Shown here piece by piece: positions 1-64,000 of a DNA stretch of 64,000 nt. Positions within the stretch are counted from its first letter, which is position 1, and each line of letters starts with the position of its first letter. Source of the DNA: an uncultured Bacilli bacterium (GTDB lineage: Bacteria > Bacillota_I > Bacilli_A > RF39 > UBA660); assembly GCA_947628235.1 (NCBI GenBank), contig CANQZC010000006.1:8727-72726 (forward strand), in the 5' to 3' direction. Made by a program: the position numbers and the translations under genes. The notes under the pieces are model-generated. The model did not search any database. It was not told the origin of the DNA and was given only the letters and a program-made list of their open reading frames with translations.

Positions 1-274
1 CTGGAATGAATTTTGGAAAACAAAGAATAAAGGTTCCAAATCCCACAATGATAAGACCCATAATAAAGTCTCCAAAAGTTGTATACCCTTTTCTTCGTCC
101 AAAAAGATACATCAACATCTTTACAGCACCAGAGAATACTAAGATACCACCTACTAAGTAACCGATAAATTTAAAGATGGCATCTCCCCCATTAAAGCAG
201 AAAATAACACCAATTACTAATGAGAGTAAAGACATTAACAAAGATACAATATTAATAGGTTCTTTTTTATTCAT
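1..274 (-). CDS. partial CDS (N-terminal ~91 aa) of a small hydrophobic membrane protein; continues beyond window start
   Basis: Minus-strand translation MNKKEPINIVSLLMSLLSLVIGVIFCFNGG...; ATG at 272-274 preceded by GAGGA RBS; hydrophobic segments. Confidence 0.45.
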   Translation of the reverse strand, partial: MNKKEPINIVSLLMSLLSLVIGVIFCFNGGDAIFKFIGYLVGGILVFSGAVKMLMYLFGRRKGYTTFGDFIMGLIIVGFGTFILCFPKFIP

Positions 275-343
275 ATTTTCACATCCTCTAAAACATTATA
301 CAATAAAGGTAGGAAAAATGCAAAAAAAAGAGTTAGGAAACTC

Positions 344-2098
344 TTATTTTTTTTGCGCGATTTCTTCTTGAATGAGAGCTAAGAAATCATCTTTAGAAAC
401 CGTTGTCGTATCTTGAGAACCATATTTACGATAACTAATCATTCCTTCATCTACTTCTTTTTGTCCTAAAATCAAAGTATATGGATTTTTCTGCATAACG
501 GATTCTCTCATACGATATCCTACTTTTTCTTCTCTATCATCTAGTTCAACACGAATATTTGCATTCTCTAACCATTCTTTTACTTCTTTAGCATATTCTA
601 AATGATACTCATTATTGACTGGTAAGATATTGACTTGAACAGGACTTAACCATAGAGGGAAAGCCCCTTTCGTCTCTTCAATAATGTAGGCCATAAAACG
701 ATCTAAAGACCCTAAAATAGCACGGTGTAGAACAACAGGTGTCTTCTTAACACCATCACTATCCACATATTTTAAATCAAACTTTGCTGGTAAGCAGAAA
801 TCTAATTGACAAGTAGATAAAGTATATTCGTTACCAACAGCTGGCTTTACATTGACATCTAACTTTGGTCCATAGAAAGCAGCTTCCCCAATCTCTTCCG
901 TATATTCGATTCCTAAATCATTTAATACTTCTCTTAATTCATTTTCTGCTTTATTCCACATCTCATCATCAGGATGATACTTTGCTTTATCTTCTGGGTC
1001 TCTTAAAGAAAGAACACAACGATAATTAGTGATATTAAAATCTTTATAGACATCAAAAATTAAATCAACTACATTCTTAAACTCAGATTTAATCTGTTCT
1101 GGCGTTACAAAAAGATGGGCATCATTTTGACAGAAATGTCTACCTCTTTCAATTCCTTTGATAGCGCCACTAGCTTCATAACGGAAATCATGAGCAATTT
1201 CTCCAATACGAATTGGTAAATCTTTATAAGAATGAAGTTTATTCGCATAAATCATCATATGATGAGGACAGTTCATAGGACGAAGAACAAAAGATTCCCC
1301 ATCTACTTCCATGGCTGGGAACATATTTTCTTTATAGTGATCCCAGTGACCACTTGTCTTATAAAGTTCTACATTTCCAACACAAGGCGTCATAACATGT
1401 AAATATCCTAGTTTCTTTTCTTTTTCTTTAATATAGTTTTCTAATTCTTGCCATACAATATATCCTTTTGGTAAAAACATAGGAAGTCCTCTACCAACTA
1501 AATCATCAGACATGAAGAGTTCTAATTCTTTTCCTAATTTACGGTGATCTCTCATCTTTGCTTCTTCTAATTCTTGTAGATGTGCTTCTAAATCTTCTGC
1601 CGTTTCAAAACAGATTCCATAGATTCTTTGAAGCATCTTGTTATTGGCATCACCCTTCCAATAAGCGCCACTCGCCTTTAACAATTTAAAATGCTTTAGT
1701 TCTTTTACACTCTCTACATGAGGTCCACGACATAAATCCGTAAAATCTCCTTGCGTATAACAACTAATGACAGTATCCTTCTCATCCATACGACTAATTA
1801 AATCTAATTTATAAGGATCTTCGTGGAACTGTTCTAATGCCTCTTCTTTAGAAATTTCATGTCTTACAATTCTCTTTCCATCTTTGGCAATTTTCTTCAT
1901 TTCTTTTTCAATTTTTTCTAAATCTTCATCCGTAATTACCGTATCCCCTAAATCCATATCGTAGTAGAATCCTTCTTCAATGACAGGTCCTACCCAAAAC
2001 ATAGCATTTGGATATAAATGTTTTACGGCTTGCGCTAATAAATGTGCACAACTATGGTTGAGAACACTTAATTTTTCATTTTCTTTTATATTTATCAT
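344..2098 (-). CDS. thrS: threonyl-tRNA synthetase (no N-terminal TGS domain)
   Basis: 584 aa; HSCAHLL editing-domain motif, class II aaRS core, strong overall ThrRS likeness; lies directly downstream of a T-box leader/ytxC-like gene. Confidence 0.93.
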   Translation of the reverse strand: MINIKENEKLSVLNHSCAHLLAQAVKHLYPNAMFWVGPVIEEGFYYDMDLGDTVITDEDLEKIEKEMKKIAKDGKRIVRHEISKEEALEQFHEDPYKLDLISRMDEKDTVISCYTQGDFTDLCRGPHVESVKELKHFKLLKASGAYWKGDANNKMLQRIYGICFETAEDLEAHLQELEEAKMRDHRKLGKELELFMSDDLVGRGLPMFLPKGYIVWQELENYIKEKEKKLGYLHVMTPCVGNVELYKTSGHWDHYKENMFPAMEVDGESFVLRPMNCPHHMMIYANKLHSYKDLPIRIGEIAHDFRYEASGAIKGIERGRHFCQNDAHLFVTPEQIKSEFKNVVDLIFDVYKDFNITNYRCVLSLRDPEDKAKYHPDDEMWNKAENELREVLNDLGIEYTEEIGEAAFYGPKLDVNVKPAVGNEYTLSTCQLDFCLPAKFDLKYVDSDGVKKTPVVLHRAILGSLDRFMAYIIEETKGAFPLWLSPVQVNILPVNNEYHLEYAKEVKEWLENANIRVELDDREEKVGYRMRESVMQKNPYTLILGQKEVDEGMISYRKYGSQDTTTVSKDDFLALIQEEIAQKK

Positions 2099-2099
2099 T

Positions 2100-3065
2100 T
2101 TACTCTCCCTCTTCCTTTTCTTTAATTTTTATACTTTCTTTTAAAGCACGATAAGTTTTCGCATCTTTGGTTCGTTTGACAACTTCTCTTCGTACAACAT
2201 GATAGTAACCCATCTGTCCAGAAGCTTTATAGACATGCATCAAACGAACTAATTCGTAAGTTGGCATCTCGCTAAAAACATAAGCAGTTGGAGGTTCTTG
2301 TTCTATCGTGTCTTCTCTTTCTTCTTCATAAACTTCCTCTTCTGGTAAAAGTCGAAGTAAGTCTTTTTGCATATCGAAAGCTTCTTCATAAAACTTTCTT
2401 TCACCATCAATTGCAAGTCCTAAAAGGCCATCTTCATAAAAGACTCCTATCGTATCTGTCTTTCTAGATATTCCAACAGCTTGTCTTTGTAATGGTGGAA
2501 GCATCATCGTCTCATAAAGATTATCACGGTGATTTAAAACCGTATATTCTAAAAGTTCTCCTGCTTGAGTAAGGACAAGTCCAGTATTTTCTGATGATGC
2601 TTCCATCATCTCACCTAAGCATCCTAATTCTATGAAGCGATTATGAATAGTTACAGGTTCAAATAAATAATCCTCTTTTAGTCTCGTTTCTCCTTCTAGA
2701 AGAAGTAGACCTTCAATATTATTTTCTTGTGCGATGGTGAAAGTATCTACGACTTGATGAATAATTCTTTCCCGCATCGTACATCCAACTAGTTCTTCTA
2801 ACCCATCCATATCCGGCATCCAATAAGGAGCCTCAAAATGTTCAGCATCTTCTACCATAATAATTTTTCCTGTCGATACTAATTCGGGATTCTTTTGAAC
2901 AAATTCAAAACTAGTTCGGCGCAATTGTGGAAAAAAACTAGTAGCTGTCTTATGTGTCATTTTTGAAATGCCTTCATGAGAAATGCCATAATATCTTTCT
3001 AGAAAGGATTGAACATTAATATTTCTAATTTCCCCTAAACTATTCTTTTTCTTCTTCTTGCCCAT
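2100..3065 (-). CDS. YtxC-like protein (call from synteny only: the Bacillus dnaB-dnaI-ytxB-ytxC-thrS operon)
   Basis: 321 aa acidic protein immediately between dnaI and thrS, 1-nt gap to thrS; no motif recognised. Confidence 0.4.
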   Translation of the reverse strand: MGKKKKKNSLGEIRNINVQSFLERYYGISHEGISKMTHKTATSFFPQLRRTSFEFVQKNPELVSTGKIIMVEDAEHFEAPYWMPDMDGLEELVGCTMRERIIHQVVDTFTIAQENNIEGLLLLEGETRLKEDYLFEPVTIHNRFIELGCLGEMMEASSENTGLVLTQAGELLEYTVLNHRDNLYETMMLPPLQRQAVGISRKTDTIGVFYEDGLLGLAIDGERKFYEEAFDMQKDLLRLLPEEEVYEEEREDTIEQEPPTAYVFSEMPTYELVRLMHVYKASGQMGYYHVVRREVVKRTKDAKTYRALKESIKIKEKEEGE

Positions 3066-3083
3066 TCTTAGCCTTCTTTCTTT

Positions 3084-3298
3084 TAGATAACAAAAAAACT
3101 CCTTATAGTCTTCTATAAGGAGCGTATAAACGCGGTACCATCCTACCTTTTCACTTTCTTGGATAACGGATCTCTCCGGATAATTCTTTCGATATCAGCT
3201 CCTAGGTAGTAATCATAAAATTTCTTGATTAGGCTCTCACCAATTCCTAACTCGCTTCCAAGTCTCTTTTATCATCGTGTCCTATTCTTCGCTTTCAA
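3084..3298 (-). promoter_or_regulatory. T-box riboswitch leader (tRNA-Thr sensing expected) with intrinsic terminator 3084-3115, preceded by a sigma-A-like promoter (GTGACT...TGcTACAAT at about 3306-3334)
   Basis: Minus-strand RNA contains AGGATGGTACCGCG (T-box consensus GGGTGGNACCGCG) at 3124-3137, then hairpin CTCCTTATAGAAGACTATAAGGAG + U7; AGAGACU region may hold an ACU Thr specifier. Confidence 0.7.
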
Positions 3299-3343
3299 CA
3301 CTTCTATTGTAGCACATTCTTTTTCATAAGTCACTAATTTTTC

Positions 3344-4246
3344 TTATTTTCTTAAGTTTTTACTAATCATTTCTAATGGCATCGCTAATTGCTCAATCCG
3401 CGAAATAATTCTTCCCGCTTTAATTTCTTCTACTCCTGATTTTGAATTAGAAAGATGTTGTTCTAGATTCTCCAACGATAGATTGGAAGTAAAGAAAGTT
3501 GTTAATCCCTCTTCCATACGATATTGTAAAAGAGGACATAAAATTTCATCCCGATTCCAAGCAGTAACATTTTCTGCTCCAATATCATCGATTAAAAGAA
3601 TCGGTACTTTTTTGACATACTCAAATTTTTCTTTAAAGTCATCATAGAATGCCTGTCTTAAAAATTCTGGCCAAAAAACCATCGCACTTACATGATTCTG
3701 TTTTGCTAATTCGTTTAATAAAGCAGCTAGTAAATAAGATTTTCCACAGCCAAAATTACCATAGAGGTAAAGTCCTTTCGAAGAGGGATTCTCTTCATAT
3801 TTCTTTAAGAAATCCCCTATCCAAAGAATTGCCTCATAACGACTTTTATCTGTTTTATAAATCGAATCCATAGAAGCTTCTTTTAATATGGTTGGAACTT
3901 CAAAGAAGCGGATATTCTTTTGATACTTTGTCTTTTTCTCTAGTTTGATTTGATAACTACAAGGTTTATATTCAAAGTCTAATTGTTTATTGCGAACGAC
4001 TGGAAAATAGACATGACCACGAACGCGATTTGGACAGTCTAGTAGATTTTTACACTCTAAACAATGACTATATTCTTCCTTTGCATCTTCTAGAAAGGAA
4101 GTGTATTTTTGCAGTTCTTCTTTTGGTAATTTAGTCTTTTTCACAATGTCTTGAAAGACTGGATTCTGCATAGACTTTTCAAATTCTACTCCCAAATCTA
4201 TCTTTTCAAAGTGAGTATTTTCTAATTTTTTCTTTAATGCTTCCAT
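3344..4246 (-). CDS. dnaI: primosomal protein DnaI (helicase loader, AAA+)
   Basis: 300 aa; N-terminal Cys-rich zinc module (CLECKNLLDCPN), Walker A GNFGCGKSYL, LLIDDIG Walker B; next to dnaB. Confidence 0.85.
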   Translation of the reverse strand: MEALKKKLENTHFEKIDLGVEFEKSMQNPVFQDIVKKTKLPKEELQKYTSFLEDAKEEYSHCLECKNLLDCPNRVRGHVYFPVVRNKQLDFEYKPCSYQIKLEKKTKYQKNIRFFEVPTILKEASMDSIYKTDKSRYEAILWIGDFLKKYEENPSSKGLYLYGNFGCGKSYLLAALLNELAKQNHVSAMVFWPEFLRQAFYDDFKEKFEYVKKVPILLIDDIGAENVTAWNRDEILCPLLQYRMEEGLTTFFTSNLSLENLEQHLSNSKSGVEEIKAGRIISRIEQLAMPLEMISKNLRK

Positions 4247-4248
4247 GT

Positions 4249-5520
4249 TTATCCCCTCAACTTCTCTTCTAGGGCATGAATCTCTTCTTCACTCGCTAAA
4301 TCTTCAGCAATTTCTTGATGATACCAAGATGGTTTCTTCTCTTCTTTCTTTCCCTTTTTCGAAGTTGCTTCCTTTCTTTTATGATATTCTTTTTCCGCAA
4401 TCTCCATTGCATCTTCTACTGTTTCTATATTGCTTTTCTTCCATTGGGAAGCAATGACATCCACATACCCTTTCGTAAGAGTATTATTATTCGTTCTTAA
4501 AACATAATCTACTAAAACATTGACAACGCCTGGTTTTAAATCTAAATCAATGAGTAGATAAGAAAGTAATTTTAAATCACTATTCGATGGCGTTCCTGTT
4601 TTATATTTACTAGCAATAAAATCATAAGGACTAGTCGTCTCAAAAAGATGAATCATCTGTAATCTTTTCGAAACTCCCGTTTTCGTAGTACGCAAATACT
4701 CTGGTTGATTTTTATAAATTAAACTTGGTAGTTTTCCTAAATTTTCAAATTGATAACATTTACTTGCTAAATCCCGTAATTTCGTTTTATCAATCGTATG
4801 TTTATCCGTGATAGAATTACGAATCAATTCTACCATCGCTTCATTATCATAATTATAGATAAAAGAAATCTTCATAAGGAAGGAACGAACCTCTTTCGTT
4901 ACACTTCGAGGATTTAAAAGTTCTTCCGGAAGAAGAGATAAAACGGTATTGACATCAATTTTAGAGACAATCTCTAATGGTCTAGTCGTCTTATTCTTTA
5001 AGTTATAAATTTCTATATTTCTTAAGGAATCTGTTGTCCAAGAAAAGATGTCGCTAAATTTTGCTGTAATATCTTCATAACTTTTTAAATTGATAGAAGG
5101 AATCTTAAAGAACTCTACTCGTCTTTCATATTCTTGTACTCCTAAAGCATTGTAAAGTGCTGTACTTAAAATTGGATTATTTAAAAATTCTTTCGCACTT
5201 AAAGGAGAATAAAGTTCATAGATATAACTATTCACACTTCCCTTTTTAACATATGTTTTTAATAATCCCATTCCTTCTAGTTTTTTTCTCGCATCCATCA
5301 TCTCATTGACACTAATCATCATACTATTTAAAAGAACATTATGAGTATATTCCGTCGAAATAAGTTCTAACTGATCTAAATAAGTCCATAGAGTATTATA
5401 TAGATTAATAGCAAGTCCCCCAATTAAAGGTTCATAAAGACTTACTAATATTTTTCTATCATCTTGTAATACTGTTTTATTGACAACAATAAAAACATCA
5501 GCAGGAAGTAGTTGATCCAT
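4249..5520 (-). CDS. dnaB: replication initiation/membrane attachment protein DnaB (Bacillus-type DnaB/DnaD family, not the helicase)
   Basis: 423 aa; position upstream of dnaI with 2-nt spacing; DnaB_2/DnaD-like features, lysine-rich C-terminus. Confidence 0.7.
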   Translation of the reverse strand: MDQLLPADVFIVVNKTVLQDDRKILVSLYEPLIGGLAINLYNTLWTYLDQLELISTEYTHNVLLNSMMISVNEMMDARKKLEGMGLLKTYVKKGSVNSYIYELYSPLSAKEFLNNPILSTALYNALGVQEYERRVEFFKIPSINLKSYEDITAKFSDIFSWTTDSLRNIEIYNLKNKTTRPLEIVSKIDVNTVLSLLPEELLNPRSVTKEVRSFLMKISFIYNYDNEAMVELIRNSITDKHTIDKTKLRDLASKCYQFENLGKLPSLIYKNQPEYLRTTKTGVSKRLQMIHLFETTSPYDFIASKYKTGTPSNSDLKLLSYLLIDLDLKPGVVNVLVDYVLRTNNNTLTKGYVDVIASQWKKSNIETVEDAMEIAEKEYHKRKEATSKKGKKEEKKPSWYHQEIAEDLASEEEIHALEEKLRG

Positions 5521-5590
5521 AAATACTCACCTCATATTCATTATATCATGCTTTTTTAAAATCATACCAAGAAAAAACAAAGTATTCTCG

Positions 5591-7117
5591 TTATTTTCTG
5601 GGAACACTTTGTTTTTGAGGAAGTTGAGAAGATGGGATCTTCGTTCGAAGGAAAGAAACTTCCTTTTCTAAACTTTCTATGGTTAATTGTTGATATTGTC
5701 TTTGAAGTTGGACGATTTTCTGATTTAGCATATCTACCGTAATTCCTTTCGAAGCATGATGAGATAAAACTCTTTGATATTCTTGAAAAGAAATACGGAA
5801 TCCACAGAGACGACAAAGTTCTTCTTTATGGTACGCTAACTCATTTTCTATTTCTCTTCTCTGTGTAAGAATGTAATCTCTTCTATTTTGCCTTCTTTCA
5901 ATTGCTCGACCCATACGCGATACTTGTTGATTTAAAAATTGAATTTTTCTTTTGAAAAAGAATTGCATCAATACACTTTTTCGTTGTAATTTTCTTCTTT
6001 CTTGTTGAGCATTTCGCCGTTGAGCGTAAAGGTCTTCTAACTGAACCTCTAAATTTCCTTCTTCTTGCCAAATATCACGAAGAGTAGACCGATCAAAATA
6101 ATCATTCGCCGCTAAAGCACGAAACTCTTGCTCATGAAGAAGAATCTCACGATTTTGAACAAGAACAGTAATGGCTTCTTGATAATAACGCGCTAAATGC
6201 TTCTCTTTTTGTAACTTCTGTTCTACTTTTTTCAAAGCAAAAGTTATAACATATTGATAAAAACCATCATAAGAACGCTCTATGGAAGAATCCAATACCA
6301 TAGGAAGCATATCATAAGTAAGGCGGAAATAACGATAGAATGTTTGATTATCTGGAAATAGTTGCGATACATCTTTGATAGAACTAACATTTCGAATGGA
6401 AAAAATGACTTTCTTTAAATCTTCTTTACTAGAAACATGGGCAAACCCGCTTTGAATTTTTTCTACCCATTCTCTCACCATCGTCTCTCTTTGTTCTGCT
6501 AAAGCAGCATTAGAAATACATTTACAAAAATAAAGATAATCGTGATTAGAGGAGAAAGTGGATGGTATCTTTTCATAGAGAGTGAGAAATTGTTGATAAA
6601 CACTTTCTACTTTTGGGAAGTGAGTTTTTACTTTTTCTTCTCCAGAAAGAATTTGTTGAAAAAGACTTCTTAGTTTTTCTTTACTATCTACTTGATGAAA
6701 AGAAGCTTCTATTTCCTTTATTTTTTCTTCGATGATTTCTTCTTTTTTTTGCGTAATTCCCATATTTAAAAGGCACTTGCAAAAATAAGTATAATCATGA
6801 CCAGAAGAGAAAGTTTTGGGAATTTGCTCATAAAAAGCAAGAAATCTTTGATAGATACTTTCTACTTTCGGAAAGTGGGATTTTATATTTTCTTCTTCGG
6901 CAACTACTTTTTGAAGGATAGTTTTTAATTTTTCTTTGCTATCTGCTTGACGAAATTGGGATTGTATTTCTTGAATCTTCTCATCTAAAGAGATTTCTTC
7001 TTGAAAAAGAGTACTGATCAAATGAGATGTAATTATATCATCCCCTGCTTTTTCAGTCACAGATTGCAATCCTTCTAAGGATTGTGAGGTTGCACTGTTC
7101 TCTTCTATTGTCTCCAT
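5591..7117 (-). CDS. hypothetical protein with three tandem ~70-aa internal repeats and a basic coiled-coil-like C-terminal half
   Basis: Repeats share SKEKL...HFPKVES[IV]YQ.FL..YE.IP.TFSS.HDY.YFCKC; C-terminal region rich in R/Q/E heptad-like segments. Confidence 0.55.
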   Translation of the reverse strand: METIEENSATSQSLEGLQSVTEKAGDDIITSHLISTLFQEEISLDEKIQEIQSQFRQADSKEKLKTILQKVVAEEENIKSHFPKVESIYQRFLAFYEQIPKTFSSGHDYTYFCKCLLNMGITQKKEEIIEEKIKEIEASFHQVDSKEKLRSLFQQILSGEEKVKTHFPKVESVYQQFLTLYEKIPSTFSSNHDYLYFCKCISNAALAEQRETMVREWVEKIQSGFAHVSSKEDLKKVIFSIRNVSSIKDVSQLFPDNQTFYRYFRLTYDMLPMVLDSSIERSYDGFYQYVITFALKKVEQKLQKEKHLARYYQEAITVLVQNREILLHEQEFRALAANDYFDRSTLRDIWQEEGNLEVQLEDLYAQRRNAQQERRKLQRKSVLMQFFFKRKIQFLNQQVSRMGRAIERRQNRRDYILTQRREIENELAYHKEELCRLCGFRISFQEYQRVLSHHASKGITVDMLNQKIVQLQRQYQQLTIESLEKEVSFLRTKIPSSQLPQKQSVPRK

Positions 7118-7208
7118 TTTCCACCTCCCGTATCTTTCTATTTATAGTATATCATAAAAGCAAAGAAAAAGGTTAAAGTATCAAAAACTTTAACCTTTTC
7201 TATTTTTT

Positions 7209-7415
7209 CTACATAAGAATACAAACAACAAAGAACGCAACTCCTAAAACAAATGTTAAACGAGTAAGGAATAATTCTCCTCCACGTTCCTTACGATTAC
7301 TAAATAGGTCACTATTACTTGCACTCATAATATTTGCCGTACTTTCTGCTTTTCCACTTTGCAATAATACGATGGCAATTAAGAGAACAGATACAATTAC
7401 TAATAATACTTTCAC
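7209..7415 (-). CDS. secG: preprotein translocase subunit SecG
   Basis: 68 aa, two TM helices, LLQSGK...GGE.FLTR signature. Confidence 0.8.
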   Translation of the reverse strand: MKVLLVIVSVLLIAIVLLQSGKAESTANIMSASNSDLFSNRKERGGELFLTRLTFVLGVAFFVVCILM

Positions 7416-7465
7416 CTAGTTACCTCCTTTGACAACTAATAATTTATCATACTTTCCTAAATAAA

Positions 7466-8746
7466 TCAACACTTTTCGATAGACTCTTTTTGGACAATCG
7501 TAGTCGTATGGTTTTCAAAACAAAGACTATCGATCGCTTTTTGACATTCCTTCATGGTAAGAGAATCAATCCAAGCATATTCATCATATAAAACTTTTCC
7601 AAAACGAAGAATTTGACTATTCGTATGTTCACAGACAGAATAAACACTATCGCTTTGATATACACAACTACTCTTCATCGTTTTCTTTTTGCGTAGGAAT
7701 TCTTCTTCGGTGATTTCTTTCTTTTGAACTTCTTCTTGAATCTTAGAAAGGACATATTCTGGCTTTTTAGAATCGACACTAGCCATCACTACCATATGTT
7801 CTCCTGCTTCCATGACATCTATCCCAATTCCGCCAGTAATGACATTCTCATTTTTTAACTGCTCACGCAATAAAGAGGTGGAACCTAGTCGTAAATCAAA
7901 AAAGATATTTAAATAGGTTTTAAAGCAATTTTTATCCATCTTAGGAATTCTGAATTTATAAGTAATTGCTGCTTTAGGAATTTCTACATCCGCGGTTACA
8001 ATTTCTTCTTTTTTCCATACAGAATCTTCTTCTTTTTCTTTCTTCACGGAAATAGTATCTCTTTTTTGATACTTTTTCTTTGCCTGATTTTGAACAACCG
8101 TCTTTATAACTTTTTTTACATTGACATCCCCTACAATCGTTAAAAACATATTAGAGGGATGATAAAAAGTATCATAACAAGTATAGAGATCTTCTTTCGT
8201 AATTTGACGAATACTTTCAACAGTTCCAGCAATAGGATAGCGAAGAGGATGTTTATGGAAAGTATTAAAAAGTGCTTTTTCATATAATTTCCAATATGGA
8301 ATATCCGCATACATCTTTATTTCTTGTTCAATAATTCCCTTTTCCTTCTCCACATTTTCTTCCGTAAAGTAAGGATTTTGAACAAAATCTAATAAATATT
8401 CGACATTTTCTTCAACATGTCCTGGTCCAGAAAATAAGTAACTCGTTCGAACATAGGAAGTTCCCGCATTCGCATCTGCTCCATTTTTAGTATAGAAAGC
8501 GAATGGATCTTCGCCATCTTTTTGTTCAAAAACTTTATGTTCCAAAAAATGGGCAACTCCCATAGGAGCTTGATAATACTTTTTCTTTCCATACGGAATA
8601 AATTCATTATCAAAACTACCATATTTGGTTACAAAAGTAACATAGACATTATTTCCTTTTTTTGGAATCACATTGACAAGAAGTCCATTGTCTAGAACTT
8701 CTTGATAGATATCTAAATCAAAGTGTTTGAGGTGGTTCTTCTCCAT
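7466..8746 (-). CDS. M16 family zinc peptidase (active subunit)
   Basis: 426 aa; inverted zincin motif HFLEH at N-terminus; paired with upstream M16-like gene (29-nt overlap). Confidence 0.8.
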   Translation of the reverse strand: MEKNHLKHFDLDIYQEVLDNGLLVNVIPKKGNNVYVTFVTKYGSFDNEFIPYGKKKYYQAPMGVAHFLEHKVFEQKDGEDPFAFYTKNGADANAGTSYVRTSYLFSGPGHVEENVEYLLDFVQNPYFTEENVEKEKGIIEQEIKMYADIPYWKLYEKALFNTFHKHPLRYPIAGTVESIRQITKEDLYTCYDTFYHPSNMFLTIVGDVNVKKVIKTVVQNQAKKKYQKRDTISVKKEKEEDSVWKKEEIVTADVEIPKAAITYKFRIPKMDKNCFKTYLNIFFDLRLGSTSLLREQLKNENVITGGIGIDVMEAGEHMVVMASVDSKKPEYVLSKIQEEVQKKEITEEEFLRKKKTMKSSCVYQSDSVYSVCEHTNSQILRFGKVLYDEYAWIDSLTMKECQKAIDSLCFENHTTTIVQKESIEKC

Positions 8747-10007
8747 ATTCTTCCTTCCCTTCTAAGAAAAAGATGGTATCTAGTTCTATTTTTTGCGCTA
8801 ATTTCTGAATGCTCTTACGGTCTACTTGAGAAATTTTTCTCTTTCTTACTTCCATCGTGTCAGCACCTAAGTAGACGATTCCAGCATAAAGAGAAATCAT
8901 ACTTTCAGGACTATCTTCAAAAGATTTTAAACTATTTTTATAAGTAGTAATTCCATTTTTGATATCCTCATCTAAAAATTTACCGTTTTTAATATCCTCT
9001 AATTGCTCTAAAATCAAAGCACAGGCACGGTCATACTCCCAAGCATTAATTCCTGAACGAATCGTTAAAATGCTAACTAATGGTTGCGAAGAAGAAGAAA
9101 TGCTGTAGCATAACGAATTCTTTTCACGGACATTTTGGAAGAGTTTAGAACTAGGGCTTCCTCCTAAAATATAATTTAAGACATTAAGGACATAGCGTAA
9201 TTCAAAATCTGTTGCTTCTTTAATACGATATCCTAAAAGCAACTTACTCTGTTGTAAATCCGCATTTTCTTTTTGAAAAGTTACTTTCTCTTTTTCTACC
9301 GTAGAATGATAAAAATGAGTTCCTCTATCAGGAGTTCTATCTTCAAAAGGAAAATAAGTTTCCAAGATAGTACTTACTTTCTTCGCATCTACATCTCCAA
9401 TCACAAAGATATCTACGGTATCTTCTTTTAAAACTTGTTGATAATATTCGTAGAGTTTCTTTCTTGTTATCTTCTTTAAATCTTCTGGGTATCCACATCC
9501 TCGATAAGAAAGAACGGTATTTTCTTCCATCTCTTCTAAAAGTCTCATGTTCGCATAAGAGTCTGGATTCTCTTTAATAGAAGATAAGTAATCTTCTAGG
9601 CTATGATAAGCAATATCGTAACCTTCTTTTAAAAATCCTCCCTTATCTACATTAGGATGAAATAAAATTTCACTTAAAAATTCAAAAGATTTTTCTAACA
9701 TTCCCTCTTCTGTATATTTAGGATCTAGAAAAATGATATCTAATCCCATAATACTATAATTTCCAGAAGCATAATTAGATCCTCGGTATCCTAATTCATA
9801 AAGATCTTCGGTAGCAATTTCCATACATCTTTTGGTAGGATATTTTGAAGTAGATTCAAAAAGAACATTGACAAGCATATTTCGCATTGCAATCTCTTCT
9901 TTGATTAACTTTCTTTTAAAATTTACTTTAACAAAAATGGTTTTATATTGTTTTGTCTCAATAACATGAAGATGATAATTAGATTTCTCTATTTTTTCAT
10001 AGTTCAT
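8718..10007 (-). CDS. M16 family peptidase-like protein lacking the HxxEH motif (probable non-catalytic partner)
   Basis: 429 aa, M16-like organisation without zinc-binding motif; translationally coupled to downstream M16 gene. Confidence 0.65.
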   Translation of the reverse strand: MNYEKIEKSNYHLHVIETKQYKTIFVKVNFKRKLIKEEIAMRNMLVNVLFESTSKYPTKRCMEIATEDLYELGYRGSNYASGNYSIMGLDIIFLDPKYTEEGMLEKSFEFLSEILFHPNVDKGGFLKEGYDIAYHSLEDYLSSIKENPDSYANMRLLEEMEENTVLSYRGCGYPEDLKKITRKKLYEYYQQVLKEDTVDIFVIGDVDAKKVSTILETYFPFEDRTPDRGTHFYHSTVEKEKVTFQKENADLQQSKLLLGYRIKEATDFELRYVLNVLNYILGGSPSSKLFQNVREKNSLCYSISSSSQPLVSILTIRSGINAWEYDRACALILEQLEDIKNGKFLDEDIKNGITTYKNSLKSFEDSPESMISLYAGIVYLGADTMEVRKRKISQVDRKSIQKLAQKIELDTIFFLEGKEEYGEEPPQTL

Positions 10008-10015
10008 GTAATCAC

Positions 10016-10993
10016 CTACTCTCTAAATTGTTTTTTATAATTTTCGATTATTTGGTAGAATTCTTGTTTCTTTTCTTCGGGCTGAAAAGAAGCTTCCATA
10101 GCCATCTCATTCATTTGACAAAAATCTAAATAGGTAACAGGAAAATGTTGTGACAACAATTGATATTCTTTTTCTAGATTAGTATAAGATACCGTTCGAT
10201 TATCTGTATTGATAGAAATTCTAACTCCCGCTTGATACATCTTCCAAAAAGGATGCTCATCTATATTTTTAACGGCTTTTGTCTGAATATTACTTGTTGG
10301 ACACATTTCTAATAAAATATGTTTTTGTTTTAATTCCTCTATCAGTTGCTTTTTTGCAATGGCATGAATTCCATGACCAATTCTAGAAGCACCAAAACGA
10401 ATGGCATCTTCGACACTTTTTTCATCCGCTGCCTCTCCGGCATGGATAGTAAACGGAATATCTAACTTTTTAGCAAGGCGAAATAACTCTTCGAAATCTT
10501 TAGTCGGATAAGATGCTTCATCCCCTGCAAGATCTAAAGCAACTACCCCACGATTCAAAAAACGCTTTGCTAAATTGATAATTTCTACATTCCTCTTAGT
10601 AGATTCATTTCGCATCATACAGAGAATAACACCAATAGGAATCTCTACTTTCTGAAAGCCCTCTATCACAGCCTCCACTACCTCATCGGCGTCTAATCCT
10701 TGGAGAGTATGCGCTAAAGGGAAGAAACGAACTTCCGCATAAATCACATGATCTTTTTGTAAATCCTCTCCTAGTTCTTGGGCAATTCTAGTTAGGTTCT
10801 CTTTTGTCTGCATCACAGAAATAGGAAGAGAAAAACATTTTAAATATTCCTCTAAACTAGAACACTCAGAAGAAGTAGTCGAATTTTTTTGAACTTCTTC
10901 CATCGGTAACTGCGAAAGTTCCTGTAGAGTAGATAGTCTTACACTACCATCTAAGTGAACATGTAATTCTACTTTAGGAAGCATTATATCCAT
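10016..10993 (-). CDS. add: adenosine deaminase
   Basis: 325 aa; LPKVELHVHLDGS metal-binding N-terminus, ...HAGE..., ...NTDN... motifs. Confidence 0.9.
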   Translation of the reverse strand: MDIMLPKVELHVHLDGSVRLSTLQELSQLPMEEVQKNSTTSSECSSLEEYLKCFSLPISVMQTKENLTRIAQELGEDLQKDHVIYAEVRFFPLAHTLQGLDADEVVEAVIEGFQKVEIPIGVILCMMRNESTKRNVEIINLAKRFLNRGVVALDLAGDEASYPTKDFEELFRLAKKLDIPFTIHAGEAADEKSVEDAIRFGASRIGHGIHAIAKKQLIEELKQKHILLEMCPTSNIQTKAVKNIDEHPFWKMYQAGVRISINTDNRTVSYTNLEKEYQLLSQHFPVTYLDFCQMNEMAMEASFQPEEKKQEFYQIIENYKKQFRE

Positions 10994-11001
10994 ATTATCA
11001 C

Positions 11002-11709
11002 CTACAATTTTAAACTGGTTTCTAACGCGAGTTCAATCATATCTAATAAGGCTTTTTGTCTTTCCTCACTAGTCGTTTCCGCACCTGTTACTAAATTATT
11101 AGAAACCGTTAATAGACAAGCTGCTTTTTTTCCTAAAACAGAAGCATTATGGAAAAGTGCGAAAGATTCCATCTCACAAGCAAGACATCCATATTTTTGA
11201 TAGAGTTCAGAATAGTTATCTTGTTCTTTATAAAATACATCACTACTGTGAACACAAGCAACCGTTAGATGTTTTCCCATCTCTTCCGCTGTTTTTTCTA
11301 AATAAAAATTAAGGGCAAAAGAAGATTCTTTAAACTCTTCTTCACTTCCATTTTGGGTTTTTCCAAAACTAGATTCAGAATAACATTTTTGAACTAAAAG
11401 TAAATCATATAAGTTTAAATCTTTCGTATAGGCTCCTGCTGTCCCAATACGAATAATGTTTTCTACATCATATTCTCGATATAATTCATAGGAATAAATT
11501 CCAATACTTGGCATTCCCATTCCCGATCCCATCACCGTAACTTCTTTTCCTTTATAAGTTCCTGTATAGGCAAACATCCCCCGAACCTGATTTACAAGTT
11601 TTGGATTTTCTAAATAAGTTTCAGCAATAAACTTCGCCCGTAGTGGGTCTCCTGGCATAATTACTGTTTTCGCAATACTTCCTTTTTCTGCTTCGATATG
11701 TGGTGTCAT
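11002..11709 (-). CDS. deoD: purine nucleoside phosphorylase DeoD-type (PNP/UDP family 1)
   Basis: 235 aa; MTPHI...GDPLRAKFIAE...MGSGMGMPS typical DeoD. Confidence 0.9.
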   Translation of the reverse strand: MTPHIEAEKGSIAKTVIMPGDPLRAKFIAETYLENPKLVNQVRGMFAYTGTYKGKEVTVMGSGMGMPSIGIYSYELYREYDVENIIRIGTAGAYTKDLNLYDLLLVQKCYSESSFGKTQNGSEEEFKESSFALNFYLEKTAEEMGKHLTVACVHSSDVFYKEQDNYSELYQKYGCLACEMESFALFHNASVLGKKAACLLTVSNNLVTGAETTSEERQKALLDMIELALETSLKL

Positions 11710-11748
11710 AAAAAACCTTCTTTCTATAAGATAAGAAAAGAGAATCCC

Positions 11749-12573
11749 TTAAGCATTCTCTTTATCTTCATTTTGATATTCATTTACATTAATGGCTATT
11801 CCAATCACCAAAATATAAGATAAAGCATAGATCCAAATCATTAAAATTACGATATTAGAAAGTCCTCCATAGAATAAATCGTAATTTGAAAAGTGACTAA
11901 CATAATAAGAATAAATAGCGGTCGCTATCATCCAACCTATGGTAGTAAAAATTGCTCCTTTGGTAGTATACTTACTTAATATTTTCCAATCGGGTGCCAT
12001 CGCATAAATCAATTTAATATTAAAATACATAATTAACAAAGAAATAGGCCATCTTGCATAAAGGACAATGTGATAAATAAAGTTCGTTGTCCCACTAGAT
12101 CCAAAAGCCTCTAAAGAAGCTTTCAAAATGATATGACCAAATGCCAAAACGACTACCGTAAAGACAAAAAGACCAATCATTAACATAATCATCAGCAAGG
12201 ATTTAATTCTTCGTTTTAACCATTCTGCATGAGGAAACCCATAAAGAGTATTCGATGCAAGAATAATAGAATGGGCTCCATTACTAGCTAGAATGTATCC
12301 TGTTAGCATGGAAATTCCAATATTGGTATCGAATCCTTTTCCTTCTAGTAGAGGAACTAATAAACTAACCACTTCTTTGGGAAAAGTATCCGTAATGATT
12401 TCTACTACACTTGCCATAGAAATAGAGAAAAAAGAAGCAATTACTCCAATTAAAATAAGGATTGGAAAAACTGCTAGAAACAAGAAAAAGGCAATTTGTC
12501 CCGGCAATACACGAATGAGGGGATTTTGAAATATCTCCCACAGTTTTTTTAGCTCCTTTTTTATCTTTTTCAT
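11749..12573 (-). CDS. YihY/BrkB family membrane protein
   Basis: 274 aa, six TM helices, YihY-like architecture. Confidence 0.65.
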   Translation of the reverse strand: MKKIKKELKKLWEIFQNPLIRVLPGQIAFFLFLAVFPILILIGVIASFFSISMASVVEIITDTFPKEVVSLLVPLLEGKGFDTNIGISMLTGYILASNGAHSIILASNTLYGFPHAEWLKRRIKSLLMIMLMIGLFVFTVVVLAFGHIILKASLEAFGSSGTTNFIYHIVLYARWPISLLIMYFNIKLIYAMAPDWKILSKYTTKGAIFTTIGWMIATAIYSYYVSHFSNYDLFYGGLSNIVILMIWIYALSYILVIGIAINVNEYQNEDKENA

Positions 12574-12585
12574 ATCTTTCCTCTT

Positions 12586-12786
12586 CTATTCTTCTGATAC
12601 ACGAACTAAATCTTTGGCAATTTCTTCTAAAGAACGACCGATTTCTTTTTTAGAAACATATTCTGATTCTTTCATTTGATAATATTCTTTTTCTTTCATT
12701 TCTTTCGCTCTTTTAGAAACAATGTTTACTAACAAATATTTAGAACCAACCTTTGTTAATAATTTATCGATAGATGGATATATCAT
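12586..12786 (-). CDS. rpoZ: DNA-directed RNA polymerase subunit omega
   Basis: MIYPSIDKLLTKVGSKYLLVNIVSKRAKEM matches omega N-terminus; start at internal ATG 12784-12786 with AGGAGA RBS (the track ORF extends 11 codons upstream). Confidence 0.75.
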   Translation of the reverse strand: MIYPSIDKLLTKVGSKYLLVNIVSKRAKEMKEKEYYQMKESEYVSKKEIGRSLEEIAKDLVRVSEE

Positions 12787-12867
12787 AATTTCACTCTCCT
12801 TAGTATTAGGATATCCCATCTAAGTGTAAACTTCAATAATTTTACAAGAAATTGACAAAAGTTTACA

Positions 12868-14142
12868 TTACTCGATAATTTCATAAATTAATGGTTCTTT
12901 TTCTTTTGGCTCTGCTTCAATCGTGAAGCACTCTAAAATTTCATTGACACGGACATCTAAATTGTCTAAGAAAACTTTTACTAATTCTTCATTTACTTCA
13001 ATAAAATCTCCTACTTTATGATTTAAAAGAAGTCCCACTTGATAGTGAATCTCATCTTCCTTAGTAAGTCTTCCAGCACCGATCTTTCTAGCAATCTCAC
13101 CGAGTCCTAAAGTATTAATTGCTGTAATATATCCAGCCTTCGCACTACGAACAGAGAAAATACGCTTAGAAACTTCTAGTTTCTCTAGGTCTCCTCCTTG
13201 GCTTTTTACCATTTCTTCAAATTTTTGATAAGCAGCTCCCGTATTGAACTTTTTAAAGCATTGTTGTTCGGCTTCTTCTAAATCGATATTTTCTACACGG
13301 CTGACAATAAAACCAGCGATTTTAATAATCAATTCCATGACATCTTCTGGTCCCATTCCCTTTAAGCAGTCCATTGCTTCTTCTACTTCAATGGCATTTC
13401 CAATAGCGTTTCCTAAAGGTTCACTCATGTTAGTTAAAATACATACCGTCTTTTTGCCAAAGCGATTTCCAATATCAATCATGGTGTGCGCTAAAGCCTT
13501 AGCATCCTCTAAATTTTTCATCAAGGCTCCATTTCCTACTTTTACATCAATGAAAATAAAGTCTGAACCACTCGCTATTTTTTTAGACATAATACTAGAA
13601 GCGATTAAAGGAATGGAATCTACCGTTCCTGTAACATCGCGTAATGCATATAATTTTTTATCAGCAGGAACTAAATTTCCAGATTGACTAATGACCGCTA
13701 CTCCAATGTCATTTACTTGTTTCACAAAAGCATCTCTATCTAGTTCCACTTGATATCCTGGAATAGATTCTAATTTATCAATAGTTCCTCCAGTGTGGCC
13801 CAAACCACGACCACTCATCTTTGCTACTTTTAATCCGAAGGAAGCAAGTAAAGGCGCTAAAATAAGAGTAACCTTATCTCCTACTCCACCAGTTGAATGT
13901 TTATCCACCTTTACACCCTCAATAGCACTTAAATCAATCGTTTCTCCACTATGAAGCATTGCATCCGTAAGATAAAAGGTTTCTTCTAGATCCATTCCAT
14001 TTAAAACAATAGCCATTAAAAGAGCACTGACTTGGTAATCTAGCGTTCTTCCAGCTACCATCTCTTCTATCCAAAAATGAATTTCTTCTTCCGTTAATTT
14101 TTCTTTTCTTTTTTTCTTTTCAATTATCTCTAATAAGGTCAT
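12868..14142 (-). CDS. pdp: pyrimidine-nucleoside (thymidine) phosphorylase
   Basis: 424 aa; HSTGGVGDK, SGRGLGHTGGT.DKLE motifs. Confidence 0.9.
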   Translation of the reverse strand: MTLLEIIEKKKRKEKLTEEEIHFWIEEMVAGRTLDYQVSALLMAIVLNGMDLEETFYLTDAMLHSGETIDLSAIEGVKVDKHSTGGVGDKVTLILAPLLASFGLKVAKMSGRGLGHTGGTIDKLESIPGYQVELDRDAFVKQVNDIGVAVISQSGNLVPADKKLYALRDVTGTVDSIPLIASSIMSKKIASGSDFIFIDVKVGNGALMKNLEDAKALAHTMIDIGNRFGKKTVCILTNMSEPLGNAIGNAIEVEEAMDCLKGMGPEDVMELIIKIAGFIVSRVENIDLEEAEQQCFKKFNTGAAYQKFEEMVKSQGGDLEKLEVSKRIFSVRSAKAGYITAINTLGLGEIARKIGAGRLTKEDEIHYQVGLLLNHKVGDFIEVNEELVKVFLDNLDVRVNEILECFTIEAEPKEKEPLIYEIIE

Positions 14143-14191
14143 AGTATCACCATATTCATTATATCAAATACAGGGAAAAAAAGAAAGCAAT

Positions 14192-15019
14192 CTATTGCTT
14201 TCGAGAAAAGTTAGATGCCATCTTTTCTTGATACTCTTCCCAAGGAATTGTTAGTCCATAAAGAAGTTTTTGAGAATCATCTAACGAAGAGACGAATGCC
14301 AAAGTATTTTCTAGGCTGCCACCATGATAAAGAATATACTGTTCGAATGGGCCAGAAAAAATACCTTTCTCTTGACTCGTTAAAAATCCATCAGGAGTTC
14401 TAAAATCGTATCCTTTTTGATAAGTTTCTTTAAGACATTTTTCTAGATAAGTAAAAAGATTAGAATCTACTTTAGGAAGATAAGAAAGGACTTCCATAAT
14501 GGCTTCGATAGAATGAATTTCGGCTAATCGCTCGAATGGACTATAGTCATAACTAACACTAGACTCTGGTCCATCAAAGGTAACCATCTTAAGAATGCTA
14601 GACTCCATATCTGTTCCTAATGCGACTTGCTTTTTCTGATAAGCATGTTCTAGTTCATGAAGAATAGACTGAGTAATTAAAGCATTGATTCCTAGAATAG
14701 TGTCTGAAATATTTTCTTTATCTACTTCTGATTTTCGAAATTGATGTATATTTTTTTCGTAAATCACAATTCTTTTGGTTTCCGCTTCATAACCAGCTTG
14801 ACCAAAAAGTCCTGCTAATCCATCCATATACTTTTGATACTCAGATTCTTCTTCCTTTCCTTTCGGAATAACAAAAATCTCTTGCACATAGTCTTCTAAC
14901 CCATTTTCTTTTACTACTATAGAAATTAATTCTTTAAAAAACGATTCTCCCACTATTTTATTTTGTGCCTGATACTCTTTTAGTAACGCCGCAATTTTTA
15001 TATTCATTTCTTTTCTCAT
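14192..15019 (-). CDS. hypothetical protein with HExxH (HELEH) motif, possible metallopeptidase-like
   Basis: 275 aa; SILHELEHAYQ; no other recognisable domain. Confidence 0.45.
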   Translation of the reverse strand: MRKEMNIKIAALLKEYQAQNKIVGESFFKELISIVVKENGLEDYVQEIFVIPKGKEEESEYQKYMDGLAGLFGQAGYEAETKRIVIYEKNIHQFRKSEVDKENISDTILGINALITQSILHELEHAYQKKQVALGTDMESSILKMVTFDGPESSVSYDYSPFERLAEIHSIEAIMEVLSYLPKVDSNLFTYLEKCLKETYQKGYDFRTPDGFLTSQEKGIFSGPFEQYILYHGGSLENTLAFVSSLDDSQKLLYGLTIPWEEYQEKMASNFSRKQ

Positions 15020-15080
15020 AAATACCTACCATCTACAATCATTATATCATATTTTCTTTTTAAGAAAAGCAAAAAGCAGA

Positions 15081-15416
15081 TTACTCTGCTTCCTTTTTCT
15101 TGCTCGATAAAAAAGTAACTTTCTCAGCGACAACTTCAACTAATTGACGTTTTTGTTCATCTTCTGTCTCTATCTGTCTACTTTGAATGTGTCCTTTAAT
15201 ACCTACTAGATCTCCTTGTTTGCAGTACTCTACTGTACTTTCTGCAACTCCTTTCCACATAACACAGGAGATAAAATCAGTCTCATATTCGCCATTCGCA
15301 TTTTTGAATGGACGTGGAACAGCTAAGGTTACATGAGTCAATTTTTTGCCATTTTCAGTTTCTCTTAGTTCTGGGGTTTGAACAATTCTTCCAACTAATA
15401 CAGCCTGATTTAACAC
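15081..15416 (-). CDS. ssb: single-stranded DNA-binding protein (short form lacking acidic C-terminal tail, SsbB-like)
   Basis: 111 aa OB-fold SSB (MLNQAVLVGRI...); GTG start with GGAGG RBS; ends KKKEAE, no DDDIPF tail. Confidence 0.8.
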   Translation of the reverse strand: MLNQAVLVGRIVQTPELRETENGKKLTHVTLAVPRPFKNANGEYETDFISCVMWKGVAESTVEYCKQGDLVGIKGHIQSRQIETEDEQKRQLVEVVAEKVTFLSSKKKEAE

Positions 15417-15484
15417 AACTTTTTCCTCCTTTCGAAAAGCATCATACTACCTTTTCAACAAAAAGAAAAAAAGCAATTTTTTAA

Positions 15485-15530
15485 AAATGGGAGGCCCTAT
15501 TTCGGGTCAAAAGGCCGTTTTGGCCTCTAA
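15485..15530 (-). terminator. GC-rich stem-loop element downstream of sufB (probable intrinsic terminator)
   Basis: AGGCC-GTTTT-GGCCT hairpin nested in GAGGCC...GGCCTC, flanked by T/A runs; stands out in AT-rich intergenic DNA. Confidence 0.4.
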
Positions 15531-15619
15531 AACTAAATTTTGGAATAGAAAAAAATTGCTATTTTACAAATTTCAACAATTTGCAAAAAAAACATCTTTT
15601 GATGTTTTCTTTTGATATT

Positions 15620-16945
15620 TTAAAAATAATTTTTTAATAACGCATTTAATTCGACGGCGTATTCCATTGGAAGTTCTTCACGGAATCGATCGATAAATCC
15701 CATAATAATTAATTCTTTGGCGCGTTCCTCATTGATTCCGCGACTCATTAAATAAAATAGTTTTTCTTTACTAATTTTTGCTACCGTCGCTTCATGATTC
15801 AAAAAAGAACTTGTATTTTCAACAATATTTTTAGGGATAGTATCACTTTTAGAATCTTCATCCAGAATAATCGTATCGCATTTTACCATGGCTTTAGAAT
15901 GATGAGCATCTTTAGAGATTCTAACCGTCCCACGATATGTAGCCTCTCCCCCATTCGCCGCAATAGATTTACTAATAATCTCACTCGATGTATAAGGCGC
16001 TAAATGAATCATTCTCGCTCCCGCATCTTGAATTTGAGAAGAAGAGGCAACAGCAATAGAAATACATCTTCCATGGGCATGAGGACCATTTAAAATACAT
16101 CCTGGATATTTCATATTCACCTTAGAACCAATATTTCCATCAATCCACTCCATCAATCCATTTTCTTCTACTTTCGCTCTTTTCGTAACTAAGTTATATA
16201 CATCACTAGACCAATTTTGAATAGTTGTATAACGGCATTTGGCATTTTTTCCAACAAAGATTTCTACGACAGCAGCATGTAGAGAATCCGAAGAATAAGT
16301 AGGTGCTGTACATCCTTCCATATAATGAAGTTCTGAACCTTCATCGACAATGATTAAAGTTCTTTCAAACTGTCCCATATTCGCACTATTCAAACGGAAA
16401 TAACTTTGTAAAGGACGATCTAACTTCGTATGAGGAGGAACATAAATAAAGGTTCCACCACTCCAAACTGCCCCATTTAAAGCAGTATATTTATTTTCAT
16501 TCACATTAACTAGATGATTAAAATATTTACGGAAAAGTTCGGGATATTTTTGTAAAGCTGTATCCGTATCACAGAAAAGAACATTCTTCTTTTCTAACTC
16601 TTCAATCATATGATGATAGACAACTTCACTTTCATATTGCGCCCCAATTCCGGCTAAATATTTTTTTTCTGCTTCCGGAAGTCCTAATTTATCAAATGTA
16701 TTTCGAACATCTTCCGGAACATCATCCCAACTTTTTTCTACCTTTTGAGATGCTCTAGACTTATAATAGGTTATCGTATCAAAATCAATTTTTAATTCTG
16801 GCCCAAAAGTAGGTTGAGAAGAATTCATAAACTTTTCGTAAGCTTTCTCACGAAAGTCTAACATCCAATCAGGTTCCCCTTTTAAGCGTGAAATATCTCT
16901 TACTTTTTCTGCATCAAGGCCTTTGATTTCCATAAAATCACCCAT
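15620..16945 (-). CDS. sufB: Fe-S cluster assembly protein SufB
   Basis: 441 aa; EGCTAP, NALLK and overall SufB likeness. Confidence 0.9.
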
Positions 16946-16987
16946 TAACCATTATACTAGAAAATAAGAAAAAGAAAAAGAAAATCA

Positions 16988-17413
16988 TCACTTTTTTTGA
17001 TTTTCTTCCTTTTTTCTTGGCTTTTTAGAAAAAATTTTTTGTTTGGCTTTTTCAAAAGAAGGGACATTCGCCCTTGCCTTTTCTTCCCTGTCTCCATGAT
17101 ACCATTCATAGGCACCTAAGGCTTGCTTCAAAATAACCATTTCACATTCTTTAGGAATACTTGCTTCATATAGTTGATAAACATATAATTGATTTTGATC
17201 TATCGATTGCAGAGTTTCGACTGAAATATTACCATGAACTTTTGGAAGGATTTCAAAAACTTGATAAGTATAAATATCAATGGCTACATTTTCAACAACT
17301 ATAACAGGTCGTGTCATATCTGCTAAAAAAAGAAGGAATATTCCATCTTTATCATATTTAGGTTCTGTGAATTGAACTACTCGCGCAATTTTAAACTGAA
17401 TGATTGGTTTCAT
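16988..17413 (-). CDS. hypothetical protein (between sufU and sufB)
   Basis: 141 aa, lysine-rich tail; no motif recognised. Confidence 0.45.
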   Translation of the reverse strand: MKPIIQFKIARVVQFTEPKYDKDGIFLLFLADMTRPVIVVENVAIDIYTYQVFEILPKVHGNISVETLQSIDQNQLYVYQLYEASIPKECEMVILKQALGAYEWYHGDREEKARANVPSFEKAKQKIFSKKPRKKEENQKK

Positions 17414-17837
17414 AAGATTCTAGTTCTCCTAAAATTTTCTCGATTCCCCACCATGGCAAAAGTGCACATTTTTTTCGATTTGGTTGTTTATAAATATCAT
17501 CATAGACGATGGCTTGTTCTAACACATCTTCTCGGTATTCTTTTTCATCTATCATATTAGAAAAATTCTTTAAAATTTCAATGGCTTGTTCTACTGTTTT
17601 ACCAGTTAATGTTTCCACCATAATAGAGGAAGAACTAGTACATATTGCACAAGCCTCTCCATCAAAATGAATATCTTTTAAAATACCATCTTCTATTTTC
17701 ACTTGTACTTTTACTTCATCGATGCAAGACTCATTGTTCATATCTGCTAAAAGATAACTATCATCTTCTACTAATCCCTTATTTCTTGGATTTTGATAAT
17801 GTTCTAAAATGATTCCTCTTCTAAAGTTTTGATCCAT
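17391..17837 (-). CDS. sufU: SUF system sulfur-transfer scaffold SufU (IscU/NifU-like)
   Basis: HYQNPRNKG...C..D....DG...GEACAICTSS; start at internal ATG 17835-17837 with GGTGA RBS. Confidence 0.85.
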   Translation of the reverse strand: MDQNFRRGIILEHYQNPRNKGLVEDDSYLLADMNNESCIDEVKVQVKIEDGILKDIHFDGEACAICTSSSSIMVETLTGKTVEQAIEILKNFSNMIDEKEYREDVLEQAIVYDDIYKQPNRKKCALLPWWGIEKILGELESYETNHSV

Positions 17838-17980
17838 AGTATCACCACTTTCATTATACGATAATCTTTCCTTTGTTTCAACAGACATTCTTTTTTCGTT
17901 GTCTTTCGTTTGTCAATTTTGAAAGAAAAACTAGAGTAAATTGTATCAAAATTTGATTTTGGAGTCAAATAAAAAGAAGC

Positions 17981-18241
17981 TTATTTAGCTTCTACAATCA
18001 ATTTAATAGCAGTCCTTTCTTCTCCATCAATTAAAATATCCGTGAAGGCAGGAATGCAAACTAAGTTTTTACCAGAGGGAGCAACAAACCCACGCGCTAT
18101 CGCAATTGCTTTAATCGCTTGATTTAATGCTCCTGCTCCAATTGCCTGTATTTCTACTTCTCCTTTTTCACGAAAAACATTTGCCAATGCTCCGGCTACG
18201 GAATTAGGATTTGATTTTGTTCCTACTTTAAGTGTTTCCAT
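17981..18241 (-). CDS. spoVS: stage V sporulation protein S
   Basis: 86 aa; near-identical pattern to SpoVS (LKV..KS.PNSVAGALA...GAGALNQA.KA.AIARGF...IPAF.DI.IDGEERTAIKLIVE). Confidence 0.85.
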   Translation of the reverse strand: METLKVGTKSNPNSVAGALANVFREKGEVEIQAIGAGALNQAIKAIAIARGFVAPSGKNLVCIPAFTDILIDGEERTAIKLIVEAK

Positions 18242-18340
18242 ATATTTTGTTTTCTTCCTTTCTACATTAAACTATATGAAGAAGGATATTTTTTAGAACT
18301 ACTATACAAATAAAAATATAGAGAGAGCAAAAATTAGGTA

Positions 18341-18369
18341 TTGACAAAGGCTGGAGTTCTAAGTATAAT
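18341..18369 (+). promoter_or_regulatory. sigma-A consensus promoter for tRNA-Gly
   Basis: TTGACA (18341-46), 17 nt, TATAAT (18364-69); tRNA starts ~14 nt downstream. Confidence 0.65.
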
Positions 18370-18382
18370 TATAAATGTTGAT

Positions 18383-18456
18383 GCAGGTGTAGTTCAATGG
18401 TAGAACTCCAGCCTTCCAAGCTGATAACGTGGGTCCGATTCCCATCACCTGCTCCA
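18383..18456 (+). tRNA. tRNA-Gly (anticodon UCC), CCA encoded
   Basis: Cloverleaf: acceptor GCAGGTG/CACCTGC, D-arm GTTCAATGGTAGAAC, anticodon loop CTTCCAA, T-arm GTGGGTCCGATTCCCAT, discriminator U, CCA. Confidence 0.9.
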
Positions 18457-18470
18457 TTTTAAATACAAAG

Positions 18471-18502
18471 ACTAGTTCTTATACGAGGACTAGTTTTTTT
18501 AA
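18471..18502 (+). terminator. intrinsic terminator after tRNA-Gly
   Basis: ACTAGT...ACTAGT hairpin followed by T7. Confidence 0.6.
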
Positions 18503-18527
18503 TCCCACGTTATCAGCAATGGAAGTA

Positions 18528-19295
18528 TCAAGAAACCGATTTTGGAAATTTTTGATTCTTTAAATACATATTTTCAAGGATATGATCAAAAAGATTGTAC
18601 CACTTTACCTGAATACAAAATCTATCTTTTTCATATTTATCATTATAATTTAGACACCTATTTTTCGGTTGAACAGTAAGTACACTAAAATGAACTGTAG
18701 AGGAGTATTCCTCTTTTTTACTTAGAATAACATTGATAATATCTTCTTTTGTGATAAAGATAAAATCATCTACTTCCCCGCAAATCAAAGCATCAATAGA
18801 AAAATTAGAATTATTACCACGAAGGATAAATCGATCTATGGCCTTTATTAATAACTGCTCATTATTGATTTCACTATTTATTTTGTCAATCTTGTCCTGA
18901 TTTTGAAGTTTATATTCTTCCGTAGATATTCTTTTTGTTCCTCTACCATTTGTGGTTCCATCGGCATAGTGAAATTTTAAATACTCCATCACACTTTCTC
19001 GCGATATATGATTTGATATTAAGAAACTAACAAATTCTGAAATGGGTTCTACATGAACAGAATTCTTCATTCCTTTTTTAATACTAATCCCTTTCATTTT
19101 ATTATTTATTTTTACTAGAATATCAGACTTCTGTGGTAGATGGTTACGCCAACATTTGATAATAGAATCTTCCTTTTCACCAGGAAAGATAGTTTCAATT
19201 AGTTCTCTACAAATAGGAGTCAATTCCTTAATCTTTTTATTATTTAGTTCTAAAACAAAAGCAAATTCATTATCAAATCCATTGATTTCGCTCAT
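18528..19295 (-). CDS. hypothetical protein (no recognisable domain)
   Basis: 255 aa; convergent with tRNA-Gly; first gene of a 3-gene accessory block. Confidence 0.5.
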   Translation of the reverse strand: MSEINGFDNEFAFVLELNNKKIKELTPICRELIETIFPGEKEDSIIKCWRNHLPQKSDILVKINNKMKGISIKKGMKNSVHVEPISEFVSFLISNHISRESVMEYLKFHYADGTTNGRGTKRISTEEYKLQNQDKIDKINSEINNEQLLIKAIDRFILRGNNSNFSIDALICGEVDDFIFITKEDIINVILSKKEEYSSTVHFSVLTVQPKNRCLNYNDKYEKDRFCIQVKWYNLFDHILENMYLKNQKFPKSVS

Positions 19296-19404
19296 TTTAT
19301 CACCTCCTATTTATATATTATCTATAAGTTTTTCATTTCCTTTTATTTCCACCAAAAAACTCCAGAAGAATTTTGACATAACCACCAAAACTCTTAGGAG
19401 TTTT

Positions 19405-19965
19405 TTATTTTCTCGATATTATCATATGAAGGTCTTCCTCAGTTTTTCCTTCTCCATCTACAACAAAGCCAACTTTTTCATAACAGTGAATGGCCTTTTG
19501 ATTTGTCGCATAAACATTTAATTCCATTCCTTTTAAATGACAAATTTCATAAGCATAAGTTAATAATGCTTGAATAGATTCTGTTCCATAATGTTTATCT
19601 TGTTTTTTAGGAGTAATAGAAATTCCTAACTCCCCAATCCCCTCATGGATATGCATAATTTCAATATTTCCAATAAAATCACCTGTAGATTTTTCAATCA
19701 TAGAAAAACAGATAGCTTGCTTTTCTAACTTGGATTGAAGCCATTGAAGTTCTTCTTCATAAGTATAAGTACGAATATCATGACTGATTTGCTTTGCTAC
19801 CTTAGGGTCATTTACCATCGTTAAGTAATCTGGTATTAATCTTTCATTTAATTTGATATATTGAATATTTTGAGATTCAAAAACAATTTCATCTTTCATT
19901 TTTTTCACCAATTCCATTATAAACGAATTCTCATAAAATTGAAAATTTTTACTTTCTAAAAACAA
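19405..19965 (-). CDS. GNAT family N-acetyltransferase (RimJ/RimL-like)
   Basis: 186 aa; acetyl-CoA binding region ...GIGELGISI...HYGTESIQALLTYAYE...; GNAT fold pattern. Confidence 0.75.
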   Translation of the reverse strand: MFLESKNFQFYENSFIMELVKKMKDEIVFESQNIQYIKLNERLIPDYLTMVNDPKVAKQISHDIRTYTYEEELQWLQSKLEKQAICFSMIEKSTGDFIGNIEIMHIHEGIGELGISITPKKQDKHYGTESIQALLTYAYEICHLKGMELNVYATNQKAIHCYEKVGFVVDGEGKTEEDLHMIISRK

Positions 19966-19998
19966 AAACTAGCAAAAGAATTGCTAGTTCAAAGCATT

Positions 19999-21120
19999 TT
20001 AGGATTCTGTTACATGTTCTAAAGAAGTTTCAGTAACCTTAATTTCATCTTTAAGGCAAGAGATTTTATAGGTTACTTTTGTCTTTCCTTTGACTACCAA
20101 ATTGATAGAATTTGTAATATCATTATCCGCACTTTTAAAAGTGATTTGATGTACACCATCTGGTAATTGAAAATGAATCGTTCTATCTTTCCCATGAGGA
20201 AGTGTTTCCTTTTGATCATAAGCAAGTATACTTACATCATATCGATTGAACAAAATATTGGCTTCAAACTGAATATCAATTTCAACATCATTCTTTTCTA
20301 CACTCTCACTGTAATAGTTTTTCCAATTAACATCTTTATTCGCATTTTTATCACATGCTCTAACACCACATAAGATAGCCCCAACTAGTAATAGAATACA
20401 GACAATATAAATGATTACCTCATACTTTTTTAGAAGTTCTATCTTTTGACCTTTCCATTTATAAAAACAGAACAAAGAAACAGCAAGGATTACTAATAGG
20501 ATAGTTAATAGCCAGAAAAAGAAATATGTAACAAAGATTAAACCAAAAAAAACAATTAACAATATTTTCCAATCAAGCAATCTCATATATAAAGGTTGCT
20601 TATCAGATTGCTTTACTTGATTATAAATGTCTTCTATATCTTTCATATCATTGGAATTTTTTATTGTAATTTTAGCTTTTTGATAAATCTGTTCTACCTT
20701 GATCGTCCATGCTTTTTGAATTGTATTAGCGGCGTTACTAGAATTGGCAGTCCCTTTTTTCGATTGAATATTAGAAGATGCCAAAATCATGAATTCTAGT
20801 AAATCTTCTTTCGAATTAGGAACAGGATAATTTGTAATATAACTAGCAATTCGTTGAGATTTTCCAGTAGCTGTTATCCTCTCTAACCCTTCCGAAAAGT
20901 CTTTTAAACTATGAGCAACTTCCAAATTAGAAAATTCTGTTCCACAATATGGACACTTATAACTAAAGGAACTGATATTGGCGCCACAACTTGGACATTT
21001 ACGAATATCATTAGATTTTGTTTTGGCATGATTTGTTGGCTGTTCTTTTTCTTTTGTAGATCTTTTCTTCGCTTTTCCTTTTGGTTCTTTTTTATCCGTG
21101 CTTGAATTTAACTTTTCCAT
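19999..21120 (-). CDS. membrane protein with N-terminal zinc ribbon (CPSCG...CPYCG), cytoplasmic linker, 3 TM helices and extracytoplasmic C-terminal domain
   Basis: 373 aa; CxxC...CxxC; hydrophobic block LLIVFFGLIFVTYFFFWLLTILLVILAVSLF...IIYIVCILLLVGAILCG. Confidence 0.55.
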   Translation of the reverse strand: MEKLNSSTDKKEPKGKAKKRSTKEKEQPTNHAKTKSNDIRKCPSCGANISSFSYKCPYCGTEFSNLEVAHSLKDFSEGLERITATGKSQRIASYITNYPVPNSKEDLLEFMILASSNIQSKKGTANSSNAANTIQKAWTIKVEQIYQKAKITIKNSNDMKDIEDIYNQVKQSDKQPLYMRLLDWKILLIVFFGLIFVTYFFFWLLTILLVILAVSLFCFYKWKGQKIELLKKYEVIIYIVCILLLVGAILCGVRACDKNANKDVNWKNYYSESVEKNDVEIDIQFEANILFNRYDVSILAYDQKETLPHGKDRTIHFQLPDGVHQITFKSADNDITNSINLVVKGKTKVTYKISCLKDEIKVTETSLEHVTES

Positions 21121-21204
21121 ACTCTCCTACTCCTAACCGTCTTCTCTAATTAACAATAACCTCATTTATTATATCATGTTTTTTCCATATACAAGCAAAA
21201 TCTC

Positions 21205-21990
21205 TCATTTAATAGTTGGTAAATAAGCCAAAATCGTATCTAAAACTTCATCATGTACGAGAGAATTACTGATAATAGCGCCCTTAATACTTTTATCATA
21301 TCGTTGTTCTTCCCCAAAAAGGCTAGTTACTTTTCCACCCGCTTCTTCAACAATCACTTTCGCTGCTGCAATATCACAATTTTTATGTTCTGTCCCCGGG
21401 AAAATAGCAGCTGTAAAATCACCGCTAGCAACACACATACAAGCACGAATGACACTACCAACCGCTACCAAATAAGTTTTCTTTCCTAACTCTTTAATAC
21501 CATCATAAATATTGTACTCTGCCTTAGGCCACATATCAAAGTTAGAAACACTTTGTTTATCCTCTAGTCTCCAAGAATTCACCGTTATCTTCTCGCCGTT
21601 TTTATAAGCACCATGTCCTTCCATCGCCGTATATAAAGAATCCGTAAAAGGATCGTAGACAACCCCTACTTTCGGAGCTCCATTTACTACTAACGCAAGA
21701 GAGAATACAGCAACGGGAAGATGTCTTGCATACATAGCCGTTCCATCGACTGGATCACAGACCCATACATAATCACTATGTCCGAATTGTTCCTCTTCCC
21801 CATCGACAGAATGTGCCGGATAAGTCTCTTTTACTTTTTGAATCAAATACGCATTAATTTCGGTATCTGCCTTGGTAACAATCGTCTCATCATATTTGTA
21901 ATTCGCTCCATTATCTTCCTGAAAATATTTTCTCATAATGTCGCCGGCATATAACGCAATCTCCTTAGCAAATTCTAAATATTCTTCCAT
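21205..21990 (-). CDS. inositol monophosphatase family protein (SuhB/IMPase-like)
   Basis: WVCDPVDGT motif; start placed at internal ATG 21988-21990 (MEEYLEFAKE...); upstream part of the track ORF looks like non-coding extension. Confidence 0.8.
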   Translation of the reverse strand: MEEYLEFAKEIALYAGDIMRKYFQEDNGANYKYDETIVTKADTEINAYLIQKVKETYPAHSVDGEEEQFGHSDYVWVCDPVDGTAMYARHLPVAVFSLALVVNGAPKVGVVYDPFTDSLYTAMEGHGAYKNGEKITVNSWRLEDKQSVSNFDMWPKAEYNIYDGIKELGKKTYLVAVGSVIRACMCVASGDFTAAIFPGTEHKNCDIAAAKVIVEEAGGKVTSLFGEEQRYDKSIKGAIISNSLVHDEVLDTILAYLPTIK

Positions 21991-22068
21991 ACTATCACCG
22001 ATTTTATTATAACATACTTTTCCTACTTTTTGATTTATGCTATAATGATAATAGCGAGGAGGTTTCAT

Positions 22069-22605
22069 ATGTATACACAAGGAAGTGCGAATGGAATGGG
22101 TGGAGCAGTATATCCTACTTCTAATCCAAAAAAGATAAACCCAGTTTATATTATAATTCCTATCGTTCTCATTATAGGAATTATCTGTGGCTATTTTATC
22201 TTTAGTTCTACAAAAGAGAAGAAATTGGTTTGTACTAGAACAGCATCTCAAAACGGATTACAGTATGATTTTAGATATGAAGTTACTTATAAGGGAGACG
22301 AAGCTCTTCAATTAAAAAGTATAGAAAAAGTAACTGCACCAGATACTTATACTTTACAAATACTAGAGCAAAGTTTAAAAACTACTTATGCCCCTTATAC
22401 CAATCTAGATTACTATGATAATACCGTTTCTATTGATGGAAATACATTAACTAGTACTACTACTGCCGACTATTCTAAAATGGATCTTGACAAATTAATA
22501 GAAATTGATTCTGCTAATCAAAGTATTGTCAAAGATGGAAAAGTACAAGTAGAATATTTAAAACAACTTTATAGTATAACTGGCGCAACTTGTCAAGACG
22601 AATAA
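22069..22605 (+). CDS. hypothetical membrane-anchored protein (single N-terminal TM, Thr/Tyr-rich extracytoplasmic domain)
   Basis: Start at ATG 22069 after AGGAGG RBS and TGcTATAAT extended -10 (22038-22046); one of few plus-strand genes. Confidence 0.55.
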   Translation: MYTQGSANGMGGAVYPTSNPKKINPVYIIIPIVLIIGIICGYFIFSSTKEKKLVCTRTASQNGLQYDFRYEVTYKGDEALQLKSIEKVTAPDTYTLQILEQSLKTTYAPYTNLDYYDNTVSIDGNTLTSTTTADYSKMDLDKLIEIDSANQSIVKDGKVQVEYLKQLYSITGATCQDE

Positions 22606-22621
22606 TAAAATTCGTCTTTTT
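22596..22621 (+). terminator. intrinsic terminator after 22069..22605
   Basis: AGACGAATAATAAAATTCGTCT + T-run. Confidence 0.55.
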
Positions 22622-22799
22622 CTTTTTCAAAAGAGATTATCAAACTAGCAAAATTAGAAACCTTCATATAATAAAGTAACGGTAGCAATCCATTCATCCT
22701 CCACTTTTTCTAACTTTTCCCCCCTTTTAGATTGCTACCGAATATGATATTTCAACATTCTACCCAAGTAAAAAGGAATCCTAAGATTCCTTTCTTTTT

Positions 22800-24476
22800 T
22801 TAATAATTCGTTGTTCTAGTAAGATGGTAAGGAGCTTTCTTTTTTCCACTTTGACTACTTAACCATAAGAAGTCATTTACTTCCATTCCACATAATCCAG
22901 TCTTTTCTCTTAAAATATCTAATACGACAATGGTAGCTGCGCGAATCTCTATTTCCTCTTTTGAATTGTAAGCAATTTCTTCTTCGTTGTCGATTTTTTG
23001 AGACAATTCTTCCGAATAAGAAATAAATCCTAAACTTCTCATAATTTGCGGTATTTTATAGTCAGAACATCCTACAATATGAGAATAATCATAGATATTC
23101 TCTTCTTTTTGATTTCTTAAGTGCATAATATCGGAAGTTAAAAGACTTGCTAGTTTATAGAAGTAAACAGGTTTTCCTTGATAAGTTCGTTCATCCTTAA
23201 AAGATGGAAATTCTTGAATAATGACTTCAAATAGTTCTCGGTCATCCCGAATATTCTTAATGTAATGATAAAAATCTCCTTGCATCTTCGTATTGACAAT
23301 ATGCGCTACTTCCTGAAGAATTTGATATCTCTCTTCTAGAAGAGGAATTTCATTTTCTCCTTTTAAAAGTTCTCTAAATTCTTCTAAAGTCATCTTTTCT
23401 AATTTTGAAAAATCAGTAAAAAGTTCTAAGTTTTGGATAAAGATATACATCAGTGCCTGACTACCATCTAAAATACCATCTTCTGTTGTTATCTTCCATT
23501 TATTTTTAGACCAAAAGGAAAAATCAATGCTCTGATATCCTAAAAGGAAATGGATAATTGTTTTAATATCGTGGTCCATAAAGCCAAAAGCATTGGCTTC
23601 TCCCCAGTGCTTTCCACGAGGAATTTCTTGATTTACGAGTACCTCTATAGCTGGGAAAGAAATTCTAACTTCTGTTGCGTGACGCATTACTTCTTTTGCG
23701 GTAATAGGGATTTTCTCTAACATGGAATATTCTTTTAATTCTAAGAACCCACCCCTACTCCAAAGCCATAAAGGAGTATGTACATCAATCGGAGAATATT
23801 TGGTAGAAGATAGAAGTTCTCGCCATTTTGCAATGACAATTTTTTGCACATTGGAAGATAAAAATTCTTCTTCCGTAATTAGTCCTAAACGATAAGTTCC
23901 CTTGCATACATGAGTATCTGCAGCTACTTCTAAAGCCTCTTTATTTTGATACTCTTGATCGGTATATTGATAGATGACATATAACCAATAATTACAAATT
24001 TTCATTCCGGATAGATAAGGAAAATCTTTTTTATGTTCTACTTGAATAAAATCTCTAATACGATAAACATCATGATCCATCTTCTTAAATAGTTGACGAA
24101 TATCTCCATCAAAAAGTTTCATAAAAGTTTGACATAATTTCATCCATATCTCTGTTTGTTTATCTTTTTGAAGAGCAAGTTGATATTTTAAAAGAGCCTG
24201 CTTTACTTCTTCTTTTCCTCGTTTTAAACATTCTTTTGGAGAAAACACAAATCTTGTTTCTTCATCCTCATAAGTTTTTAAAGCATTCTCCCATAAAGTA
24301 TAGGAATTTCTTTGATAGTTAAGAGCCATAGGAAGAGTAAAATATAGATAATTTTCTAAACTGGCTTTTGGTAAATTAGGATTCTTATCTTCTGGCATTA
24401 CCTCTCCACCTAATAATCCCTCTTCATACATCTTTAAAAGAATTTCTACTTTTTCTAAAATTTGCTCTTTTTTCAT
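22800..24476 (-). CDS. large hypothetical protein (558 aa)
   Basis: Long intact ORF with ATG start; no motif recognised with confidence. Confidence 0.5.
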   Translation of the reverse strand: MKKEQILEKVEILLKMYEEGLLGGEVMPEDKNPNLPKASLENYLYFTLPMALNYQRNSYTLWENALKTYEDEETRFVFSPKECLKRGKEEVKQALLKYQLALQKDKQTEIWMKLCQTFMKLFDGDIRQLFKKMDHDVYRIRDFIQVEHKKDFPYLSGMKICNYWLYVIYQYTDQEYQNKEALEVAADTHVCKGTYRLGLITEEEFLSSNVQKIVIAKWRELLSSTKYSPIDVHTPLWLWSRGGFLELKEYSMLEKIPITAKEVMRHATEVRISFPAIEVLVNQEIPRGKHWGEANAFGFMDHDIKTIIHFLLGYQSIDFSFWSKNKWKITTEDGILDGSQALMYIFIQNLELFTDFSKLEKMTLEEFRELLKGENEIPLLEERYQILQEVAHIVNTKMQGDFYHYIKNIRDDRELFEVIIQEFPSFKDERTYQGKPVYFYKLASLLTSDIMHLRNQKEENIYDYSHIVGCSDYKIPQIMRSLGFISYSEELSQKIDNEEEIAYNSKEEIEIRAATIVVLDILREKTGLCGMEVNDFLWLSSQSGKKKAPYHLTRTTNY

Positions 24477-24631
24477 CTAATCTCCCCTATCTTGTTTCCA
24501 TCACTCTTTTAGCCATATAGCATAAGGTTCTACTAATTCCACCTCAAAGGCAGGAATATAATTCACACTATAGCATGAGGTCCCACTTTCATGACAATTA
24601 CATAATCCTTCATATATTCTCCCTCATCGAT

Positions 24632-25549
24632 TTATCTACATTTACTTTCTCTTGCTTTCTTCATAATCTGTTTACGAAGAAGAAAAGGCTCTAATAAAAG
24701 ATAATCTTCTTTGATTGGTTGATGAAATAATTGTTCTAATCCTAGTTTATCCATCTCACTACCATAAAATAAATAACTCTTTCCCTCTTTTAAAGCAATG
24801 ACATTTAAAATCCAATGAGGATATTTTTGAAATACGGCTCTTACTTCCTCTTGATGGCGAAAAATAATATCTTTATCTAATACAATAATTTGCCCAATGA
24901 CTTCTGGAAGAGTATCACTTACTTTTTCAATTTTAATATCACTCGCCAAATATTGAGATAAATGATTTTCCGTCTTCGCATAACAACTTTCAAAATATTC
25001 CATTCGCCAATCTTCATTCACCTGACCAAGGTGTTGTAATTTCAAATAGCAGTCTACATCTCGTTGATTCGTAATAGAACTTTTTAAATTTAATGTATTA
25101 TCCAAGATTCCTGCCATTAATAATTTACACAAATTAGTATCTAATAAATTTTCGAAATGATTCTTCTCATACATCTCAAAAATGATTGTACAAATAGAGC
25201 CAATAAATTCAATAGTATGGGGAACTTGCTTTTCTTTCCAATACTCTTCAAAACCGGTATGATGATCAATAATTTCCAAAATATCATCCTCTTTTACTAC
25301 CGCATCAAAGAACTGTGGATTAGATACATCTAATAAAATGTATTTTGCCGGCTTAGAAAAATCAACCGAATCGAAGGTAAACCCCATATCTTGAATGAGG
25401 GTAGATACGCTTTCATTCGTGGGCGCACTCGTATAGGCGTAAGCAGAATATCCCATATGTCTCAATAACTCTCGATAAGCAAATATTCCTGCATAAGCAT
25501 CAATATCAATATATTTGTTCCCTGCCGTGATAACAATTTGCGCTTCCAT
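24632..25549 (-). CDS. DHH family phosphoesterase (NrnA-like)
   Basis: 305 aa; DHH motif (IIDHHTG), N-terminal Asp-rich metal site (DIDAYAG). Confidence 0.7.
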   Translation of the reverse strand: MEAQIVITAGNKYIDIDAYAGIFAYRELLRHMGYSAYAYTSAPTNESVSTLIQDMGFTFDSVDFSKPAKYILLDVSNPQFFDAVVKEDDILEIIDHHTGFEEYWKEKQVPHTIEFIGSICTIIFEMYEKNHFENLLDTNLCKLLMAGILDNTLNLKSSITNQRDVDCYLKLQHLGQVNEDWRMEYFESCYAKTENHLSQYLASDIKIEKVSDTLPEVIGQIIVLDKDIIFRHQEEVRAVFQKYPHWILNVIALKEGKSYLFYGSEMDKLGLEQLFHQPIKEDYLLLEPFLLRKQIMKKARESKCR

Positions 25550-25607
25550 AATCTCACCTAATTCATTATATCATATTCTGATTGCTTCCAAGAAAGCAAT
25601 TGACTTT

Positions 25608-26057
25608 TTAGCTGGATATCTCCTCACTACTAATTACTTCAATTCCCTCTTTTTTTAAAAGTTCTGCTGTAACACCATCACCATCAACTAGAGTATGGGT
25701 ATAACTGCCATCATAGATTTGTCCAACTCCACAAGAAGGACTTTTAGACTTTAAAATAGCTTTTTTCGCGCCAAAGAGACGAGCAAGGTGAAGCGTTTCT
25801 TCCGCTCCTTTTTGATATTCTAGAGTAACATCCGTACCACTTTTGGTAAGAACTTTATGCCCTTTTCTTTCCGCACTTTCGCGAGGCGTTTTCAATCCCC
25901 CTAATTGTTCTGGACAAATCGGAATAACCTCTTTTCCTTCTAAATAAGAAAGAAGATTTTTTTGTTCATTATTAGAGCCATCATACTTACAATTTACACC
26001 TAACAAACAAGCACTAACTAAAATTGTTTCTTTTTCTTCCATTTTTTCTCCTCCCAT
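25608..26057 (-). CDS. DUF523 family protein
   Basis: ILVSACLLG.NCKYDG signature. Confidence 0.65.
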   Translation of the reverse strand: MGGEKMEEKETILVSACLLGVNCKYDGSNNEQKNLLSYLEGKEVIPICPEQLGGLKTPRESAERKGHKVLTKSGTDVTLEYQKGAEETLHLARLFGAKKAILKSKSPSCGVGQIYDGSYTHTLVDGDGVTAELLKKEGIEVISSEEISS

Positions 26058-26157
26058 CTATCCCACATTATTTGATACAGTCATTTCTTATTTCATTATA
26101 TCATAAAAAGACTTTCCTTTTGAAAAAGAAATATGTTACGATAAAGGTGGTGATAGT

Positions 26158-27045
26158 ATGACAAAATTTGTTATTGTGGAAGTTGGAAGCACGAATACCA
26201 AAGCTTATTTGTATGATAAGAAGGAAATTCAAGAGATTGGCTTTGAAACGATCGAATTTAAAAATCATTATAAAGAAGAAGGAAAAATAAGTTCTCAAGA
26301 TAAAGAACTACTCTTTCATTTTCTAAAGAAGCAAAAAGAAGGTCCTATCTTTGTCTATGGTACTAGTATTTTTCGAAATTTAAAAGAGGAGGAAGGAAAA
26401 GAATGGTTAACCGAGTTTAAAGAGAAAACAGGTCTTGATTTTACTATCGTTACTTCAGACATGGAAAACGAATATACCGTTTTTGGAGCAGTATCTAATG
26501 TTAACTTTCCTGGAAAAATAGCAGTCATGATTGGTGGAGGTGGTTCTACGGAATTAGCGATTGTTCAAAATGGAAAGATTATTGAAAAAGCAAATTCATC
26601 TTTTGGCGCTATGGACATAACAGATAAGTTTCCTGACTTAAAAGAAGATATCGCTACTACCAGTTATGAAGAGATGGTAGAAGCAACCAAAAAATTAGTA
26701 ACCATTCCTAAAAATAAGGCAGATATTTTGATTTTAGCGGGAGGAGATTACATCTATTTTTATGAAGAATTAAACTATCCTGTTACTAAAAATAAATTCT
26801 ATCAACATCCTTTACAACCTTATTCGTTAGATACTAAGACCATGGACCAGTTAGATAGAAACTTTTTCTATCAAGTATCTTTAAAAGACATCATGGAAAG
26901 GACAAAAAAAGAAGGATGGTGGAAAGGCGCTAGAGGAATGAGACTTTGTGTAAAAGCTTTAGTAGATATTTTAGAAGTGAAAGATATCATCCCCACTCGT
27001 ATTTCTATGGTTTATGGAATTGCAGAAGAGTTAAAGAAAAAATAA
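26158..27045 (+). CDS. Ppx/GppA-like (ASKHA superfamily) phosphatase domain protein
   Basis: N-terminal VIVEVGSTNTKAYL and MIGGGGSTELAI motifs resemble Ppx/GppA phosphate-binding loops. Confidence 0.45.
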   Translation: MTKFVIVEVGSTNTKAYLYDKKEIQEIGFETIEFKNHYKEEGKISSQDKELLFHFLKKQKEGPIFVYGTSIFRNLKEEEGKEWLTEFKEKTGLDFTIVTSDMENEYTVFGAVSNVNFPGKIAVMIGGGGSTELAIVQNGKIIEKANSSFGAMDITDKFPDLKEDIATTSYEEMVEATKKLVTIPKNKADILILAGGDYIYFYEELNYPVTKNKFYQHPLQPYSLDTKTMDQLDRNFFYQVSLKDIMERTKKEGWWKGARGMRLCVKALVDILEVKDIIPTRISMVYGIAEELKKK

Positions 27046-27058
27046 CTCTTTTTCTATT

Positions 27059-27829
27059 TTATATCAGTTCAAACACCCATACATTTTTTATTTGCGGTTT
27101 TAAGATTTCATAATCCCACAGTTTAGAACTTCTTTCCTTACTCATAGAATCATTGATTTTGATTTTTCCATTTTCTATTTTGGTGAGAACAATAAAATGA
27201 CCAGTATCCGTAAAGTCCCCTTTTCCCATACTAGCTAGGATAGGAATTCCTCGTTCTAAATAATAAGTAAAAGTATCTTTAGATAACGGTATTTCTTTTC
27301 CTAGGATTCCAAAATCAGCCATTCCTTCCGTAATAAGTGTCCAACTAGTTCCACTTCCTTCCACATAATATCCTTCTTTTTCACTATAAGATGCTATCTC
27401 GTAAGGAGTTAAAGAATTATCTTTTGTAAGATAGGCATAAATCATTGCAATCGAGGTAGGTCCACAGCCATTCACACTAAGAGGACTATCCCCATAAAAG
27501 CCATAACCCCATCGTTCATCATACTGAAGTAGAAGAGGTACTTCTGTTTTATCAAAATCTCCAATCGTATCACTAAATACTTTCCCTTTTTTCCTTGGAT
27601 AATCTAATACATAATCTTCCATATCTGGATATTTTTCTAACATACTTAGTAATTCTTCTGGATACTCTTCTTCATGATCTAGAATTTCTTCAATATCTTC
27701 CTTTTCAAAAACTATCTTTTTTTCTTGCCAAGAAATATTTTGATTTATCCAAAGAAAAAGAAAAGTACTAATCAAAAAGAAAGTAAAAATTCTTTTTATC
27801 CTTCTTTTTAACACTCTTCTTTTTTTCAT
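27059..27829 (-). CDS. secreted/membrane-anchored C39-like cysteine peptidase domain protein
   Basis: Signal/TM anchor, then GCGPTSIAMIYAYL (papain-like Cys) and later His (GHFIVL). Confidence 0.5.
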   Translation of the reverse strand: MKKRRVLKRRIKRIFTFFLISTFLFLWINQNISWQEKKIVFEKEDIEEILDHEEEYPEELLSMLEKYPDMEDYVLDYPRKKGKVFSDTIGDFDKTEVPLLLQYDERWGYGFYGDSPLSVNGCGPTSIAMIYAYLTKDNSLTPYEIASYSEKEGYYVEGSGTSWTLITEGMADFGILGKEIPLSKDTFTYYLERGIPILASMGKGDFTDTGHFIVLTKIENGKIKINDSMSKERSSKLWDYEILKPQIKNVWVFELI

Positions 27830-27911
27830 AATATCACATCCTCTAAGATAAAAATATCATGTTTCGTTTTCTTTTATCTTTCTTTTATCTTAAAGAATTC
27901 TTAATTTTTTC

Positions 27912-28997
27912 TTAACTTTTCATTTTTGGCAATTCGATATAAAATCTAGTATCTTTCGAATCACTAGTCGCATAAATTTTGCCATCGTGGAGTTCTACTA
28001 TTTCTTTGGCGATAGCAAGTCCTAATCCACTCCCTCCCAAAGAAGTACCACGAGAAGCATCTACTCGATAAAATCTTTCAAATATTTTTTCTAGTTTTTC
28101 TGGAGGAATGGTTCTTCCTTGGTTAATCACAACCACTTGTATTTTATCTTCCACGATTCGTGATTCAATGCGAATACTTGTCTCTTCTTTAGAATAAGCA
28201 ATCGCATTTTTTACAACATTGTTAAATACTCTTGCTAACTGAAAGGAATCTGCATAAACCGTCACATCTGGTTCTAATGCGAGTTCTATTTTCTTATGAT
28301 TAGCTTCTAGAGTAGGATAAAAATCATCAGCGATTTGTTCTAACATTAAATTGAGATTCAAGTCTTCTTTCTCAAGAAGAATCGTTTCCGAATTATATCT
28401 ACTAATTTCAAATAGTTCATTGATTAAATCCTCTAAGTGATAGGACTTTTCGAGGGCAATATGAATATATTTTTCTCTTTTTTTCTTAGGCATATCATCG
28501 ATTTCTTCTAAGAGAGATAAATACCCTATCATCGAAGTTAAAGGGGTTTTAATATCATGCGCTAAATAAACAATTAAATCATTTTTTCTAGAAACAGCTT
28601 CTATCGCTTGTTGATGGTGATATCTAGACTGAACTTTTACTAGATTCATCTTCTCCTCGATTTCCTCAAGAGCCTTGGGAAGATGAATTTCTTCCTCATC
28701 ATCTTCTACTAACTTACTACTTGCAGCAATCACATCATCAATATAAGATAAAGTCTTTCTTAAATGATATAAAAGAAGGATGAGAAAACCTACCGTATAA
28801 ATAAGAGGAAGGTCGGATTCTAGACCTTTTAGGAAACTATAAATTCCCCCCATATACCAAGAATATACGCCAAACTTTCTACAAGCCCATCTACTAGCAA
28901 TATAGATAATTGAAAATATACCTGTATAAATAGCTTCAGAAAGAACGATTTTAAAAACTAGTCGCATCGTCAAACGATTCGCATACTTATTCTTCAA
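27912..28997 (-). CDS. sensor histidine kinase (VanS-like)
   Basis: Two TM helices, H-box AHDIKTPLTSMIGYLSLLEE, N/G1/G2 boxes (NAIAYS, GGSGLGLAIAKEIV). Confidence 0.85.
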   Translation of the reverse strand: MKNKYANRLTMRLVFKIVLSEAIYTGIFSIIYIASRWACRKFGVYSWYMGGIYSFLKGLESDLPLIYTVGFLILLLYHLRKTLSYIDDVIAASSKLVEDDEEEIHLPKALEEIEEKMNLVKVQSRYHHQQAIEAVSRKNDLIVYLAHDIKTPLTSMIGYLSLLEEIDDMPKKKREKYIHIALEKSYHLEDLINELFEISRYNSETILLEKEDLNLNLMLEQIADDFYPTLEANHKKIELALEPDVTVYADSFQLARVFNNVVKNAIAYSKEETSIRIESRIVEDKIQVVVINQGRTIPPEKLEKIFERFYRVDASRGTSLGGSGLGLAIAKEIVELHDGKIYATSDSKDTRFYIELPKMKS

Positions 28998-29679
28998 TTT
29001 TATACCCCACTCCCCATACCGTTAAAATAACTTTTGGATTTTTGTTGGTATCCTTCATTTTTTCGCGTAAATGACGAATATGTACCATAATCGTATTGGT
29101 ATCTTTCTCCAAATACTTCTCTTTCCATACTTGTTCAAATAAGTCTTCTGCCTTTACTACTTTTCCACGATTTTTAGAAAGACACCAGAGAATAGAAAAC
29201 TCAATGGGAGTCAATTCTAGTTTTTTTCCATTATAGTAGCATTCGTGTGTTTCATGATTGATAGAAATATTGCGAAATTCAATCACATTTTCATCTTCGA
29301 TATGGTTATATTTTTTATATCTTCTCAGCTGTGCCTTTACCCGAGCGATTAATTCTAAAGGTTGAAAAGGTTTGGTCACATAATCATCTGCTCCTAAAGT
29401 AAGACCACTTATTTTATCCATATCTTCTACTTTCGCTGTTACAAAAATAATTGGGAATTCATATCTTTCACGAATTTTTAGGCAAAGAGAAAAGCCATCA
29501 ATATCTGGCATCATCACATCTAGAATCGCTAAATCAATAGATAAATGATCAAGATTGGAAAGGAGTTCCTTACTAGAATAGTATTTATATACTTGGTATC
29601 CTTCATTTTGTAGATAAATTTCTATTAAATCAGCAATTTCTTTTTCATCATCAACTACTAAGATATTCATATTTCTCAC
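28987..29679 (-). CDS. OmpR-family response regulator (VanR-like)
   Basis: Receiver domain with D53 region (LDVMMPDIDG) and winged-helix C-terminus (TVWGVGYK). Confidence 0.9.
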   Translation of the reverse strand: MRNMNILVVDDEKEIADLIEIYLQNEGYQVYKYYSSKELLSNLDHLSIDLAILDVMMPDIDGFSLCLKIRERYEFPIIFVTAKVEDMDKISGLTLGADDYVTKPFQPLELIARVKAQLRRYKKYNHIEDENVIEFRNISINHETHECYYNGKKLELTPIEFSILWCLSKNRGKVVKAEDLFEQVWKEKYLEKDTNTIMVHIRHLREKMKDTNKNPKVILTVWGVGYKIEE

Positions 29680-29681
29680 GC

Positions 29682-31004
29682 TTAACCTTTTTTCCTTTTC
29701 ATAGCCTCAATATTTTTCATGACTTCTCTTACCTTTTTTTCACTACCACTATTGGTTGGATAATAATATTTATGATCTTTAATAGATTCCGGAAGACAAG
29801 TCATGTTTGTCACTTTATCATCAAAATCATGAGCATACTGATACCCTTCGCCATAACCTAATTCACTATCTAATTTTGTTACCGCATTTCTTAGATGCAG
29901 AGGAACTTTTTCTTGCGCTGTTTTTATAGCATCACTTTTGGCTTTCCCATAAGCGGTATAAAGCGCATTTGATTTAGGAGATATGCTTAAATAAACAACC
30001 GCCTGAGCAAGATTGACATTACATTCTGGCATTCCATTAAAATGCGCTGCTTGATAGGCTGCTACTGCTTGTGTCAAAGCATTGGTATTAGCAAGTCCAA
30101 TATCTTCCGAAGCAAAACGAACTAATCGGCGTGCCACATAGAGAGGATCTTCCCCTGCTTCTAACATTCTAGCTAGATAATATAGGGCCGCATCTGGATC
30201 ACTATTTCGCATTGATTTATGAAGAGCAGAAATTAAATTATAGTGTTCTTCTCCCTTTTTATCATAGAGAAAAGTTTTACTTTGAAGCGCTTTTTCTAAC
30301 GAAGTAGAAGTGATTTGTTTCTTTCCTTTTTTAGGTTTTTCTAGATTAATAACATTCTCTAATGTATTGAGCGCTGTTCTAGCATCCCCATTACTCATTC
30401 CCGCAATTTGATAAAGGATATCTTCTTCTACTTCGACTTTTTTATAATCTTCATTCTTTTCTAAAGCCCGTTTTAAAATACCAACAATTTCTTCTTCTGT
30501 TAAACTTCTTAAAACATAGACTTTCGTTCTAGAAAGCAAAGCGGAATTGACTTCAAAAGAAGGATTTTCGGTAGTAGCTCCAATTAAAATAATATTGCCA
30601 TTTTCAACAAACGGTAAAAAGGCATCTTGTTGAGCTTTATTAAAGCGATGAATTTCATCTACAAAAACAATCGTCTTTTTTCCTTGACTTTTATTATACT
30701 TAGAAATATCCATTAATTCTTTAATTTCTTTCACACCAGAAGTAACCGCACTTAATTCATGGAAAGAAGAATTCGTAGTTTTAGCAATGATTTTCGCTAA
30801 AGTCGTTTTCCCTACTCCTGGAGGACCCCAAAAAATCATAGAAGAAATCGTATCGGTTTCAATCATTTTTCGAATAGGAGAATTTTCTCCCACAATTTCT
30901 TCTTGTCCAAAAAAGTCATCTAAAGTAGCAGGACGCATTTTTTCTGCTAGAGGTTTAAAATCTATCGTTTCTTCTTCATCGAACAATGTTTTCATAGTAT
31001 CCAC
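29682..31004 (-). CDS. rarA: replication-associated recombination protein A (AAA+ ATPase RarA/MgsA)
   Basis: WGPPGVGKTTLA Walker A, VDEIHRFNK, overall RarA likeness. Confidence 0.9.
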   Translation of the reverse strand: MDTMKTLFDEEETIDFKPLAEKMRPATLDDFFGQEEIVGENSPIRKMIETDTISSMIFWGPPGVGKTTLAKIIAKTTNSSFHELSAVTSGVKEIKELMDISKYNKSQGKKTIVFVDEIHRFNKAQQDAFLPFVENGNIILIGATTENPSFEVNSALLSRTKVYVLRSLTEEEIVGILKRALEKNEDYKKVEVEEDILYQIAGMSNGDARTALNTLENVINLEKPKKGKKQITSTSLEKALQSKTFLYDKKGEEHYNLISALHKSMRNSDPDAALYYLARMLEAGEDPLYVARRLVRFASEDIGLANTNALTQAVAAYQAAHFNGMPECNVNLAQAVVYLSISPKSNALYTAYGKAKSDAIKTAQEKVPLHLRNAVTKLDSELGYGEGYQYAHDFDDKVTNMTCLPESIKDHKYYYPTNSGSEKKVREVMKNIEAMKRKKG

Positions 31005-31052
31005 TCCTATTTCTTATTATACTAAAAAATAAGTAAATAGGGAAATATTTAC

Positions 31053-31292
31053 TTATTTTCTAAAGAGAGAAAAGACTTTTTGCTTTCTCTTTTCTTTTTT
31101 TTCTTTTTGAAACAGTTCATTCATTCTTTTATCTACATGTTCCATGGTATATGGCTCTCCCGCTTTGATAAAAGTAGCATGACTTCCTGAACCAATCATG
31201 ACCCTAGTTCCTTTCTTCACTCTACAAAAGATACTTTCATCACCAGAAGTAATCATGACTCTTACGCCTTTTGGTCGTTTTAATTTCCACAT
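31053..31292 (-). CDS. small hypothetical protein (79 aa)
   Basis: ORF with ATG, lysine-rich tail; 4-nt gap to upstream nuclease gene. Confidence 0.35.
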   Translation of the reverse strand: MWKLKRPKGVRVMITSGDESIFCRVKKGTRVMIGSGSHATFIKAGEPYTMEHVDKRMNELFQKEKKEKRKQKVFSLFRK

Positions 31293-31296
31293 TTCT

Positions 31297-32001
31297 TTAT
31301 TCCTCCAACTTACTTTCTCCTGTTTGATAGTCGATTTCTACCCCTTTTTCAACATTGTAGACAAAGACATGGAATTTCACTCCTTTTCCATTATCCTCTA
31401 CCGAAAGAGCTTCCATCTCAACACCCTTTGCTACTAAGGCTCCCTCATCATAAATTGGCGTAACTCTGTATAAAACATGATTCTTTGTCTTCTTCACATA
31501 TTCGGCTACTTGATTTTCAAATGGTAACATCGCCTCGGTATTCATTGACCGTGTACAAGTAATTAAATTTTTTTCGTTCGCATTTTCTCCTGTCAACTGA
31601 TAGCCAATTAAATGACAACGGTTGTATAGATATTTTCCATCCACAAAATCATATTTGATGGTATGCCATCCACTCGGTTTAATACTACCAATACTTCCTC
31701 TTTCTGTAGTCGGCATCAAGTCAATTCCAATATTCGCATACGCGACTCCACATCGATTTAAATAATCTAATTTACTATATCTTTCAAAGGATTCTGTCAT
31801 CTTATCTTCCTCTTTAAAATTCGGTTCATTTTGATTTAAAGTAACATACGAATATCCTTGATACGGAGGAATCTCTAAGGTAGAATCATAATTAGGAACT
31901 CCATAAAAACGATATAAATAATATCCAAATAAAAGCAATAAAACCAAATAGAAAAAGGGAATTTTTTTTAGGTTTACTTTTCTTTTTCTTTTCCTTGCCA
32001 T
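31297..32001 (-). CDS. membrane-anchored DNA/RNA non-specific endonuclease (EndA/NucM-like)
   Basis: N-terminal TM anchor; NRCHLIGYQLTGENANEKNLITCTRSMN resembles the DRGH-type active-site region of competence nuclease EndA. Confidence 0.55.
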   Translation of the reverse strand: MARKRKRKVNLKKIPFFYLVLLLLFGYYLYRFYGVPNYDSTLEIPPYQGYSYVTLNQNEPNFKEEDKMTESFERYSKLDYLNRCGVAYANIGIDLMPTTERGSIGSIKPSGWHTIKYDFVDGKYLYNRCHLIGYQLTGENANEKNLITCTRSMNTEAMLPFENQVAEYVKKTKNHVLYRVTPIYDEGALVAKGVEMEALSVEDNGKGVKFHVFVYNVEKGVEIDYQTGESKLEE

Positions 32002-32038
32002 ATCATCACTACCTACTATTATTATATCATAAAGGATT

Positions 32039-33214
32039 TTATTCTTCTAAAATTCCGTATGTATATTTACAAGCAAGAATTCTTAAAACCGATTCATCTA
32101 ATCGTTCTAGAGGAATGGTACCATCTTTTACTGCTTTTAAAAGTTCTTGATAATGTTTCTTTAAACTAGAAGTAATTAGTAAGTCATTTCCTGCTAAAAA
32201 GGCTTGAACAGCTAAATCTTTCTTTGTATAACTAGAAAGAGCTTCCATCGCTAAATCATCGGTCATAATGATTCCTTTAAATTCTAAATCTTCTCTTAAA
32301 ATTTTATGAACGGAAGGAGAAATACTAGCTGGAAGTTTTTTATCCATACTCTCAATAATATTATGATTTACTAAAATGGCTGGTCCCCCTGCTTCAATTC
32401 CTCTTTGAAAAGGTTGAAAATCTACCTTTAAAAATTCTTCGTAGGCTCGCTTATCTTTCGCAATTCCGGTATGGGTATCCACATTATCTCCATATCCTGG
32501 AAAATGTTTCATGACAGATATCATATTATCTTCTTTCATAGTTTGAATCAATGTTTCTGCATAAAGAGAAGTATCTTCTACACTAGCGCCTAATGTTCTT
32601 GGATAGATATAACTTCCTTTCGAAGCAATATCTAAAACGGGCGCTAAATTCATATTGATACCAAGGCGACTTAATAGAGCTGATTTTTCATGAGAATCCG
32701 AAATAATCAGAGAAAGTCCACCTTTTTGATAAAGGCTTTGAGGAGATGCGAATGGTTCTTTTCGAAAAGTAGAATACTTGCTTACGCGAACGACACTTCC
32801 TCCTTCTTCATCAACTCCAAGGAAAAGTGGTATGGTACTTTCCATTTGAAGATTTTGAATTTCTTTTTGGACATTAGCAATTGATTTTCCTTTAAAATCT
32901 TTCGCAAACCAAATATATCCACCAGGATGATAAGTAGAAACCTCAAGCGTAGAATTCTTTCCAGAATATCTAGCATATAAAACTTGTCCTACTTTTTCTT
33001 CTAAAGTCATTTCAGAAAGTTTTATTTTCGCTCTTTCATATCCCTCTAAGAAAGGATCTATCATGGTTTCCTCTTCGATTGGTTCTTCTACCTCTTCCTG
33101 TTTACTATTTTCTTCCTTCACTGGAGAATCCGCTAGTATTTCCTTTTTGCCACATCCACAAAGAAACAAAAGAAAAAGGAAAAGAAAAAGATATGTCTTT
33201 TTTACTTCTACCAT
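32039..33214 (-). CDS. nagZ: glycoside hydrolase family 3 beta-N-acetylhexosaminidase lipoprotein (NagZ-like)
   Basis: Lipobox LFLCGCG; GH3 N-terminal motif KHFPGYGDNVDTHTG; start at ATG 33212-33214 with GGAAGGTG RBS. Confidence 0.8.
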   Translation of the reverse strand: MVEVKKTYLFLFLFLLFLCGCGKKEILADSPVKEENSKQEEVEEPIEEETMIDPFLEGYERAKIKLSEMTLEEKVGQVLYARYSGKNSTLEVSTYHPGGYIWFAKDFKGKSIANVQKEIQNLQMESTIPLFLGVDEEGGSVVRVSKYSTFRKEPFASPQSLYQKGGLSLIISDSHEKSALLSRLGINMNLAPVLDIASKGSYIYPRTLGASVEDTSLYAETLIQTMKEDNMISVMKHFPGYGDNVDTHTGIAKDKRAYEEFLKVDFQPFQRGIEAGGPAILVNHNIIESMDKKLPASISPSVHKILREDLEFKGIIMTDDLAMEALSSYTKKDLAVQAFLAGNDLLITSSLKKHYQELLKAVKDGTIPLERLDESVLRILACKYTYGILEE

Positions 33215-33265
33215 GTTTACTACACCTTCCTTATCATTATAACACAAAAAAAGAAAGGAGACTTT

Positions 33266-34477
33266 CTACATTGTAAAATATTTGATTTCAAAAGTCGTTC
33301 CCTTCTCACTAGAGCTTACCAAAATTTTTCCATTTTCCTCTTCGATAATTCTTTTGGATAAAGCAAGTCCAATTCCCACACTATCTGCATTCGCGTTTTC
33401 GCCTCGATAAAACCTTTCAAAGATATGTGGTAAATCTTTTTTCGAAATTCCCTTTCCAAAGTCTTCTATCGTTACTTTCGTATAGGCATGGTTTTGAGCA
33501 TAGGTAATTTTTACCGTACCACCTTCTAAAGAATGGTCAATCGCATTCTTTAAGATATTGGTAATCGCTTCTTTTTGCCAGTGTCGATCACAAGAAAGAG
33601 TAATTTCTTTTGGTCCTTCTATCAAAACTTTAATATTCTTTAAATCACAAAGTGTAGATACATTTTTTAAAGTATCTTCTAATAGACTTCGCAGAGAAAC
33701 TTTTTCTTTTTGAAAAGATATCGTATTCACATCAAATCGAGATAACTTTAAAATATTTTGAATAAAGAAATGAATATTAGAAATTTCTCTTTTAATATCG
33801 TGAATAAAGTCTTCTCTCGTTTCTAAATCCATCGTAGGATCATCTATCATATTATCTAAAATAACTAAAATAGAGGTAAGTGGTGTTTTTAACTGATGAG
33901 AAATATCCTCCAAAGATTTTTTTAACTCTTTCTTATCTTTCAAAGAGTTTTCAGCACTCTCTTTTAGCATCACGGTTGTTTTATAAACTTCCGTTTTTAA
34001 AATGGAAAGTTCATCTTCCGAAATTTCTTGAATATGTAAGGAATAATTTTTTCGATTGATTTCTTCGATATATTTGGTAATCTCTTCAATTTCTTTATCT
34101 TTTTGATGGTTATAGCGTAAAAAAAGGAATGCCAAGAAGAAGGTGAATAAGAAGAAAAGAATTCCATCTACGAGAAAGAAAAAATCATACTTTTTCTCGC
34201 TCTCTAGAAATAGTTCCTCTTTCGATAAATTAATTCCATACATCTCAAAAAAGGAATCACTCTTTCCTTCCTCATTTAAAATTTGAATGAGTTCTCTATC
34301 CGTTACTTCTGGATAATGTTTTTTTATCTGAAACAGGATTTGGGAAAATTTTTCATTATAAGTCTTGATATAGTGCCGATACTCAAAATAATGAAGAAAG
34401 GAAAATAGGAAGAAGAAAAGAAGAAAAAGAAGGAAACTTAAGATAAGACACTTTTTTAATTTTTCTTTATTCTTCAT
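33266..34477 (-). CDS. sensor histidine kinase (Bce-module-associated)
   Basis: Two TM helices, H-box SHQLKTPLTSILVILDNM, ATPase G-boxes (GIGLALSKRIIEEENG). Confidence 0.85.
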   Translation of the reverse strand: MKNKEKLKKCLILSFLLFLLFFFLFSFLHYFEYRHYIKTYNEKFSQILFQIKKHYPEVTDRELIQILNEEGKSDSFFEMYGINLSKEELFLESEKKYDFFFLVDGILFFLFTFFLAFLFLRYNHQKDKEIEEITKYIEEINRKNYSLHIQEISEDELSILKTEVYKTTVMLKESAENSLKDKKELKKSLEDISHQLKTPLTSILVILDNMIDDPTMDLETREDFIHDIKREISNIHFFIQNILKLSRFDVNTISFQKEKVSLRSLLEDTLKNVSTLCDLKNIKVLIEGPKEITLSCDRHWQKEAITNILKNAIDHSLEGGTVKITYAQNHAYTKVTIEDFGKGISKKDLPHIFERFYRGENANADSVGIGLALSKRIIEEENGKILVSSSEKGTTFEIKYFTM

Positions 34478-35123
34478 CGATACGATACCCTATTCCTTTC
34501 AATGTCGTAATAATATCTGTTCCTAGCTTTGCACGAATTCTTTTAAAATAAACCGTTACCGTATGATCATCCACATCATTTCCTGTCCATTCCCAAATTT
34601 TATCTAAAATCGTTGTTCTTCTTACTACTTTATTGCGATTTAAAAATAATAGATGTAATAACTTTAGTTCTAAAGAAGTCAATTCAATACGATTTTCTCC
34701 TTTATAAACAATCATTTTATCCATATCAAAAGAGATATCTTGAATGCGAACGATACTTTTCTTCTCATGACGAAGACCAATCTTATGAACACGAGCTAAT
34801 AATTCTTTGGTACTAAATGGTTTGGTAAGATAATCTTCTGCTCCCATATTGAGTCCTTTTACAATATCGTCTTCTTCCTCTTTCGCCGTTAAGAAAATCG
34901 TCGGAAGTTTTCTTTCTAAAAGAACTTCTTTCAAAAAAGTAAAGCCATCGCCATCTGGAAGAGTCACATCCAGAATAACAACATCTATAGAATGATTCTT
35001 CTCTAAGAAAGACATTGCTTCTTCTAACTTTCCAGCATAGAAAAACTCATCTCCACTTTTTGAAAATGCATAATGAAGCCCTTTTACTATCGTCAAATTG
35101 TCTTCTATTAACAATACTTTCAT
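34467..35123 (-). CDS. OmpR-family response regulator
   Basis: Receiver (VILDVTLPDGDGF) plus winged helix (GIGYRI). Confidence 0.9.
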   Translation of the reverse strand: MKVLLIEDNLTIVKGLHYAFSKSGDEFFYAGKLEEAMSFLEKNHSIDVVILDVTLPDGDGFTFLKEVLLERKLPTIFLTAKEEEDDIVKGLNMGAEDYLTKPFSTKELLARVHKIGLRHEKKSIVRIQDISFDMDKMIVYKGENRIELTSLELKLLHLLFLNRNKVVRRTTILDKIWEWTGNDVDDHTVTVYFKRIRAKLGTDIITTLKGIGYRIDEE

Positions 35124-35168
35124 TCGTTTCTCCTTTTCTTCATTATACCATAAAAAGGCTTTTCGCCT

Positions 35169-37832
35169 TTATATGTTTTCATTACGAATTGTCTCTATCG
35201 TATTTTGTTTTTGAATCTTCTTCATAGAATAACGCATCAATGCCGCAATTAATAAGAAGACTGCTACTATGGAAATCAAAATTGCTTGAACCGGTAAATG
35301 ATAAGCATATTCCGTATTTCCAATAGCTCTATAAATGAGATAAGAAAGTCCAACACCGATTGGAATTCCTACGAAAAGAGCCTTACAGCCAATAAAGATC
35401 GTTTCTAGATGAATCATGTGGCTAAACTCTTTTTTTGTCATTCCAATAGATTTTAACATGGCAAACTCTTGTTTTCGAAGTTCCATATTCGTCGTAATGG
35501 TATTAAAAATATTGGTAATTCCAATAAGAGAAATAACAATAATAAATCCATAGAGGAAGATACCAATTAAAGTAAATAAATTTCTCATGATACGAACATT
35601 TTCTTCTTGATTATCTACTGAAAAGTTCTCAATATCTTCAAAATAAACTTCTAGTTCATCTTGTAATCTATTAGCGTCTTTCGAATCGATATAGACAACA
35701 ACATGATGAAGTAAATCTAGTTCTTTCATATATTCATCACTGACAATAAGATATGGACTATGATTTCCATTTACATTTTCTTTCATTGAAAAAGGAACTT
35801 CTTCACTAACGGCCCCGATTTCAATAGAATTCTCTTTTTCATCCAAGAACACAGAAATTTTATCTCCTGCTTGATAGTCAAAAACCCGCATCCGATAACG
35901 AGTCTCTTTCGCACTTTCCTCATCATAAATAGAGAAAGTAGTCGTATCTAAAAGAATTGCTTTTTGCTTCATTTGCTTAGGATCTAGTCCTAATTTTTTT
36001 AAATATTTCTCATATTGATATTCTCCTAAAGAAGCAATCCATACTTGTCTTCGATTTCTTTCATCCTCTTCGATTTGTAGAATTTTTTGATACTCTGGAT
36101 TGTACTTTGGTTTTTTCGCCTCGGCATAATAAGAACTGGTAATCGCATAATCCTTAATATTTGAAAAATCTCCTACCGCTTCTACTTTGGCATAAGTCTC
36201 TTCATCAATAGACGCTACGGCAAAAGAAATATTATAGTCAGACAAAGAGATTTCTTGTTCAAGTTCTTGAAACGCTAATGACATAAAAGAAGAAAGAGCG
36301 ATAAAAGTAAAGACGGAAACGACAATAGAAATGACTGTCGTTCGATATTTCTTTTTATTTCGCTTTTGATTTTTAAAAGAAATAACGCCACCAACACCAA
36401 AACACTTCTTTATGAGTTTTGGGGTATGTAATTTTTTAGATTTTAATTCAATATTCGCACTATTTCGAATCGAATCGATAGGAGAAATTCGAGAGGCTCT
36501 TCTAGCGCTTCGAAAGGCTGAAAAATAAATGGTAATAATTCCAAGAAGAACCGCTACAATAAGCGCTACCCAAGAAAAACGAAAGAGAAGAAAGTTTTCA
36601 TAGGTAACCATATCTTGTAAAAAATAATTACTAATAAAAACTAAGATATAGGAAGCTAAAACACCAGAGAGTAATCCTAAAGGAATACCAATAAGTCCTA
36701 GAATCGTTGCTTCATAAAAAACATTTTTCTTAATTTGTTTTTTCGTAGCCCCGATACTTCTTAACATTCCATACTGTTTTGTCTTTTCGGTTATCGAGAT
36801 ATCGAAACTATTTTTAATACAGAAGACAGAAGTAAAAACAATAATTCCAAGAACAATCACAACAACTGTTCCTAAACCACCTATCGCACTATTTTGAAAA
36901 GGATTTGTCTCTAGAAAAACAAGATAGCTATTATCCATGTAACGGTACTTTGCCTTTTGTAATTCTAAATAAATTCTATTCGTATCTTCCTCGTTTAAGA
37001 AATCAGCCGTAAGGTATTGTTGAAATAGATCGGCATCAATTCCTAAAATACCCGCCGTTACTTTAAAGTAATCTTTTACCCCTTCTTTCGTATACCTAGC
37101 ATAGATATCTACTTTTCCTTCTAATTTCGTATCATCTAAAAGAGTAACTAAAGTATATCCTGGAGCAGAATAATCTTCTATGTTGTTAGCCGGTCTTTCT
37201 ATTACTCCTACAATTTTATAAGTTTTCGTAGTGGTATTTTGAATCGTTTCTTCTCGCTCAGAAGAACTTTCATCACTAGGAAGAAACCTATCTGCTTGCG
37301 TTAAAACCGTACCATCCGCAGCCACTCTTGTTCCTACCTCTAAAGTAAGAGTATCCCCTACTTTATATTTCACTCTTCCATTTGTCTCTAAATGACTAGG
37401 GATGACAACTTCCTCTTCCCTTTGTGGAAGTCTTCCTTCTATTAATTTTAAAGAAAGATTTTCTATTGCCTCTTTCGTAAAGGCTTTAATATAAAGATAT
37501 GGTTTATATTCATTTTGAGATTCTTTTAAAGAAGCATATCCTATTCCTTGCGTCAAATAAAGACTTTCTAACTTCCGATTGTTTTTAAAATCTTCTAAGT
37601 TCTCTACTGGAATATCATAAAAAGCGGTATGAAAGTTTCCTTTCTGTGTCGTTTCAAAGGTAATTAAAGACGCAATCGTACTAGCATACATCGTAGAAAC
37701 GGCTGCTAATAACGCCACAGACAAGAGAATTCCAATGATGGTAACAACCGTTCTTTTCTTATTTAATTTTAAATTTTTAATCGTCAATTTATTTAGTAAG
37801 TTCATATTATGCCTCCTGAACGATTTTTCCAT
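35169..37832 (-). CDS. ABC transporter permease, FtsX/MacB-like with large extracellular domain
   Basis: 887 aa; FtsX-type TM bundles at both ends; 26-nt overlap with the ATPase gene. Confidence 0.8.
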   Translation of the reverse strand: MEKSFRRHNMNLLNKLTIKNLKLNKKRTVVTIIGILLSVALLAAVSTMYASTIASLITFETTQKGNFHTAFYDIPVENLEDFKNNRKLESLYLTQGIGYASLKESQNEYKPYLYIKAFTKEAIENLSLKLIEGRLPQREEEVVIPSHLETNGRVKYKVGDTLTLEVGTRVAADGTVLTQADRFLPSDESSSEREETIQNTTTKTYKIVGVIERPANNIEDYSAPGYTLVTLLDDTKLEGKVDIYARYTKEGVKDYFKVTAGILGIDADLFQQYLTADFLNEEDTNRIYLELQKAKYRYMDNSYLVFLETNPFQNSAIGGLGTVVVIVLGIIVFTSVFCIKNSFDISITEKTKQYGMLRSIGATKKQIKKNVFYEATILGLIGIPLGLLSGVLASYILVFISNYFLQDMVTYENFLLFRFSWVALIVAVLLGIITIYFSAFRSARRASRISPIDSIRNSANIELKSKKLHTPKLIKKCFGVGGVISFKNQKRNKKKYRTTVISIVVSVFTFIALSSFMSLAFQELEQEISLSDYNISFAVASIDEETYAKVEAVGDFSNIKDYAITSSYYAEAKKPKYNPEYQKILQIEEDERNRRQVWIASLGEYQYEKYLKKLGLDPKQMKQKAILLDTTTFSIYDEESAKETRYRMRVFDYQAGDKISVFLDEKENSIEIGAVSEEVPFSMKENVNGNHSPYLIVSDEYMKELDLLHHVVVYIDSKDANRLQDELEVYFEDIENFSVDNQEENVRIMRNLFTLIGIFLYGFIIVISLIGITNIFNTITTNMELRKQEFAMLKSIGMTKKEFSHMIHLETIFIGCKALFVGIPIGVGLSYLIYRAIGNTEYAYHLPVQAILISIVAVFLLIAALMRYSMKKIQKQNTIETIRNENI

Positions 37833-38478
37833 CTTCCAGTTTGATAATACGATCTGCTATCTTTGCAATCTCCATATTATGAGTAATCATAATAATGGTC
37901 TGTTTCAATTCTTTATTTGATTTTTGAAGAAGAGAAACAATTTCATCACTTGCTTTAGAATCGAGGTTACCGGTTGGTTCATCGGCTAGAATAATCGTTG
38001 GATTCGTAATGAGTGCTCGACCGATACTAGTTCGTTGTTGTTGTCCTCCCGATAATTCATTTGGTAAATGATTTTTTCTTTCATCTAGTCCTAATAGTTT
38101 TAACATTTCTTCTAATTTTTCTTTATCTACTTCCCGATTGTCTAAAGAAAGCGGTAAGGTAATGTTTTCTTCTACATTTAAAATAGGAATTAAATTATAA
38201 AATTGATAGATAAGTCCTACTTGTCGTCTTCGAAAGATTGCTAATTTGTCATCATCAAAACAAAAGATATCTTTTCCGTCAATCCATACTTTCCCACTCG
38301 TTGGCCGGTCCACTCCTCCAATTAGATGAAGTAGCGTGCTTTTTCCAGAACCGGATGCTCCTACAATAGCAACAAACTCCCCTTTTTCAACAGAAAAAGA
38401 AACATGGTCTAAGGCAACTACTTTGGTAGAACCTTTTCCATAAACTTTGGTTAAATTTTCTACTTTTAAAATTTCCAT
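37807..38478 (-). CDS. ABC transporter ATP-binding protein (MacB/BceA-like)
   Basis: Walker A GASGSGKST, signature LSGGQQQR, Walker B ILADEPTGNLD. Confidence 0.9.
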   Translation of the reverse strand: MEILKVENLTKVYGKGSTKVVALDHVSFSVEKGEFVAIVGASGSGKSTLLHLIGGVDRPTSGKVWIDGKDIFCFDDDKLAIFRRRQVGLIYQFYNLIPILNVEENITLPLSLDNREVDKEKLEEMLKLLGLDERKNHLPNELSGGQQQRTSIGRALITNPTIILADEPTGNLDSKASDEIVSLLQKSNKELKQTIIMITHNMEIAKIADRIIKLEDGKIVQEA

Positions 38479-38565
38479 TTTTTTCTCCTTTCTGATTTCA
38501 TTATAATGGAAGGAAAGTTACAACTAAGTTACGATATAAAAAAAGAAGAAATATCTCTTCTTTTC

Positions 38566-39201
38566 TCAAAACTGGACATAATGGAATCCTATCTTTTTAT
38601 AGATGTCAGATGCTCTTGGAAGAGAAAGTACTCTAGCGATTGCTAAATTGTAAACTTCATCGATTAGGAAAATAGAACAAAGAAGAAAAGAAATTGTTAA
38701 AAAAGTTTTCTTCTTTAATTTTCGCGCAAGTAGAAAGCAAAGAGGAACAATTCCATAGATAAGAAGTAAACTAGAGACACCAAAGAAAAGGACACTACGA
38801 AGGCAAACAAATCCTTGAATATTTCCAAAATTTAAGATTTCGGTATTATAGTCCCAACACCGAAATCCATCTCCTATCACATACATTCCTAATCCTGAAA
38901 AATATTCTAATACACCAGTAAAAATACTACTGAAGAGAAATACTTTCCAAGGCTTTTGACGGAGACGATAAGTTAGAAAATAAATTCCTATCGAACCTAT
39001 CGCATAGATATTAATCCAAGGAAGAAAATTTCCTCCACGGTAGTACCATACTTTCATTCCACCATTAAAGTAATAGAAAATAAATTCATAGAGAAAACCA
39101 AAGATGCCTGATATCACGATGATGAGAGCAAAAATGCCTAACATCGTCATTTTGTCAAAAGAATGGTTTTCATGAATATATTTGTGATACATCTCTTTCA
39201 T
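38566..39201 (-). CDS. hypothetical polytopic membrane protein
   Basis: 211 aa, 5-6 TM helices. Confidence 0.45.
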   Translation of the reverse strand: MKEMYHKYIHENHSFDKMTMLGIFALIIVISGIFGFLYEFIFYYFNGGMKVWYYRGGNFLPWINIYAIGSIGIYFLTYRLRQKPWKVFLFSSIFTGVLEYFSGLGMYVIGDGFRCWDYNTEILNFGNIQGFVCLRSVLFFGVSSLLLIYGIVPLCFLLARKLKKKTFLTISFLLCSIFLIDEVYNLAIARVLSLPRASDIYKKIGFHYVQF

Positions 39202-39213
39202 ATTGACTCCTTT

Positions 39214-39879
39214 TTATTCTTCTTTCGATAGATAATATTCTACTCTTTTTTTAAATTTTGAAAATAAATGTCTTTCAATAATCGTATGGGGACAATCTTT
39301 TCCAGAAAAATCATGATGCATTTTTAAAGCACTGATATCTAAGTGATAAGTCTTCAACAAATATGCTGCTAATCTAGCCCCATTCTCAAAAGTCTTATCG
39401 AAGTTTCCCCCTTCATTGACACAAAGTTCTATGCCGATGCCATGTTGATTTCCTTCTTGATCCCCTGCATGATGAGCAATTTCATCATCAGGAATATGAT
39501 GATAAATAGAGTGATCATCGACAGTATAGTGCCATGAAGTAGTTGTTTTATTATTGTAACTTAAATAATTCGCATGATTTTGAGCAGTCGCACTTTTCGC
39601 AAAATTATCAGTTTCATGAATGACTAGATATTTTATAATTCTTTTTTCTCCTACTCTTGCTTTTCCATCTACTTCAATCCACTGAGTATAGACTTTTGTC
39701 CCATATACATTCGAAGGTTCTACTCCTTCTTGATAAAGATATTCTGGGCTATCCCTACCTATTAAGCCTATTTTTTGATATATATAAGAAATATCACTAT
39801 TTAAAAATAGTAGTACTAAAAATAGAAGGAAGAGAATTCCCAAAGCAATTAATTTTTTATTTTTTACTTCTTCTTTCAT
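39214..39879 (-). CDS. N-acetylmuramoyl-L-alanine amidase (Amidase_2/PGRP family), membrane-anchored
   Basis: N-terminal TM; zinc ligand pattern (HHAGD...; C near C-terminus) typical of amidase_2. Confidence 0.7.
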   Translation of the reverse strand: MKEEVKNKKLIALGILFLLFLVLLFLNSDISYIYQKIGLIGRDSPEYLYQEGVEPSNVYGTKVYTQWIEVDGKARVGEKRIIKYLVIHETDNFAKSATAQNHANYLSYNNKTTTSWHYTVDDHSIYHHIPDDEIAHHAGDQEGNQHGIGIELCVNEGGNFDKTFENGARLAAYLLKTYHLDISALKMHHDFSGKDCPHTIIERHLFSKFKKRVEYYLSKEE

Positions 39880-39937
39880 ATAACTTCTTTTTTATTATAC
39901 CAAAGAGAACATAAAAGCGCAAAAAGAAAGTGCATAA

Positions 39938-42900
39938 TCACTTTCTTTTTTCTTTTACAATCCATTTATCGAAGGTAGCAAGTGTTCCTGGAAGGAAGAG
40001 TAAAATCATCATCGCTGAGAAGAAGGTTCCCTTCGATAAAGTTCTACAGATTACTCCTGCTACAGCAGAAGCAAAGACTCCTACAATCAAAGTAACAATA
40101 ACTAAAATAGAAGCACTTGTTACAATCGTATGGATGGAATTGTTATAGGCAAAAATAATGGAATCTAAAACAGATTTGGTCTTTCTTGCCTCTAGATAAT
40201 ACGAAGTATAAAGAATGGCATAGTCAATTGTTGCGCCCATCAAAATACTTTGGACAATTAAAATAGAAATAAAGTAAATAGAACCCATGAAAGATAGTAC
40301 ACCCATCGTAAAGAAAACAGCACTTTGAATTAATAAAACTAATAAAATCGCAATGAAGACAGAATGGAAAGTAACTGCTACTACAAGGAAAATAAACAAC
40401 ATCGTTAAAATCGTAATAAAGTTTAATTCTCCTTGGAATGTCTTACTCATTTCAAGAGCCATTGGGGAATCTCCTACAAAATAAACATCTTCCCCTTTTA
40501 AATCTTCTCGCATTTCTTCTAATAGTTCAAAAGTTTCTTTGGATTCTTTTTCTAATTTAGTATTTAAAACAATACGAGAATGATTCTTACCAATTAAGAG
40601 TTCCTTCGCATCCGCAATATCTTCTTCGGCTTGTTTTATTTCTTTTTCTCTTTCCGCATCGATATAGTCTTCAAACCGTTTATCTTTTAAAATCACCGTA
40701 TTTAGGTAAGTCACAAACTCTTCCACAGTAAGTGTCCAAGTAGAATCAAATTCCTTTTCACTACCATAATACATATAAACTAAATCTAATAGATCTTTTT
40801 CTAAATTATTAGATAGAGAAGATAGTAGTTGATAAAGTTCTTCTTTATCGTACTCTTTTTGATGAAGAGTATCTGTAATGATTTGATTTACAATCGTTAA
40901 TCTTTCTTTCGTATCTTTCGAAAAATTCGATTGATATTCTTTTTCCTTCATGACATCATTCAATAAGAAAGGAATAAATTCTTGATAAGAAATTGTTATC
41001 TTTTTCTTACTTACTAACTGATCATATAAAGAATATAGATTAGAAATCATCTTAGAATCCATAGAGAGAAATTTAGACATTTCAGAAGAAGTATACTTTT
41101 GATTCTTTAAGGCACTATTCATTACCTTCTTTAAAAGGTTCAATTTTGAAATCATTTCTTTCGAAAGTTGTCCTTTTAAAAGATCGTCATTTTGATGTTC
41201 TAATAAGAAATTAACAAACTCTTGAGGATTTAACTTAATCTCTTTTTGGAAGAAAAGAACATATAAATTCTTCGTAGTATCTTCCTCTAAAGAGAAGAAT
41301 TTACTCATTTCAGAGGAAGAATATTCTTGTTTTAAACGAACAGAAGTCATGTATTGATAAGCATTTTCTAAAGTATCCATCTCTTCTTTAGAAGCTCCCC
41401 AATATTCTAATTGCTCTCTTGCTGCTACTAAAGTTCCTACAAACTCGTAGGGAGTAATTAAAGTTGTATCAAAATCTTGACCAGCATATAAAAGCATGAA
41501 AATTAAGCGAAGTCTACCCTCTTCGATACCAAATACTTTTCCTAAAGCAGAAGGTGTCATCGGTTGATCTTGAAATGAAAGTGGAAGAATTGTAGCAAGT
41601 TTTTCTAAAGTAGAGGCTGTTTCTTCTTCTATTTCATAATTTGGATTTGGAAGAATTTCTTGTACTAAAAAGGAAACAAATTTATCGATTGTCATCTTTT
41701 TATCCATTGGACTTAAAATTCCATAATAAGTATATAAACTTTCTACTAAAGAATCCTCTAAAGAGAAGAAAGTCGCTAATTCTTGAGAAGACATCTTCTT
41801 CGTAATTTTATTTTTGTCAGTAAAGGTAGTTAATTCCTGAATGCTTTCTTTGGTTTTAGAATCTATTTGCGATTGATATTTAGAATTCGTTAAAATCTTT
41901 TGATTTAAGAAATTAGCAAACTCCTTCAAGGTCAATTTTGTAGTTACTTTCTTAGAATCATAGTAAGTAAATAAATCTTCTACTTTTGACTTTTCAATAT
42001 TTAATGTAGTGGCGATTTCCGAAATTGTTCTTTTCTTCGCTAATTCTTCTTTGGTAGAGAAGAACGCTAATTTATCAATTTCTTTTTTTCGCTCAGGAGT
42101 CATATCCTCGGCCATATCTTCATTCTGATAAACCGTATCTTGTAAGAAAGAGACAAACTCTCCTAGCGTCATCGTATTATCTTCTTCTGGATGATAATAA
42201 TGATAATAAAGAATGTTCATAATATAGTCTTCAATTGTGGTAGAAGAACCTAAATCATTTAATCTATCTGGTAAATCTTCTTTTAAAAGAGCTTCATCAA
42301 TGGTATTTCCATAACATAAAACTTCTCCAAAAGAACCCTGTTGATCTAATTCTCGACAGTATTTTCCAAATTTTTCTTCCTCTTCATTCGGATAAATTAA
42401 AACAATTTGATTATCTGGAGTAAAGATGGTATCTATCTTATCTACTCCAGATTCTGTATAAAGAAGTCCTAAACTTCCTTTTAATAGATAACTACCAACA
42501 AAGATAATTAAGAAGAAAATGGCAATACCACGGTGTGCCTTATACTCTAACTTTCCTAACCAATTAAGCGTAATAATAGGACTTTTTTTCTTCCATTTAA
42601 AAATCCACTTATCACATAATAAAATCAAGCCTGGAAGACAAGCAAAAATACTAAGAAGACTAAATAATACTCCTTTTGCAAGTACAAAACCTAAATCTCT
42701 TCCAATCGTAAAACTCATAAAAATGAGCGCTAAAAGCCCTACAATCGTCGTTATCGAACTACTAGAAATAGAACTAAAAGAGTGATGTAGTGCATTTTTC
42801 ATAGCGACTACTTTATCTTTTTCTTTTTCTCTTTCTTGACGATAACGGTTCATTAACATAATCGAATAATCCATTGAAAGTGCCATCTGCAAAATAGAAG

Positions 42901-43519
42901 CAATTGACTCAGTAATATGAGAAACGCTAGGAAAAATCATATTCGTTCCCTTATTTAAAGCAACAGCAATTAAAATAACAAATAAGAATAATACTGGTTC
43001 AATATAAGATTCAGACATGATTTCTAGAATGATAAACGCACTGAGAACCGCAATCACAATAACATAAAAAGGTAAAACCGTTCGATTACGATTAGACACA
43101 TCGCCACTAGTTTCGATAATTTCATCCTTTAAGTCTTGATTTACTTTTTGAAATACCGAAGTAGCTTCTTTACTATCGGCATCGACATCTAAAGTCATTT
43201 CAAAGAGATAACTATTTTCTACTTTCTCCACACTAACCTCTTCTACATGCTCTAAAGAAGATAAATAGTCGAGAGTTTCTACCATTTCTTTTTCCTCTAA
43301 ATCTTCTAATAAGATATTCAGAGTACTAATCTCACTATCAAACTCTTTTTCCATTAAATCTAGACCTTGTCTAGTTTCAGAACTACTTGGTAAATATTTC
43401 GTAATATCGTAATTAATTTTTACAGAAGAAAAGGAAAAAACAGATAATCCAGCCAAAATTATAAATAAAATGAGAACAGCATAACGATGATTGACAATAC
43501 CATCAGAAATTTTTTTCAT
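39938..43519 (-). CDS. MMPL/RND-superfamily-like membrane transporter with a large internal ~50-aa repeat array
   Basis: 1193 aa; two 6-TM bundles; central soluble region with >=6 repeats of S.E[ML][AS].F[FL]S[LM][ED]...LY..Y.....K.T[IL]..[EF]V.FL; divergent TetR. Confidence 0.7.
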   Translation of the reverse strand: MKKISDGIVNHRYAVLILFIILAGLSVFSFSSVKINYDITKYLPSSSETRQGLDLMEKEFDSEISTLNILLEDLEEKEMVETLDYLSSLEHVEEVSVEKVENSYLFEMTLDVDADSKEATSVFQKVNQDLKDEIIETSGDVSNRNRTVLPFYVIVIAVLSAFIILEIMSESYIEPVLFLFVILIAVALNKGTNMIFPSVSHITESIASILQMALSMDYSIMLMNRYRQEREKEKDKVVAMKNALHHSFSSISSSSITTIVGLLALIFMSFTIGRDLGFVLAKGVLFSLLSIFACLPGLILLCDKWIFKWKKKSPIITLNWLGKLEYKAHRGIAIFFLIIFVGSYLLKGSLGLLYTESGVDKIDTIFTPDNQIVLIYPNEEEEKFGKYCRELDQQGSFGEVLCYGNTIDEALLKEDLPDRLNDLGSSTTIEDYIMNILYYHYYHPEEDNTMTLGEFVSFLQDTVYQNEDMAEDMTPERKKEIDKLAFFSTKEELAKKRTISEIATTLNIEKSKVEDLFTYYDSKKVTTKLTLKEFANFLNQKILTNSKYQSQIDSKTKESIQELTTFTDKNKITKKMSSQELATFFSLEDSLVESLYTYYGILSPMDKKMTIDKFVSFLVQEILPNPNYEIEEETASTLEKLATILPLSFQDQPMTPSALGKVFGIEEGRLRLIFMLLYAGQDFDTTLITPYEFVGTLVAAREQLEYWGASKEEMDTLENAYQYMTSVRLKQEYSSSEMSKFFSLEEDTTKNLYVLFFQKEIKLNPQEFVNFLLEHQNDDLLKGQLSKEMISKLNLLKKVMNSALKNQKYTSSEMSKFLSMDSKMISNLYSLYDQLVSKKKITISYQEFIPFLLNDVMKEKEYQSNFSKDTKERLTIVNQIITDTLHQKEYDKEELYQLLSSLSNNLEKDLLDLVYMYYGSEKEFDSTWTLTVEEFVTYLNTVILKDKRFEDYIDAEREKEIKQAEEDIADAKELLIGKNHSRIVLNTKLEKESKETFELLEEMREDLKGEDVYFVGDSPMALEMSKTFQGELNFITILTMLFIFLVVAVTFHSVFIAILLVLLIQSAVFFTMGVLSFMGSIYFISILIVQSILMGATIDYAILYTSYYLEARKTKSVLDSIIFAYNNSIHTIVTSASILVIVTLIVGVFASAVAGVICRTLSKGTFFSAMMILLFLPGTLATFDKWIVKEKRK

Positions 43520-43667
43520 ATTTCTTCTCCTTTCATGAACTCAAGTAACGATTATAGCAAATCTCTTTCTTCCCGTAAATGACAAATGATTGAATAATGT
43601 CTAAATTTATACACTGTCTTTACTTTTGTTAAAATAAGTGTATAATAAATTCTTAGGAGATGAGTTT

Positions 43668-44219
43668 ATGAAAGTAAAAAATAAAAATATTTCTTCATTA
43701 AAAACAAGAGAAAAAATCAAAAAAGCATTTGCTTCTCTCATGGTAGAAAAAAAAGATTTAAGTAAAATTACAGTGACTGATTTAGTCCAGATTGCCGATA
43801 TCACGAGAGGTACTTTCTATACTCACTATGAAAACATTTACGAGGTAGCAAAAGATATTCAAGATGAAACTTTTGAAGTTCTTCTTCATAATATTCATGA
43901 ACTAGAAGAAGTAGAAAGCATGGACTCTTATTTTCAAGAAATTTTTTCTTATCTAAAAGAAAATGAAGAGATGTACTCTATGGTTTTATCTAGTAATACA
44001 CCTCTTTTCTTTACTAAAAAATTAGATATTTTAATGAATGAAAAACTATTAGAAACTTTTTCTAAAAAGAAGATTCCCAACCTAGAACTTACCATTTCTT
44101 TCTTTGTCGATGGTTGCATGAGTCTTGTTATTAAACACTTTCGAAAAGAATCTCCCTATTCTTTAGAAGAGATTCAATACTATATTCAAAATTTATTTCA
44201 ACATTTATTTTTACAATAA
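43668..44219 (+). CDS. TetR/AcrR family transcriptional regulator
   Basis: HTH ITVTDLVQIADITRGTFYTHY; start at ATG 43668 after AGGAGA RBS and TGtATAAT; divergent from the MMPL gene. Confidence 0.8.
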   Translation: MKVKNKNISSLKTREKIKKAFASLMVEKKDLSKITVTDLVQIADITRGTFYTHYENIYEVAKDIQDETFEVLLHNIHELEEVESMDSYFQEIFSYLKENEEMYSMVLSSNTPLFFTKKLDILMNEKLLETFSKKKIPNLELTISFFVDGCMSLVIKHFRKESPYSLEEIQYYIQNLFQHLFLQ

Positions 44220-44221
44220 AA

Positions 44222-44239
44222 AAGGCTGATTATTCAGCC
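44222..44239. terminator. palindromic bidirectional terminator (AGGCTGATTATTCAGCCT) flanked by A/T runs
   Basis: Perfect 7-bp stem; T-run on both strands. Confidence 0.6.
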
Positions 44240-44240
44240 T

Positions 44241-44272
44241 TTTATAATTCAATCAATTCGTATTCTCTAGAA
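44241..44272. repeat. 32-nt direct repeat copy 1 (TTATAATTCAATCAATTCGTATTCTCTAGAAC)
   Basis: 31/32 identical to 47866-47897; each copy lies next to a different palindromic hairpin. Confidence 0.8.
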
Positions 44273-44298
44273 CAAGACCAATATAAATATTTTATCTC

Positions 44299-45282
44299 CT
44301 ATAAACTAAACTCTGTTATTTTAGTACCATCTTTCTTTGTAATTAAGTAGTTCTTTCCTTTTTTGAATACATAAGTATCATCATAAATATAATAGGTATT
44401 ATATTTGGCATCCATATATTCTTTACCATTTATGTCAATCAAAACAATATAGGTTCCATCATCTTTTTTTACTTCTGCAAAAATCCTTTCTGGATTTTCA
44501 TCATCAAAAATGAAATTACTATACTTTCCTGGTTCTATTACATAATCCCCGTTTGTATCAATTAAACCAGTTCCTGTTTCATTTCCTACAACAGCATAGC
44601 CAAAACTATTGAATTCGTGCTTTGTATCAAAATTTTTATCTTCAAATATAGGTTTATTATCTTTATAGTATGTTGACTCATAGTAGCTTTGATATAAAGT
44701 TATTTCAGGCTCTTTTTCTTCCAGAGCTTCTACTTCATTACCCTTTGTATCGATATAGATGGTTTCCCCATATGCTGGCATAACTTTTGCAATACCATTT
44801 TTAAAGGAATTACATTCATAGAATGTTCTACCAAATAATTCATTACCTTCTTTATCAATGTAGACATTTTGGGTTGTTCCAGCTGTGGAAACACAAGCCA
44901 TTCCCTCACTAAAATTAATTCTATAACTCCTCTCATAAGTATAGCCAGATGCGTACTCATATTTAGGTTCAATAACAAACTCATTTTTATTATTGATATA
45001 TCCTACTTTTCCATCTTTTACAACTGCCGCTAAACCATCATAGAAACCATAAGCAGCATCATATTGTAAATCTATTACTAATTTTCCATCAGCATTTACA
45101 TAGCCCCATTTAGCATCATTATACAAAGTTCCTGTATATACTGGATATAAATTTTCATTGACATTAGAAGAAGATTCATTTGAATCTTTCAGACTGTTGA
45201 CAAACAAAAAATTTGAAAACAATCTGAGACTATCATTTCTGATAGTCTCATATAGATCATTTATCATTTTCATCGTCACCAA
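44299..45282 (-). CDS. WG-repeat (KWG-like beta-repeat) containing protein
   Basis: Recurrent WGY.N..G..VI.P.YD.A..F.DGLA.V segments. Confidence 0.65.
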   Translation of the reverse strand: MVTMKMINDLYETIRNDSLRLFSNFLFVNSLKDSNESSSNVNENLYPVYTGTLYNDAKWGYVNADGKLVIDLQYDAAYGFYDGLAAVVKDGKVGYINNKNEFVIEPKYEYASGYTYERSYRINFSEGMACVSTAGTTQNVYIDKEGNELFGRTFYECNSFKNGIAKVMPAYGETIYIDTKGNEVEALEEKEPEITLYQSYYESTYYKDNKPIFEDKNFDTKHEFNSFGYAVVGNETGTGLIDTNGDYVIEPGKYSNFIFDDENPERIFAEVKKDDGTYIVLIDINGKEYMDAKYNTYYIYDDTYVFKKGKNYLITKKDGTKITEFSL

Positions 45283-46021
45283 ATAAATTAAATGAATTTA
45301 TTTCACCAGTCTTTTGTCCACTTCCATTTTTAAATTCGGTAGTTTTGATGCCACCACCCCAGTCGTAAGTTGTTGAACTACCTTTATAATTTCCAAATTG
45401 ATCAGTATAATGAACAGTTTTGAAAAAAGGTTTGGACTTTTTATTCTCGTGTTGATCATTATTATCATTATTATTTTTGTAAATATTTATATTACTACCA
45501 ACTGCATGTTCGATTGGTTCTCCTTTATAAGAAATAAATAAAAATGGTAGTGTCAAAATAAATGAAACAATTATAGATGTAATAATACCTTCTTTTTCCA
45601 TTAATGACATAACGAAAAACGCTATCATAATAGAATACATAAAACATTTACCGGCTAAATATCTATCCATTTTTTGCTTATATTCTACATTATATTTTAC
45701 TCTATATTTCTGATTCACTTCATCAGCATATGGATGCTTAACTACTCCATCATCTGGAACATATTTAAAAACTTGTGTTTTAATCAGGATAAATTGAAGA
45801 ATTCTGTTAAAAATTTTTGAAATAATATAACCAATGATTATATAAACATAAAATACCAATATATTCATTTTCTCATCTTTACTTGAAAATCCTGCAATAG
45901 CAATGGTTAAAAATCCAAATAGGCAAGACAAAAAGCAGAATATTAACCGTTGTTTCAAATTGTATTGATTATATTCATTTTTATACTTGTTTTCCTTTTT
46001 ACTTAATTTCATATATAACAT
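45257..46021 (-). CDS. hypothetical membrane protein (4 TM) with Gly/Asn-rich C-terminus
   Basis: 254 aa; 26-nt overlap with downstream WG-repeat gene (translational coupling). Confidence 0.5.
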   Translation of the reverse strand: MLYMKLSKKENKYKNEYNQYNLKQRLIFCFLSCLFGFLTIAIAGFSSKDEKMNILVFYVYIIIGYIISKIFNRILQFILIKTQVFKYVPDDGVVKHPYADEVNQKYRVKYNVEYKQKMDRYLAGKCFMYSIMIAFFVMSLMEKEGIITSIIVSFILTLPFLFISYKGEPIEHAVGSNINIYKNNNDNNDQHENKKSKPFFKTVHYTDQFGNYKGSSTTYDWGGGIKTTEFKNGSGQKTGEINSFNLFGDDENDK

Positions 46022-46120
46022 CCCCTACTCCATTATAAATAAAATTTTTACCAAGAAGAATTACATACAATATACTCAATATTTTCTTTTTCATATCACT
46101 TTACTCTCTTTCTCTTTATA

Positions 46121-46160
46121 CTTTTATTATATATATATATATATATAAAGTCAATATGAA
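46121..46160 (-). promoter_or_regulatory. promoter copy 1: TTGACT - TT(TA)10 - overlapping TATAAT
   Basis: Minus strand TCATATTGACTTT(TA)10ATAA; -35 TTGACT at 46149-46154, (TA)10 at 46128-46147; about 100 nt upstream of 45257..46021. Confidence 0.55.
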
Positions 46161-46247
46161 TAAAAAAATGGAAAAGAAAAAGACTATCATTTCTGATAAT
46201 CCTTTTGTTATTAATTTTCTTCTAGTTCATGTTTAAGATAAAGTATA

Positions 46248-47273
46248 CTATTCCTCTAGTTCGTCCCATTCCTTTTCTGTTGATTTTTCAAATGAATTAG
46301 TGCGAATATTAAACTTGTAATAGTCATACTCATTGGTTTTCTTATCGACAATATATAGAATCATAGTATCATCATGCCATATACTATCAGATACCTCAAA
46401 GCCATAAATGCTTATTGATATTTTAGAATCTAATTCTTCTTTTATCTTATCAAAATCTTCTTGTTTATTAATATCATAGACTTTATATAGTTCGTCTAAA
46501 GCATCATTATAAACCCCTTTTAAAAATTCATATTTATCTGTTACCTTTTTCTCTTTTCGAATTTTATCATAAGAATCATTATCATATTTAAATTGTGAAG
46601 TTATAAAATCTTTTGCTTGTGGGAACTCTTTATATGATGTTTCTGCTGCTAGCATTAATGAGGTAGAAAAAACAGCACTATCCAATAACAATATGAGAAC
46701 ACTTGCAGCCATTAAAGTGAAATCGAACCCATGTTCTCTTATCTCATTTATTATATTAATAATAATTAATGGGATAAAAATTCCATATAACATTCTTGGA
46801 ACATATCCATAATAAATTAGGTTTAGGAATATTGAATGTGGAGGATTAATAAATGAATTTATTAAGAATACAATTAATATTATTGCCTCAATCATTACTA
46901 TTCTTTTGCGTTTAATAGACTTAGTATCTTCATTTTCCAACGCTTTATCCTGCTGCTTATTATTCTTAATTCTTATTTTTTTACCATAAAATTTAATATA
47001 CTCGCTATCTTCTTGTTTCTTTTTCGTAAATAAATTTTTTATTTTTCCTAAAACATCTTTAAACTCAATAAAAGTTTGATTACCAAACATAGCATATCGA
47101 ATAAACCTCATTAGTTCAATGGAAGAAATTACTATAACAATAATTGCTTCAACATATAGGTCTGTAGCACCTGCCATCTCTAATACCAAAAAATAGACTA
47201 TAAGAGGAAATACTTCATCTAGGCCAACTCCAATTGTTAAAAAAACGATAAATAAAAATAGAAACATTCCCAT
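46248..47273 (-). CDS. hypothetical membrane protein (N-terminal TM domain, acidic soluble C-terminal domain)
   Basis: 341 aa, ATG start, 4-5 TM helices. Confidence 0.5.
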   Translation of the reverse strand: MGMFLFLFIVFLTIGVGLDEVFPLIVYFLVLEMAGATDLYVEAIIVIVISSIELMRFIRYAMFGNQTFIEFKDVLGKIKNLFTKKKQEDSEYIKFYGKKIRIKNNKQQDKALENEDTKSIKRKRIVMIEAIILIVFLINSFINPPHSIFLNLIYYGYVPRMLYGIFIPLIIINIINEIREHGFDFTLMAASVLILLLDSAVFSTSLMLAAETSYKEFPQAKDFITSQFKYDNDSYDKIRKEKKVTDKYEFLKGVYNDALDELYKVYDINKQEDFDKIKEELDSKISISIYGFEVSDSIWHDDTMILYIVDKKTNEYDYYKFNIRTNSFEKSTEKEWDELEE

Positions 47274-47336
47274 AATTACATACTCCTAACTTTATAAGTT
47301 TATACTTCCTATCCCTTTGAGGCTAATTACTTTTTA

Positions 47337-47376
47337 TACTCTTATTATATATATATATATATATAAAGTCAATATG
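47337..47376 (-). promoter_or_regulatory. promoter copy 2: TTGACT - TT(TA)10 - TATAAT (duplicate of 46121-46160)
   Basis: Shared ~45 nt with copy 1 including (TA)10 at 47346-47365; about 65 nt upstream of 46248..47273. Confidence 0.55.
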
Positions 47377-47413
47377 ATAATTTTAAAATAGCATAAAAAA
47401 ATACTAGCTAACA

Positions 47414-47698
47414 CTAGTACTTTTTATTATTCATATATTGTTTAAGTGATAAACTTGCTTTAAATGTTACCACCCTTTTTGGAGAAATTTGAATAATATC
47501 CCCGTTTCTAGGATTAATCCCTTTTCTTTCTTTTCTATCATTCACTTTAAATGTACCGAATCCCGTTAGGACAATTTCTTCTCCATTATCTAATTCATTT
47601 CTTATCGTATCAAAAATAGCATTATATATGGTATCAACATCTTTTGATTTTATTTTAGCTGTTTTAGCTACTTTATCTATTAGTTCTGTCTTATACAT
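47414..47698 (-). CDS. HU/IHF family DNA-binding protein (additional HU paralog)
   Basis: 94 aa; GFGTFKV..R.ER.GINPRNG..I.I....V.FK; own TTGAAT-17-TAAAAT promoter upstream. Confidence 0.85.
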   Translation of the reverse strand: MYKTELIDKVAKTAKIKSKDVDTIYNAIFDTIRNELDNGEEIVLTGFGTFKVNDRKERKGINPRNGDIIQISPKRVVTFKASLSLKQYMNNKKY

Positions 47699-47848
47699 AC
47701 ATAATTTCCTCCTTCAGTAAATTACTTTCTTTGTTAATATATTTTATCAGCATTATGTTTTTTATTCAACTATAATACAAACATATTTTTCTTTTTTGAT
47801 TGTTCATTACACCTTTAAAAGATTATTCTTTCATAAAATCACAAAAAA

Positions 47849-47866
47849 AGACTGAAGAATCAGTCT
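47849..47866. terminator. palindromic terminator (AGACTGAAGAATCAGTCT) at DUF362 gene end
   Basis: Perfect 7-bp stem + A/T runs; overlaps stop codon by 1 nt. Confidence 0.6.
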
Positions 47867-47897
47867 TATAATTCAATTAATTCGTATTCTCTAGAAC
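47866..47897. repeat. 32-nt direct repeat copy 2 (overlaps the last 10 codons and stop of 47866..48738)
   Basis: TTATAATTCAATTAATTCGTATTCTCTAGAAC, 31/32 to copy 1. Confidence 0.8.
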
Positions 47898-48738
47898 CCA
47901 TTCCTAACTCACTTGCTGCTTCAATTGTATGTACTCCATGTCTTGAGTTAATTCTTTCTAGTAAATGATCACGCCCTGGATCATCAGATTTTGTTACTAA
48001 ATCGATACAAGCTTGATCGATTGCTACTGGATCTAGGCTTGCTAGAATACCAATATCTTTCATACAAGGATCTTCTGCTACATTACAACAATCACAATCA
48101 ACAGACATATTTGCCATTACATTCACATAAGCAATATTTTTTCCAAAATACTTTGTTACAGAAGAAGCAGCATCTGCCATTGCCTCTAAGAAACTATCTT
48201 GATCTTGATGGAACATATCTTCATAAGAGCCATCATTTCCACAACAGTGGATATATCTTTTTCCATGCCCTGATGCTACTCCAATAGATAATTGTTTTAA
48301 AGCTCCACCATATCCTCCCATAGGATGTCCTTTAAAATGAGATAATACTAACATAGAGTCATAATTTTCTAAATGTTTTCCTACATAATTCTTTTTGATG
48401 ACTTTACCATTTGGAATGTCTAATACCATTTCTTCAGTAGCGTCCATAATATCTACTGTAAAATTTTTTGACCATCCATGATCTTCCATTAACTTCGTAT
48501 GTTTTTCTGTTGTATCTCTAGCGCCATCATACGCTGTATTACATTCTACAACCGTTCCTTGAACATGTTCTATCATTGGTTTCATAAATTCAGGACGAAG
48601 ATAATTTTGATTTCCTTCTTCTCCTGAATGTACCTTAACGGCTACTTTGCCATTTAATTGTACTCCTAATGCGTCATAAACTTTGACTACATTTTCAGGA
48701 GTAATCTCACGAATCAAATATACTTTTGCTTTTTCCAT
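47866..48738 (-). CDS. DUF362-like protein with Cys-rich C-terminal region
   Basis: 290 aa; ...VDCDCCNVAEDPCMKD... cysteine cluster; family call from memory. Confidence 0.5.
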   Translation of the reverse strand: MEKAKVYLIREITPENVVKVYDALGVQLNGKVAVKVHSGEEGNQNYLRPEFMKPMIEHVQGTVVECNTAYDGARDTTEKHTKLMEDHGWSKNFTVDIMDATEEMVLDIPNGKVIKKNYVGKHLENYDSMLVLSHFKGHPMGGYGGALKQLSIGVASGHGKRYIHCCGNDGSYEDMFHQDQDSFLEAMADAASSVTKYFGKNIAYVNVMANMSVDCDCCNVAEDPCMKDIGILASLDPVAIDQACIDLVTKSDDPGRDHLLERINSRHGVHTIEAASELGMGSREYELIEL

Positions 48739-48784
48739 AAATAATTCCTCCTTATTGATTATAGTATATCATATTTTTGAAAAA

Positions 48785-49291
48785 CTATCCTTCTTTAGTA
48801 AAAGTAACAGTGACATTTTCTTCTTTAGAAAGGTCATTTAAAATATCAACATCTAAGACTTTTCCAACTCTAGTATAGGAATAAGCGGTTTCGAAAGAAT
48901 CATAGAAAATAACAAGACAATTATTTTGATAAAGAAGAATATCTCCTTTTTCAATCGTCGAGATATTTTCTACTTTGGTAGGAAAAGTCTCTTCAAAGTA
49001 ATAATACTTCTCATTTCCATTTAATTCTTGCATAGAAAGAGTAAGTGGTATCATTTCTTGTAATTTCATTGCCGTTTCATTTTCTTCCCAAACAATTTCG
49101 GATGTCTTTCCATCAATTTCTATCATCCACTTTTCCTCCTTATTTTCTTCTTCTTTTTTCTCTCCCTGATTTTCATTTGAAAATTTAGCTGCTTCTTTCT
49201 TATTTTCACGAGCAAATAAAATCATAGAAAATAAAAGGATAGATAATAAAATTCCTAATAATAAAGCAATTAATAACAACTTCTTTTTCAT
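48785..49291 (-). CDS. hypothetical membrane-anchored protein (possibly cyclophilin-like fold)
   Basis: 168 aa, N-terminal TM/signal, acidic linker. Confidence 0.4.
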   Translation of the reverse strand: MKKKLLLIALLLGILLSILLFSMILFARENKKEAAKFSNENQGEKKEEENKEEKWMIEIDGKTSEIVWEENETAMKLQEMIPLTLSMQELNGNEKYYYFEETFPTKVENISTIEKGDILLYQNNCLVIFYDSFETAYSYTRVGKVLDVDILNDLSKEENVTVTFTKEG

Positions 49292-49304
49292 CTTTTTCTC
49301 CTAC

Positions 49305-50666
49305 TTAAAAACTATAATAATTTTTGGTTTGATTTAATGTTACCTTTTTTAATTCTACCATTTCCTCAATGGTTACAAAAGCGTATCCCTTCTTTTCTAA
49401 TTCTTCCATAGCCAATAAAACGCCTTCAATAGAAGTTTCATAAAGATCATGAAGAAGGATAATCGCTCCATCTTTCGTTCCTTTTAAGATTGCCTCTTTT
49501 ACTTTCTTTTTATTTCTATTTTTCCAATCTAAAGTATCCACATTCCATAAAATAATATTCATATGAGCCATTTCTTTAATATGGTCATTGATATTTCCAT
49601 AAGGTGGTCTTAAAAGAGTTGGTTCTATTCCTAAAACTTCTTCTATCACTTCATTCGTATCTTCTATTTCTTTTAAAAGACGATAATCTGTTAGTTTTGT
49701 TAAACTAACATGAGAATAGGTATGACTCCCAATTTGATTTCCCATTTCATAACTACGAATCAATGTTTTAGAATACTGTTTTACTCTACTTCCTAAGACA
49801 AAGAAGGTAACTCTTGCATGATGTTCTTCTAAGTGGTCTAATAACATCGGTGTATAGATACTAGGTCCATCATCAAAGGTAAACGCGATTAACTTTTTTC
49901 CTTGAAAACTAGATAAGTCTCTTTTTACTGGAGCGCTTACCGGAATCGTTTTTTCATCTTCTTGAAAATATTCTTCCTTTACGATTCCTTTTAAAGAAGA
50001 ATATGGAAGTAAAATTTTGATTTCCCCTATCTCCTCTAAGAAATACTGTTCTGGAAACCAAATTTGGATTCCCTTTTCTTCAAAAGAAAATTTGGAGAAA
50101 GAAAAGTCTTGAATCTTTTTTTCTATCTCTTTTTCATCATATTTTAGTTTCTTTTTTTCTAGATATTGAAAGGCTTGATAATAGACTTTCTTAAGAAAAG
50201 CATCTTTCTTTCCCTCTTCTATGAAATAATCAAGTCCAACGAATTCTTTTGTCTTTTTATCATAGTAATAAAACTCATCTTGATGAAAAGAAGGTTCCTC
50301 GCCAACATAACTGTTGATTAGTAATTGAAGGAAGAAGAGTCCTTCCTTTTCTTCCATGGTATAAGTGGCAGAAAAGTCAAACTTTTCTTCCCCTATCTCT
50401 TTATCCTTTATCTCCTGAAAGAATTCCTCACGATAATAATCTATTTTATCCCGTAACATGGTTTCTACTTCCGTATCAGGAAATTGAGGATACTCTATTT
50501 TAAGGGTATATTTTTCATTTTCTTCTATCACAATAGTATCTTCTTTTTCTTGTTGGTAATTCGAAATAGAAAGGAAAGTAAAAATACCAAAGAGGAGAAC
50601 AAAGAGAAAAGTTGTAGCGATTCCAAGAACAGAAATCCATTTTTCACTATTGTCATTTTGTTCCAT
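49305..50666 (-). CDS. membrane-anchored polysaccharide deacetylase (NodB domain; PdaC-like peptidoglycan deacetylase)
   Basis: N-terminal TM, DUF4163/DUF3298-like region, then NodB motifs FTFDDGP, HSYSH, LLHD. Confidence 0.75.
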   Translation of the reverse strand: MEQNDNSEKWISVLGIATTFLFVLLFGIFTFLSISNYQQEKEDTIVIEENEKYTLKIEYPQFPDTEVETMLRDKIDYYREEFFQEIKDKEIGEEKFDFSATYTMEEKEGLFFLQLLINSYVGEEPSFHQDEFYYYDKKTKEFVGLDYFIEEGKKDAFLKKVYYQAFQYLEKKKLKYDEKEIEKKIQDFSFSKFSFEEKGIQIWFPEQYFLEEIGEIKILLPYSSLKGIVKEEYFQEDEKTIPVSAPVKRDLSSFQGKKLIAFTFDDGPSIYTPMLLDHLEEHHARVTFFVLGSRVKQYSKTLIRSYEMGNQIGSHTYSHVSLTKLTDYRLLKEIEDTNEVIEEVLGIEPTLLRPPYGNINDHIKEMAHMNIILWNVDTLDWKNRNKKKVKEAILKGTKDGAIILLHDLYETSIEGVLLAMEELEKKGYAFVTIEEMVELKKVTLNQTKNYYSF

Positions 50667-50688
50667 TGTTCTCCCTACTTTCTAATTT

Positions 50689-51663
50689 CTAGTTTTGCAT
50701 TCTAATTTGTTGCCCTTCTATCAATGGATAATTGACTAGCGTTTCTCCTTCTAGATTCTCTTTATACATATCTACACCAGTAATCTGACTATTCTCATAA
50801 GTACGATAGTAATAGATTCCTTTATCGACATTGACACAAGAACTATAGATAGTAATTTCATATTTTCCTTCGCCCATATGAACACATCCTCTTTGTTGTT
50901 CTACGGAAGTTAAAATATGAAAAAATTGACTGATACTAGCAGATTCTGAATCATCAGATAAAGAGTTCATCTTCGTAAAAGTAGCTTTTACAAATCTAGA
51001 TAGAGAAGATAGATCTCCAGGAAGTCCCATGGCTCCCATACCTCTACTATAAGCATCGAATTCTAATTTTTTAGAAAAATGATTTTCTACTTGTTCAGTA
51101 GATAAATACATATAATTATTTAAATTGAACATATGAATATCAAAAGTTGGATTATTCGTTAAAATACCAACCGGATTATCATATACCTTTAATCCGTCTT
51201 TGACACTTTCTACAGTAATAGAATGTTCCTTATCGGCAATAATCCAATGAAGTGGAGAAGCTGGTAATTGTTCACTGAATGGGATATTCACTAAATTCAT
51301 TTTCTCTAGTAATTTTTTAGCATCTTCAACGGTTTCACATTGCGTCAATATCCAAGGAATAAATTCAAAAGGTGCGACATTATCTTTTCCCTCTACTATC
51401 TCTTTATAATCTGCATTCTTAGGAAAATTAAGGCCTGCCATACCAAGTCCTTTTTCATTTACAGCATCATAATAAAGAGGATAATCTTCACAAACATAAG
51501 CCATTCCTATCATCGCATAATGAGTATCCATCTTTCCCATTTTTCGGAAAGTAAAAGGATAATTTCTAGGCGTAATGGTAACGGTTTCTTGATAAGAATA
51601 TTCCAAATCTAAGTTTCTTCCAAAATAATGATCTTTAGTAGCGTAAGTAGCTGCTGTACACAT
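50689..51663 (-). CDS. choloylglycine hydrolase family Ntn-hydrolase (bile salt hydrolase/penicillin V acylase)
   Basis: MCTAATY... (Cys2 nucleophile), ...FGRNLD..., ~324 aa. Confidence 0.85.
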   Translation of the reverse strand: MCTAATYATKDHYFGRNLDLEYSYQETVTITPRNYPFTFRKMGKMDTHYAMIGMAYVCEDYPLYYDAVNEKGLGMAGLNFPKNADYKEIVEGKDNVAPFEFIPWILTQCETVEDAKKLLEKMNLVNIPFSEQLPASPLHWIIADKEHSITVESVKDGLKVYDNPVGILTNNPTFDIHMFNLNNYMYLSTEQVENHFSKKLEFDAYSRGMGAMGLPGDLSSLSRFVKATFTKMNSLSDDSESASISQFFHILTSVEQQRGCVHMGEGKYEITIYSSCVNVDKGIYYYRTYENSQITGVDMYKENLEGETLVNYPLIEGQQIRMQN

Positions 51664-51707
51664 AAATATACCTTCTTTCTAATCTCTTTTATTATATCAT
51701 ACTTTTC

Positions 51708-52595
51708 TTATTTTCTTCGGATTTTTATAACATCTTCGGAAGAAAGATGACCTACTAATAAAGAGGAATTAGGATCATGATGAAGATGGTTTTCTTTTAC
51801 CTTTTTCTCATCATAGTTTGCATAACAATATTTACAAAAATGAGGACAAGAATTATAGACTCCCACATCTACCATTTCCACACAAGCGCAGTTGCCCCCT
51901 TTTCTAGCCTTCCAAGTCGGATACTTTTTTCCTGTCATCATATAAGCGAATTCATGAGAAAGACATTCCCCTTTTACAAATCCATATTCTTCTAAAGTCT
52001 TCTTTTCAAAACAAGTCTGAACTGTCATTCCATGCGAAGAAGCACTCTTAGAAAAACTTCGTCCTAACTCTTCATAATCCTTTTCTTGCCATTCTTGATA
52101 CTGAATAGAAGAACGATTCTTTTTAACATTTTGATATTCATCTAAAAAAGAAATAATGATTTTTTGAACACTTCCCTCTAATAGCGTACAAAGATTAGAG
52201 AATGCTTTCTTATGATATTCTAAGTTATATTTTTTACTTAAAAAGACCGGATCGTAACGCACAACTACATTTTCATTTCCTAATCTTTTTGATAATTCTC
52301 GAATCGCATCAATCACTTTTCCTTTCGGAGGAACATTCGGTTCTATATCTTTTTTATAAGGAGTTAAAGTAACATGAAAAAGAATCGGTTTAGGAATTTC
52401 GGATAGATGATTTAAGATAGGAAGAGGATTCTTTGTACAAAAAAGAATCATATCGACATCTTTAAAATAAATACGACTTACTAAAGATGGATGAATAGGA
52501 TTTCTCACATCTAGAAAACCTTCTTGGATACGATTTAAAAACCATGGTGTATAAAACGCTACAACATCTGTTCTTCCACTAACATTTAAAATCAT
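51708..52595 (-). CDS. DUF1848 family protein with C-terminal cysteine cluster
   Basis: VVAFYTPWF N-terminus; CACVEMVDVGVYNSCPHFCKYCYAN. Confidence 0.55.
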   Translation of the reverse strand: MILNVSGRTDVVAFYTPWFLNRIQEGFLDVRNPIHPSLVSRIYFKDVDMILFCTKNPLPILNHLSEIPKPILFHVTLTPYKKDIEPNVPPKGKVIDAIRELSKRLGNENVVVRYDPVFLSKKYNLEYHKKAFSNLCTLLEGSVQKIIISFLDEYQNVKKNRSSIQYQEWQEKDYEELGRSFSKSASSHGMTVQTCFEKKTLEEYGFVKGECLSHEFAYMMTGKKYPTWKARKGGNCACVEMVDVGVYNSCPHFCKYCYANYDEKKVKENHLHHDPNSSLLVGHLSSEDVIKIRRK

Positions 52596-52646
52596 ACTAT
52601 CACCTAGTCCTATTATATCATGAAAAAAAGAGACTCCTTGTCTCTT

Positions 52647-54461
52647 TTAAAATAATTGATTTACAAACTTAATATATTCCTGAATAATGTTACTTGTTTT
52701 ACTTTCATAGATAGTATTTTTAGCAAGCGTAATATTATCTGTAATAATGTTATCTACTTTTAAATCAATCATTTTTTCCATATTTTCTTTCGTATTAACT
52801 GTCCATGCATAGATTTCTTTTCCTTCATTATGCACTTTCTTTACTAATGTCTTCGTAATAGAGGATGCTTCTACACTAAAGCTATCTGCTGCGGTTAATT
52901 TCGTAATATCACCGTATGCTAAACTCATAACATAGACAGTCTTTATCGTTGGATCTACCTTTTTGACATTCTCCAATACTTCATATACTTGAGAAGTAAT
53001 GACAGAAGACGAAGCATAATGATATTCATTGACTAAATCCACCACAGATTTTTCAAAATCTACTTCTTTTCCGGTTGGTTTTAATTCAATATTCAATTTC
53101 ATATTATTTTCTTTCGCAAACTCTAATACTTCTTCTAAAAGAGGAATCTTTTCTCCCGCATATTTCTTATCAAAGAAACTACCAGCATCTAATTTTTCTA
53201 TTTCTTCATAAGTAAGTTCCCAAGTGTTTTTGTTTACTCCTGTTGTCCTTTTTAAATTGGTATCATGAAGTACGATAATCTTTCCATCTTTCGTCTGTTG
53301 AACATCTAATTCAATCCAATCAGCACTTAATTCCTGCGCTCCACGAAAAGCACTCATCGTATTTTCTGGATAAAGAACAGACGCTCCACGATGAGCTGTT
53401 ACCTCCATAGTTCTTACATATTCAATTTGAAATTGATATCTTCCGGTTGCTACCGAATAAGTAAATAAAGTACCACTCAATAAAGTAAGGATGGCAAGAA
53501 CATATTTTAAATTTTCTACTCGGCTAGAAATTTTACTTTCTTGATGAGAAGAAATCGAAATAGGCACTAGTTTTTCTTTTATCTTCTTTTTTCTTTCATA
53601 GTATAAAACACTAATCATCGCATAACTAACTGGTGTCGATAGAAGTGTTACAACGATAAAAGAAAAAGCAATTAACATCCAAATAATCGTAATGGTAAGA
53701 TTACCAAAGAGATTTAAATTTCCAAATATTTTATGTAGGAATAAAATAAGGAAAACTCCTACCAAGATAAAAACTAAATAAATTACAAATAGGAAAAATT
53801 GCGTCAAAATAATACTGACGAAATCTTTTACGCGATTGCCATGACTAAGATGAATACTTTTCTTTCTAGATTCTTTAAAATCACAGTCTTCTAATACAAA
53901 ATAGTGGATGACATAAAGCCATCGATAAAGAAGAATAGTAAGTCCAATTAAAAAAAGAAAATAAAGAATCGATAAAATGGTATTATGGGCAATATAATCA
54001 CTGATAAATTCAGGAAGCGAAATTGTTGAAATAAATCCTGAAGAAACGCCCATATTTAAAAATGGTATTAAAAAGAGAATCAAAAATGGAAGTCCAATAT
54101 TCTTTCTTTGAAATACTCGTTTCGATTTCTCTAAAGCAATCGTAAAGGCCTCTTTCATAGATATCTTTTTTTCTTGATAAGAACTATCTAAAATGACAAT
54201 GATGGTACTGATATCAATAAGTGCATAAAAAGTTAGAAATATCAGTAAAATCAGAAGAAATAAAATGGTCAAAGGATTGATTAAAAAAGAAAGGAAATTC
54301 TCAAAAGTAAGATAAGAATATCCACTGAATTTAGTAATCCATCGAAAACAAGATAAGAATAGTGGAACAAAAATAATCGTTGAAAGAAGTTTATATACAA
54401 ATTCAAACGCTAATAAAGTTTTAACATTATATCCTAATATTTTTTTTACTGTTTTACTCAT
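52647..54461 (-). CDS. membrane-bound glycerophosphodiester phosphodiesterase (GDPD with N-terminal multi-TM domain)
   Basis: VTAHRGAS...ENT..AF (GDPD His/Arg/Glu), ELDVQQTKDG..VLHD; 7-8 N-terminal TM helices. Confidence 0.8.
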   Translation of the reverse strand: MSKTVKKILGYNVKTLLAFEFVYKLLSTIIFVPLFLSCFRWITKFSGYSYLTFENFLSFLINPLTILFLLILLIFLTFYALIDISTIIVILDSSYQEKKISMKEAFTIALEKSKRVFQRKNIGLPFLILFLIPFLNMGVSSGFISTISLPEFISDYIAHNTILSILYFLFLIGLTILLYRWLYVIHYFVLEDCDFKESRKKSIHLSHGNRVKDFVSIILTQFFLFVIYLVFILVGVFLILFLHKIFGNLNLFGNLTITIIWMLIAFSFIVVTLLSTPVSYAMISVLYYERKKKIKEKLVPISISSHQESKISSRVENLKYVLAILTLLSGTLFTYSVATGRYQFQIEYVRTMEVTAHRGASVLYPENTMSAFRGAQELSADWIELDVQQTKDGKIIVLHDTNLKRTTGVNKNTWELTYEEIEKLDAGSFFDKKYAGEKIPLLEEVLEFAKENNMKLNIELKPTGKEVDFEKSVVDLVNEYHYASSSVITSQVYEVLENVKKVDPTIKTVYVMSLAYGDITKLTAADSFSVEASSITKTLVKKVHNEGKEIYAWTVNTKENMEKMIDLKVDNIITDNITLAKNTIYESKTSNIIQEYIKFVNQLF

Positions 54462-54470
54462 GATTTCAAC

Positions 54471-55031
54471 CTAATCTTTTTTACTAATTTCTAATCCATC
54501 CTGAAAAGCATTTCCTACTCTATTACCAACTTGATAATAGCCATGCGTATAAGGATCAAAAGCAATTGCTTGTAGTTTTTCGATATCTACATTATCTCCT
54601 GTCATAACACTTTCTTCTGCTGATACAGCAACTACTTTACCAACAACACCACAATCTTGATACTCTACAAATTCACATTCTAAACAAATTGGAAATTCAT
54701 TGACGATAGGAGCATCTACTTTTTCTGATTTCGTGACTGTTAACCCACTCTTTTCAAACTTTTGAGGAGTCGTATGACCAGATACCATTCCAAAATAATC
54801 TGCTTCTTTGACATGCGAAGCATCGGCAATACTAACTGTAAATGCCTTTCTATGACGAATATTTTCTACGGTTTTATGAGTTTCTGTTAAATTTAAAACG
54901 ACATAATCCCTTTCTAGCATCATTCCCCATGCCGCATTCATAACATCTACACTACCATCTTCATTGTAGGTTGCTATCATCAATACGGGCATTGGAAAAA
55001 TAGCTTCTGTTGTTTTGATATTTTTTTTCAT
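54471..55031 (-). CDS. flavin reductase-like (flavoredoxin) domain protein
   Basis: Start at ATG 55029-55031 with AGGTGG RBS; PMPV.MIAT...GS....A.W motif. Confidence 0.65.
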   Translation of the reverse strand: MKKNIKTTEAIFPMPVLMIATYNEDGSVDVMNAAWGMMLERDYVVLNLTETHKTVENIRHRKAFTVSIADASHVKEADYFGMVSGHTTPQKFEKSGLTVTKSEKVDAPIVNEFPICLECEFVEYQDCGVVGKVVAVSAEESVMTGDNVDIEKLQAIAFDPYTHGYYQVGNRVGNAFQDGLEISKKD

Positions 55032-55086
55032 AACTAATCCACCTTTCCTTTCTAGTATATCATAAAAAAAGAGAATGGTATCCTTC

Positions 55087-55683
55087 TTATGGAATTTCAT
55101 TCCCTTCTAATATTTTTAACCATTCTTCTACTTCTTCTTTAGATACATTACTGCTAAATCGTTTTCCTTCCTTCCAAGTTCCTACTTTCGCAAGTTCTTC
55201 TAAGTTCTTCGCACTATCTCCTAATTCAGAAGAGGCAGAAGTACAAAAAGGAATTATTATTTTTCCTGTAAAGTCATTTTCTTGAAGAAAGGTACGAACT
55301 GGCCAAGCCGCATTCCCCCACCAAATTGGATATCCTAAAAAGACAATTTTATAATCTTCCCAATGTGGAACTTCTGTACTTTTTAAAGGTATCTCTTGTT
55401 TGGAAGAGTCTTGATGTTCCATAGATACTCTAGAGGATTCATTCGTCCAATCTAAGTCTTCTTTTGTATAGGGTTCGATAGGTTCTAATTCAAAAAGATC
55501 AGCATTCTCTTTATTCGCAATGATATTCGCTACTTTTGCCGTATTACTAGTCGCTGAAAAATAAACAACTAAGATTTGATTTTTCTCTTCGGTTTCTGGC
55601 TTGGTAACCTCTACTTTTTCTTTTCCACATCCAACAACACATAAGAGGAAGAAAAGAAAAATACTAAGAACTCTTTTTTTCAT
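55087..55683 (-). CDS. flavodoxin-like (Flavodoxin_4) lipoprotein, predicted extracytoplasmic
   Basis: Lipobox LCVVGCG; LVVYFSATSNT FMN-binding P-loop-like start. Confidence 0.65.
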   Translation of the reverse strand: MKKRVLSIFLFFLLCVVGCGKEKVEVTKPETEEKNQILVVYFSATSNTAKVANIIANKENADLFELEPIEPYTKEDLDWTNESSRVSMEHQDSSKQEIPLKSTEVPHWEDYKIVFLGYPIWWGNAAWPVRTFLQENDFTGKIIIPFCTSASSELGDSAKNLEELAKVGTWKEGKRFSSNVSKEEVEEWLKILEGNEIP

Positions 55684-56194
55684 AGACCTTTCCTCTTTCT
55701 ACCCAGCAGACAATTTTATCTTCTGAAGTACCTAGATGAGAACCACGAATCGCTAATCCTTCTTCCACCAAGGCAGCTGGACATAATTCTTGTAATTGAT
55801 AAGGGATATTTGCTAAACCAGATCCTTCATGCGTAACGAAAGGACGAATTCTTTTTCCTGTCAAATCTACTTCTTTTAAAGCCGTAACCATTTCTTCTGG
55901 CATATCTCCCCAATAAACAGGCGCTCCCACATAGATAGTTTCATAACTAGAAAGGTCAGGTACTCGTCCTAAAATAGGTGCAGAATGAGTCTCTTGTCTT
56001 TGTTTTGCTTCCTCAATACAAGTCGCGTAATCTTTCGCGTAAGGAATCGCAGGTTCCACTTTAAATTTATCACAATTTAAAATTTGACTAATTGTTTCTG
56101 CTACTACTTCTGTATTTCCTTTCTCTAAATAACCAACCGCATAATTTTCATCAGCTCTACTAAAATAAAGAATAAAATTATTTTTCTCACTCAT
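55664..56194 (-). CDS. flavodoxin-like (Flavodoxin_4) protein, cytoplasmic
   Basis: ILYFSRADENY; start at ATG 56192-56194 with GGGAGG RBS. Confidence 0.65.
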   Translation of the reverse strand: MSEKNNFILYFSRADENYAVGYLEKGNTEVVAETISQILNCDKFKVEPAIPYAKDYATCIEEAKQRQETHSAPILGRVPDLSSYETIYVGAPVYWGDMPEEMVTALKEVDLTGKRIRPFVTHEGSGLANIPYQLQELCPAALVEEGLAIRGSHLGTSEDKIVCWVERGKVYEKKSS

Positions 56195-56254
56195 TATGGT
56201 TCCTCCCTTATTTTCTACTATCATTATACCACGAAAAAAAGGAAAAATTTTTTC

Positions 56255-57205
56255 CTATTTCACAAATCCTGATATTTCTTGAAGTGCATAAGTAGCTGCT
56301 AAACTACCATCACCAACAGCAGTAGTAAGTTGTCGTAAGTCTTTTTCTCTCGCATCTCCAACCGCATAAATACCTTTTGTCTTAGTAAGAACTTCCTTTG
56401 TTGTTTGAATATATCCCTTTTCATTTAAGTCTACTACATTCTTAAAAATTTCATTTTGAGGATCTTGACCTATCGCTACAAAAAGACCATCTAAAGGAAG
56501 TTTTATCGTTTCCTCTTCTTTTTCTAAGGTAATCGAAGTTAATTTTTCTTCGCCATGAATCGCTACCACTTTCGTATTTAAAAAGAATTGAATATTTTCT
56601 TTTTGATGAAGTTCTTCTAATTTCTTCTCTTCACCACGAAATTCTTCTCTTCGATGAATCACATACACATGAGAGGCTAAATCTGATAAATAAAGAGCAT
56701 CCTCGAAAGCAGTATTTCCCCCACCTACTACCGCGACTACTTTTCCCCGATAGAAATTTCCATCACAGGTAGCACAGTAAGAAACTCCCTTTCCAAGAAG
56801 TTTTTCTTCTTCTTCAAATCCTAGTTTTCTATTTTGTGTCCCTGGCGCTAGAATAATAGTAATAGCTTCATACTCTCCACGATTAGTCGTTACTTTTTTA
56901 TTTTCTTCTACCTTTAGAACCGTTTCATACTTAATTTCTACTCCTAAATTTTTTACTTGTTCATATAGAGTAGTTGCAAAATCAAACCCTGTAATTCTAG
57001 AAATTCCAGGATAGTTTTCAATTCTACTAGCATTGATAATCTGTCCACCGTAACTTTTCGATTCTAGGACTAATACTTTCTTATTGGCCCGACCTAAGTA
57101 TAAAGCACTAGTTAGTCCTGCTGGTCCTGCTCCGATAATAATGGTATCGTACATAGTAACCTCCTTATTGATAATTTCGAATGACTTGATATTCTTCATG
57201 GTCAT
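56255..57205 (-). CDS. trxB: thioredoxin-disulfide reductase
   Basis: GAGPAG FAD site, redox-active CATC, GGGN NADPH site. Confidence 0.9.
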   Translation of the reverse strand: MTMKNIKSFEIINKEVTMYDTIIIGAGPAGLTSALYLGRANKKVLVLESKSYGGQIINASRIENYPGISRITGFDFATTLYEQVKNLGVEIKYETVLKVEENKKVTTNRGEYEAITIILAPGTQNRKLGFEEEEKLLGKGVSYCATCDGNFYRGKVVAVVGGGNTAFEDALYLSDLASHVYVIHRREEFRGEEKKLEELHQKENIQFFLNTKVVAIHGEEKLTSITLEKEEETIKLPLDGLFVAIGQDPQNEIFKNVVDLNEKGYIQTTKEVLTKTKGIYAVGDAREKDLRQLTTAVGDGSLAATYALQEISGFVK

Positions 57206-57722
57206 CGGCTTTTAAATATCCTACAGAAATTCCTTTACCATTATGGCTCGTCACATCTTTTTCAGAAGATTGAATCGCGTCTTCTACTAATTTTTGGGCT
57301 TCTTCCATCGTGATTTCTTCGTTATTCGCACGAATTAATAAGGCCGCATAGGCAGCTACTTGAGGATCTTCCGCATATTTTTTATCGACATAAATGCGCA
57401 TGGAACGAACGATATCTTCCTCCTCCGATTTTTGTTCATCTAATGGAAGAACGACGAGTTGAATTCCATCCGTAATAGGATACCAATAAAGGCCATTTTT
57501 CTTAGTTGCTTCCCCTTCTACTGGACCTAATCCAGAATTATCAATAATCATTTTATTTAGTTGTGATAAAAGTGTCGCTACGGTCTTTTCTTCTACACTT
57601 CCTATGTTAGATTCTTCTACCTTTTCTTCTGGTTGTTTTTCTTCTTTCACTTCTTCTATCGCACATCCAAATGTCATAAAACAACAAGCAAACATCAATA
57701 TTAAAAGGAATGTCTTTTTCAT
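57165..57722 (-). CDS. hypothetical lipoprotein
   Basis: Start ATG 57720-57722 with AGGAGGGG RBS; signal + lipobox (MFACCFMTFGCA). Confidence 0.5.
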   Translation of the reverse strand: MKKTFLLILMFACCFMTFGCAIEEVKEEKQPEEKVEESNIGSVEEKTVATLLSQLNKMIIDNSGLGPVEGEATKKNGLYWYPITDGIQLVVLPLDEQKSEEEDIVRSMRIYVDKKYAEDPQVAAYAALLIRANNEEITMEEAQKLVEDAIQSSEKDVTSHNGKGISVGYLKADDHEEYQVIRNYQ

Positions 57723-57775
57723 TTTTTCCCCTCCTATTTTCATTATATCATGAAAACAAGTAAATCTAATTGGAT

Positions 57776-58351
57776 TTACTTGTTCTTTTCGGCAGTTGAC
57801 ACTTCCGTAACAATCTCATTTATCGGTACATCTGTAGGACTAGTAGGAAGAAAATTATCTTTTAAAATTTGTTCTTCAAAACAGACAGCGATACTTTTCG
57901 CACTTACTCCTTTTAAGAAACGATCATAATATCCTTTGCCATATCCTAATCGATTTCCGTTTTTATCAAAACATATCCCTGGAACAATAATCAAATCAAA
58001 CATTTCTTTCGGAAGAAATTTTTCTTCTTCTCCGATTGGTTCTTCTACGCCAAGAGAACTTTTTTGAAAAGGTTCTTGCAAAGAAGAAATACGATAAAAC
58101 TTTAATTCATTGCCTACTACTTTAGGAAGTCCTACTACCTTTCCACTTTGAAAACTACTTTCCATCAGTTCTTGCGTATCTACTTCCGTACCAAAACTTT
58201 TATAGAAAGCAATTACTTTTGCTTGTTGATAATCTTTCCTATTCTTAATCTTTTCCGTAATTAAATGGGATTTTTGCTTAGGAGATTTCACATTTTTACG
58301 AATTTCGAGATACTTTTGTCTAAGTTCTTCCTTGGAAAAATAAGAAGTCAT
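57776..58351 (-). CDS. 5-formyltetrahydrofolate cyclo-ligase
   Basis: 191 aa; K..R..LR.... N-terminus and GxGxGYYDR C-terminal motif (GYGKGYYDRF). Confidence 0.75.
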   Translation of the reverse strand: MTSYFSKEELRQKYLEIRKNVKSPKQKSHLITEKIKNRKDYQQAKVIAFYKSFGTEVDTQELMESSFQSGKVVGLPKVVGNELKFYRISSLQEPFQKSSLGVEEPIGEEEKFLPKEMFDLIIVPGICFDKNGNRLGYGKGYYDRFLKGVSAKSIAVCFEEQILKDNFLPTSPTDVPINEIVTEVSTAEKNK

Positions 58352-59214
58352 TTTTTCTCCTTCTTCTTTTGATTTTTTCTTCCTGCTTTGATAATCTTAC
58401 GGTTAGACTTTTCCTTGATTTCTTCTATTTTCCGTTGAAATTTTTCTTCCGCATGAGCAATCTTTTCTTCTGTTTTCTTCTTAATTTTCATTTGTTTTTC
58501 ATTATATTTTTGTCTTTCTTCCTCAACTCTTCCTTTTACTTTTTCTAAGGCAGTGCCAATATGTTGAAAGTTAGGGTATGCCGAAAATAATCTTCGTTTT
58601 AATCTACCACCGGTTCTAATTGTTTCTAAGACCTTTTTAGAAATTTCCTCGGTATTATCCTTTTCAAATAGTTTTACATCATTTCGAATATGCGATAATA
58701 CCCGGAAAGATATAATATTATCTGTAAGAAAAATAAGAAGCAAAAGAACGGTCGAAAAAGATAACCCAAAAGAAGAAAAATGACTATAAAAATCTAGTAA
58801 GACAGGATTGATAAAATGAACTACGAAAACGCCACCGAGGCCAAAAGGAATTAACGTATAAAGAGAAATTCTTCCATTGACATTAAACTTATCATTACTA
58901 TAATCCCACCATCTAGCATGAAATATTTTCTCCATCAAATAACTTGTTACATACTCTAGAATAGCGCAGATAATCATTCCTAAAAAGAAAAGCGCTACCA
59001 TATCATCTCTATATTTATGAAGAAAAAGAATCATCAAAATAGAACCCCATCCATAGATAGGACAATAAGGGCCAATTAAAAAACCACGGTTAATAAATTT
59101 CTTTTTCTCAAAGAGTTGAAGAAGAACTTCCGCACACCATCCAAAAAAAGAATAGGTAATAAATAATAAGAAAAATATTTGTAATTTATGAATCATAAAA
59201 ACCTCTACTAACAA
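58348..59214 (-). CDS. hypothetical polytopic membrane protein with lysine-rich coiled C-terminus
   Basis: 288 aa; GW/GP-rich TM region. Confidence 0.45.
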   Translation of the reverse strand: MLVEVFMIHKLQIFFLLFITYSFFGWCAEVLLQLFEKKKFINRGFLIGPYCPIYGWGSILMILFLHKYRDDMVALFFLGMIICAILEYVTSYLMEKIFHARWWDYSNDKFNVNGRISLYTLIPFGLGGVFVVHFINPVLLDFYSHFSSFGLSFSTVLLLLIFLTDNIISFRVLSHIRNDVKLFEKDNTEEISKKVLETIRTGGRLKRRLFSAYPNFQHIGTALEKVKGRVEEERQKYNEKQMKIKKKTEEKIAHAEEKFQRKIEEIKEKSNRKIIKAGRKNQKKKEKK

Positions 59215-59266
59215 AAAATATCCTTTTCTTATCTCCTATTATATCACAAAAAAGAGAAGAGATTTC

Positions 59267-60136
59267 TTACTCTTCTCCCATTCTTAAAACTTTTAACTTT
59301 TGATTTGCTTTTCCAATCATGTAGATAGACATTCCTGTATTGATTATACATACCACAAATCCCATAATACTAGTCATTATCATTTTAAATTCATTTTCAT
59401 TGGTTCCAAATTGAGAAACCATAGCAACTTCTAAAGAAATCATCGAAATCATAGCGACCGTTAAGTTAATACATTTAGTAGATGCTAAAAGTGGACTATG
59501 ATTTTTTCGATATTTGATAACATTAACAATCGCACTGATAATTAAATAAAAGTCATACATAGCAACTATATAGATAATAAATCCGGCATAGGTTATCTTC
59601 TGATTTTGTCTAATAATTAAAACAATCATACCCGTCAATATTAAGTTTAGGAATAAGAGAATGATACCAGTTGATCTTAATTTTTTATATTCATTTTTTA
59701 ATTTTTTGCCAACTTCCTTTTTGATATCCTTTACGATAGATAATTTCATAAAGCATAAAATGAGATAGTAAACTGCAAAAGTAATAAACCACCAAGATTG
59801 GTAATAAACTCCCGCCCCTAATTTAAAAATACCATAAATGAAATGAAGAAAAGTCGCTAAAGAGAGAGCTATTTTGGTGATGAAAAGTTCTCTTTCTTTA
59901 TAGAAATGATAGGATTTCGATTTTTTAATCGCATGATGACCAAATTGACATATTTTATAAAACCAAATACAAAATATAATTAAGGCATAGGTAGATAAAA
60001 GATAACTGATATAAGCAAGTGGAGTATCTTCTAGATGAAAAGAAAAAACATAAATAAGCAATCCAAAAGCCACATTAAATATGATAAATCCAATGATTTT
60101 ATTAGGAATAAATAATTTACTTAGTACCTTTTTCAT
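59267..60136 (-). CDS. hypothetical membrane protein (8 TM)
   Basis: 289 aa hydrophobic ORF. Confidence 0.45.
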   Translation of the reverse strand: MKKVLSKLFIPNKIIGFIIFNVAFGLLIYVFSFHLEDTPLAYISYLLSTYALIIFCIWFYKICQFGHHAIKKSKSYHFYKERELFITKIALSLATFLHFIYGIFKLGAGVYYQSWWFITFAVYYLILCFMKLSIVKDIKKEVGKKLKNEYKKLRSTGIILLFLNLILTGMIVLIIRQNQKITYAGFIIYIVAMYDFYLIISAIVNVIKYRKNHSPLLASTKCINLTVAMISMISLEVAMVSQFGTNENEFKMIMTSIMGFVVCIINTGMSIYMIGKANQKLKVLRMGEE

Positions 60137-60203
60137 ATCAAACCTCTAACTATATAATTATACCATTAAAAGAAAAAGGAAGAATATTCTTCCAAGTAAA
60201 TAA

Positions 60204-60611
60204 CTAGTCTTTGTTACTTTTTAAATAAGAATATATTGGATAGTTAAATACACAAATCAGTAAACCAACAATACCTGTTATGATACCTATTAGTAGATCC
60301 GTTTTAGATGGATTTCCAACCATCACTTTACTCATACCAAATCCCATTACTAATGCTCCAACTATTCCGATTATCCAAGTAAATACAATCCCCCAATTGA
60401 TTGGTGCAGGTTCTTTTTTAGGACGATTACTTCTATAGACAGGAATAATGCAAAGTAGAATAATAAATCCTAAAATTGCTACAACAACACCTGCTTTAAA
60501 TAAATCCCACTCCGGTATTAAGCACATACACATCCCTATTGCAAATACTAAGCCGCCAATCGTTCCTAAAATAATTTCTAATAAAGTTTCCTTTTTCATA
60601 AATTCCTCCAT
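60204..60611 (-). CDS. small hypothetical membrane protein (4 TM)
   Basis: 135 aa hydrophobic ORF. Confidence 0.4.
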   Translation of the reverse strand: MEEFMKKETLLEIILGTIGGLVFAIGMCMCLIPEWDLFKAGVVVAILGFIILLCIIPVYRSNRPKKEPAPINWGIVFTWIIGIVGALVMGFGMSKVMVGNPSKTDLLIGIITGIVGLLICVFNYPIYSYLKSNKD

Positions 60612-60614
60612 ACT

Positions 60615-60854
60615 TTATTTCTCTAATTTTTCTTGTTGTTTTGCTTTTAATTCTTCTTGTTCTTTTTGTAATCTTGCTTTCGCTTCTTCGATTGATTCCC
60701 CGTCTTTTTTTAAAAAAGTATCCACAAATTTATCTTCCACTTTCTTGTAACCACCAACAACTGTACCTTCAATTTTTTTGTATCCTCCAACGACAGCCTT
60801 TTCTACTTTCTTATTCGCATCTACGATTTTAGACATCCAATCACTTCCTTTCAA
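60615..60854 (-). CDS. small hypothetical protein with duplicated VVGGYKK[IV]E motif
   Basis: 79 aa; 4-nt gap to downstream membrane gene. Confidence 0.35.
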   Translation of the reverse strand: MKGSDWMSKIVDANKKVEKAVVGGYKKIEGTVVGGYKKVEDKFVDTFLKKDGESIEEAKARLQKEQEELKAKQQEKLEK

Positions 60855-60958
60855 TAATAAGACACTTGTCTTTTTATTACAATTTTAGTATAATCTTTAC
60901 GAAAGAAAAATACAATCAACAATTTATAGACGATTGTCCAATTAAAAGGAGTGAATAT

Positions 60959-61501
60959 ATGAATACACCAAATAACAAACGAAGAAAAGAAACCAGAGAT
61001 AAAATCAGTAAGGTGTTTATCACTTTATTACAAACCAAAGAAATCACAGAAATATCTGTTACTGATATTTGTAAACTTGCCAAAATAAATCGTTCTACTT
61101 TTTATGTAAATTACCTCGATATATATGATTTAGCAGACAAGATTGGACAAGAGTTAGAGCGAGATGTTTTTTCTTTATATCAAGAAGAAAGAGAAACAAA
61201 TCATAATTCAAACGATTTTTTAAAACTATTTAAGCATATAAAAGAGAATCAAATATTTTATAAAACCTATTTTAAATTGAAAATGGATCAAAACCTTATC
61301 ACACAAGAATACGATTATCATTTATCAAAGGAATTATATGATGATAAATATATCGATTATCACATGGAATTTTTTAAGGCAGGACTAAATGCTATTATTA
61401 AAAAATGGCTTGATAATGGTTGCCAAGAATCACCTGAAGAAATAGAAAGTATATTAAAAAGTGAATATGCAAATAAAAAAAATGTCAAGAATGAAACTTG
61501 A
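60959..61501 (+). CDS. TetR/AcrR family transcriptional regulator (paralog of 43668..44219)
   Basis: HTH ISVTDICKLAKINRSTFYVNY; ATG 60959 after AAGGAG RBS. Confidence 0.8.
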   Translation: MNTPNNKRRKETRDKISKVFITLLQTKEITEISVTDICKLAKINRSTFYVNYLDIYDLADKIGQELERDVFSLYQEERETNHNSNDFLKLFKHIKENQIFYKTYFKLKMDQNLITQEYDYHLSKELYDDKYIDYHMEFFKAGLNAIIKKWLDNGCQESPEEIESILKSEYANKKNVKNET

Positions 61502-61507
61502 TATTTT

Positions 61508-62890
61508 TTATTGCTTTGTTCTTAGCTCCCATCTTAATAGGAATATTCCCATGAAAAAGGCTAAGATATCTGCAATTATCGCACTCCATAACATCGTTAT
61601 AACACTATGACTAAGCATTGCAATGAAAATAATAGCAGGAACAAAAAAGAGAACATCCCTAGAAAGAGCAAGCAAAGTAGATTTAAAACTAGCTCCCATA
61701 GATTGTAATAAAATAGATAATGATTTAATCATACAAGTAAAGATAATTCCCCCTAAGAAAATTCTTAAACAATATCTAGCATACTCCATATATTCTAAAG
61801 AATTTTCTTTGCCAAAGATACTAATAATGAAAGTTGGACAAAGTTCAAAAAGAAGAAATGCGATAGAACCAATCACAAAGTTAATCCCTAAAATATATTT
61901 TATGGTATCTTTTACTCTTTCAATATTCCCTGCTCCCATATTGTATCCAATAATAGGCATACCTCCTAAAGAAACACCAATTACAATAGATATTACGATA
62001 CCGAATACTTTCATACAAATACCAATGACGGCAAGTGGTGTTACTACCCCATAGGCTACCTCTCTACTAGATAATGTCATATATCCATATTTACCAACCA
62101 AATTATTAGCAACTGCAATAATGATTACAATAGCTAATTGAGTAATAAAAGACGCTAATCCTAAAGACACAACTTTCTTACATATTTTAGCATCCAACTT
62201 AATAGATTCTTTTTCTATCCTAAAAGATTTTGCTTTCCTCAAATACCAAATACTAATTAAGAAAGTAATGATTTGTCCAATGACTGTTGCAATCGCTGCT
62301 CCTTTGACACTCATTCTAAAAACAAAGATAAAGATGGCATCTAAAATAATATTAGAAATCGCACCAACAACCGTTGCAACCATCGCGTATTTGGGACTAC
62401 CATCACTTCGAATAGAAGCATTTAATCCTTGTCCAATGATATAAAAAGGTAAACCACAACAAATGATTTGAAAATAGTCTATCGCATATTGATAACATTT
62501 TACTTCTTTTGGATTTCCTCCAAAAAGATGTAAGATAGGCTTTTGAAATAGAAATCCTAAAACCGTTAAGAAAAGAGCGATGATAATCAAAAGAATAAGA
62601 CCATTTCCAATAGAATGATTTGCATCTTCTTTTTTCTTAGCTCCTAACGATAAACTAAAAAGAGCTGCAGCGCCATCTCCTATTAACAAAGAAAAAGCAA
62701 GAGCAATCACAGTAAAAGGATAAACGATATTCGTTGCTGCATTACCATACTCCCCTGCTTCACTCCATCCTATAAAGATTTGATCAGCAATATTATAAAG
62801 AGCCGCTACAATCATACTAATAACACAGGGAATAGCAAAGTTTCGAATTAATTTTGCAACGCTATCTTTCCCTAAATCTAATTTTTTCAC
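61508..62890 (-). CDS. MATE family efflux transporter
   Basis: 460 aa, 12 TM; N-terminal LIRNFAIP...AALYNIADQIFIG MATE signature; GTG start with AGGAGGG RBS. Confidence 0.85.
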   Translation of the reverse strand: MKKLDLGKDSVAKLIRNFAIPCVISMIVAALYNIADQIFIGWSEAGEYGNAATNIVYPFTVIALAFSLLIGDGAAALFSLSLGAKKKEDANHSIGNGLILLIIIALFLTVLGFLFQKPILHLFGGNPKEVKCYQYAIDYFQIICCGLPFYIIGQGLNASIRSDGSPKYAMVATVVGAISNIILDAIFIFVFRMSVKGAAIATVIGQIITFLISIWYLRKAKSFRIEKESIKLDAKICKKVVSLGLASFITQLAIVIIIAVANNLVGKYGYMTLSSREVAYGVVTPLAVIGICMKVFGIVISIVIGVSLGGMPIIGYNMGAGNIERVKDTIKYILGINFVIGSIAFLLFELCPTFIISIFGKENSLEYMEYARYCLRIFLGGIIFTCMIKSLSILLQSMGASFKSTLLALSRDVLFFVPAIIFIAMLSHSVITMLWSAIIADILAFFMGIFLLRWELRTKQ

Positions 62891-62914
62891 AAAAAATCCC
62901 TCCTCTATTTTGAG

Positions 62915-62960
62915 CGCAAAAAAATGCGTAAGTCTCTATTCAATTGGACTTACGCATTTC
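62915..62960 (-). terminator. intrinsic terminator hairpin inside the 5' leader of the MATE gene (putative attenuator)
   Basis: AAATGCGTAAGTC-N13-GACTTACGCATTT then U7, about 25 nt before RBS; promoter TTACAA-17-TGcTATAAT at about 63007-63040. Confidence 0.5.
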
Positions 62961-63104
62961 GCTACTCATTGATAAAATGGACTTTCATTTTTTGCTCAAT
63001 GAACCAATTATAGCACAAATTTTTATTTTTTGTAAGAAAAAATTTTTCGATAAATCTCTCTCTATTTTTTTCTTTTTGAATGTTTCTCTTTCGTTTACTC
63101 TCCC

Positions 63105-63737
63105 TTAAAATTCTTTTTTACGAAAGATTCTTTCAGATATTTTATATGATCCATAAACCATCAGAATAGCGATTGCTACTAAAATAATTAGGATATAATC
63201 TTCTAAGAAAGATAAGGTCTTCGCTAGAAATGAAAAATCTATATAAGGAAGTAGAAAACTACCTATAATTACTAACCCAAAAACAATCAGAAAAATTCCA
63301 ATTCTTGCTTTTTCAACTCCAAATTTATAAATGATAGGATACATAAAAGACAAGACGAGTAAAGTTCCAAAGATGGTACCAAACATGGTGACTAATATTT
63401 GTTCATAAGGAATCGTTTCCGTTCTCACATAAGAAATTAAAAAAGATAAAAGAAGAGTAATGAAAGAAACAGCAAAAGTCATGGCAAGAGTCGCTAAATA
63501 TTTTGATCTTACACTATTTTTTCTTCCATTAGGCATAGTAATAGAATAGGCATCCCACTTATTATAGTTATCATAACTAAAAGTAGAAATCATAATCATT
63601 ACGCACATAAATGGTAAGATAAAAGAAATATCCATTTCTCCTAAGAATCCCATAACTGTATATACAATAATTAATACTCCTAATAATTTAAAATTGCTTT
63701 TTATCATAGCAAAATCTTTTTTCATAAGTCCTATCAT
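63105..63737 (-). CDS. ABC-2 type membrane protein (putative permease partner of the upstream ATPase)
   Basis: 210 aa, 6 TM; start overlaps upstream stop (ATGA). Confidence 0.5.
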   Translation of the reverse strand: MIGLMKKDFAMIKSNFKLLGVLIIVYTVMGFLGEMDISFILPFMCVMIMISTFSYDNYNKWDAYSITMPNGRKNSVRSKYLATLAMTFAVSFITLLLSFLISYVRTETIPYEQILVTMFGTIFGTLLVLSFMYPIIYKFGVEKARIGIFLIVFGLVIIGSFLLPYIDFSFLAKTLSFLEDYILIILVAIAILMVYGSYKISERIFRKKEF

Positions 63738-64000
63738 TATTCTTCCCCCTTAATCATTAAAACCATTAAATCATCTAAAGTGATTTTATCGATAACGGCA
63801 ATATCATATTTTTCTTGAAAAGATTTTTTGTTAGGAATCAAGACTTCATATTCATATTTTGTCTTTTTATACTTGATATAATCTTCCTTATGAATTTGGC
63901 GAAACTCTTTTTCAGTACACTTTACAATACCATATTTATTTAATAATTCATCTGTTGTTTTTGAAAGAACAATTTCTCCTTGATTGATAAAGGTAATATA
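63737..64000 (-). CDS. partial CDS: C-terminal part of an ABC transporter ATP-binding protein (lantibiotic/bacitracin-immunity type)
   Basis: Minus-strand translation ITFINQGEIVLSKTTDELL...; continues beyond window end. Confidence 0.55.
   Translation of the reverse strand, partial: YITFINQGEIVLSKTTDELLNKYGIVKCTEKEFRQIHKEDYIKYKKTKYEYEVLIPNKKSFQEKYDIAVIDKITLDDLMVLMIKGEE

Follow-up and report, generated by a model that had tools for sequence, protein, structure and literature searches.

The window, the whole 64-kb stretch of DNA analysed, holds a single tRNA gene by ARAGORN, a tRNA-Gly(UCC) of 74 nt with an encoded CCA end. Its T-loop is TCCGATT, with C at position 55, and the first pair of its anticodon stem is a C-A mismatch. 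The C55 T-loop does not mark a special tRNA, as at least 120 matching stretches occur across many phyla. The gene is preceded by a promoter that matches the sigma-70 consensus at 12 of 12 positions, and homologous promoters lie 5' of the same tRNA in the relatives L002, L120, L075, L125 and L145. Behind it lies a bidirectional terminator-like hairpin common to the tRNA and a convergent ORF, built of an A-run, a stem pairing 18467-18480 with 18485-18498, and a T7 run at 18494-18500. An equivalent hairpin and T-run are present in every related locus that we compared. On either side of the tRNA, short segments repeat parts of the tRNA in inverted orientation. The features of the locus, all positions being those of the window, are as follows:

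15620-16945, minus strand: sufB
17391-17888, minus strand: NifU-type (sufU-like) gene
17981-18241, minus strand: spoVS
18341-18369, plus strand: tRNA promoter (TTGACA at 18341-18346, 17-nt spacer, TATAAT at 18364-18369)
18347-18361, plus strand: upstream arm, AAGGCTGGAGTTCTA, exact reverse complement of 18401-18415 in the tRNA (15 nt)
18383-18456, plus strand: tRNA-Gly(UCC) (ARAGORN; Rfam RF00005, 66.6 bits)
18401-18415, plus strand: tRNA segment complementary to the upstream arm (repeat search)
18413-18433, plus strand: tRNA segment complementary to the downstream arm, exact over 18420-18433
18467-18500, both strands: bidirectional terminator-like hairpin (sequence and minimum-free-energy fold)
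18504-18525, plus strand: downstream arm, CCCACGTTATCAGC-AA-TGGAAG, first 14 nt exact, 21/22 over its full length
18528-19295, minus strand: 255-aa ORF convergent on the tRNA (PADLOC REase_II)
19405-19965, minus strand: GNAT acetyltransferase gene

The genes around the tRNA are all on the minus strand. On its 3' side, the ORFs out to 31 kb encode the 255-aa protein, the GNAT enzyme, a zinc-ribbon membrane protein, an inositol monophosphatase, a queuosine salvage protein, a DHH phosphoesterase, a 2-thiouracil desulfurase, a Ppx/GppA protein, a C39-like peptidase, a two-component system and MgsA. The gene content from 19 to 31 kb is that of a housekeeping region, and composition is flat, with a G+C content of 0.30-0.34 throughout. 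The accessory block that a preliminary description of this DNA had placed immediately downstream of the tRNA thus shrinks to one gene of variable context, the restriction-endonuclease-like ORF at 18528-19295, with housekeeping genes beyond it.

By its sequence, the 255-aa protein resembles a type II restriction endonuclease, matching the PADLOC REase_II model with E = 3e-13, and sequence and profile searches of Pfam, NCBIfam, PHROGs and the PDB returned no match. Its AlphaFold model is poor (pLDDT 61), and Foldseek returned noise and no structural matches. We used this ORF as a neighbouring probe for finding related loci and do not treat it as a demonstrated part of the feature.

The inverted arms exceed chance expectation

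The upstream arm copies, in reverse complement, the 3' strand of the D-stem, the 5' strand of the anticodon stem and the first 3 bases of the anticodon loop, corresponding to standard tRNA positions 20-34. It fills the 17-nt spacer of the tRNA promoter and is therefore absent from the tRNA transcript made from that promoter. On the other side, GCTGATAACGTGGG at 18420-18433 and CCCACGTTATCAGC at 18504-18517 form an exact 14-nt inverted repeat, and the full downstream arm, CCCACGTTATCAGCAATGGAAG (18504-18525), agrees with the reverse complement of 18413-18433 at 21 of 22 positions with one indel. Its source comprises the anticodon loop, the 3' strand of the anticodon stem, the variable loop and the 5' strand of the T-stem. 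The downstream arm begins 3 nt past the T-run of the 18467-18500 hairpin, and as it lies beyond the terminator, it could pair with the tRNA only in read-through transcripts. Given these positions in the spacer and behind the terminator, neither arm is part of a normally initiated and terminated tRNA transcript. The loops of the two inverted repeats are 39 nt (upstream) and 70 nt (downstream). The match lengths of 15 and 14 nt and the tRNA parts named in the preliminary description hold, whereas two of its coordinate ranges, 18399-18413 for the tRNA partner and 18503-18516 for the downstream arm, were off by 1-2 nt.

Neither arm sequence occurs a second time in the 64 kb, even with 2 mismatches allowed. 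The expected number of exact matches is 2.8e-6 upstream (at least 15 nt) and 1.9e-5 downstream (at least 14 nt), and in 20,000 shuffles of the flanks the longest match reached 11 nt upstream and 12 nt downstream. We also compared the locus with tRNA-Gly(UCC) genes of the same T-loop type from a pattern scan of species-representative genomes, which gave at least 120 stretches. At 116 other tRNA-Gly(UCC) loci among the matches listed, reverse-complement matches between flank and tRNA extended to at most 10 nt upstream and 12 nt downstream. Gapped local alignment scored 30 and 32 in the window, compared to 27 or less at 96 comparison loci and 20 or less in the shuffled null. The arms therefore exist and exceed chance: the analytic expectation, the shuffles and both sets of comparison loci agree in ruling out a chance origin, as had been claimed from the sequence of the window, and they support the claimed derivation of the flanking matches from the tRNA. 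Nor are such arms a general feature of the tRNA genes of these organisms, since among 13 other tRNA rows taken from the fetched loci, some of them duplicate contigs, only the tRNA-Phe of L178 has one.

The downstream arm co-varies with the local tRNA across lineages

We fetched related loci from assemblies and metagenomes with the 255-aa ORF as a probe; it has more than 500 homologues, usually beside tRNA-Gly(UCC) or its 3' remnant. Every arm-bearing locus was found via this neighbouring ORF, and the distribution of the arm is known within that sample. In the great majority of ORF loci, the ORF is followed by a sense tRNA-Gly fragment that starts at the anticodon loop (CTTCCAAGCTGA...), an A-run, the hairpin and a T-run, and the module closes with a tRNA-Gly(UCC) gene in antisense orientation, of which just the 3' end is left at loci with an inserted element. 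Alignment across related genomes finds the downstream arm in at least 13 lineages of uncultured gut Bacilli, and in 11 of the 13 it starts 45-49 nt past the tRNA 3' end. The arm still stands behind the tRNA terminator at loci in which the ORF lies upstream instead (L145, L158-160 and L164). Because its position is independent of the side on which the ORF lies, the arm is part of the tRNA unit and not of the ORF.

The tRNA itself differs among these lineages, and each variant has its own matching arm, as in GCTGATAACGTGG, GCTAATAACGTGG, GCTGACTACGGGA and GCTGACTGCGTGA and likewise in GCTCCTGACGTGG, GCTAAAGACGTCG and GCTGACCACGAGG. Across 13 lineages, arms agree with the local tRNA at 159 of 169 positions, compared to 9.0 of 13 for the tRNAs of other lineages. 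With nine distinct tRNA variants in the set, none of 100,000 permutations gave as good a match, and when the nine variants were taken alone (111/117), a single permutation in 100,000 equalled the observed value. Seen as a helix in an 11-lineage alignment, arm and tRNA are paired in 90.4% of cells, and seven pairs have changed on both sides (21 cells). None of 500 shuffles matched this covariation, and pairing fell to 28-43% when the partner was slid along the tRNA. RNAalifold returned the same arm-tRNA helix as its consensus structure.

The limits of the arm vary. On the T-arm side, most lineages have an arm ending at raw tRNA position 50 or 51, L164 and L125 extend it to 57-58, and the arm of L163 continues through the T arm and acceptor. 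The loop-side end lies between tRNA positions 29 and 35, and remains of the 5' half, from the D-arm and the 5' anticodon stem, survive in L148, L155, L156 and L049. Most lineages have their mismatches and indels concentrated at the anticodon, A37 and G38. Arms that an insertion has parted from the tRNA body carry new substitutions, as in L161/L167 (CTGACTAtGGaA) and L169, and further decay is seen after separation in L185 (GCaAaATAAC) and L131 (GCTGAgAAC). The downstream arm is thus a cross-lineage feature that co-varies with its tRNA and decays once separated from it.

Such covariation raises the prospect of a selected cis-acting RNA element. On this reading, the main rival to the one we prefer, the 3' extension of a read-through transcript would pair with the region of the anticodon loop, variable loop and T-stem in a helix of 14-21 bp that replaces the cloverleaf. 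Such a helix might mark read-through RNA for cleavage or decay as an RNase III-type substrate, and it might shield the convergent nuclease-like ORF from the consensus-strength tRNA promoter. A duplex of 14-21 bp is within the size range of RNase III substrates. The doubly changed pairs, whose signal collapses in the shuffle and slide controls, and the independent RNAalifold prediction favor an RNA role. So do the constant position of the arm, which follows the T-run directly in 11 of 13 lineages although the terminator sequences differ, and the fact that the arm follows the tRNA with the ORF on either side (L145 and L158-160). Folding the pre-tRNA with its flanks (plus-strand RNA, 18376-18530) predicts the same helix, at -54.2 kcal/mol with z = -6.8, and in this fold the long-range helix displaces the anticodon and T arms. 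Some mismatches, in L144, L125 and L154, would also be G-U pairs on the tRNA-sense strand.

Several observations point the other way. The arm lies past a good terminator of hairpin and T7 run, and the tRNA would have folded by the time the arm leaves the polymerase. Behind the arm there is neither a U-tract nor another conserved signal, helix boundaries differ between lineages, and there is the clustering of mismatches and indels at the anticodon, A37 and G38 in most lineages. G-U-compatible mismatches (about 4 of 11) are no commoner than expected from transitions alone and are too few to inform the choice of strand. Rfam searches of the flanks found no family, returning RF00005 for the tRNA only and no flank match with an E-value below 0.6. 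Inverted fragments with similar properties also occur upstream of the tRNA, in DNA that is not transcribed, and for these an RNA role gives no account. We consider a selected helix in read-through transcripts rather unlikely on balance. Its extension to a self-targeting element, which would trap read-through precursors in a non-tRNA fold, trigger their cleavage and insulate the neighbouring genes, is unlikely. The earlier suggestion that the arms are pairing elements of precursor tRNA therefore divides: it finds support in the conservation and covariation of the downstream arm, but the upstream arm is untranscribed and the downstream arm lies past the terminator.

The upstream arm is sporadic and variable between lineages. 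It is identical to that of the window in a contig of the same species (L003), and in the nearest outgroup, L002, the corresponding sequence is AAGACAAAAGTTCTA, which agrees with AAGGCTGGAGTTCTA of the window at 11 of 15 positions. The four differences fall within five adjacent bases, and at each of them the state in the window raises complementarity to the tRNA; the rest of the promoter is approximately 85% identical between the two. L125 sides with L002 at 2 of the 4 differing sites. The polarity of this change thus rests on two outgroups and an unresolved tree. Counting the promoter spacer in the window, inverted tRNA fragments are found upstream of the gene in four different places, mostly in untranscribed DNA. 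In L145 the fragment spans the -35 element and the spacer in the same register as in the window and matches its own tRNA (AAGGCTAGA, compared to AAGGCTGGA in the window). L158-160 and L164 have an inverted fragment of 17-20 nt upstream of the -35 element, and L136 has one in the leader. Most relatives have no upstream fragment (L144, L149, L155, L156, L174, L180, L182, L120, L075 and L049). As the distant L145 shares the register of the window, the upstream arm may also be an old one that was later eroded in L002 and L125.

Integration at the tRNA 3' end and the neighbouring nuclease-like ORF

The preliminary description had proposed that the arms could be remnants of inverted att sites of an integrative element, and this tRNA is indeed a site of integration in relatives. 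On the suf-spoVS side, the related loci L002, L001, L097 and L120 agree with the window; downstream of the same tRNA they have large serine recombinase genes. In many relatives, including L124, L131, L129 and L183, foreign DNA is joined at the last 7, 11, 17 or 19 nt of the tRNA. L182 and L184 on the one hand and L183 on the other form an empty and occupied pair within one species, and in L125 a perfect direct repeat of 117 nt surrounds an insertion of 1.6 kb. These loci are consistent with the arms being remnants or working parts of site-specific recombination, as att half-sites or inversion sites at a hot-spot tRNA. That each arm has one of its ends at the anticodon loop, a classical crossover site of tRNA-targeting integrases, fits as well.

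The arms themselves do not have the form of such junctions. The insertions in relatives are bounded by direct repeats of the final 7-19 nt of the tRNA, which speaks against the inverted arms as att scars: both are reverse complements of internal tRNA sequence. The inverted downstream arm lies outside the insertion junctions, and upon insertion of an element it stays with the terminator and is carried off from the tRNA body. Unoccupied sites in many lineages carry it too, and it co-varies with the tRNA of each host, unlike an att scar delivered horizontally. Among 16 flanking ORFs, Pfam scans detected neither an integrase nor a recombinase close to the tRNA of the window, and with composition also flat, we ruled out an island there; neither an adjoining integrase nor foreign genes accompany the arms. 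The arm taken together with its window flanks has no match in viral contigs, which speaks against an att sequence of a phage or plasmid. The order of the arms, with a copy from the 5' half upstream and one from the 3' half downstream, runs contrary to that expected after insertion into an inverted tRNA, and inversion between a tRNA and an inverted copy would yield no flanking half-copies (both points reasoned from the sequence). A recombination origin of the arms is therefore very unlikely, and the att proposal did not survive comparison with the junctions in relatives.

A further possibility ties the arms to the restriction-endonuclease-like protein, for example as a free-standing homing-type nuclease that would recognize the anticodon-arm DNA of tRNA-Gly, with the adjacent, slightly damaged copy serving as a disabled target or decoy. 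In many lineages the stop codon of the ORF touches or runs into the tRNA fragment, which is usually damaged at the anticodon, A37 or G38. In addition, a homologue with 26-28% identity lies 1.6 kb from a tRNA-Phe gene whose own 5' half recurs in inverted orientation 6 nt upstream of it. The link between ORF and arm is inflated, however, because the ORF served as the search probe. The arm lies downstream of the tRNA even with the ORF on the other side (L145, L158-160 and L164), which also rules out a mobile ORF that carries the arm along; L135 has the ORF beside the tRNA and no arm, and L049 has an inverted pseudo-tRNA with no ORF within 8 kb. Fold and activity of the protein are themselves putative, given a model at pLDDT 61 with no structural matches. 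We regard a role of this protein in the origin of the arms as highly improbable.

Proposed template switching and comparison with known systems

The reading that we favor, with a probability of about one half, is that the arms are a partial inverted copy of the tRNA that was made, and has been kept matched, by template switching. In an ancestor of this group of uncultured gut Bacilli, a partial inverted copy of tRNA-Gly would have been set just behind the terminator, and the downstream arm would be the remainder of that once longer copy. Replication template switching, through quasi-palindrome correction or short-tract gene conversion, would then have recopied one repeat onto the other repeatedly. 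Selection would discard changes to the tRNA, leaving correction to run effectively from tRNA to arm. The upstream arm would record a similar, lineage-variable event in the lineage of the window, in which a cluster of substitutions in the unconstrained spacer took the match from 11/15 to 15/15 with the -35 and -10 hexamers untouched.

This reading draws on several features of the locus. Template switching is reported to create perfect inverted repeats, to homogenize and extend their arms, to preserve repeats that are already perfect and to give multi-base compensatory changes (PMC8794818, PMC5941160), and three further papers describe such inverted repeats and compensatory multi-base changes likewise (PMC8604942, PMC13100816, PMC7202029). 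The copies lie 39 and 70 nt from their sources, which is the geometry of template-switch mutations, and as arm and tRNA are close inverted repeats, template switching is expected to recopy one onto the other. Strong selection on the tRNA would let only those corrections persist that bring the arm into line with it, which by itself would suffice for the arm to track the local tRNA; the arms do stay matched, by the permutation test and the seven doubly changed pairs. The new substitutions in arms parted from the tRNA body, and the position of both arms outside the normally terminated transcript, count in favor of this reading as well. A clustered change that raises complementarity is seen for the upstream arm, relative to two outgroups only. 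The scatter of upstream fragments and their absence in many relatives favor a recurrent mutational process over one selected site, and the varying limits of the downstream arm suggest that an inverted tRNA, once longer, has worn away to differing extents. As unrelated tRNA-Gly(UCC) loci lack arms, the pattern fits one origin followed by maintenance, and not a general property of tRNA genes.

Other observations weigh against this reading. The arm has been retained across loci at which the neighbouring ORF is only 45-85% identical, which is long for 20 nt without a function. Its start at 45-49 nt in 11 of 13 lineages and its mostly fixed boundary on the T-stem side would also result from selection. 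Covariation this strong is what a functional RNA helix is usually recognized by, and this helix is the one that RNAalifold selects. Loss of a cis function would just as well lead to decay of arms that have been parted from the tRNA. For the upstream arm, the polarity of the change depends on two outgroups in an unresolved tree, and the distant L145 has its fragment in the same register.

Together, the observation is robust and the clade-wide covariation striking. In the features that can be tested, the arms behave as quasi-palindromes maintained by template switching and not as att remnants; their covariation is also that of a cis-acting RNA helix, although concerted evolution of DNA repeats would give the same pattern, and as for co-transcription, the upstream arm is not transcribed from this promoter and the downstream arm would be transcribed only upon read-through of the hairpin and T7 run. 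That template switching is the mechanism, and that the arms have no selected function, we infer. Most likely, the arms are neither scars of mobile elements nor necessarily functional parts of a transcript, and are a mutational by-product.

If the mutational reading is true, the locus would be an unusually clean natural case in which template switching keeps a 20-nt repeat matched to an essential gene over the long term. Its covariation would then be compensatory in the textbook sense yet serve no RNA function, which should caution structure-prediction pipelines against equating covariation with function. If instead the helix is selected, it would be a new kind of cis-element, a tRNA gene with an antisense copy of its own core directed against read-through, and a self-targeting role would amount to a previously undescribed policing of tRNA transcription, conserved across a clade of gut Bacilli. 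On either reading, this tRNA-Gly(UCC) gene is frequently used for integration in uncultured gut Bacilli, and the true att junctions, direct repeats of its last 7-19 nt, can now be told apart from the inverted arms. A limited literature search found no tRNA gene that keeps, behind its terminator, an inverted version of its own anticodon arm.

Three known systems invite comparison. Att sites in tRNA genes consist of partial 3' ends with direct attL and attR repeats, and they share with the window the presence of tRNA fragments beside a tRNA gene; this very tRNA hosts integration in relatives, with 3'-end repeats of 7-19 nt. Unlike them, the arms of the window are inverted, derive from the internal anticodon arm and have no integrase, and arms of this type occur at unoccupied sites and co-vary with the host tRNA. 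The leader-trailer helices of rRNA and tRNA operons, which are processed by RNase III, resemble the predicted fold in being long-range helices of about 14-21 bp between a precursor and its 3' extension, with covariation. There, however, both strands are flanks that are removed, whereas here one strand is the anticodon and T-stem region of the mature tRNA and the other lies beyond an intrinsic terminator, in a helix that is itself putative.

The closest system is that of quasi-palindrome correction and template-switch mutations, as described by the Ripley model, at E. coli hot spots and for the TSMs of Loytynoja and co-workers. There, reverse-complement copies likewise lie within about 100 nt of their source (PMC8794818, PMC5941160, PMC8604942, PMC7202029). 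As here, clustered changes perfect a repeat and arms are homogenized, and the resulting appearance of compensation needs no selection. The locus differs from these systems in that one arm is an essential tRNA gene, which would make correction effectively one-directional, and in that the repeat persists clade-wide, tracking nine variants of the tRNA.

Promoter region of tRNA-Gly(UCC)

Within window positions 18364-18397, the -10 region of the tRNA-Gly promoter is the palindrome TATAATTATA, and it also creates a second promoter-like site on the minus strand, with its TTGAAC hexamer falling within the tRNA D-arm. A transcript from this site, directed towards spoVS, would open with the tRNA segment in sense orientation. 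A heptamer that reads TAGAACT, or AGTTCTA on the complement, is present three times in a stretch of 115 nt. Two of these copies, in the spoVS leader and the promoter spacer, are conserved in L002, the nearest outgroup of the window.

Promoter-like site and heptamer copies near tRNA-Gly(UCC), from the sequence
18397-18392 (TTGAAC), 18-nt spacer, 18373-18368 (TATAAT), minus strand: second promoter-like site
18294-18300: heptamer TAGAACT/AGTTCTA
18355-18361: heptamer TAGAACT/AGTTCTA
18401-18407: heptamer TAGAACT/AGTTCTA

The nuclease-like protein family and neighboring tRNA copies

The 255-aa nuclease-like protein encoded downstream of the tRNA (18528-19295, minus strand) has more than 500 homologues, and its ORF nearly always adjoins tRNA-Gly(UCC) or a 3' remnant of that tRNA, while the genes on the side away from the tRNA vary from genome to genome. 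Searches of Pfam, NCBIfam, PHROGs and the PDB returned no match for the family. The sole match was to a PADLOC model of a type II restriction enzyme (E = 3e-13), and no methyltransferase gene adjoins the 255-aa ORF.

The related locus L131 (3774-4047), as well as L132 and L133, contains a tandem repeat of 2.7 copies of a 102-nt unit. In L131 each unit joins the terminal part of the nuclease-like ORF to the tRNA fragment, the terminator and the last 11 nt of the tRNA; the L131 contig carries no intact tRNA. Another related locus, L129, has two AT-rich, near-identical tRNA-Gly-like genes with duplicated upstream regions, one with anticodon CCC and the other with a shortened anticodon loop to which ARAGORN assigns no anticodon. 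This pair adjoins a nuclease-like ORF and phage-like small genes.

tRNA-Gly-like genes of L129
1848-1921: tRNA-Gly-like gene
2654-2726: tRNA-Gly-like gene

A tRNA-Phe(GAA) gene in L178 (599-674) also has an inverted self-copy, near-palindromic and 6 nt upstream, which spans tRNA positions 2-33, from the 5' strand of the acceptor through the D-arm to the 5' side of the anticodon stem. At 1.6 kb downstream of this tRNA lies an ORF distantly homologous to the 255-aa ORF (26-28% identity).

tRNA-Phe inverted-copy sites
L178, about 565-674: inverted-copy site
L177, 1-89: inverted-copy site

Serine recombinase and candidate element ends

A large serine recombinase ORF of 632 aa occupies 150-2048 of L002 and is also present in L001. 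In L002 it runs open through the terminator, the entire antisense tRNA-Gly and the -10 box, with its stop codon in the promoter spacer. On this layout, an att site could lie within the recombinase gene of L002, and integration could thereby alter the recombinase C-terminus.

Immediately 3' of the tRNA CCA, three lineages (L120, L002 and L164) share the 23-nt sequence GTGACGWWTCTGTTCGAACTTTT. In L120, L164, L049 and L075 the tRNA has a small ORF of the TTQEL type on its downstream side, and in L120 this ORF is followed by a large serine recombinase gene. The 23-nt sequence and the TTQEL-type ORF may represent the conserved end of one element family.

Anticodon stem and T-loop of tRNA-Gly(UCC)

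The outermost anticodon-stem pair of the window tRNA-Gly (18408/18424) is a C-A mismatch (CCAGC/GCTGA), which is kept in relatives L145 and L182, where the neighboring stem pair shows a compensated change (CTAGC/GCTAA). Its T-loop, TCCGATT (18434-18440), has C at position 55, which is U (pseudouridine) in nearly all tRNAs. A genome scan found this T-loop on tRNA-Gly(UCC) in at least 120 matching stretches from many phyla, ruling out an oddity of the window genome; the matches listed include Clostridia, Bacilli, Proteobacteria, Actinobacteria, Saccharibacteria and others. The TCCGATT T-loop is therefore a widespread variant of the tRNA-Gly(UCC) isoacceptor.

Follow-up and report, generated by a model that had tools for sequence, protein, structure and literature searches.

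Strains of one species of uncultured gut bacterium differ in whether they carry a genomic islet of four genes, which joins the chromosome at the last 32 nt of a DUF362 gene. Thus, the native tail of this gene and its native terminator (hairpin 1) are displaced to the far end of the islet, and their place at the end of DUF362 is taken by a tail and terminator (hairpin 2) like those of other lineages. The islet, located at the convergent terminator between the DUF362 and TetR genes, is common to a second species. It is predicted to encode HU, two orphan membrane proteins under putatively phase-variable (TA)n promoters, and a decayed WG-repeat lipoprotein gene. We consider it to be a recombinase-less accessory islet that is exchanged by host homologous recombination rather than by a dedicated att system, and assign this reading a probability of roughly 0.55. 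In this sense it is a fairly ordinary genomic islet, most likely spread by ordinary host recombination. Coordinates (Table 1) refer to the window, i.e., the whole 64-kb stretch of DNA that was analysed.

Table 1. Features of the islet and its flanks, with positions in the window.
Feature	Position	Strand	Details
TetR-family regulator	43668..44219	+	Pfam TetR_C_8, E = 1.6e-10; conserved distal-side flank
Hairpin 1	44220..44243	.	Terminator scan, 10 pairs; native convergent TetR/DUF362 terminator of the species
Distal, displaced DUF362 tail (copy 1, C variant)	44242..44273	-	Non-coding; same junction in independent assemblies L002 and L003
Linker of 25 nt, WG stop codon to distal tail copy	44274..44298	-	Inner edge of insertion
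WG-repeat protein gene	44299..45273	-	Pfam WG_beta_rep, E = 1.2e-24
Terminator-like hairpin after 254-aa gene	45225..45250	-	11 pairs; -19.4 kcal/mol
254-aa membrane protein, no known family	45257..46021	-	Sub-threshold LptF_LptG Pfam match only
(TA)10-spacer promoter, TTGACT-17 nt-TATAAT	46126..46154	-	Upstream of 254-aa gene; 11/12 consensus positions, joint best in region
341-aa membrane protein, near-orphan	46248..47273	-	Only 4 clusters among 5.8 billion proteins
Second (TA)10 promoter copy	47344..47372	-	Upstream of 341-aa gene; within 51-nt repeat
HU-type DNA-binding protein, first cassette gene	47414..47698	-	Pfam Bac_DNA_binding, E = 3.7e-29
Hairpin 2	47848..47867	-	Terminator scan, 8 pairs; now serves DUF362; other-lineage type
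Proximal, functional DUF362 tail (copy 2, T variant)	47866..47897	-	Ends the DUF362 gene
DUF362 gene	47866..48738	-	Pfam DUF362, E = 4.3e-50; proximal conserved flank; 3' end is the duplicated target

A pattern search with TTATAATTCAATYAATTCGTATTCTCTAGAAC returned two exact matches in the window and none in 100 shuffled versions of it (0/100), and none is expected by chance. The two copies are 31/32 identical, as the original prediction had stated, and differ at position 13 (C in copy 1, T in copy 2). Copy 1 had been placed at 44241-44272 and lies one base to the right of this, at 44242-44273. It is intergenic, with the TetR stop codon on one side and the WG gene stop codon on the other. The sole difference between the copies is synonymous (TTA to TTG), and copy 1 therefore still reads SREYELIEL*; its description as an intergenic sequence that retains this tail was correct. 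Copy 2 had been described as the last ten codons and stop of the gene, and actually consists of 2 nt of a Gly codon, nine codons (SREYELIEL) and the stop. Immediately upstream, the two copies agree at just 11 of 40 positions, and the DUF362 homology ends abruptly there. The 32-mer is not a general repeat, a point that it had been suggested to check: a search of 185,579 species genomes gave one match, and the sequence was absent from the viral contigs and JGI contigs searched. As read from the sequence, its dyad symmetry is limited to the small palindromes TCTAGA and AATTAATT.

The distinct palindromic hairpins predicted beside the copies were both identified in the terminator scan (hairpin 1, AAAAGGCTGA-ATAA-TCAGCCTTTT; hairpin 2, AAGACTGA-TTCT-TCAGTCTT), but they are related: the alignment shows two forms of a single terminator, AAGRCTGA-loop-TCAGYCTT, separated by a compensating G-C to A-T change. 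Homology thus extends over about 55 nt, and identity along it is very uneven: about 5 of 24 positions differ in the hairpin half, and 31 of 32 match in the adjoining tail half. Folding energies are -12.9 kcal/mol for hairpin 1 (-12.9 and -14.2 kcal/mol on the two strands) and -9.8 kcal/mol for hairpin 2. All other lineages examined have hairpin 2 as the terminator of DUF362, and AGACTGAnnnnTCAGTCT, which occurs once in the window, was found 3' of DUF362 in L013, L015-L018 and a metagenome-assembled genome (MAG) from rabbit. Hairpin 1 is confined to this species, where it occurs only beside TetR, in filled and empty alleles alike. The distribution of the two hairpins places the recombination joint at or in the 32-mer and agrees with the earlier statement that the core is conserved while the flanks are not.

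The block had been proposed to be an inserted accessory cassette, with an empty site carrying a single repeat copy expected in relatives. Both expectations were borne out by an insertion/deletion polymorphism. We identified the empty site on two metagenome contigs (L001 and L004), which carry TetR, hairpin 1, one 32-mer (T variant) and DUF362, with the two genes convergent; relative to this allele, the filled allele has 3,624 additional nt. The TetR protein is the same on these contigs and on the filled contigs L002 and L003, and identity between the empty contigs and the window is 99.4% on the TetR side. The site is empty in the same way, but with hairpin 2, on a 53-kb contig of a more distant lineage (L013). 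The 430 nt adjacent to the junction contain 8 SNPs between filled and empty alleles, compared with 12 over the 3,084 nt beyond (Fisher p = 0.0016). Divergence is thus five-fold higher in this interval of about 430 nt than beyond it (2-4% at the junction versus 0.4% further out), and the diverged block reaches into TetR. On the DUF362 side, there are 4 differences in the 109 nt that the comparison with the empty alleles covers. SNP clusters that distinguish L002 from the window are confined to the 254-aa and WG genes, and the islet is mosaic among strains. The junctions are supported separately, the distal one by L002 and L003 and the proximal one by L021 (which has a 21-nt in-frame loss in the DUF362 tail), with no single independent contig across the whole cassette.

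A cassette was also identified at the same DUF362 end in the rabbit MAG CANROB01, which represents a different species. The flanks are 75-79% identical to those of the window, whereas identity is 93-97% for HU, 94-99% for WG and 99-100% over about 2.1 kb (45296-47411). Thus, the cassette has moved horizontally. In the distal copy of the MAG, hairpin 2 is 27/27 identical and the tail is about 70% identical with indels, which is the reverse of the window. Given that the conserved segment is the tail in one case and the hairpin in the other, the exchange point probably varies within the homologous patch of about 55 nt, and the sequences point to no fixed core common to both lineages. Both forms share the inner boundary of the distal repeat to the nucleotide (GTTCTA), and the sequence just inside it differs. 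No remnant of the tail is present in a further lineage that has other genes between DUF362 and TetR.

Host homologous recombination acting on incoming DNA probably accounts for gain, exchange and loss of the islet. The DUF362 gene would serve as one homology arm. The other arm would be the TetR flank for transfer within the species and, for transfer between species, the tail and terminator copy of about 55 nt at the far end of the islet, in cases where TetR is too diverged or absent. Precise deletion could also occur between the same direct repeats. The first duplication probably arose at a point 32 nt before the stop codon of DUF362, by either one-sided illegitimate joining or a single crossover of the Campbell type. 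Homologous recombination is favoured because divergence between filled and empty alleles is raised near the junction and because the identical segment differs between species. The tract of diverged flank around the indel is of the kind expected for an islet exchanged in this way, since recombination through flanking arms would leave a block like the one that extends into TetR. Against this reading, the shared GTTCTA boundary is predicted directly by a site-specific mechanism, whereas homologous recombination needs common ancestry of the distal copy. In addition, 32 nt is a short arm for RecA-dependent exchange.

Genes for mobility were sought in the cassette, the rest of the window and related loci. 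Consistent with the earlier remark that no recombinase is visible in the block, none was identified among the four cassette proteins in Pfam, PADLOC and PHROGs scans. There were also no matches to recombinase or transposase families among the other 47 window ORFs scanned, which comprise all those of at least 120 aa apart from three flank genes (33266-38478), one further flank gene (37807-38478) and short nested ORFs on the opposite strand. The counterparts of the three flank genes on L006 and L013 have HisKA, response-regulator and FtsX domains. The search covers 64 kb of the genome, and a recombinase acting in trans could lie outside it. No integrase was found at the DUF362 end in 26 related loci, the cassette matched nothing in phages or plasmids, and no cognate element, phage or plasmid with an integrase was found. 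PADLOC and PHROGs searches of the cassette found no remnants of an ICE, IME or phage. The junction expected of a circular form (WG-tail-hairpin 2-HU) is in none of the contigs fetched. A transposon or insertion sequence was rejected given the lack of a transposase in the ORFs scanned, the duplication of 32 nt, and the lack of terminal inverted repeats (the cassette ends are not paired by any of the 25 longest inverted repeats listed). An integron gene cassette was rejected as well, as there is no integrase in the window ORFs scanned and the boundary GTTCTAG does not fit GTTRRRY, the consensus of the integron attC core site.

The repeats had been likened to attL and attR. This comparison finds no support, given that the conserved segment differs between species and the diverged block reaches about 430 nt into TetR. 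A related possibility, which we consider doubtful, is that the cassette represents an integrative element of CIME-like or IMEX-like type, decayed or satellite, in which the tail, with or without the hairpin, is the att core for a tyrosine, serine or Xer-type recombinase encoded elsewhere. Integration at the DUF362 3' end would rebuild the gene, as islands do at tRNA genes. Direct repeats and a single-copy empty site are indeed present, the cassette occupies the same gene end in two species with the same inner repeat boundary in its two forms, and the pattern of the position-13 SNP fits a crossover within positions 1-12. However, an integrase of the element's own was found neither in the cassette nor in the window ORFs scanned, remnants of an ICE, IME or phage are lacking in the cassette, and the 32-mer and cassette occur in no phage, plasmid or viral contig searched. 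The switch of the conserved segment from tail to hairpin is unexpected for a fixed core, the 32-mer lacks dyad-symmetric arms beyond its two small palindromes, the lineage with other genes at the locus retains no tail, and the diverged flanking haplotype suggests exchange through long flanks. It is unlikely that tail and terminator form a functional attachment site, making the islet a minimal mobile module that is moved by a recombinase in trans (Xer-like or a helper), rebuilds its target and brings its own terminator. If true, this would mean that phase-variable membrane-protein genes are moved between species of uncultured gut Bacilli.

The cassette could instead be ancestral at the locus, the empty alleles being secondary deletions between the 32-nt repeats (by recombination or slippage), with no recent insertion in the species. 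Deletion from repeat to repeat yields exactly the empty allele (hairpin 1, one 32-mer, DUF362), the second species has the cassette at the same place, and the loss in L021 indicates that small deletions occur in the tail. We nevertheless judge this history improbable: the more distant L013 lineage is empty, and the lower G+C content and the cross-species identity, far above that of the flanks, indicate a horizontally mobile cassette. The junction divergence also implies that the empty alleles are not recent deletion derivatives of a haplotype like that of the window. Furthermore, a 31/32 identical, non-coding tail copy beside clearly diverged hairpins is hard to square with a single old duplication. 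Assembly error was also considered, since metagenome assemblies are the source of the window and of every related locus (coverage is about 2-3x for several, judging by record names) and the sample set includes two related species that both have the 32-mer. A chimera through the shared 32-mer, giving rise to either the filled or the empty form, is nonetheless highly improbable. Two independent assemblies other than the window contain the distal junction (WG linker, tail C, hairpin 1), and L021 repeats the proximal junction with a hairpin loop of the window type. Empty alleles pair hairpin 1 with the T variant 13 nt away, a combination absent from filled strains, and have flank SNPs of their own. 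The position-13 SNP leaves exact stretches of 12 and 19 nt, which are shorter than the k-mers commonly used by assemblers.

Several known systems resemble the islet in part. IMEX are integrative elements that exploit host XerCD at dif (e.g., CTX phage and the gonococcal genetic island), and a dif site has two 11-nt arms in dyad around a centre of 6-8 nt (11-6-11). The islet likewise is a recombinase-less insert between direct repeats of about 28-32 nt, but its repeat is the tail of a protein-coding gene and appears to lack the 11-6-11 dyad of dif. By eye, the 32-mer matches the Bacillus subtilis dif at 15 of 28 positions, which is unconvincing in AT-rich DNA; the host's own dif may differ. Cis-mobilizable elements (CIMEs) are decayed ICEs or IMEs that keep attL and attR, with examples in Streptococcus thermophilus and S. 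salivarius (PMC5704250). Like these, the islet is a block of a few kb without integration or transfer genes, flanked by direct repeats of which one is the 3' end of the target gene, with a single-copy empty site. Unlike these, it has no ICE or IME remnant and no cognate integrase-bearing element in any related locus, its conserved "core" differs by species, and its flank haplotypes suggest homologous recombination. Homology-facilitated illegitimate recombination and flank-mediated uptake are known from work in Acinetobacter and pneumococcus. Islets can be gained by either route during DNA uptake (PMC3240628). The islet shares with such cases a homologous anchor gene on one side, a lack of insert-encoded machinery, diverged flank tracts and strain mosaicism. 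Such cases join at a 3-10-nt microhomology, whereas the islet has at its far joint a copy of the anchor gene tail that is 32 nt long (up to about 55 nt), and it thus carries a portable second arm and is flanked by long direct repeats.

The locus is a clean, small case of entry and exit of accessory genes in an uncultured gut bacterium, in which the recombination scar can be seen together with both alleles and a copy in another species. If the tail is a portable homology arm, a cassette without mobility genes could still re-insert into naive genomes. This is relevant to the spread of strain-level variation in surface and membrane proteins in gut communities.

Pfam and repeat searches confirmed the predicted content of the block, i.e., a WG-repeat protein, two membrane proteins with duplicated promoters, and HU. 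The genes lie between the 32-mer copies in the order HU, the two membrane proteins and WG, and the cassette has a G+C content of 26.4%, compared to 31.6% for the window. The HU had been described as an extra one; it is the only HU in the window. DUF362 has more than 8000 homologues. The WG gene of the window is missing two features of its counterpart in the other species, the promoter and the lipoprotein signal peptide. Its orthologue in the MAG begins MKKKILSILLIGVLVMGLAGCG, the 5' region of the window's gene is replaced, and homology with the cassette of the other species stops at the WG stop codon. We identified nothing in PADLOC or PHROGs for the 254-aa protein and nothing in Pfam, PADLOC or PHROG for the 341-aa protein, and a comparison of the two found them not to be homologous. 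A hairpin at 46181-46201, after the 341-aa gene, is 95% identical to the terminator-like one that follows the 254-aa gene.

The two 51-nt promoter repeats are 94% identical. Their (TA)n tract is the spacer between the -35 and -10 elements and its unit number is polymorphic (8 to 10 across contigs), as in phase variation by simple sequence repeats in promoters. These near-orphan membrane proteins, 99-100% identical across species, are candidates for phase-variable surface or phage-interaction functions. In Haemophilus influenzae, hifA/hifB undergo phase variation through a (TA)9-11 promoter spacer (PMC2651432, citing van Ham 1993). The islet is similar in that the tract is the -35/-10 spacer, with a strain-variable number of units of which ten give optimal spacing. 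It differs in having two separate unidirectional promoters, each before an orphan membrane protein, and in its host, a lineage of uncultured gut Bacilli; phase switching here is putative. The promoter of the 341-aa gene has 9 TA units in the other species and in other contigs.

The block between the DUF362 and TetR genes is a small accessory islet, located at a convergent terminator, that lacks its own recombinase and is horizontally exchanged. It is of note for a possible portable homology arm and for its orphan membrane-protein cargo under variable (TA)n promoters. We identified the predicted repeat pair, the 32-mer TTATAATTCAATYAATTCGTATTCTCTAGAAC, at both ends of this cassette; the pattern occurs exactly twice in the window (none expected, based on 100 shuffles). 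The original prediction placed copy 2 correctly and copy 1 one base too far to the left. Copy 2 comprises the stop of DUF362, the nine codons before it (SREYELIEL) and two bases of a Gly codon; copy 1 departs from this sequence only by a synonymous substitution of TTG for TTA. A terminator scan identified a hairpin beside each copy, as predicted. However, the two hairpins are not merely distinct, as was thought, but are variants of one terminator (AAGGCTGA...TCAGCCTT vs. AAGACTGA...TCAGTCTT) with a compensated G-C to A-T change and different loops. Identity between the copies is 97% in the gene tail and only ~75% in the hairpin. Given that the hairpins are related, homology between the copies spans ~55 nt.

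Window coordinates of the islet genes, repeat copies, hairpins, promoters and adjoining genes
Feature	Position	Strand	Details
TetR gene	43668-44219	+	stop adjoins hairpin 1
Hairpin 1 (at copy 1)	44243-44220		terminator scan, -12.9 kcal/mol
32-mer copy 1 (distal)	44242-44273		C at position 13; between TetR stop and WG stop
WG_beta_rep protein gene	44299-45273	minus	fourth after DUF362; Pfam
254-aa membrane protein gene	45257-46021	minus	third after DUF362
(TA)10 promoter copy	46126-46154	minus	TTGACT-17 nt-TATAAT
341-aa membrane protein gene	46248-47273	minus	second after DUF362
(TA)10 promoter copy	47344-47372	minus	TTGACT-17 nt-TATAAT
HU gene	47414-47698	minus	first after DUF362
Hairpin 2 (at copy 2)	47867-47848		terminator scan, -9.8 kcal/mol
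32-mer copy 2 (proximal)	47866-47897		T at position 13; minus-strand end of DUF362 gene
DUF362 gene	47866-48738	minus	Pfam E = 4.3e-50

The exact TetR protein was found on four metagenome contigs (L001, L002, L003 and L004). Two of these (L002 and L003) have the distal junction of the window, with hairpin 1, the C-variant 32-mer and the WG gene. On the other two (L001 and L004), whose TetR side matches the window at 99.4% identity across 1.5-3.5 kb, the TetR stop is followed by hairpin 1, a single T-variant 32-mer and, directly after it, the DUF362 coding sequence. This is the empty site, with one repeat copy between TetR and DUF362, that the original prediction anticipated. The empty order (cyclophilin-like, DUF362, TetR, MMPL, amidase) also occurs on a 53-kb contig of a more distant lineage (L013/L014; ~72-83% DNA identity). 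We rejected the 32-mer as a widespread genomic repeat, the alternative named at the outset: the exact sequence (Y at position 13) has one match among 185,579 GTDB species genomes and none in viral contigs or JGI metagenomes, and the hairpin 2 motif was found only after DUF362 and in one distal copy in a second species. In one window-like filled contig (L021), 21 nt are missing in frame between two GAG triplets (815-835, equivalent to window 47887-47907), so that DUF362 loses seven codons (LGMGSRE) and the proximal 32-mer its first 11 nt; at a coverage of only ~2x, this may be an error.

The single genome match is a rabbit-derived MAG of an uncultured Bacilli bacterium (CANROB010000019; loci L005 and L006). 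Its gene order is DUF362, HU, 341 aa, 252 aa, WG, a 141-aa lipoprotein, amidase, CmpB and an ABC transporter, and the TetR/MMPL pair is absent from the locus. The flanks of the MAG and window are 75-79% identical, HU is 93-97% identical, WG is 94-99% identical, and the segment with both membrane genes and their promoters (45296-47411; L006 7520-9633) is 99-100% identical over ~2.1 kb. These sharp differences in identity by segment reflect recent horizontal exchange between the species. The 45296-47411 segment has the appearance of a patch that recombined very recently within the islet, and the HU and WG genes on either side are less similar. The rise in DUF362 identity to the MAG from 66% to 92% over the length of the gene was rejected as a breakpoint, because the same gradient is seen relative to L013 and reflects gene conservation.

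The MAG also carries a distal copy, GTTCTATCAGAATACAAGTTAGTTAAATGAAGACTGATGATTCAGTCTTTTTTTGT, separated from the 141-aa gene by a 131-nt spacer. Aligned locally to the proximal tail and hairpin, it scores 68 (shuffle maximum 32). Here the hairpin and T-run are identical (27/27) and the tail is ~70% identical with indels, the reverse of the situation in the window. The distal homology begins at the same GTTCTA in both cassette forms and nothing DUF362-like occurs upstream in either, so we rejected the possibility that the distal copy is left over from a second DUF362 gene. A candidate TetR 3' remnant after the MAG distal hairpin was not significant (score 33, shuffle maximum 44).

The hairpin 2 motif, AGACTGAnnnnTCAGTCT, occurs once in the window and follows DUF362 in all other lineages examined (L013/L014, L015-L018 and the rabbit MAG). 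Hairpin 1 was identified only beside TetR in this species, in filled and empty alleles alike. These distributions indicate that DUF362 of the filled allele ends with a tail and terminator of the type found in other lineages, and that the terminator native to the species, together with a tail copy, is now at the far end of the cassette. A recombination joint must lie within or at the edge of the 32-mer.

Filled and empty alleles of this species are separated by 8 SNPs in the 430 nt before the junction (43844-44254) and by 12 in the 3,084 nt ahead of these, which makes SNPs five-fold denser near the junction (Fisher p = 0.0016). On the DUF362 side there are 4 differences in 109 nt, the span available from L004. 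The indel thus lies within a diverged haplotype block whose end falls inside TetR, and the SNP at position 13 is just part of that haplotype. The filled contig L002 shows no difference from the window in TetR or at the junction but has 16 SNPs in 172 nt of the 254-aa gene (45571-45742) and 10 SNPs in 300 nt of WG (44619-44917), clusters that mark localized patches of hypervariability or recombination within the cargo.

Based on sequence comparison, we favor host homologous recombination as the probable route of islet exchange. This is because the indel is embedded in a diverged block, as exchange through long flanks leaves, and because the perfectly conserved segment is the tail in one species and the hairpin in the other. 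Such a swap would not be expected of a recombinase with a fixed core, but would be expected of crossovers at variable points in the ~55-nt patch. Interspecies conservation is ~91% in the 3' half of DUF362, 30-32/32 in the tail and terminator and 67-72% in TetR. As the DUF362 end is far better conserved than TetR, exchanges between species would be forced into the DUF362 3' half, tail and terminator. The islet would have DUF362 as one arm and the copy of its tail and terminator as the other, both matching one continuous sequence of a naive genome; the duplicated gene tail may thus be a portable homology arm. The direct repeats would also permit precise loss of the islet. The first duplication could have formed via a Campbell-type single crossover or via an illegitimate join 32 nt before the DUF362 stop, similar to the homology-facilitated illegitimate recombination that has been described (PMC3240628).

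The original prediction likened the repeats to attL/attR sites. The analogy is fair, and the overall anatomy of the islet agrees with how CIMEs have been described (PMC5704250). A recombinase acting in trans on a CIME- or IMEX-like site would also most simply explain the shared inner boundary of the two cassette forms. We nevertheless consider this unlikely, and the mechanism is unsupported, as the conserved segment is not fixed but differs between species and the flanks have diverged as a block. Consistent with the absence of a visible recombinase noted originally, none was identified among the cassette proteins, and integrase, resolvase and transposase families had no match in the scanned window ORFs of at least 120 aa, a scan that covered all but four flank genes (33266-38478) and the short nested opposite-strand ORFs. 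HisKA, response-regulator and FtsX domains occur in the L006/L013 counterparts of three of these flank genes. Of the 25 longest inverted repeats listed, none joins one cassette end to the other. Also lacking is a cognate element in the 26 related loci. In L015-L018, where other genes (538 aa, 149 aa, CBAH) occupy the space between DUF362 and TetR, a tail remnant is absent (score 30, shuffle maximum 34).

The alternative that the cassette is ancestral and the empty alleles are deletions is weakened by the empty outgroup L013, by low G+C together with cross-species identity, and by the fact that the empty alleles diverge by 2-4% immediately beside the junction. An assembly chimera is unlikely: each junction is repeated in independent assemblies, and the empty alleles have a pairing of hairpin 1 with the T-variant, and flank SNPs, that are absent from filled strains, although no independent contig covers the entire cassette.

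The cassette has a G+C content of 26.4%, compared with 31.6% for the window. Its four proteins have no recombinase, defense-system (PADLOC) or phage-family match other than a generic HU match in PHROGs, and its DNA has no match in phage and plasmid collections; thus, we rejected a defense-system or phage origin of the cargo. No exact matches to the window DUF362, HU and WG proteins are on record, and the 341-aa protein is represented by just four clusters in a set of 5.8 billion proteins. It is unrelated to the 254-aa protein, ruling out that the two are paralogs. No Rfam elements were identified in the 40-52 kb region of the window at E up to 0.1. Each membrane gene is trailed by a copy of a second hairpin and preceded by a 51-nt repeat (copies 94% identical). 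The two best promoter matches of the region lie inside these repeats, with (TA)10 forming the spacer at its optimum of 17 nt. The number of TA units varies from 8 to 10 among contigs: there are 10 in the window and 9 or 8 (spacers of 15 or 13 nt) in other contigs with the cassette (L005-L012), and on one contig (L009) the two promoters are unequal, with 9 and 8 units. This looks like slipped-strand phase variation of both membrane-protein genes. The same promoter design is known from H. influenzae hifA/hifB, where a variable (TA)n tract forms the spacer between -35 and -10 (PMC2651432). The leader of the 254-aa gene (46022-46125; L006 8835-8930) contains a short, lipoprotein-signal-like ORF beginning MKKKILSIL that overlaps the annotated start in another frame. 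This ORF may be a leader peptide, or an ancestral N-terminus that has undergone a frameshift.

In the MAG, WG encodes a lipoprotein (MKKKILSILLIGVLVMGLAGCG) and has an upstream region of its own (L006 9667-9800). In the window (45160-45296), the ~135 nt of promoter and signal peptide are replaced by ~105 nt that include another copy of the terminator hairpin that follows the 341-aa gene. The window WG gene may be non-functional, or its product no longer exported. The window lacks the 141-aa lipoprotein gene that lies behind WG in the MAG; resemblance of the linker at 44274-44298 to the start of that gene is suggestive by eye only, and we do not claim it as a remnant. WG relatives occur beside lipoprotein or membrane-protein genes at other loci of related MAGs, including upstream of the rplK operon (L022) and beside an IS110 transposase (L025, MAG CANRGA01), and this scatter indicates that the cargo genes are generally accessory. 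In L025, a row of four lipoprotein genes (343 aa, 172 aa, WG and 140 aa; 1701-5033) adjoins the IS110-family transposase (111-1364); the four genes have a common 99-nt repeat, 62-78% identical, that spans the signal peptide and lipobox. They resemble a gene family for variable surface lipoproteins. Nothing connects the transposase to the islet locus.

The DUF362/TetR interval is a rearrangement hot spot in this group. In L015-L018 (MAG CANRDU01), genes for a 538-aa protein, a 149-aa protein and a choloylglycine hydrolase lie between DUF362 and TetR (10868-14470), and the orthologous hydrolase of the window (50689-51663, 76% identical) is on the opposite side of DUF362. The window also contains another CmpB-like gene, as well as a further TetR_C_8 regulator beside a convergent MatE efflux gene (58348-59214 and 60866-62890). 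These echo the TetR/MMPL and CmpB genes close to the islet, giving paralogous regulator-exporter pairs <20 kb apart.

Follow-up and report, generated by a model that had tools for sequence, protein, structure and literature searches.

Phase variation in gut commensals relies mostly on invertible promoters and methylation switches, and repeat-driven promoter switches are recorded mainly in mucosal pathogens and mycoplasmas. The 64-kb window analyzed here, i.e., the whole stretch of DNA studied, stems from an uncultured rabbit-gut Bacilli bacterium (GC content of the window 31.6%) and raises the question of whether a switch of the latter type may operate in a gut bacterium: an earlier note on this DNA had pointed to a duplicated promoter element, carrying a (TA)10 tract between its hexamers, as a candidate switch of two membrane protein genes.

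Organization of the locus and of the duplicated promoter module

On the minus strand between 48.7 and 44.3 kb, DUF362, HU-type, 341-aa, 254-aa and WG-repeat genes follow one another, and the TetR gene after them is convergent. The idea that the window is of phage or plasmid origin found no support, since the genes around the locus are chromosomal housekeeping genes. The relevant features are as follows.

47698-47414, minus strand: gene for an HU-type DNA-binding protein
47390-47425, minus strand: intrinsic terminator of the HU gene, upstream of module copy 1 (hairpin and U run; RNA fold -12.0 kcal/mol, z = -3.8)
47327-47377, minus strand: module copy 1, 5' of the 341-aa gene (direct repeat; best promoter-like site of the region)
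47367-47372, minus strand: -35 hexamer TTGACT of copy 1 (ATATTGAC kept in all aligned relatives)
47346-47365, no strand assigned: (TA)10 tract of copy 1 (perfect repeat)
47344-47349, minus strand: -10 hexamer TATAAT of copy 1, formed by the last two TA units and AT (TATATAAT invariant in alignment A3)
46248-47273, minus strand: gene for the 341-aa membrane protein
46165-46206, minus strand: intrinsic terminator after the 341-aa gene, upstream of module copy 2 (hairpin GGATTATCAgaaaTGATAGTCT and U run; RNA fold -12.4 kcal/mol, z = -3.5)
46109-46159, minus strand: module copy 2, 5' of the 254-aa gene (direct repeat; found in the scan for promoter-like sites)
46149-46154, minus strand: -35 hexamer TTGACT of copy 2
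46128-46147, no strand assigned: (TA)10 tract of copy 2 (perfect repeat)
46126-46131, minus strand: -10 hexamer TATAAT of copy 2
45999-46094, minus strand: leader with a 31-aa ORF (MKKKILSILYVILLG...) extending into the start of the 254-aa gene and gene-called in the related contig L001
45257-46021, minus strand: gene for the 254-aa membrane protein
45225-45250, minus strand: hairpin at the end of the 254-aa cassette, repeating the one at 46181-46201
45282-44299, minus strand: WG-repeat gene

The duplication of the promoter element is real: a 51-nt direct repeat is present in two copies (46109-46159 and 47327-47377) that are 94% identical, and similarity at a weaker level (about 81%) extends over ~80 nt around it. 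As the earlier note had claimed, the tract lies in both copies exactly between a TTGACT -35 and a TATAAT -10. Read on the minus strand, both have the arrangement TTGACT-17 nt-TATAAT with 11 of 12 consensus positions matched at the sequence level, and the two modules rank as the top two promoter-like sites in the 44-48 kb region. The spacer is made up of a T and the first eight TA units, meaning that 16 of its 17 positions belong to the tract, and the last four bases of the tract are at the same time the first four bases of the -10 hexamer. Since the spacer thus equals T plus (TA)n less the two units used in the -10 hexamer, its length is 2n-3, i.e., 17 nt at n=10; the spacing of ~18 nt given earlier has to be corrected to this value, which is the optimum. 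The distance of the element from the genes, put earlier at ~65-100 nt, is likewise corrected: the ends of the -10 hexamers are located 70 nt (341-aa gene) and 104 nt (254-aa gene) upstream of the ATG. A second, conserved -10-like element, TATAAA, is found 7 nt downstream of TATAAT.

The two tracts stand apart from the rest of the window, in which 19 (TA)3, one (TA)4 and two (TA)10 tracts were counted, whereas neither TA tracts of 5-9 units nor A/T runs of at least 9 occur within the 64 kb. The count of tracts of at least ten units expected from first-order composition is ~1e-6 and none of the shuffled sequences produced a (TA)7 match; the repeat is therefore real and far beyond chance. At ten units, twice, it also lies above the roughly seven or more dinucleotide units considered long enough to slip, and no other long repeats are present in the 64 kb. 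An inverton was rejected as an explanation because the two modules are arranged as direct repeats and the neighboring genes encode no recombinase domain; the only inverted matches at the locus are the self-complementary TA tracts themselves.

An intrinsic terminator is located directly 5' of each module, so each gene would be expected to rely on its own module for transcription. The GGATTATCAgaaaTGATAGTCT hairpin recurs at 45227-45247 as well as in the related genomes L084 and L095, and it bounds cassettes in related genomes. The leader between copy 2 and the 254-aa gene is conserved 5' of paralogues, with homologous leaders in L084 and L090-L092. The first codons of its 31-aa ORF are lipoprotein-signal-peptide-like, and the WG lipoprotein of L001 has a similar signal peptide. 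The leader of copy 2 has the appearance of a remnant lipoprotein signal peptide.

Variation of the tract length between assemblies

Heterogeneity of the tract length across strains had been predicted, and it was found when the window was compared with seven other contigs encoding an identical 341-aa protein, namely those of one rabbit-gut MAG ("uncultured Bacilli bacterium" Lapin-020__bin65) and of six metagenome assemblies, likewise made from rabbit-gut samples. The following tract lengths were read.

Window: copy 1 n=10, copy 2 n=10
L001: copy 1 n=9, copy 2 n=9
L002: copy 1 n=9, copy 2 deleted
L003: copy 1 n=9, copy 2 n=9
L004: copy 1 n=9, copy 2 n=8
L005: copy 1 n=11, copy 2 n=9
L006: copy 1 n=10, copy 2 n=9
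L007: copy 1 outside the coverage of the contig, copy 2 n=10

Taken over the eight assemblies, window included, the 14 calls range from n=8 to n=11 (one call of n=8, eight of n=9, four of n=10 and one of n=11), these being consensus contigs compared between samples, whose variation is no proof of switching within a clone. The sole differences between L005 and the window over 2058 matched nt are the gain of one TA in copy 1 and the loss of one TA in copy 2, and L006 differs from the window over 1793 matched nt solely by the loss of one TA in copy 2. As both contigs deviate from the window in TA indels alone, the tracts are the fastest-changing sites of the locus. Moreover, the unequal tracts found within single contigs (9/8, 11/9 and 10/9) imply that the two copies change independently, which contradicts the previously assumed co-ordinated switching of both genes.

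Conservation of the module in related cassettes and in other species

The design of the module is conserved beyond the near-identical contigs, since the hexamers and their register were recovered by sequence alignment in an ortholog and in paralogous cassettes. In L008, where the orthologous protein is 58% identical, the promoter reads TTGACT-TTATAAATTTATAAATA-TATAAT with a 17-nt spacer, which corresponds to (TA)10 with three substitutions, i.e., an interrupted tract in the same register. The identical register suggests that 17 nt is the functional spacing and that n=10 would represent the ON allele. In the related MAG L084, a direct homologue of the 254-aa protein is found behind an ordinary TGTTATAAT promoter. 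The island of this MAG carries two modules, the first of which, ATATTGACTtaa(TA)9AT with a 17-nt spacer, lies 5' of a gene for a 179-aa membrane protein. The second consists of the same hairpin followed by ATATTGACTaaa(TA)12AT and a homologous leader, 5' of the gene for a 191-aa paralogue with 38% identity across approximately half of the query. The tract of this paralogue comprises 12 units in the L084 MAG but 10 in a second sample (Logan assembly) encoding an identical protein. Hence, long pure tracts are kept in front of diverged genes and vary between samples there as well.

An exact scan for TTGACTT(TA)>=7, i.e., with at least seven units, in 185,579 species represented by one genome each returned 47 sites. 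The tract is followed by AT, which completes TATAAT, in 35 of the 47, and a same-strand ORF lies within 150 nt of 36; two thirds of these ORFs (24/36) begin with a signal-peptide- or TM-like N-terminal segment. Several genomes contain more than one site: one Oscillospiraceae MAG has four identical modules, all with n=10, 5' of type-IV-pilin-like paralogues, one Eubacteriales MAG has five sites and a Spiroplasmataceae MAG three. Orthologous promoters of Anaerococcus, taken from cultured-strain assemblies and one MAG, have conserved flanks and tracts of n = 10, 7, 11, 11 and 7, and the modules precede a gene for a sortase-type surface protein with an NVQTG-type C-terminal anchor. One scan of metagenome contigs with a gapped module pattern yielded unrelated promoters without TA tracts.

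Properties of the encoded membrane proteins

Hydropathy analysis of the 341-aa protein indicated about 6 TM segments, a K/R-rich loop and an acidic C-terminal domain of ~130 aa, which by the positive-inside rule is probably extracytoplasmic. The 254-aa protein has 4 TM segments by hydropathy and a strongly conserved C-terminal motif, KTVHYTDQFGNYKGSSTTYD.G.G.KTT.F, in a beta-hairpin. Thus, of the two surface membrane proteins proposed in the earlier note, the polytopic membrane nature is supported by hydropathy, while a location at the surface stays a guess. A lipobox is absent from both proteins, and both possess internal TM segments. They were rejected as paralogues of each other (BLASTP E = 0.8).

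Both families are small: the 341-aa family comprises 4 clusters among 5.8e9 proteins, and for the 254-aa family one search gave 6 clusters and a second one, over 1.84e9 proteins, 34 representatives. All matches in the homologue searches for the two proteins were unnamed proteins of MAGs or metagenomes, and exact-protein look-ups of the window's 254-aa protein, the HU protein and the 31-aa leader ORF gave no recorded match. No family was assigned to either membrane protein in Pfam, PHROGs or PADLOC, ten remote relatives likewise gave none, and Foldseek comparison of both proteins with the PDB gave no match at E <= 0.001. AlphaFold (AF2) models of the two proteins had a mean pLDDT of 53-54, with the C-terminal domains alone being confident.

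Proposed switch and alternative explanations

Based on these observations, we propose that the two genes are subject to slipped-strand phase variation of two independent, terminator-insulated promoters, in which n=10 would be ON and n=9 or n=11 low or OFF; the probability of this reading is estimated at about 0.7. Each module would act as a housekeeping-sigma (sigma-70/sigmaA-type) promoter. Replication slippage would add or remove TA units and thereby shift the spacer in 2-nt steps, giving 13 nt at n=8, 15 nt at n=9, 17 nt at n=10 and 19 nt at n=11. The 17-nt optimum would be reached at n=10 only, resulting in strong transcription, whereas weak or no transcription is predicted for n=9 or n=11, and later slippage events may reverse the state. 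With its own terminator upstream of the module, each gene would be under its own switch, and because the two switches mutate independently, four expression combinations are predicted to coexist combinatorially in a population. For the window strain (10/10), whose spacers have the optimal 17 nt, the prediction is ON/ON, and for the reference MAG (9/9) it is OFF/OFF. Being under predicted switch control, both membrane proteins are probable targets of fluctuating selection, in which phages, the immunity of the host or competitors may act on envelope proteins.

It could be argued instead that these are ordinary constitutive promoters and that the tract is a neutral, unstable microsatellite, duplicated together with the promoter, whose length changes have little regulatory effect. 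This is unlikely, despite several points in its favor: at 31.6% GC, AT-rich spacers are nothing unusual, the L008 ortholog has a non-repeat spacer, and n=9, predicted to be OFF, is the commonest allele (8/14), a predominance which would fit a costly contingency gene and would equally fit promoter activity that does not depend on n. The activity of sigma-70-type promoters falls strongly when a 17-nt spacer is changed by 2 nt. This sensitivity, for which the hif promoters provide a precedent (PMC2651432), is difficult to reconcile with a neutral tract. Furthermore, pure long tracts are kept in front of 38%-identical paralogues while tracts of 5-9 units are missing elsewhere in the window, which argues for selection on the repeat, and 35 of the 47 tracts detected across bacteria end exactly in TATAAT.

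The length variation itself might be an artefact of sequencing stutter or of low-coverage assembly over a duplicated dinucleotide repeat. Most of the comparison contigs are indeed low-coverage metagenome assemblies (k-mer coverage 2-3), and three of them terminate at the copy-1 module or close to it, two of these within the module, so that stutter or assembly errors could affect some of the tract calls; in addition, the 51 nt common to both copies could be confused by an assembler. As an explanation of the variation as a whole, however, error is very unlikely. Six of the 14 calls are non-modal and the range of 8-11 spans three units, differences occur in contig-internal tracts (L004, L005, L006 and L007), and L005 and L006 show no other difference over ~2 kb, a T7 run included. 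Variation was likewise seen in independent material, i.e., in the paralogous tract that differs by two units between the MAG and the Logan assembly and in the Anaerococcus promoters (7, 10, 11, 11, 7) from cultured-strain assemblies and one MAG.

A third explanation would be that the module and the shared terminator hairpin serve mainly as a recombination junction at which cassettes are shuffled, with promoter activity being secondary. A 2.2-kb segment (45293-47473) is 99.7% identical to the Lapin-020 lineage, with 6 substitutions and 3 repeat indels, although its flanks are 5-30% diverged between the lineages (~92% identical), which indicates a recent exchange of the two-gene cassette. The boundaries of the segment lie at module copy 1 on one side and, on the other, at the hairpin that follows the 254-aa gene. 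In one contig, a 116-nt deletion starts inside the copy-2 tract, collapsed remnants of the module are found 5' of lipoprotein genes in L001 and L084, and the island content differs between related genomes. Together, these observations suggest cassette turnover at the repeated modules. Nevertheless, we regard it as improbable that recombination is the main function: neither the segment nor its immediate surroundings encode a recombinase, integrase or transposase, what is conserved is the hexamers and their register, and a pattern of this kind would also result from homologous recombination between repeated promoters of any type. The exchange is, moreover, compatible with phase variation and does not exclude it. 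Finally, that the perfectly self-complementary (TA)10 palindrome acts through DNA structure (cruciform formation or easy melting) in a supercoiling-sensitive rather than stochastic manner is highly improbable, since a palindrome of 20 bp is short to be extruded as a stable cruciform in vivo and both the unit-step length polymorphism and the exact 17-nt register would be left unexplained.

Comparison with known repeat-driven promoter switches

Slipped-strand phase variation of promoter spacers is in itself a known mechanism; it is the host that is new. At the level of the DNA, the locus has three defining features of a repeat-driven promoter-spacer switch of the hif or Vmm type, namely a tract long enough to slip, its position between the hexamers and its length polymorphism among near-identical genomes, and its products are putative envelope components. 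In Haemophilus influenzae, according to the summaries of van Ham 1993 in two later articles, hifA and hifB are controlled by (TA)9-11 between the promoter hexamers (PMC2651432; PMC3899988). The likeness concerns the TA unit, the copy range of 9-11 and the position of the tract between -35 and -10, as well as the change of spacing by units and thereby of envelope-gene transcription, which is predicted for the present locus. The two systems differ in that hif has one tract serving two divergent overlapping promoters, whereas here two copies in the same orientation precede one gene each. Moreover, the hif host is a proteobacterial pathogen and its products are fimbriae, in contrast to the ORFan polytopic membrane proteins of a low-GC Gram-positive-type gut commensal.

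The closest architecture is that of Vmm/Vmc in the Mycoplasma mycoides cluster, where poly-TA tracts (N about 10-16) are located in lipoprotein promoters at several loci per genome (PMC3053259, PMC2628566 and PMC10502178, citing Persson 2002 and Wise 2006). As described there, a single genome contains several genes with one (TA)n spacer tract each and a conserved 5' expression region that is reused; independent, combinatorial switching, as predicted for the present locus, and the affiliation to the low-GC Bacilli/Mollicutes branch are further points of likeness. The Vmm/Vmc products are lipoproteins, which the two proteins studied here are not, although neighboring island genes do encode lipoproteins; the locus is therefore outside the Vmm/Vmc protein family. 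Unlike the Vmm/Vmc hosts, the present organism encodes cell-wall enzymes. Slippage of a repeat between -35 and -10 that changes the spacer length is also common to homopolymer switches, i.e., poly-A of Mycoplasma hyorhinis vlp, poly-G of Neisseria porA and those of Bordetella (PMC3899988; PMC10502178). Homopolymer tracts change in 1-nt steps and can thus give a graded output, whereas the 2-nt steps of TA tracts would bring the response closer to binary.

Implications and minor observations

The locus provides a clear comparative example of a probable (TA)n spacer switch in a gut bacterium that is uncultured, walled and low in GC. It also carries a warning for metagenomics, in that TA tracts break assemblies, as seen from the three contigs ending at or near copy 1, and in that MAG consensus sequences mask ON/OFF heterogeneity.

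A more far-reaching and rather doubtful extension is that the terminator hairpin, the ATATTGACT-(TA)n-TATAAT promoter and the conserved leader together form a portable phase-variable module placed before unrelated envelope genes in this clade of gut Bacilli, and that recombination at the module moves contingency cassettes between diverged lineages. If this were true, it would amount to cassette shuffling in walled Firmicutes, analogous to the vlp/vsp/vmc loci of mycoplasmas and without a dedicated recombinase; taken together with the Anaerococcus and Oscillospiraceae cases, repeat-driven promoter switching would then be widespread and overlooked in gut Firmicutes.

Two minor observations made downstream of the cassette add to the hints of cassette turnover. 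The WG-repeat gene of the window has lost its lipoprotein signal peptide, which the L001 counterpart retains, and a 32-nt remnant from the 3' end of DUF362 sits downstream of the WG gene.

The Two-Gene Cassette and Its Surroundings

The segment carrying the two promoter modules and the two membrane protein genes looks like a cassette that was recently transferred or recombined between lineages.

45293-47473, genes on the minus strand: near-identical segment of 2.2 kb with the 341-aa and 254-aa genes and their promoter modules 1 and 2

Compared with the lineage of the Lapin-020 rabbit-gut MAG (L001), this segment shows just 6 substitutions and 3 indels, two of them of a TA unit and one of a single T, and divergence between the same lineages amounted to 5-30% in the flanking DUF362/HU and WG regions. 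The boundaries of this putative exchange appear to lie close to module 1 on one side and to the closing hairpin on the other. In L007, one of the metagenome contigs encoding the identical 341-aa protein, 8 mismatches to the window are clustered within 80 nt (45893-45970) towards the 5' end of the 254-aa gene and the contig is identical to the window outside this cluster, which suggests a short recombination tract.

On a larger scale, the 3.6-kb block from HU to WG is flanked by direct repeats, because the DUF362 gene's final 32 nt (47866-47897), stop codon included, recur with 97% identity at 44242-44273, downstream of the WG gene, where another terminator hairpin follows them. These repeats are consistent with an insertion or with the relic of a second DUF362 copy. 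The wider gene content is made up of chromosomal housekeeping genes (ThrRS, SufB, MgsA) and one gene of the bile-salt-hydrolase family, and 50 of the 54 ORFs of at least 180 aa in the window (1-64000) are on the minus strand; strong strand bias of this kind is typical of low-GC Firmicutes.

Variants of Copy 2 and Probable Origin of Its Leader

Two kinds of change were observed at the second promoter copy. L002, a contig also encoding the identical 341-aa protein and among those with low coverage, carries a 116-nt deletion (contig positions 1500-1530) corresponding to window 46028-46143, which starts inside the copy-2 TA tract and ends just before the start codon of the 254-aa gene. The -10 hexamer, the leader and the ribosome-binding site GGAG are thereby lost, and the deletion may represent either a locked-OFF variant or an assembly artefact. 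Moreover, the T run shortly before the -35 hexamer of copy 2 (46162-46168) is T7 in the window but T8 in L001-L004, and this difference is a second, minor length polymorphism of the module.

The leader itself was compared with the 5' end of the WG-repeat gene.

45180-45282: 5' region of the WG gene, compared with L001 5010-5140
45999-46094: 31-aa ORF inside the copy-2 leader, running into the 5' end of the 254-aa gene

In L001, the WG-repeat gene begins with the lipoprotein signal peptide MKKKILSILLIGVLVMGLAGC, upstream of which a collapsed module remnant, catattttattatatataataaaaatataaaaag, is present. In the window, a hairpin at 45225-45250 replaces this 5' end and the WG protein therefore lacks an export signal; the gene may be a pseudogene. 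The leading ~28 nt of the 31-aa ORF are nearly equal to the start of the L001 lipoprotein signal-peptide coding sequence, and the leader DNA is kept upstream of paralogues, with ORF lengths varying from 22 to 31 aa. The copy-2 leader is probably the relic of a lipoprotein 5' end, now serving as a 5' UTR.

The 254-aa Protein Family in Related Genomes

The C-terminal motif of the 254-aa family, KTVHYTDQFGNYKGSSTTYD.G.G.KTT.F, is almost invariant (alignment A2, residues 197-240 of the window's protein), unlike the membrane part, which is variable. In the predicted model the motif region forms four beta strands (pLDDT ~80), and no match to a known domain was found. In related rabbit-gut MAGs (L084 3400-7900; L089; L095) the homologue adjoins an AbiEii/HTH_3 pair within a variable island that has a sortase gene on one side and an Amidase_3 gene on the other. 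The cassettes of this island are delimited by the terminator hairpin also present in the window, aagattatcagaaatgata[a/g]tc, and L084 contains four extra cassettes as compared to L089, encoding a lipoprotein, membrane proteins of 179 aa and 191 aa and a 127-aa protein.

Similar Promoters in Other Bacteria

In Anaerococcus spp., orthologous promoters (L011, L023, L028, L039 and L049) have the form TTGACTT(TA)nATGGTG with conserved flanks, where n is 10, 7, 11, 11 and 7, respectively. The gene that begins 34 nt further downstream encodes a surface protein that combines a signal peptide and helical repeats with an NVQTG-type anchor at its C-terminus and is likely to be phase-variable. The Anaerococcus species with this promoter include cultured strains.

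Multi-copy sets were found as well. One Oscillospiraceae MAG has four identical modules (L013, L022, L027 and L044), all (TA)10 and sharing over 45 nt of identical flanking sequence, which precede paralogous type-IV-pilin-like genes (MRKMNKKGFTIVEL...). Similar sets are present in a Eubacteriales MAG from the Hadza, with 5 sites of n = 7-10, and in a Spiroplasmataceae MAG, with 3 sites of n = 9.
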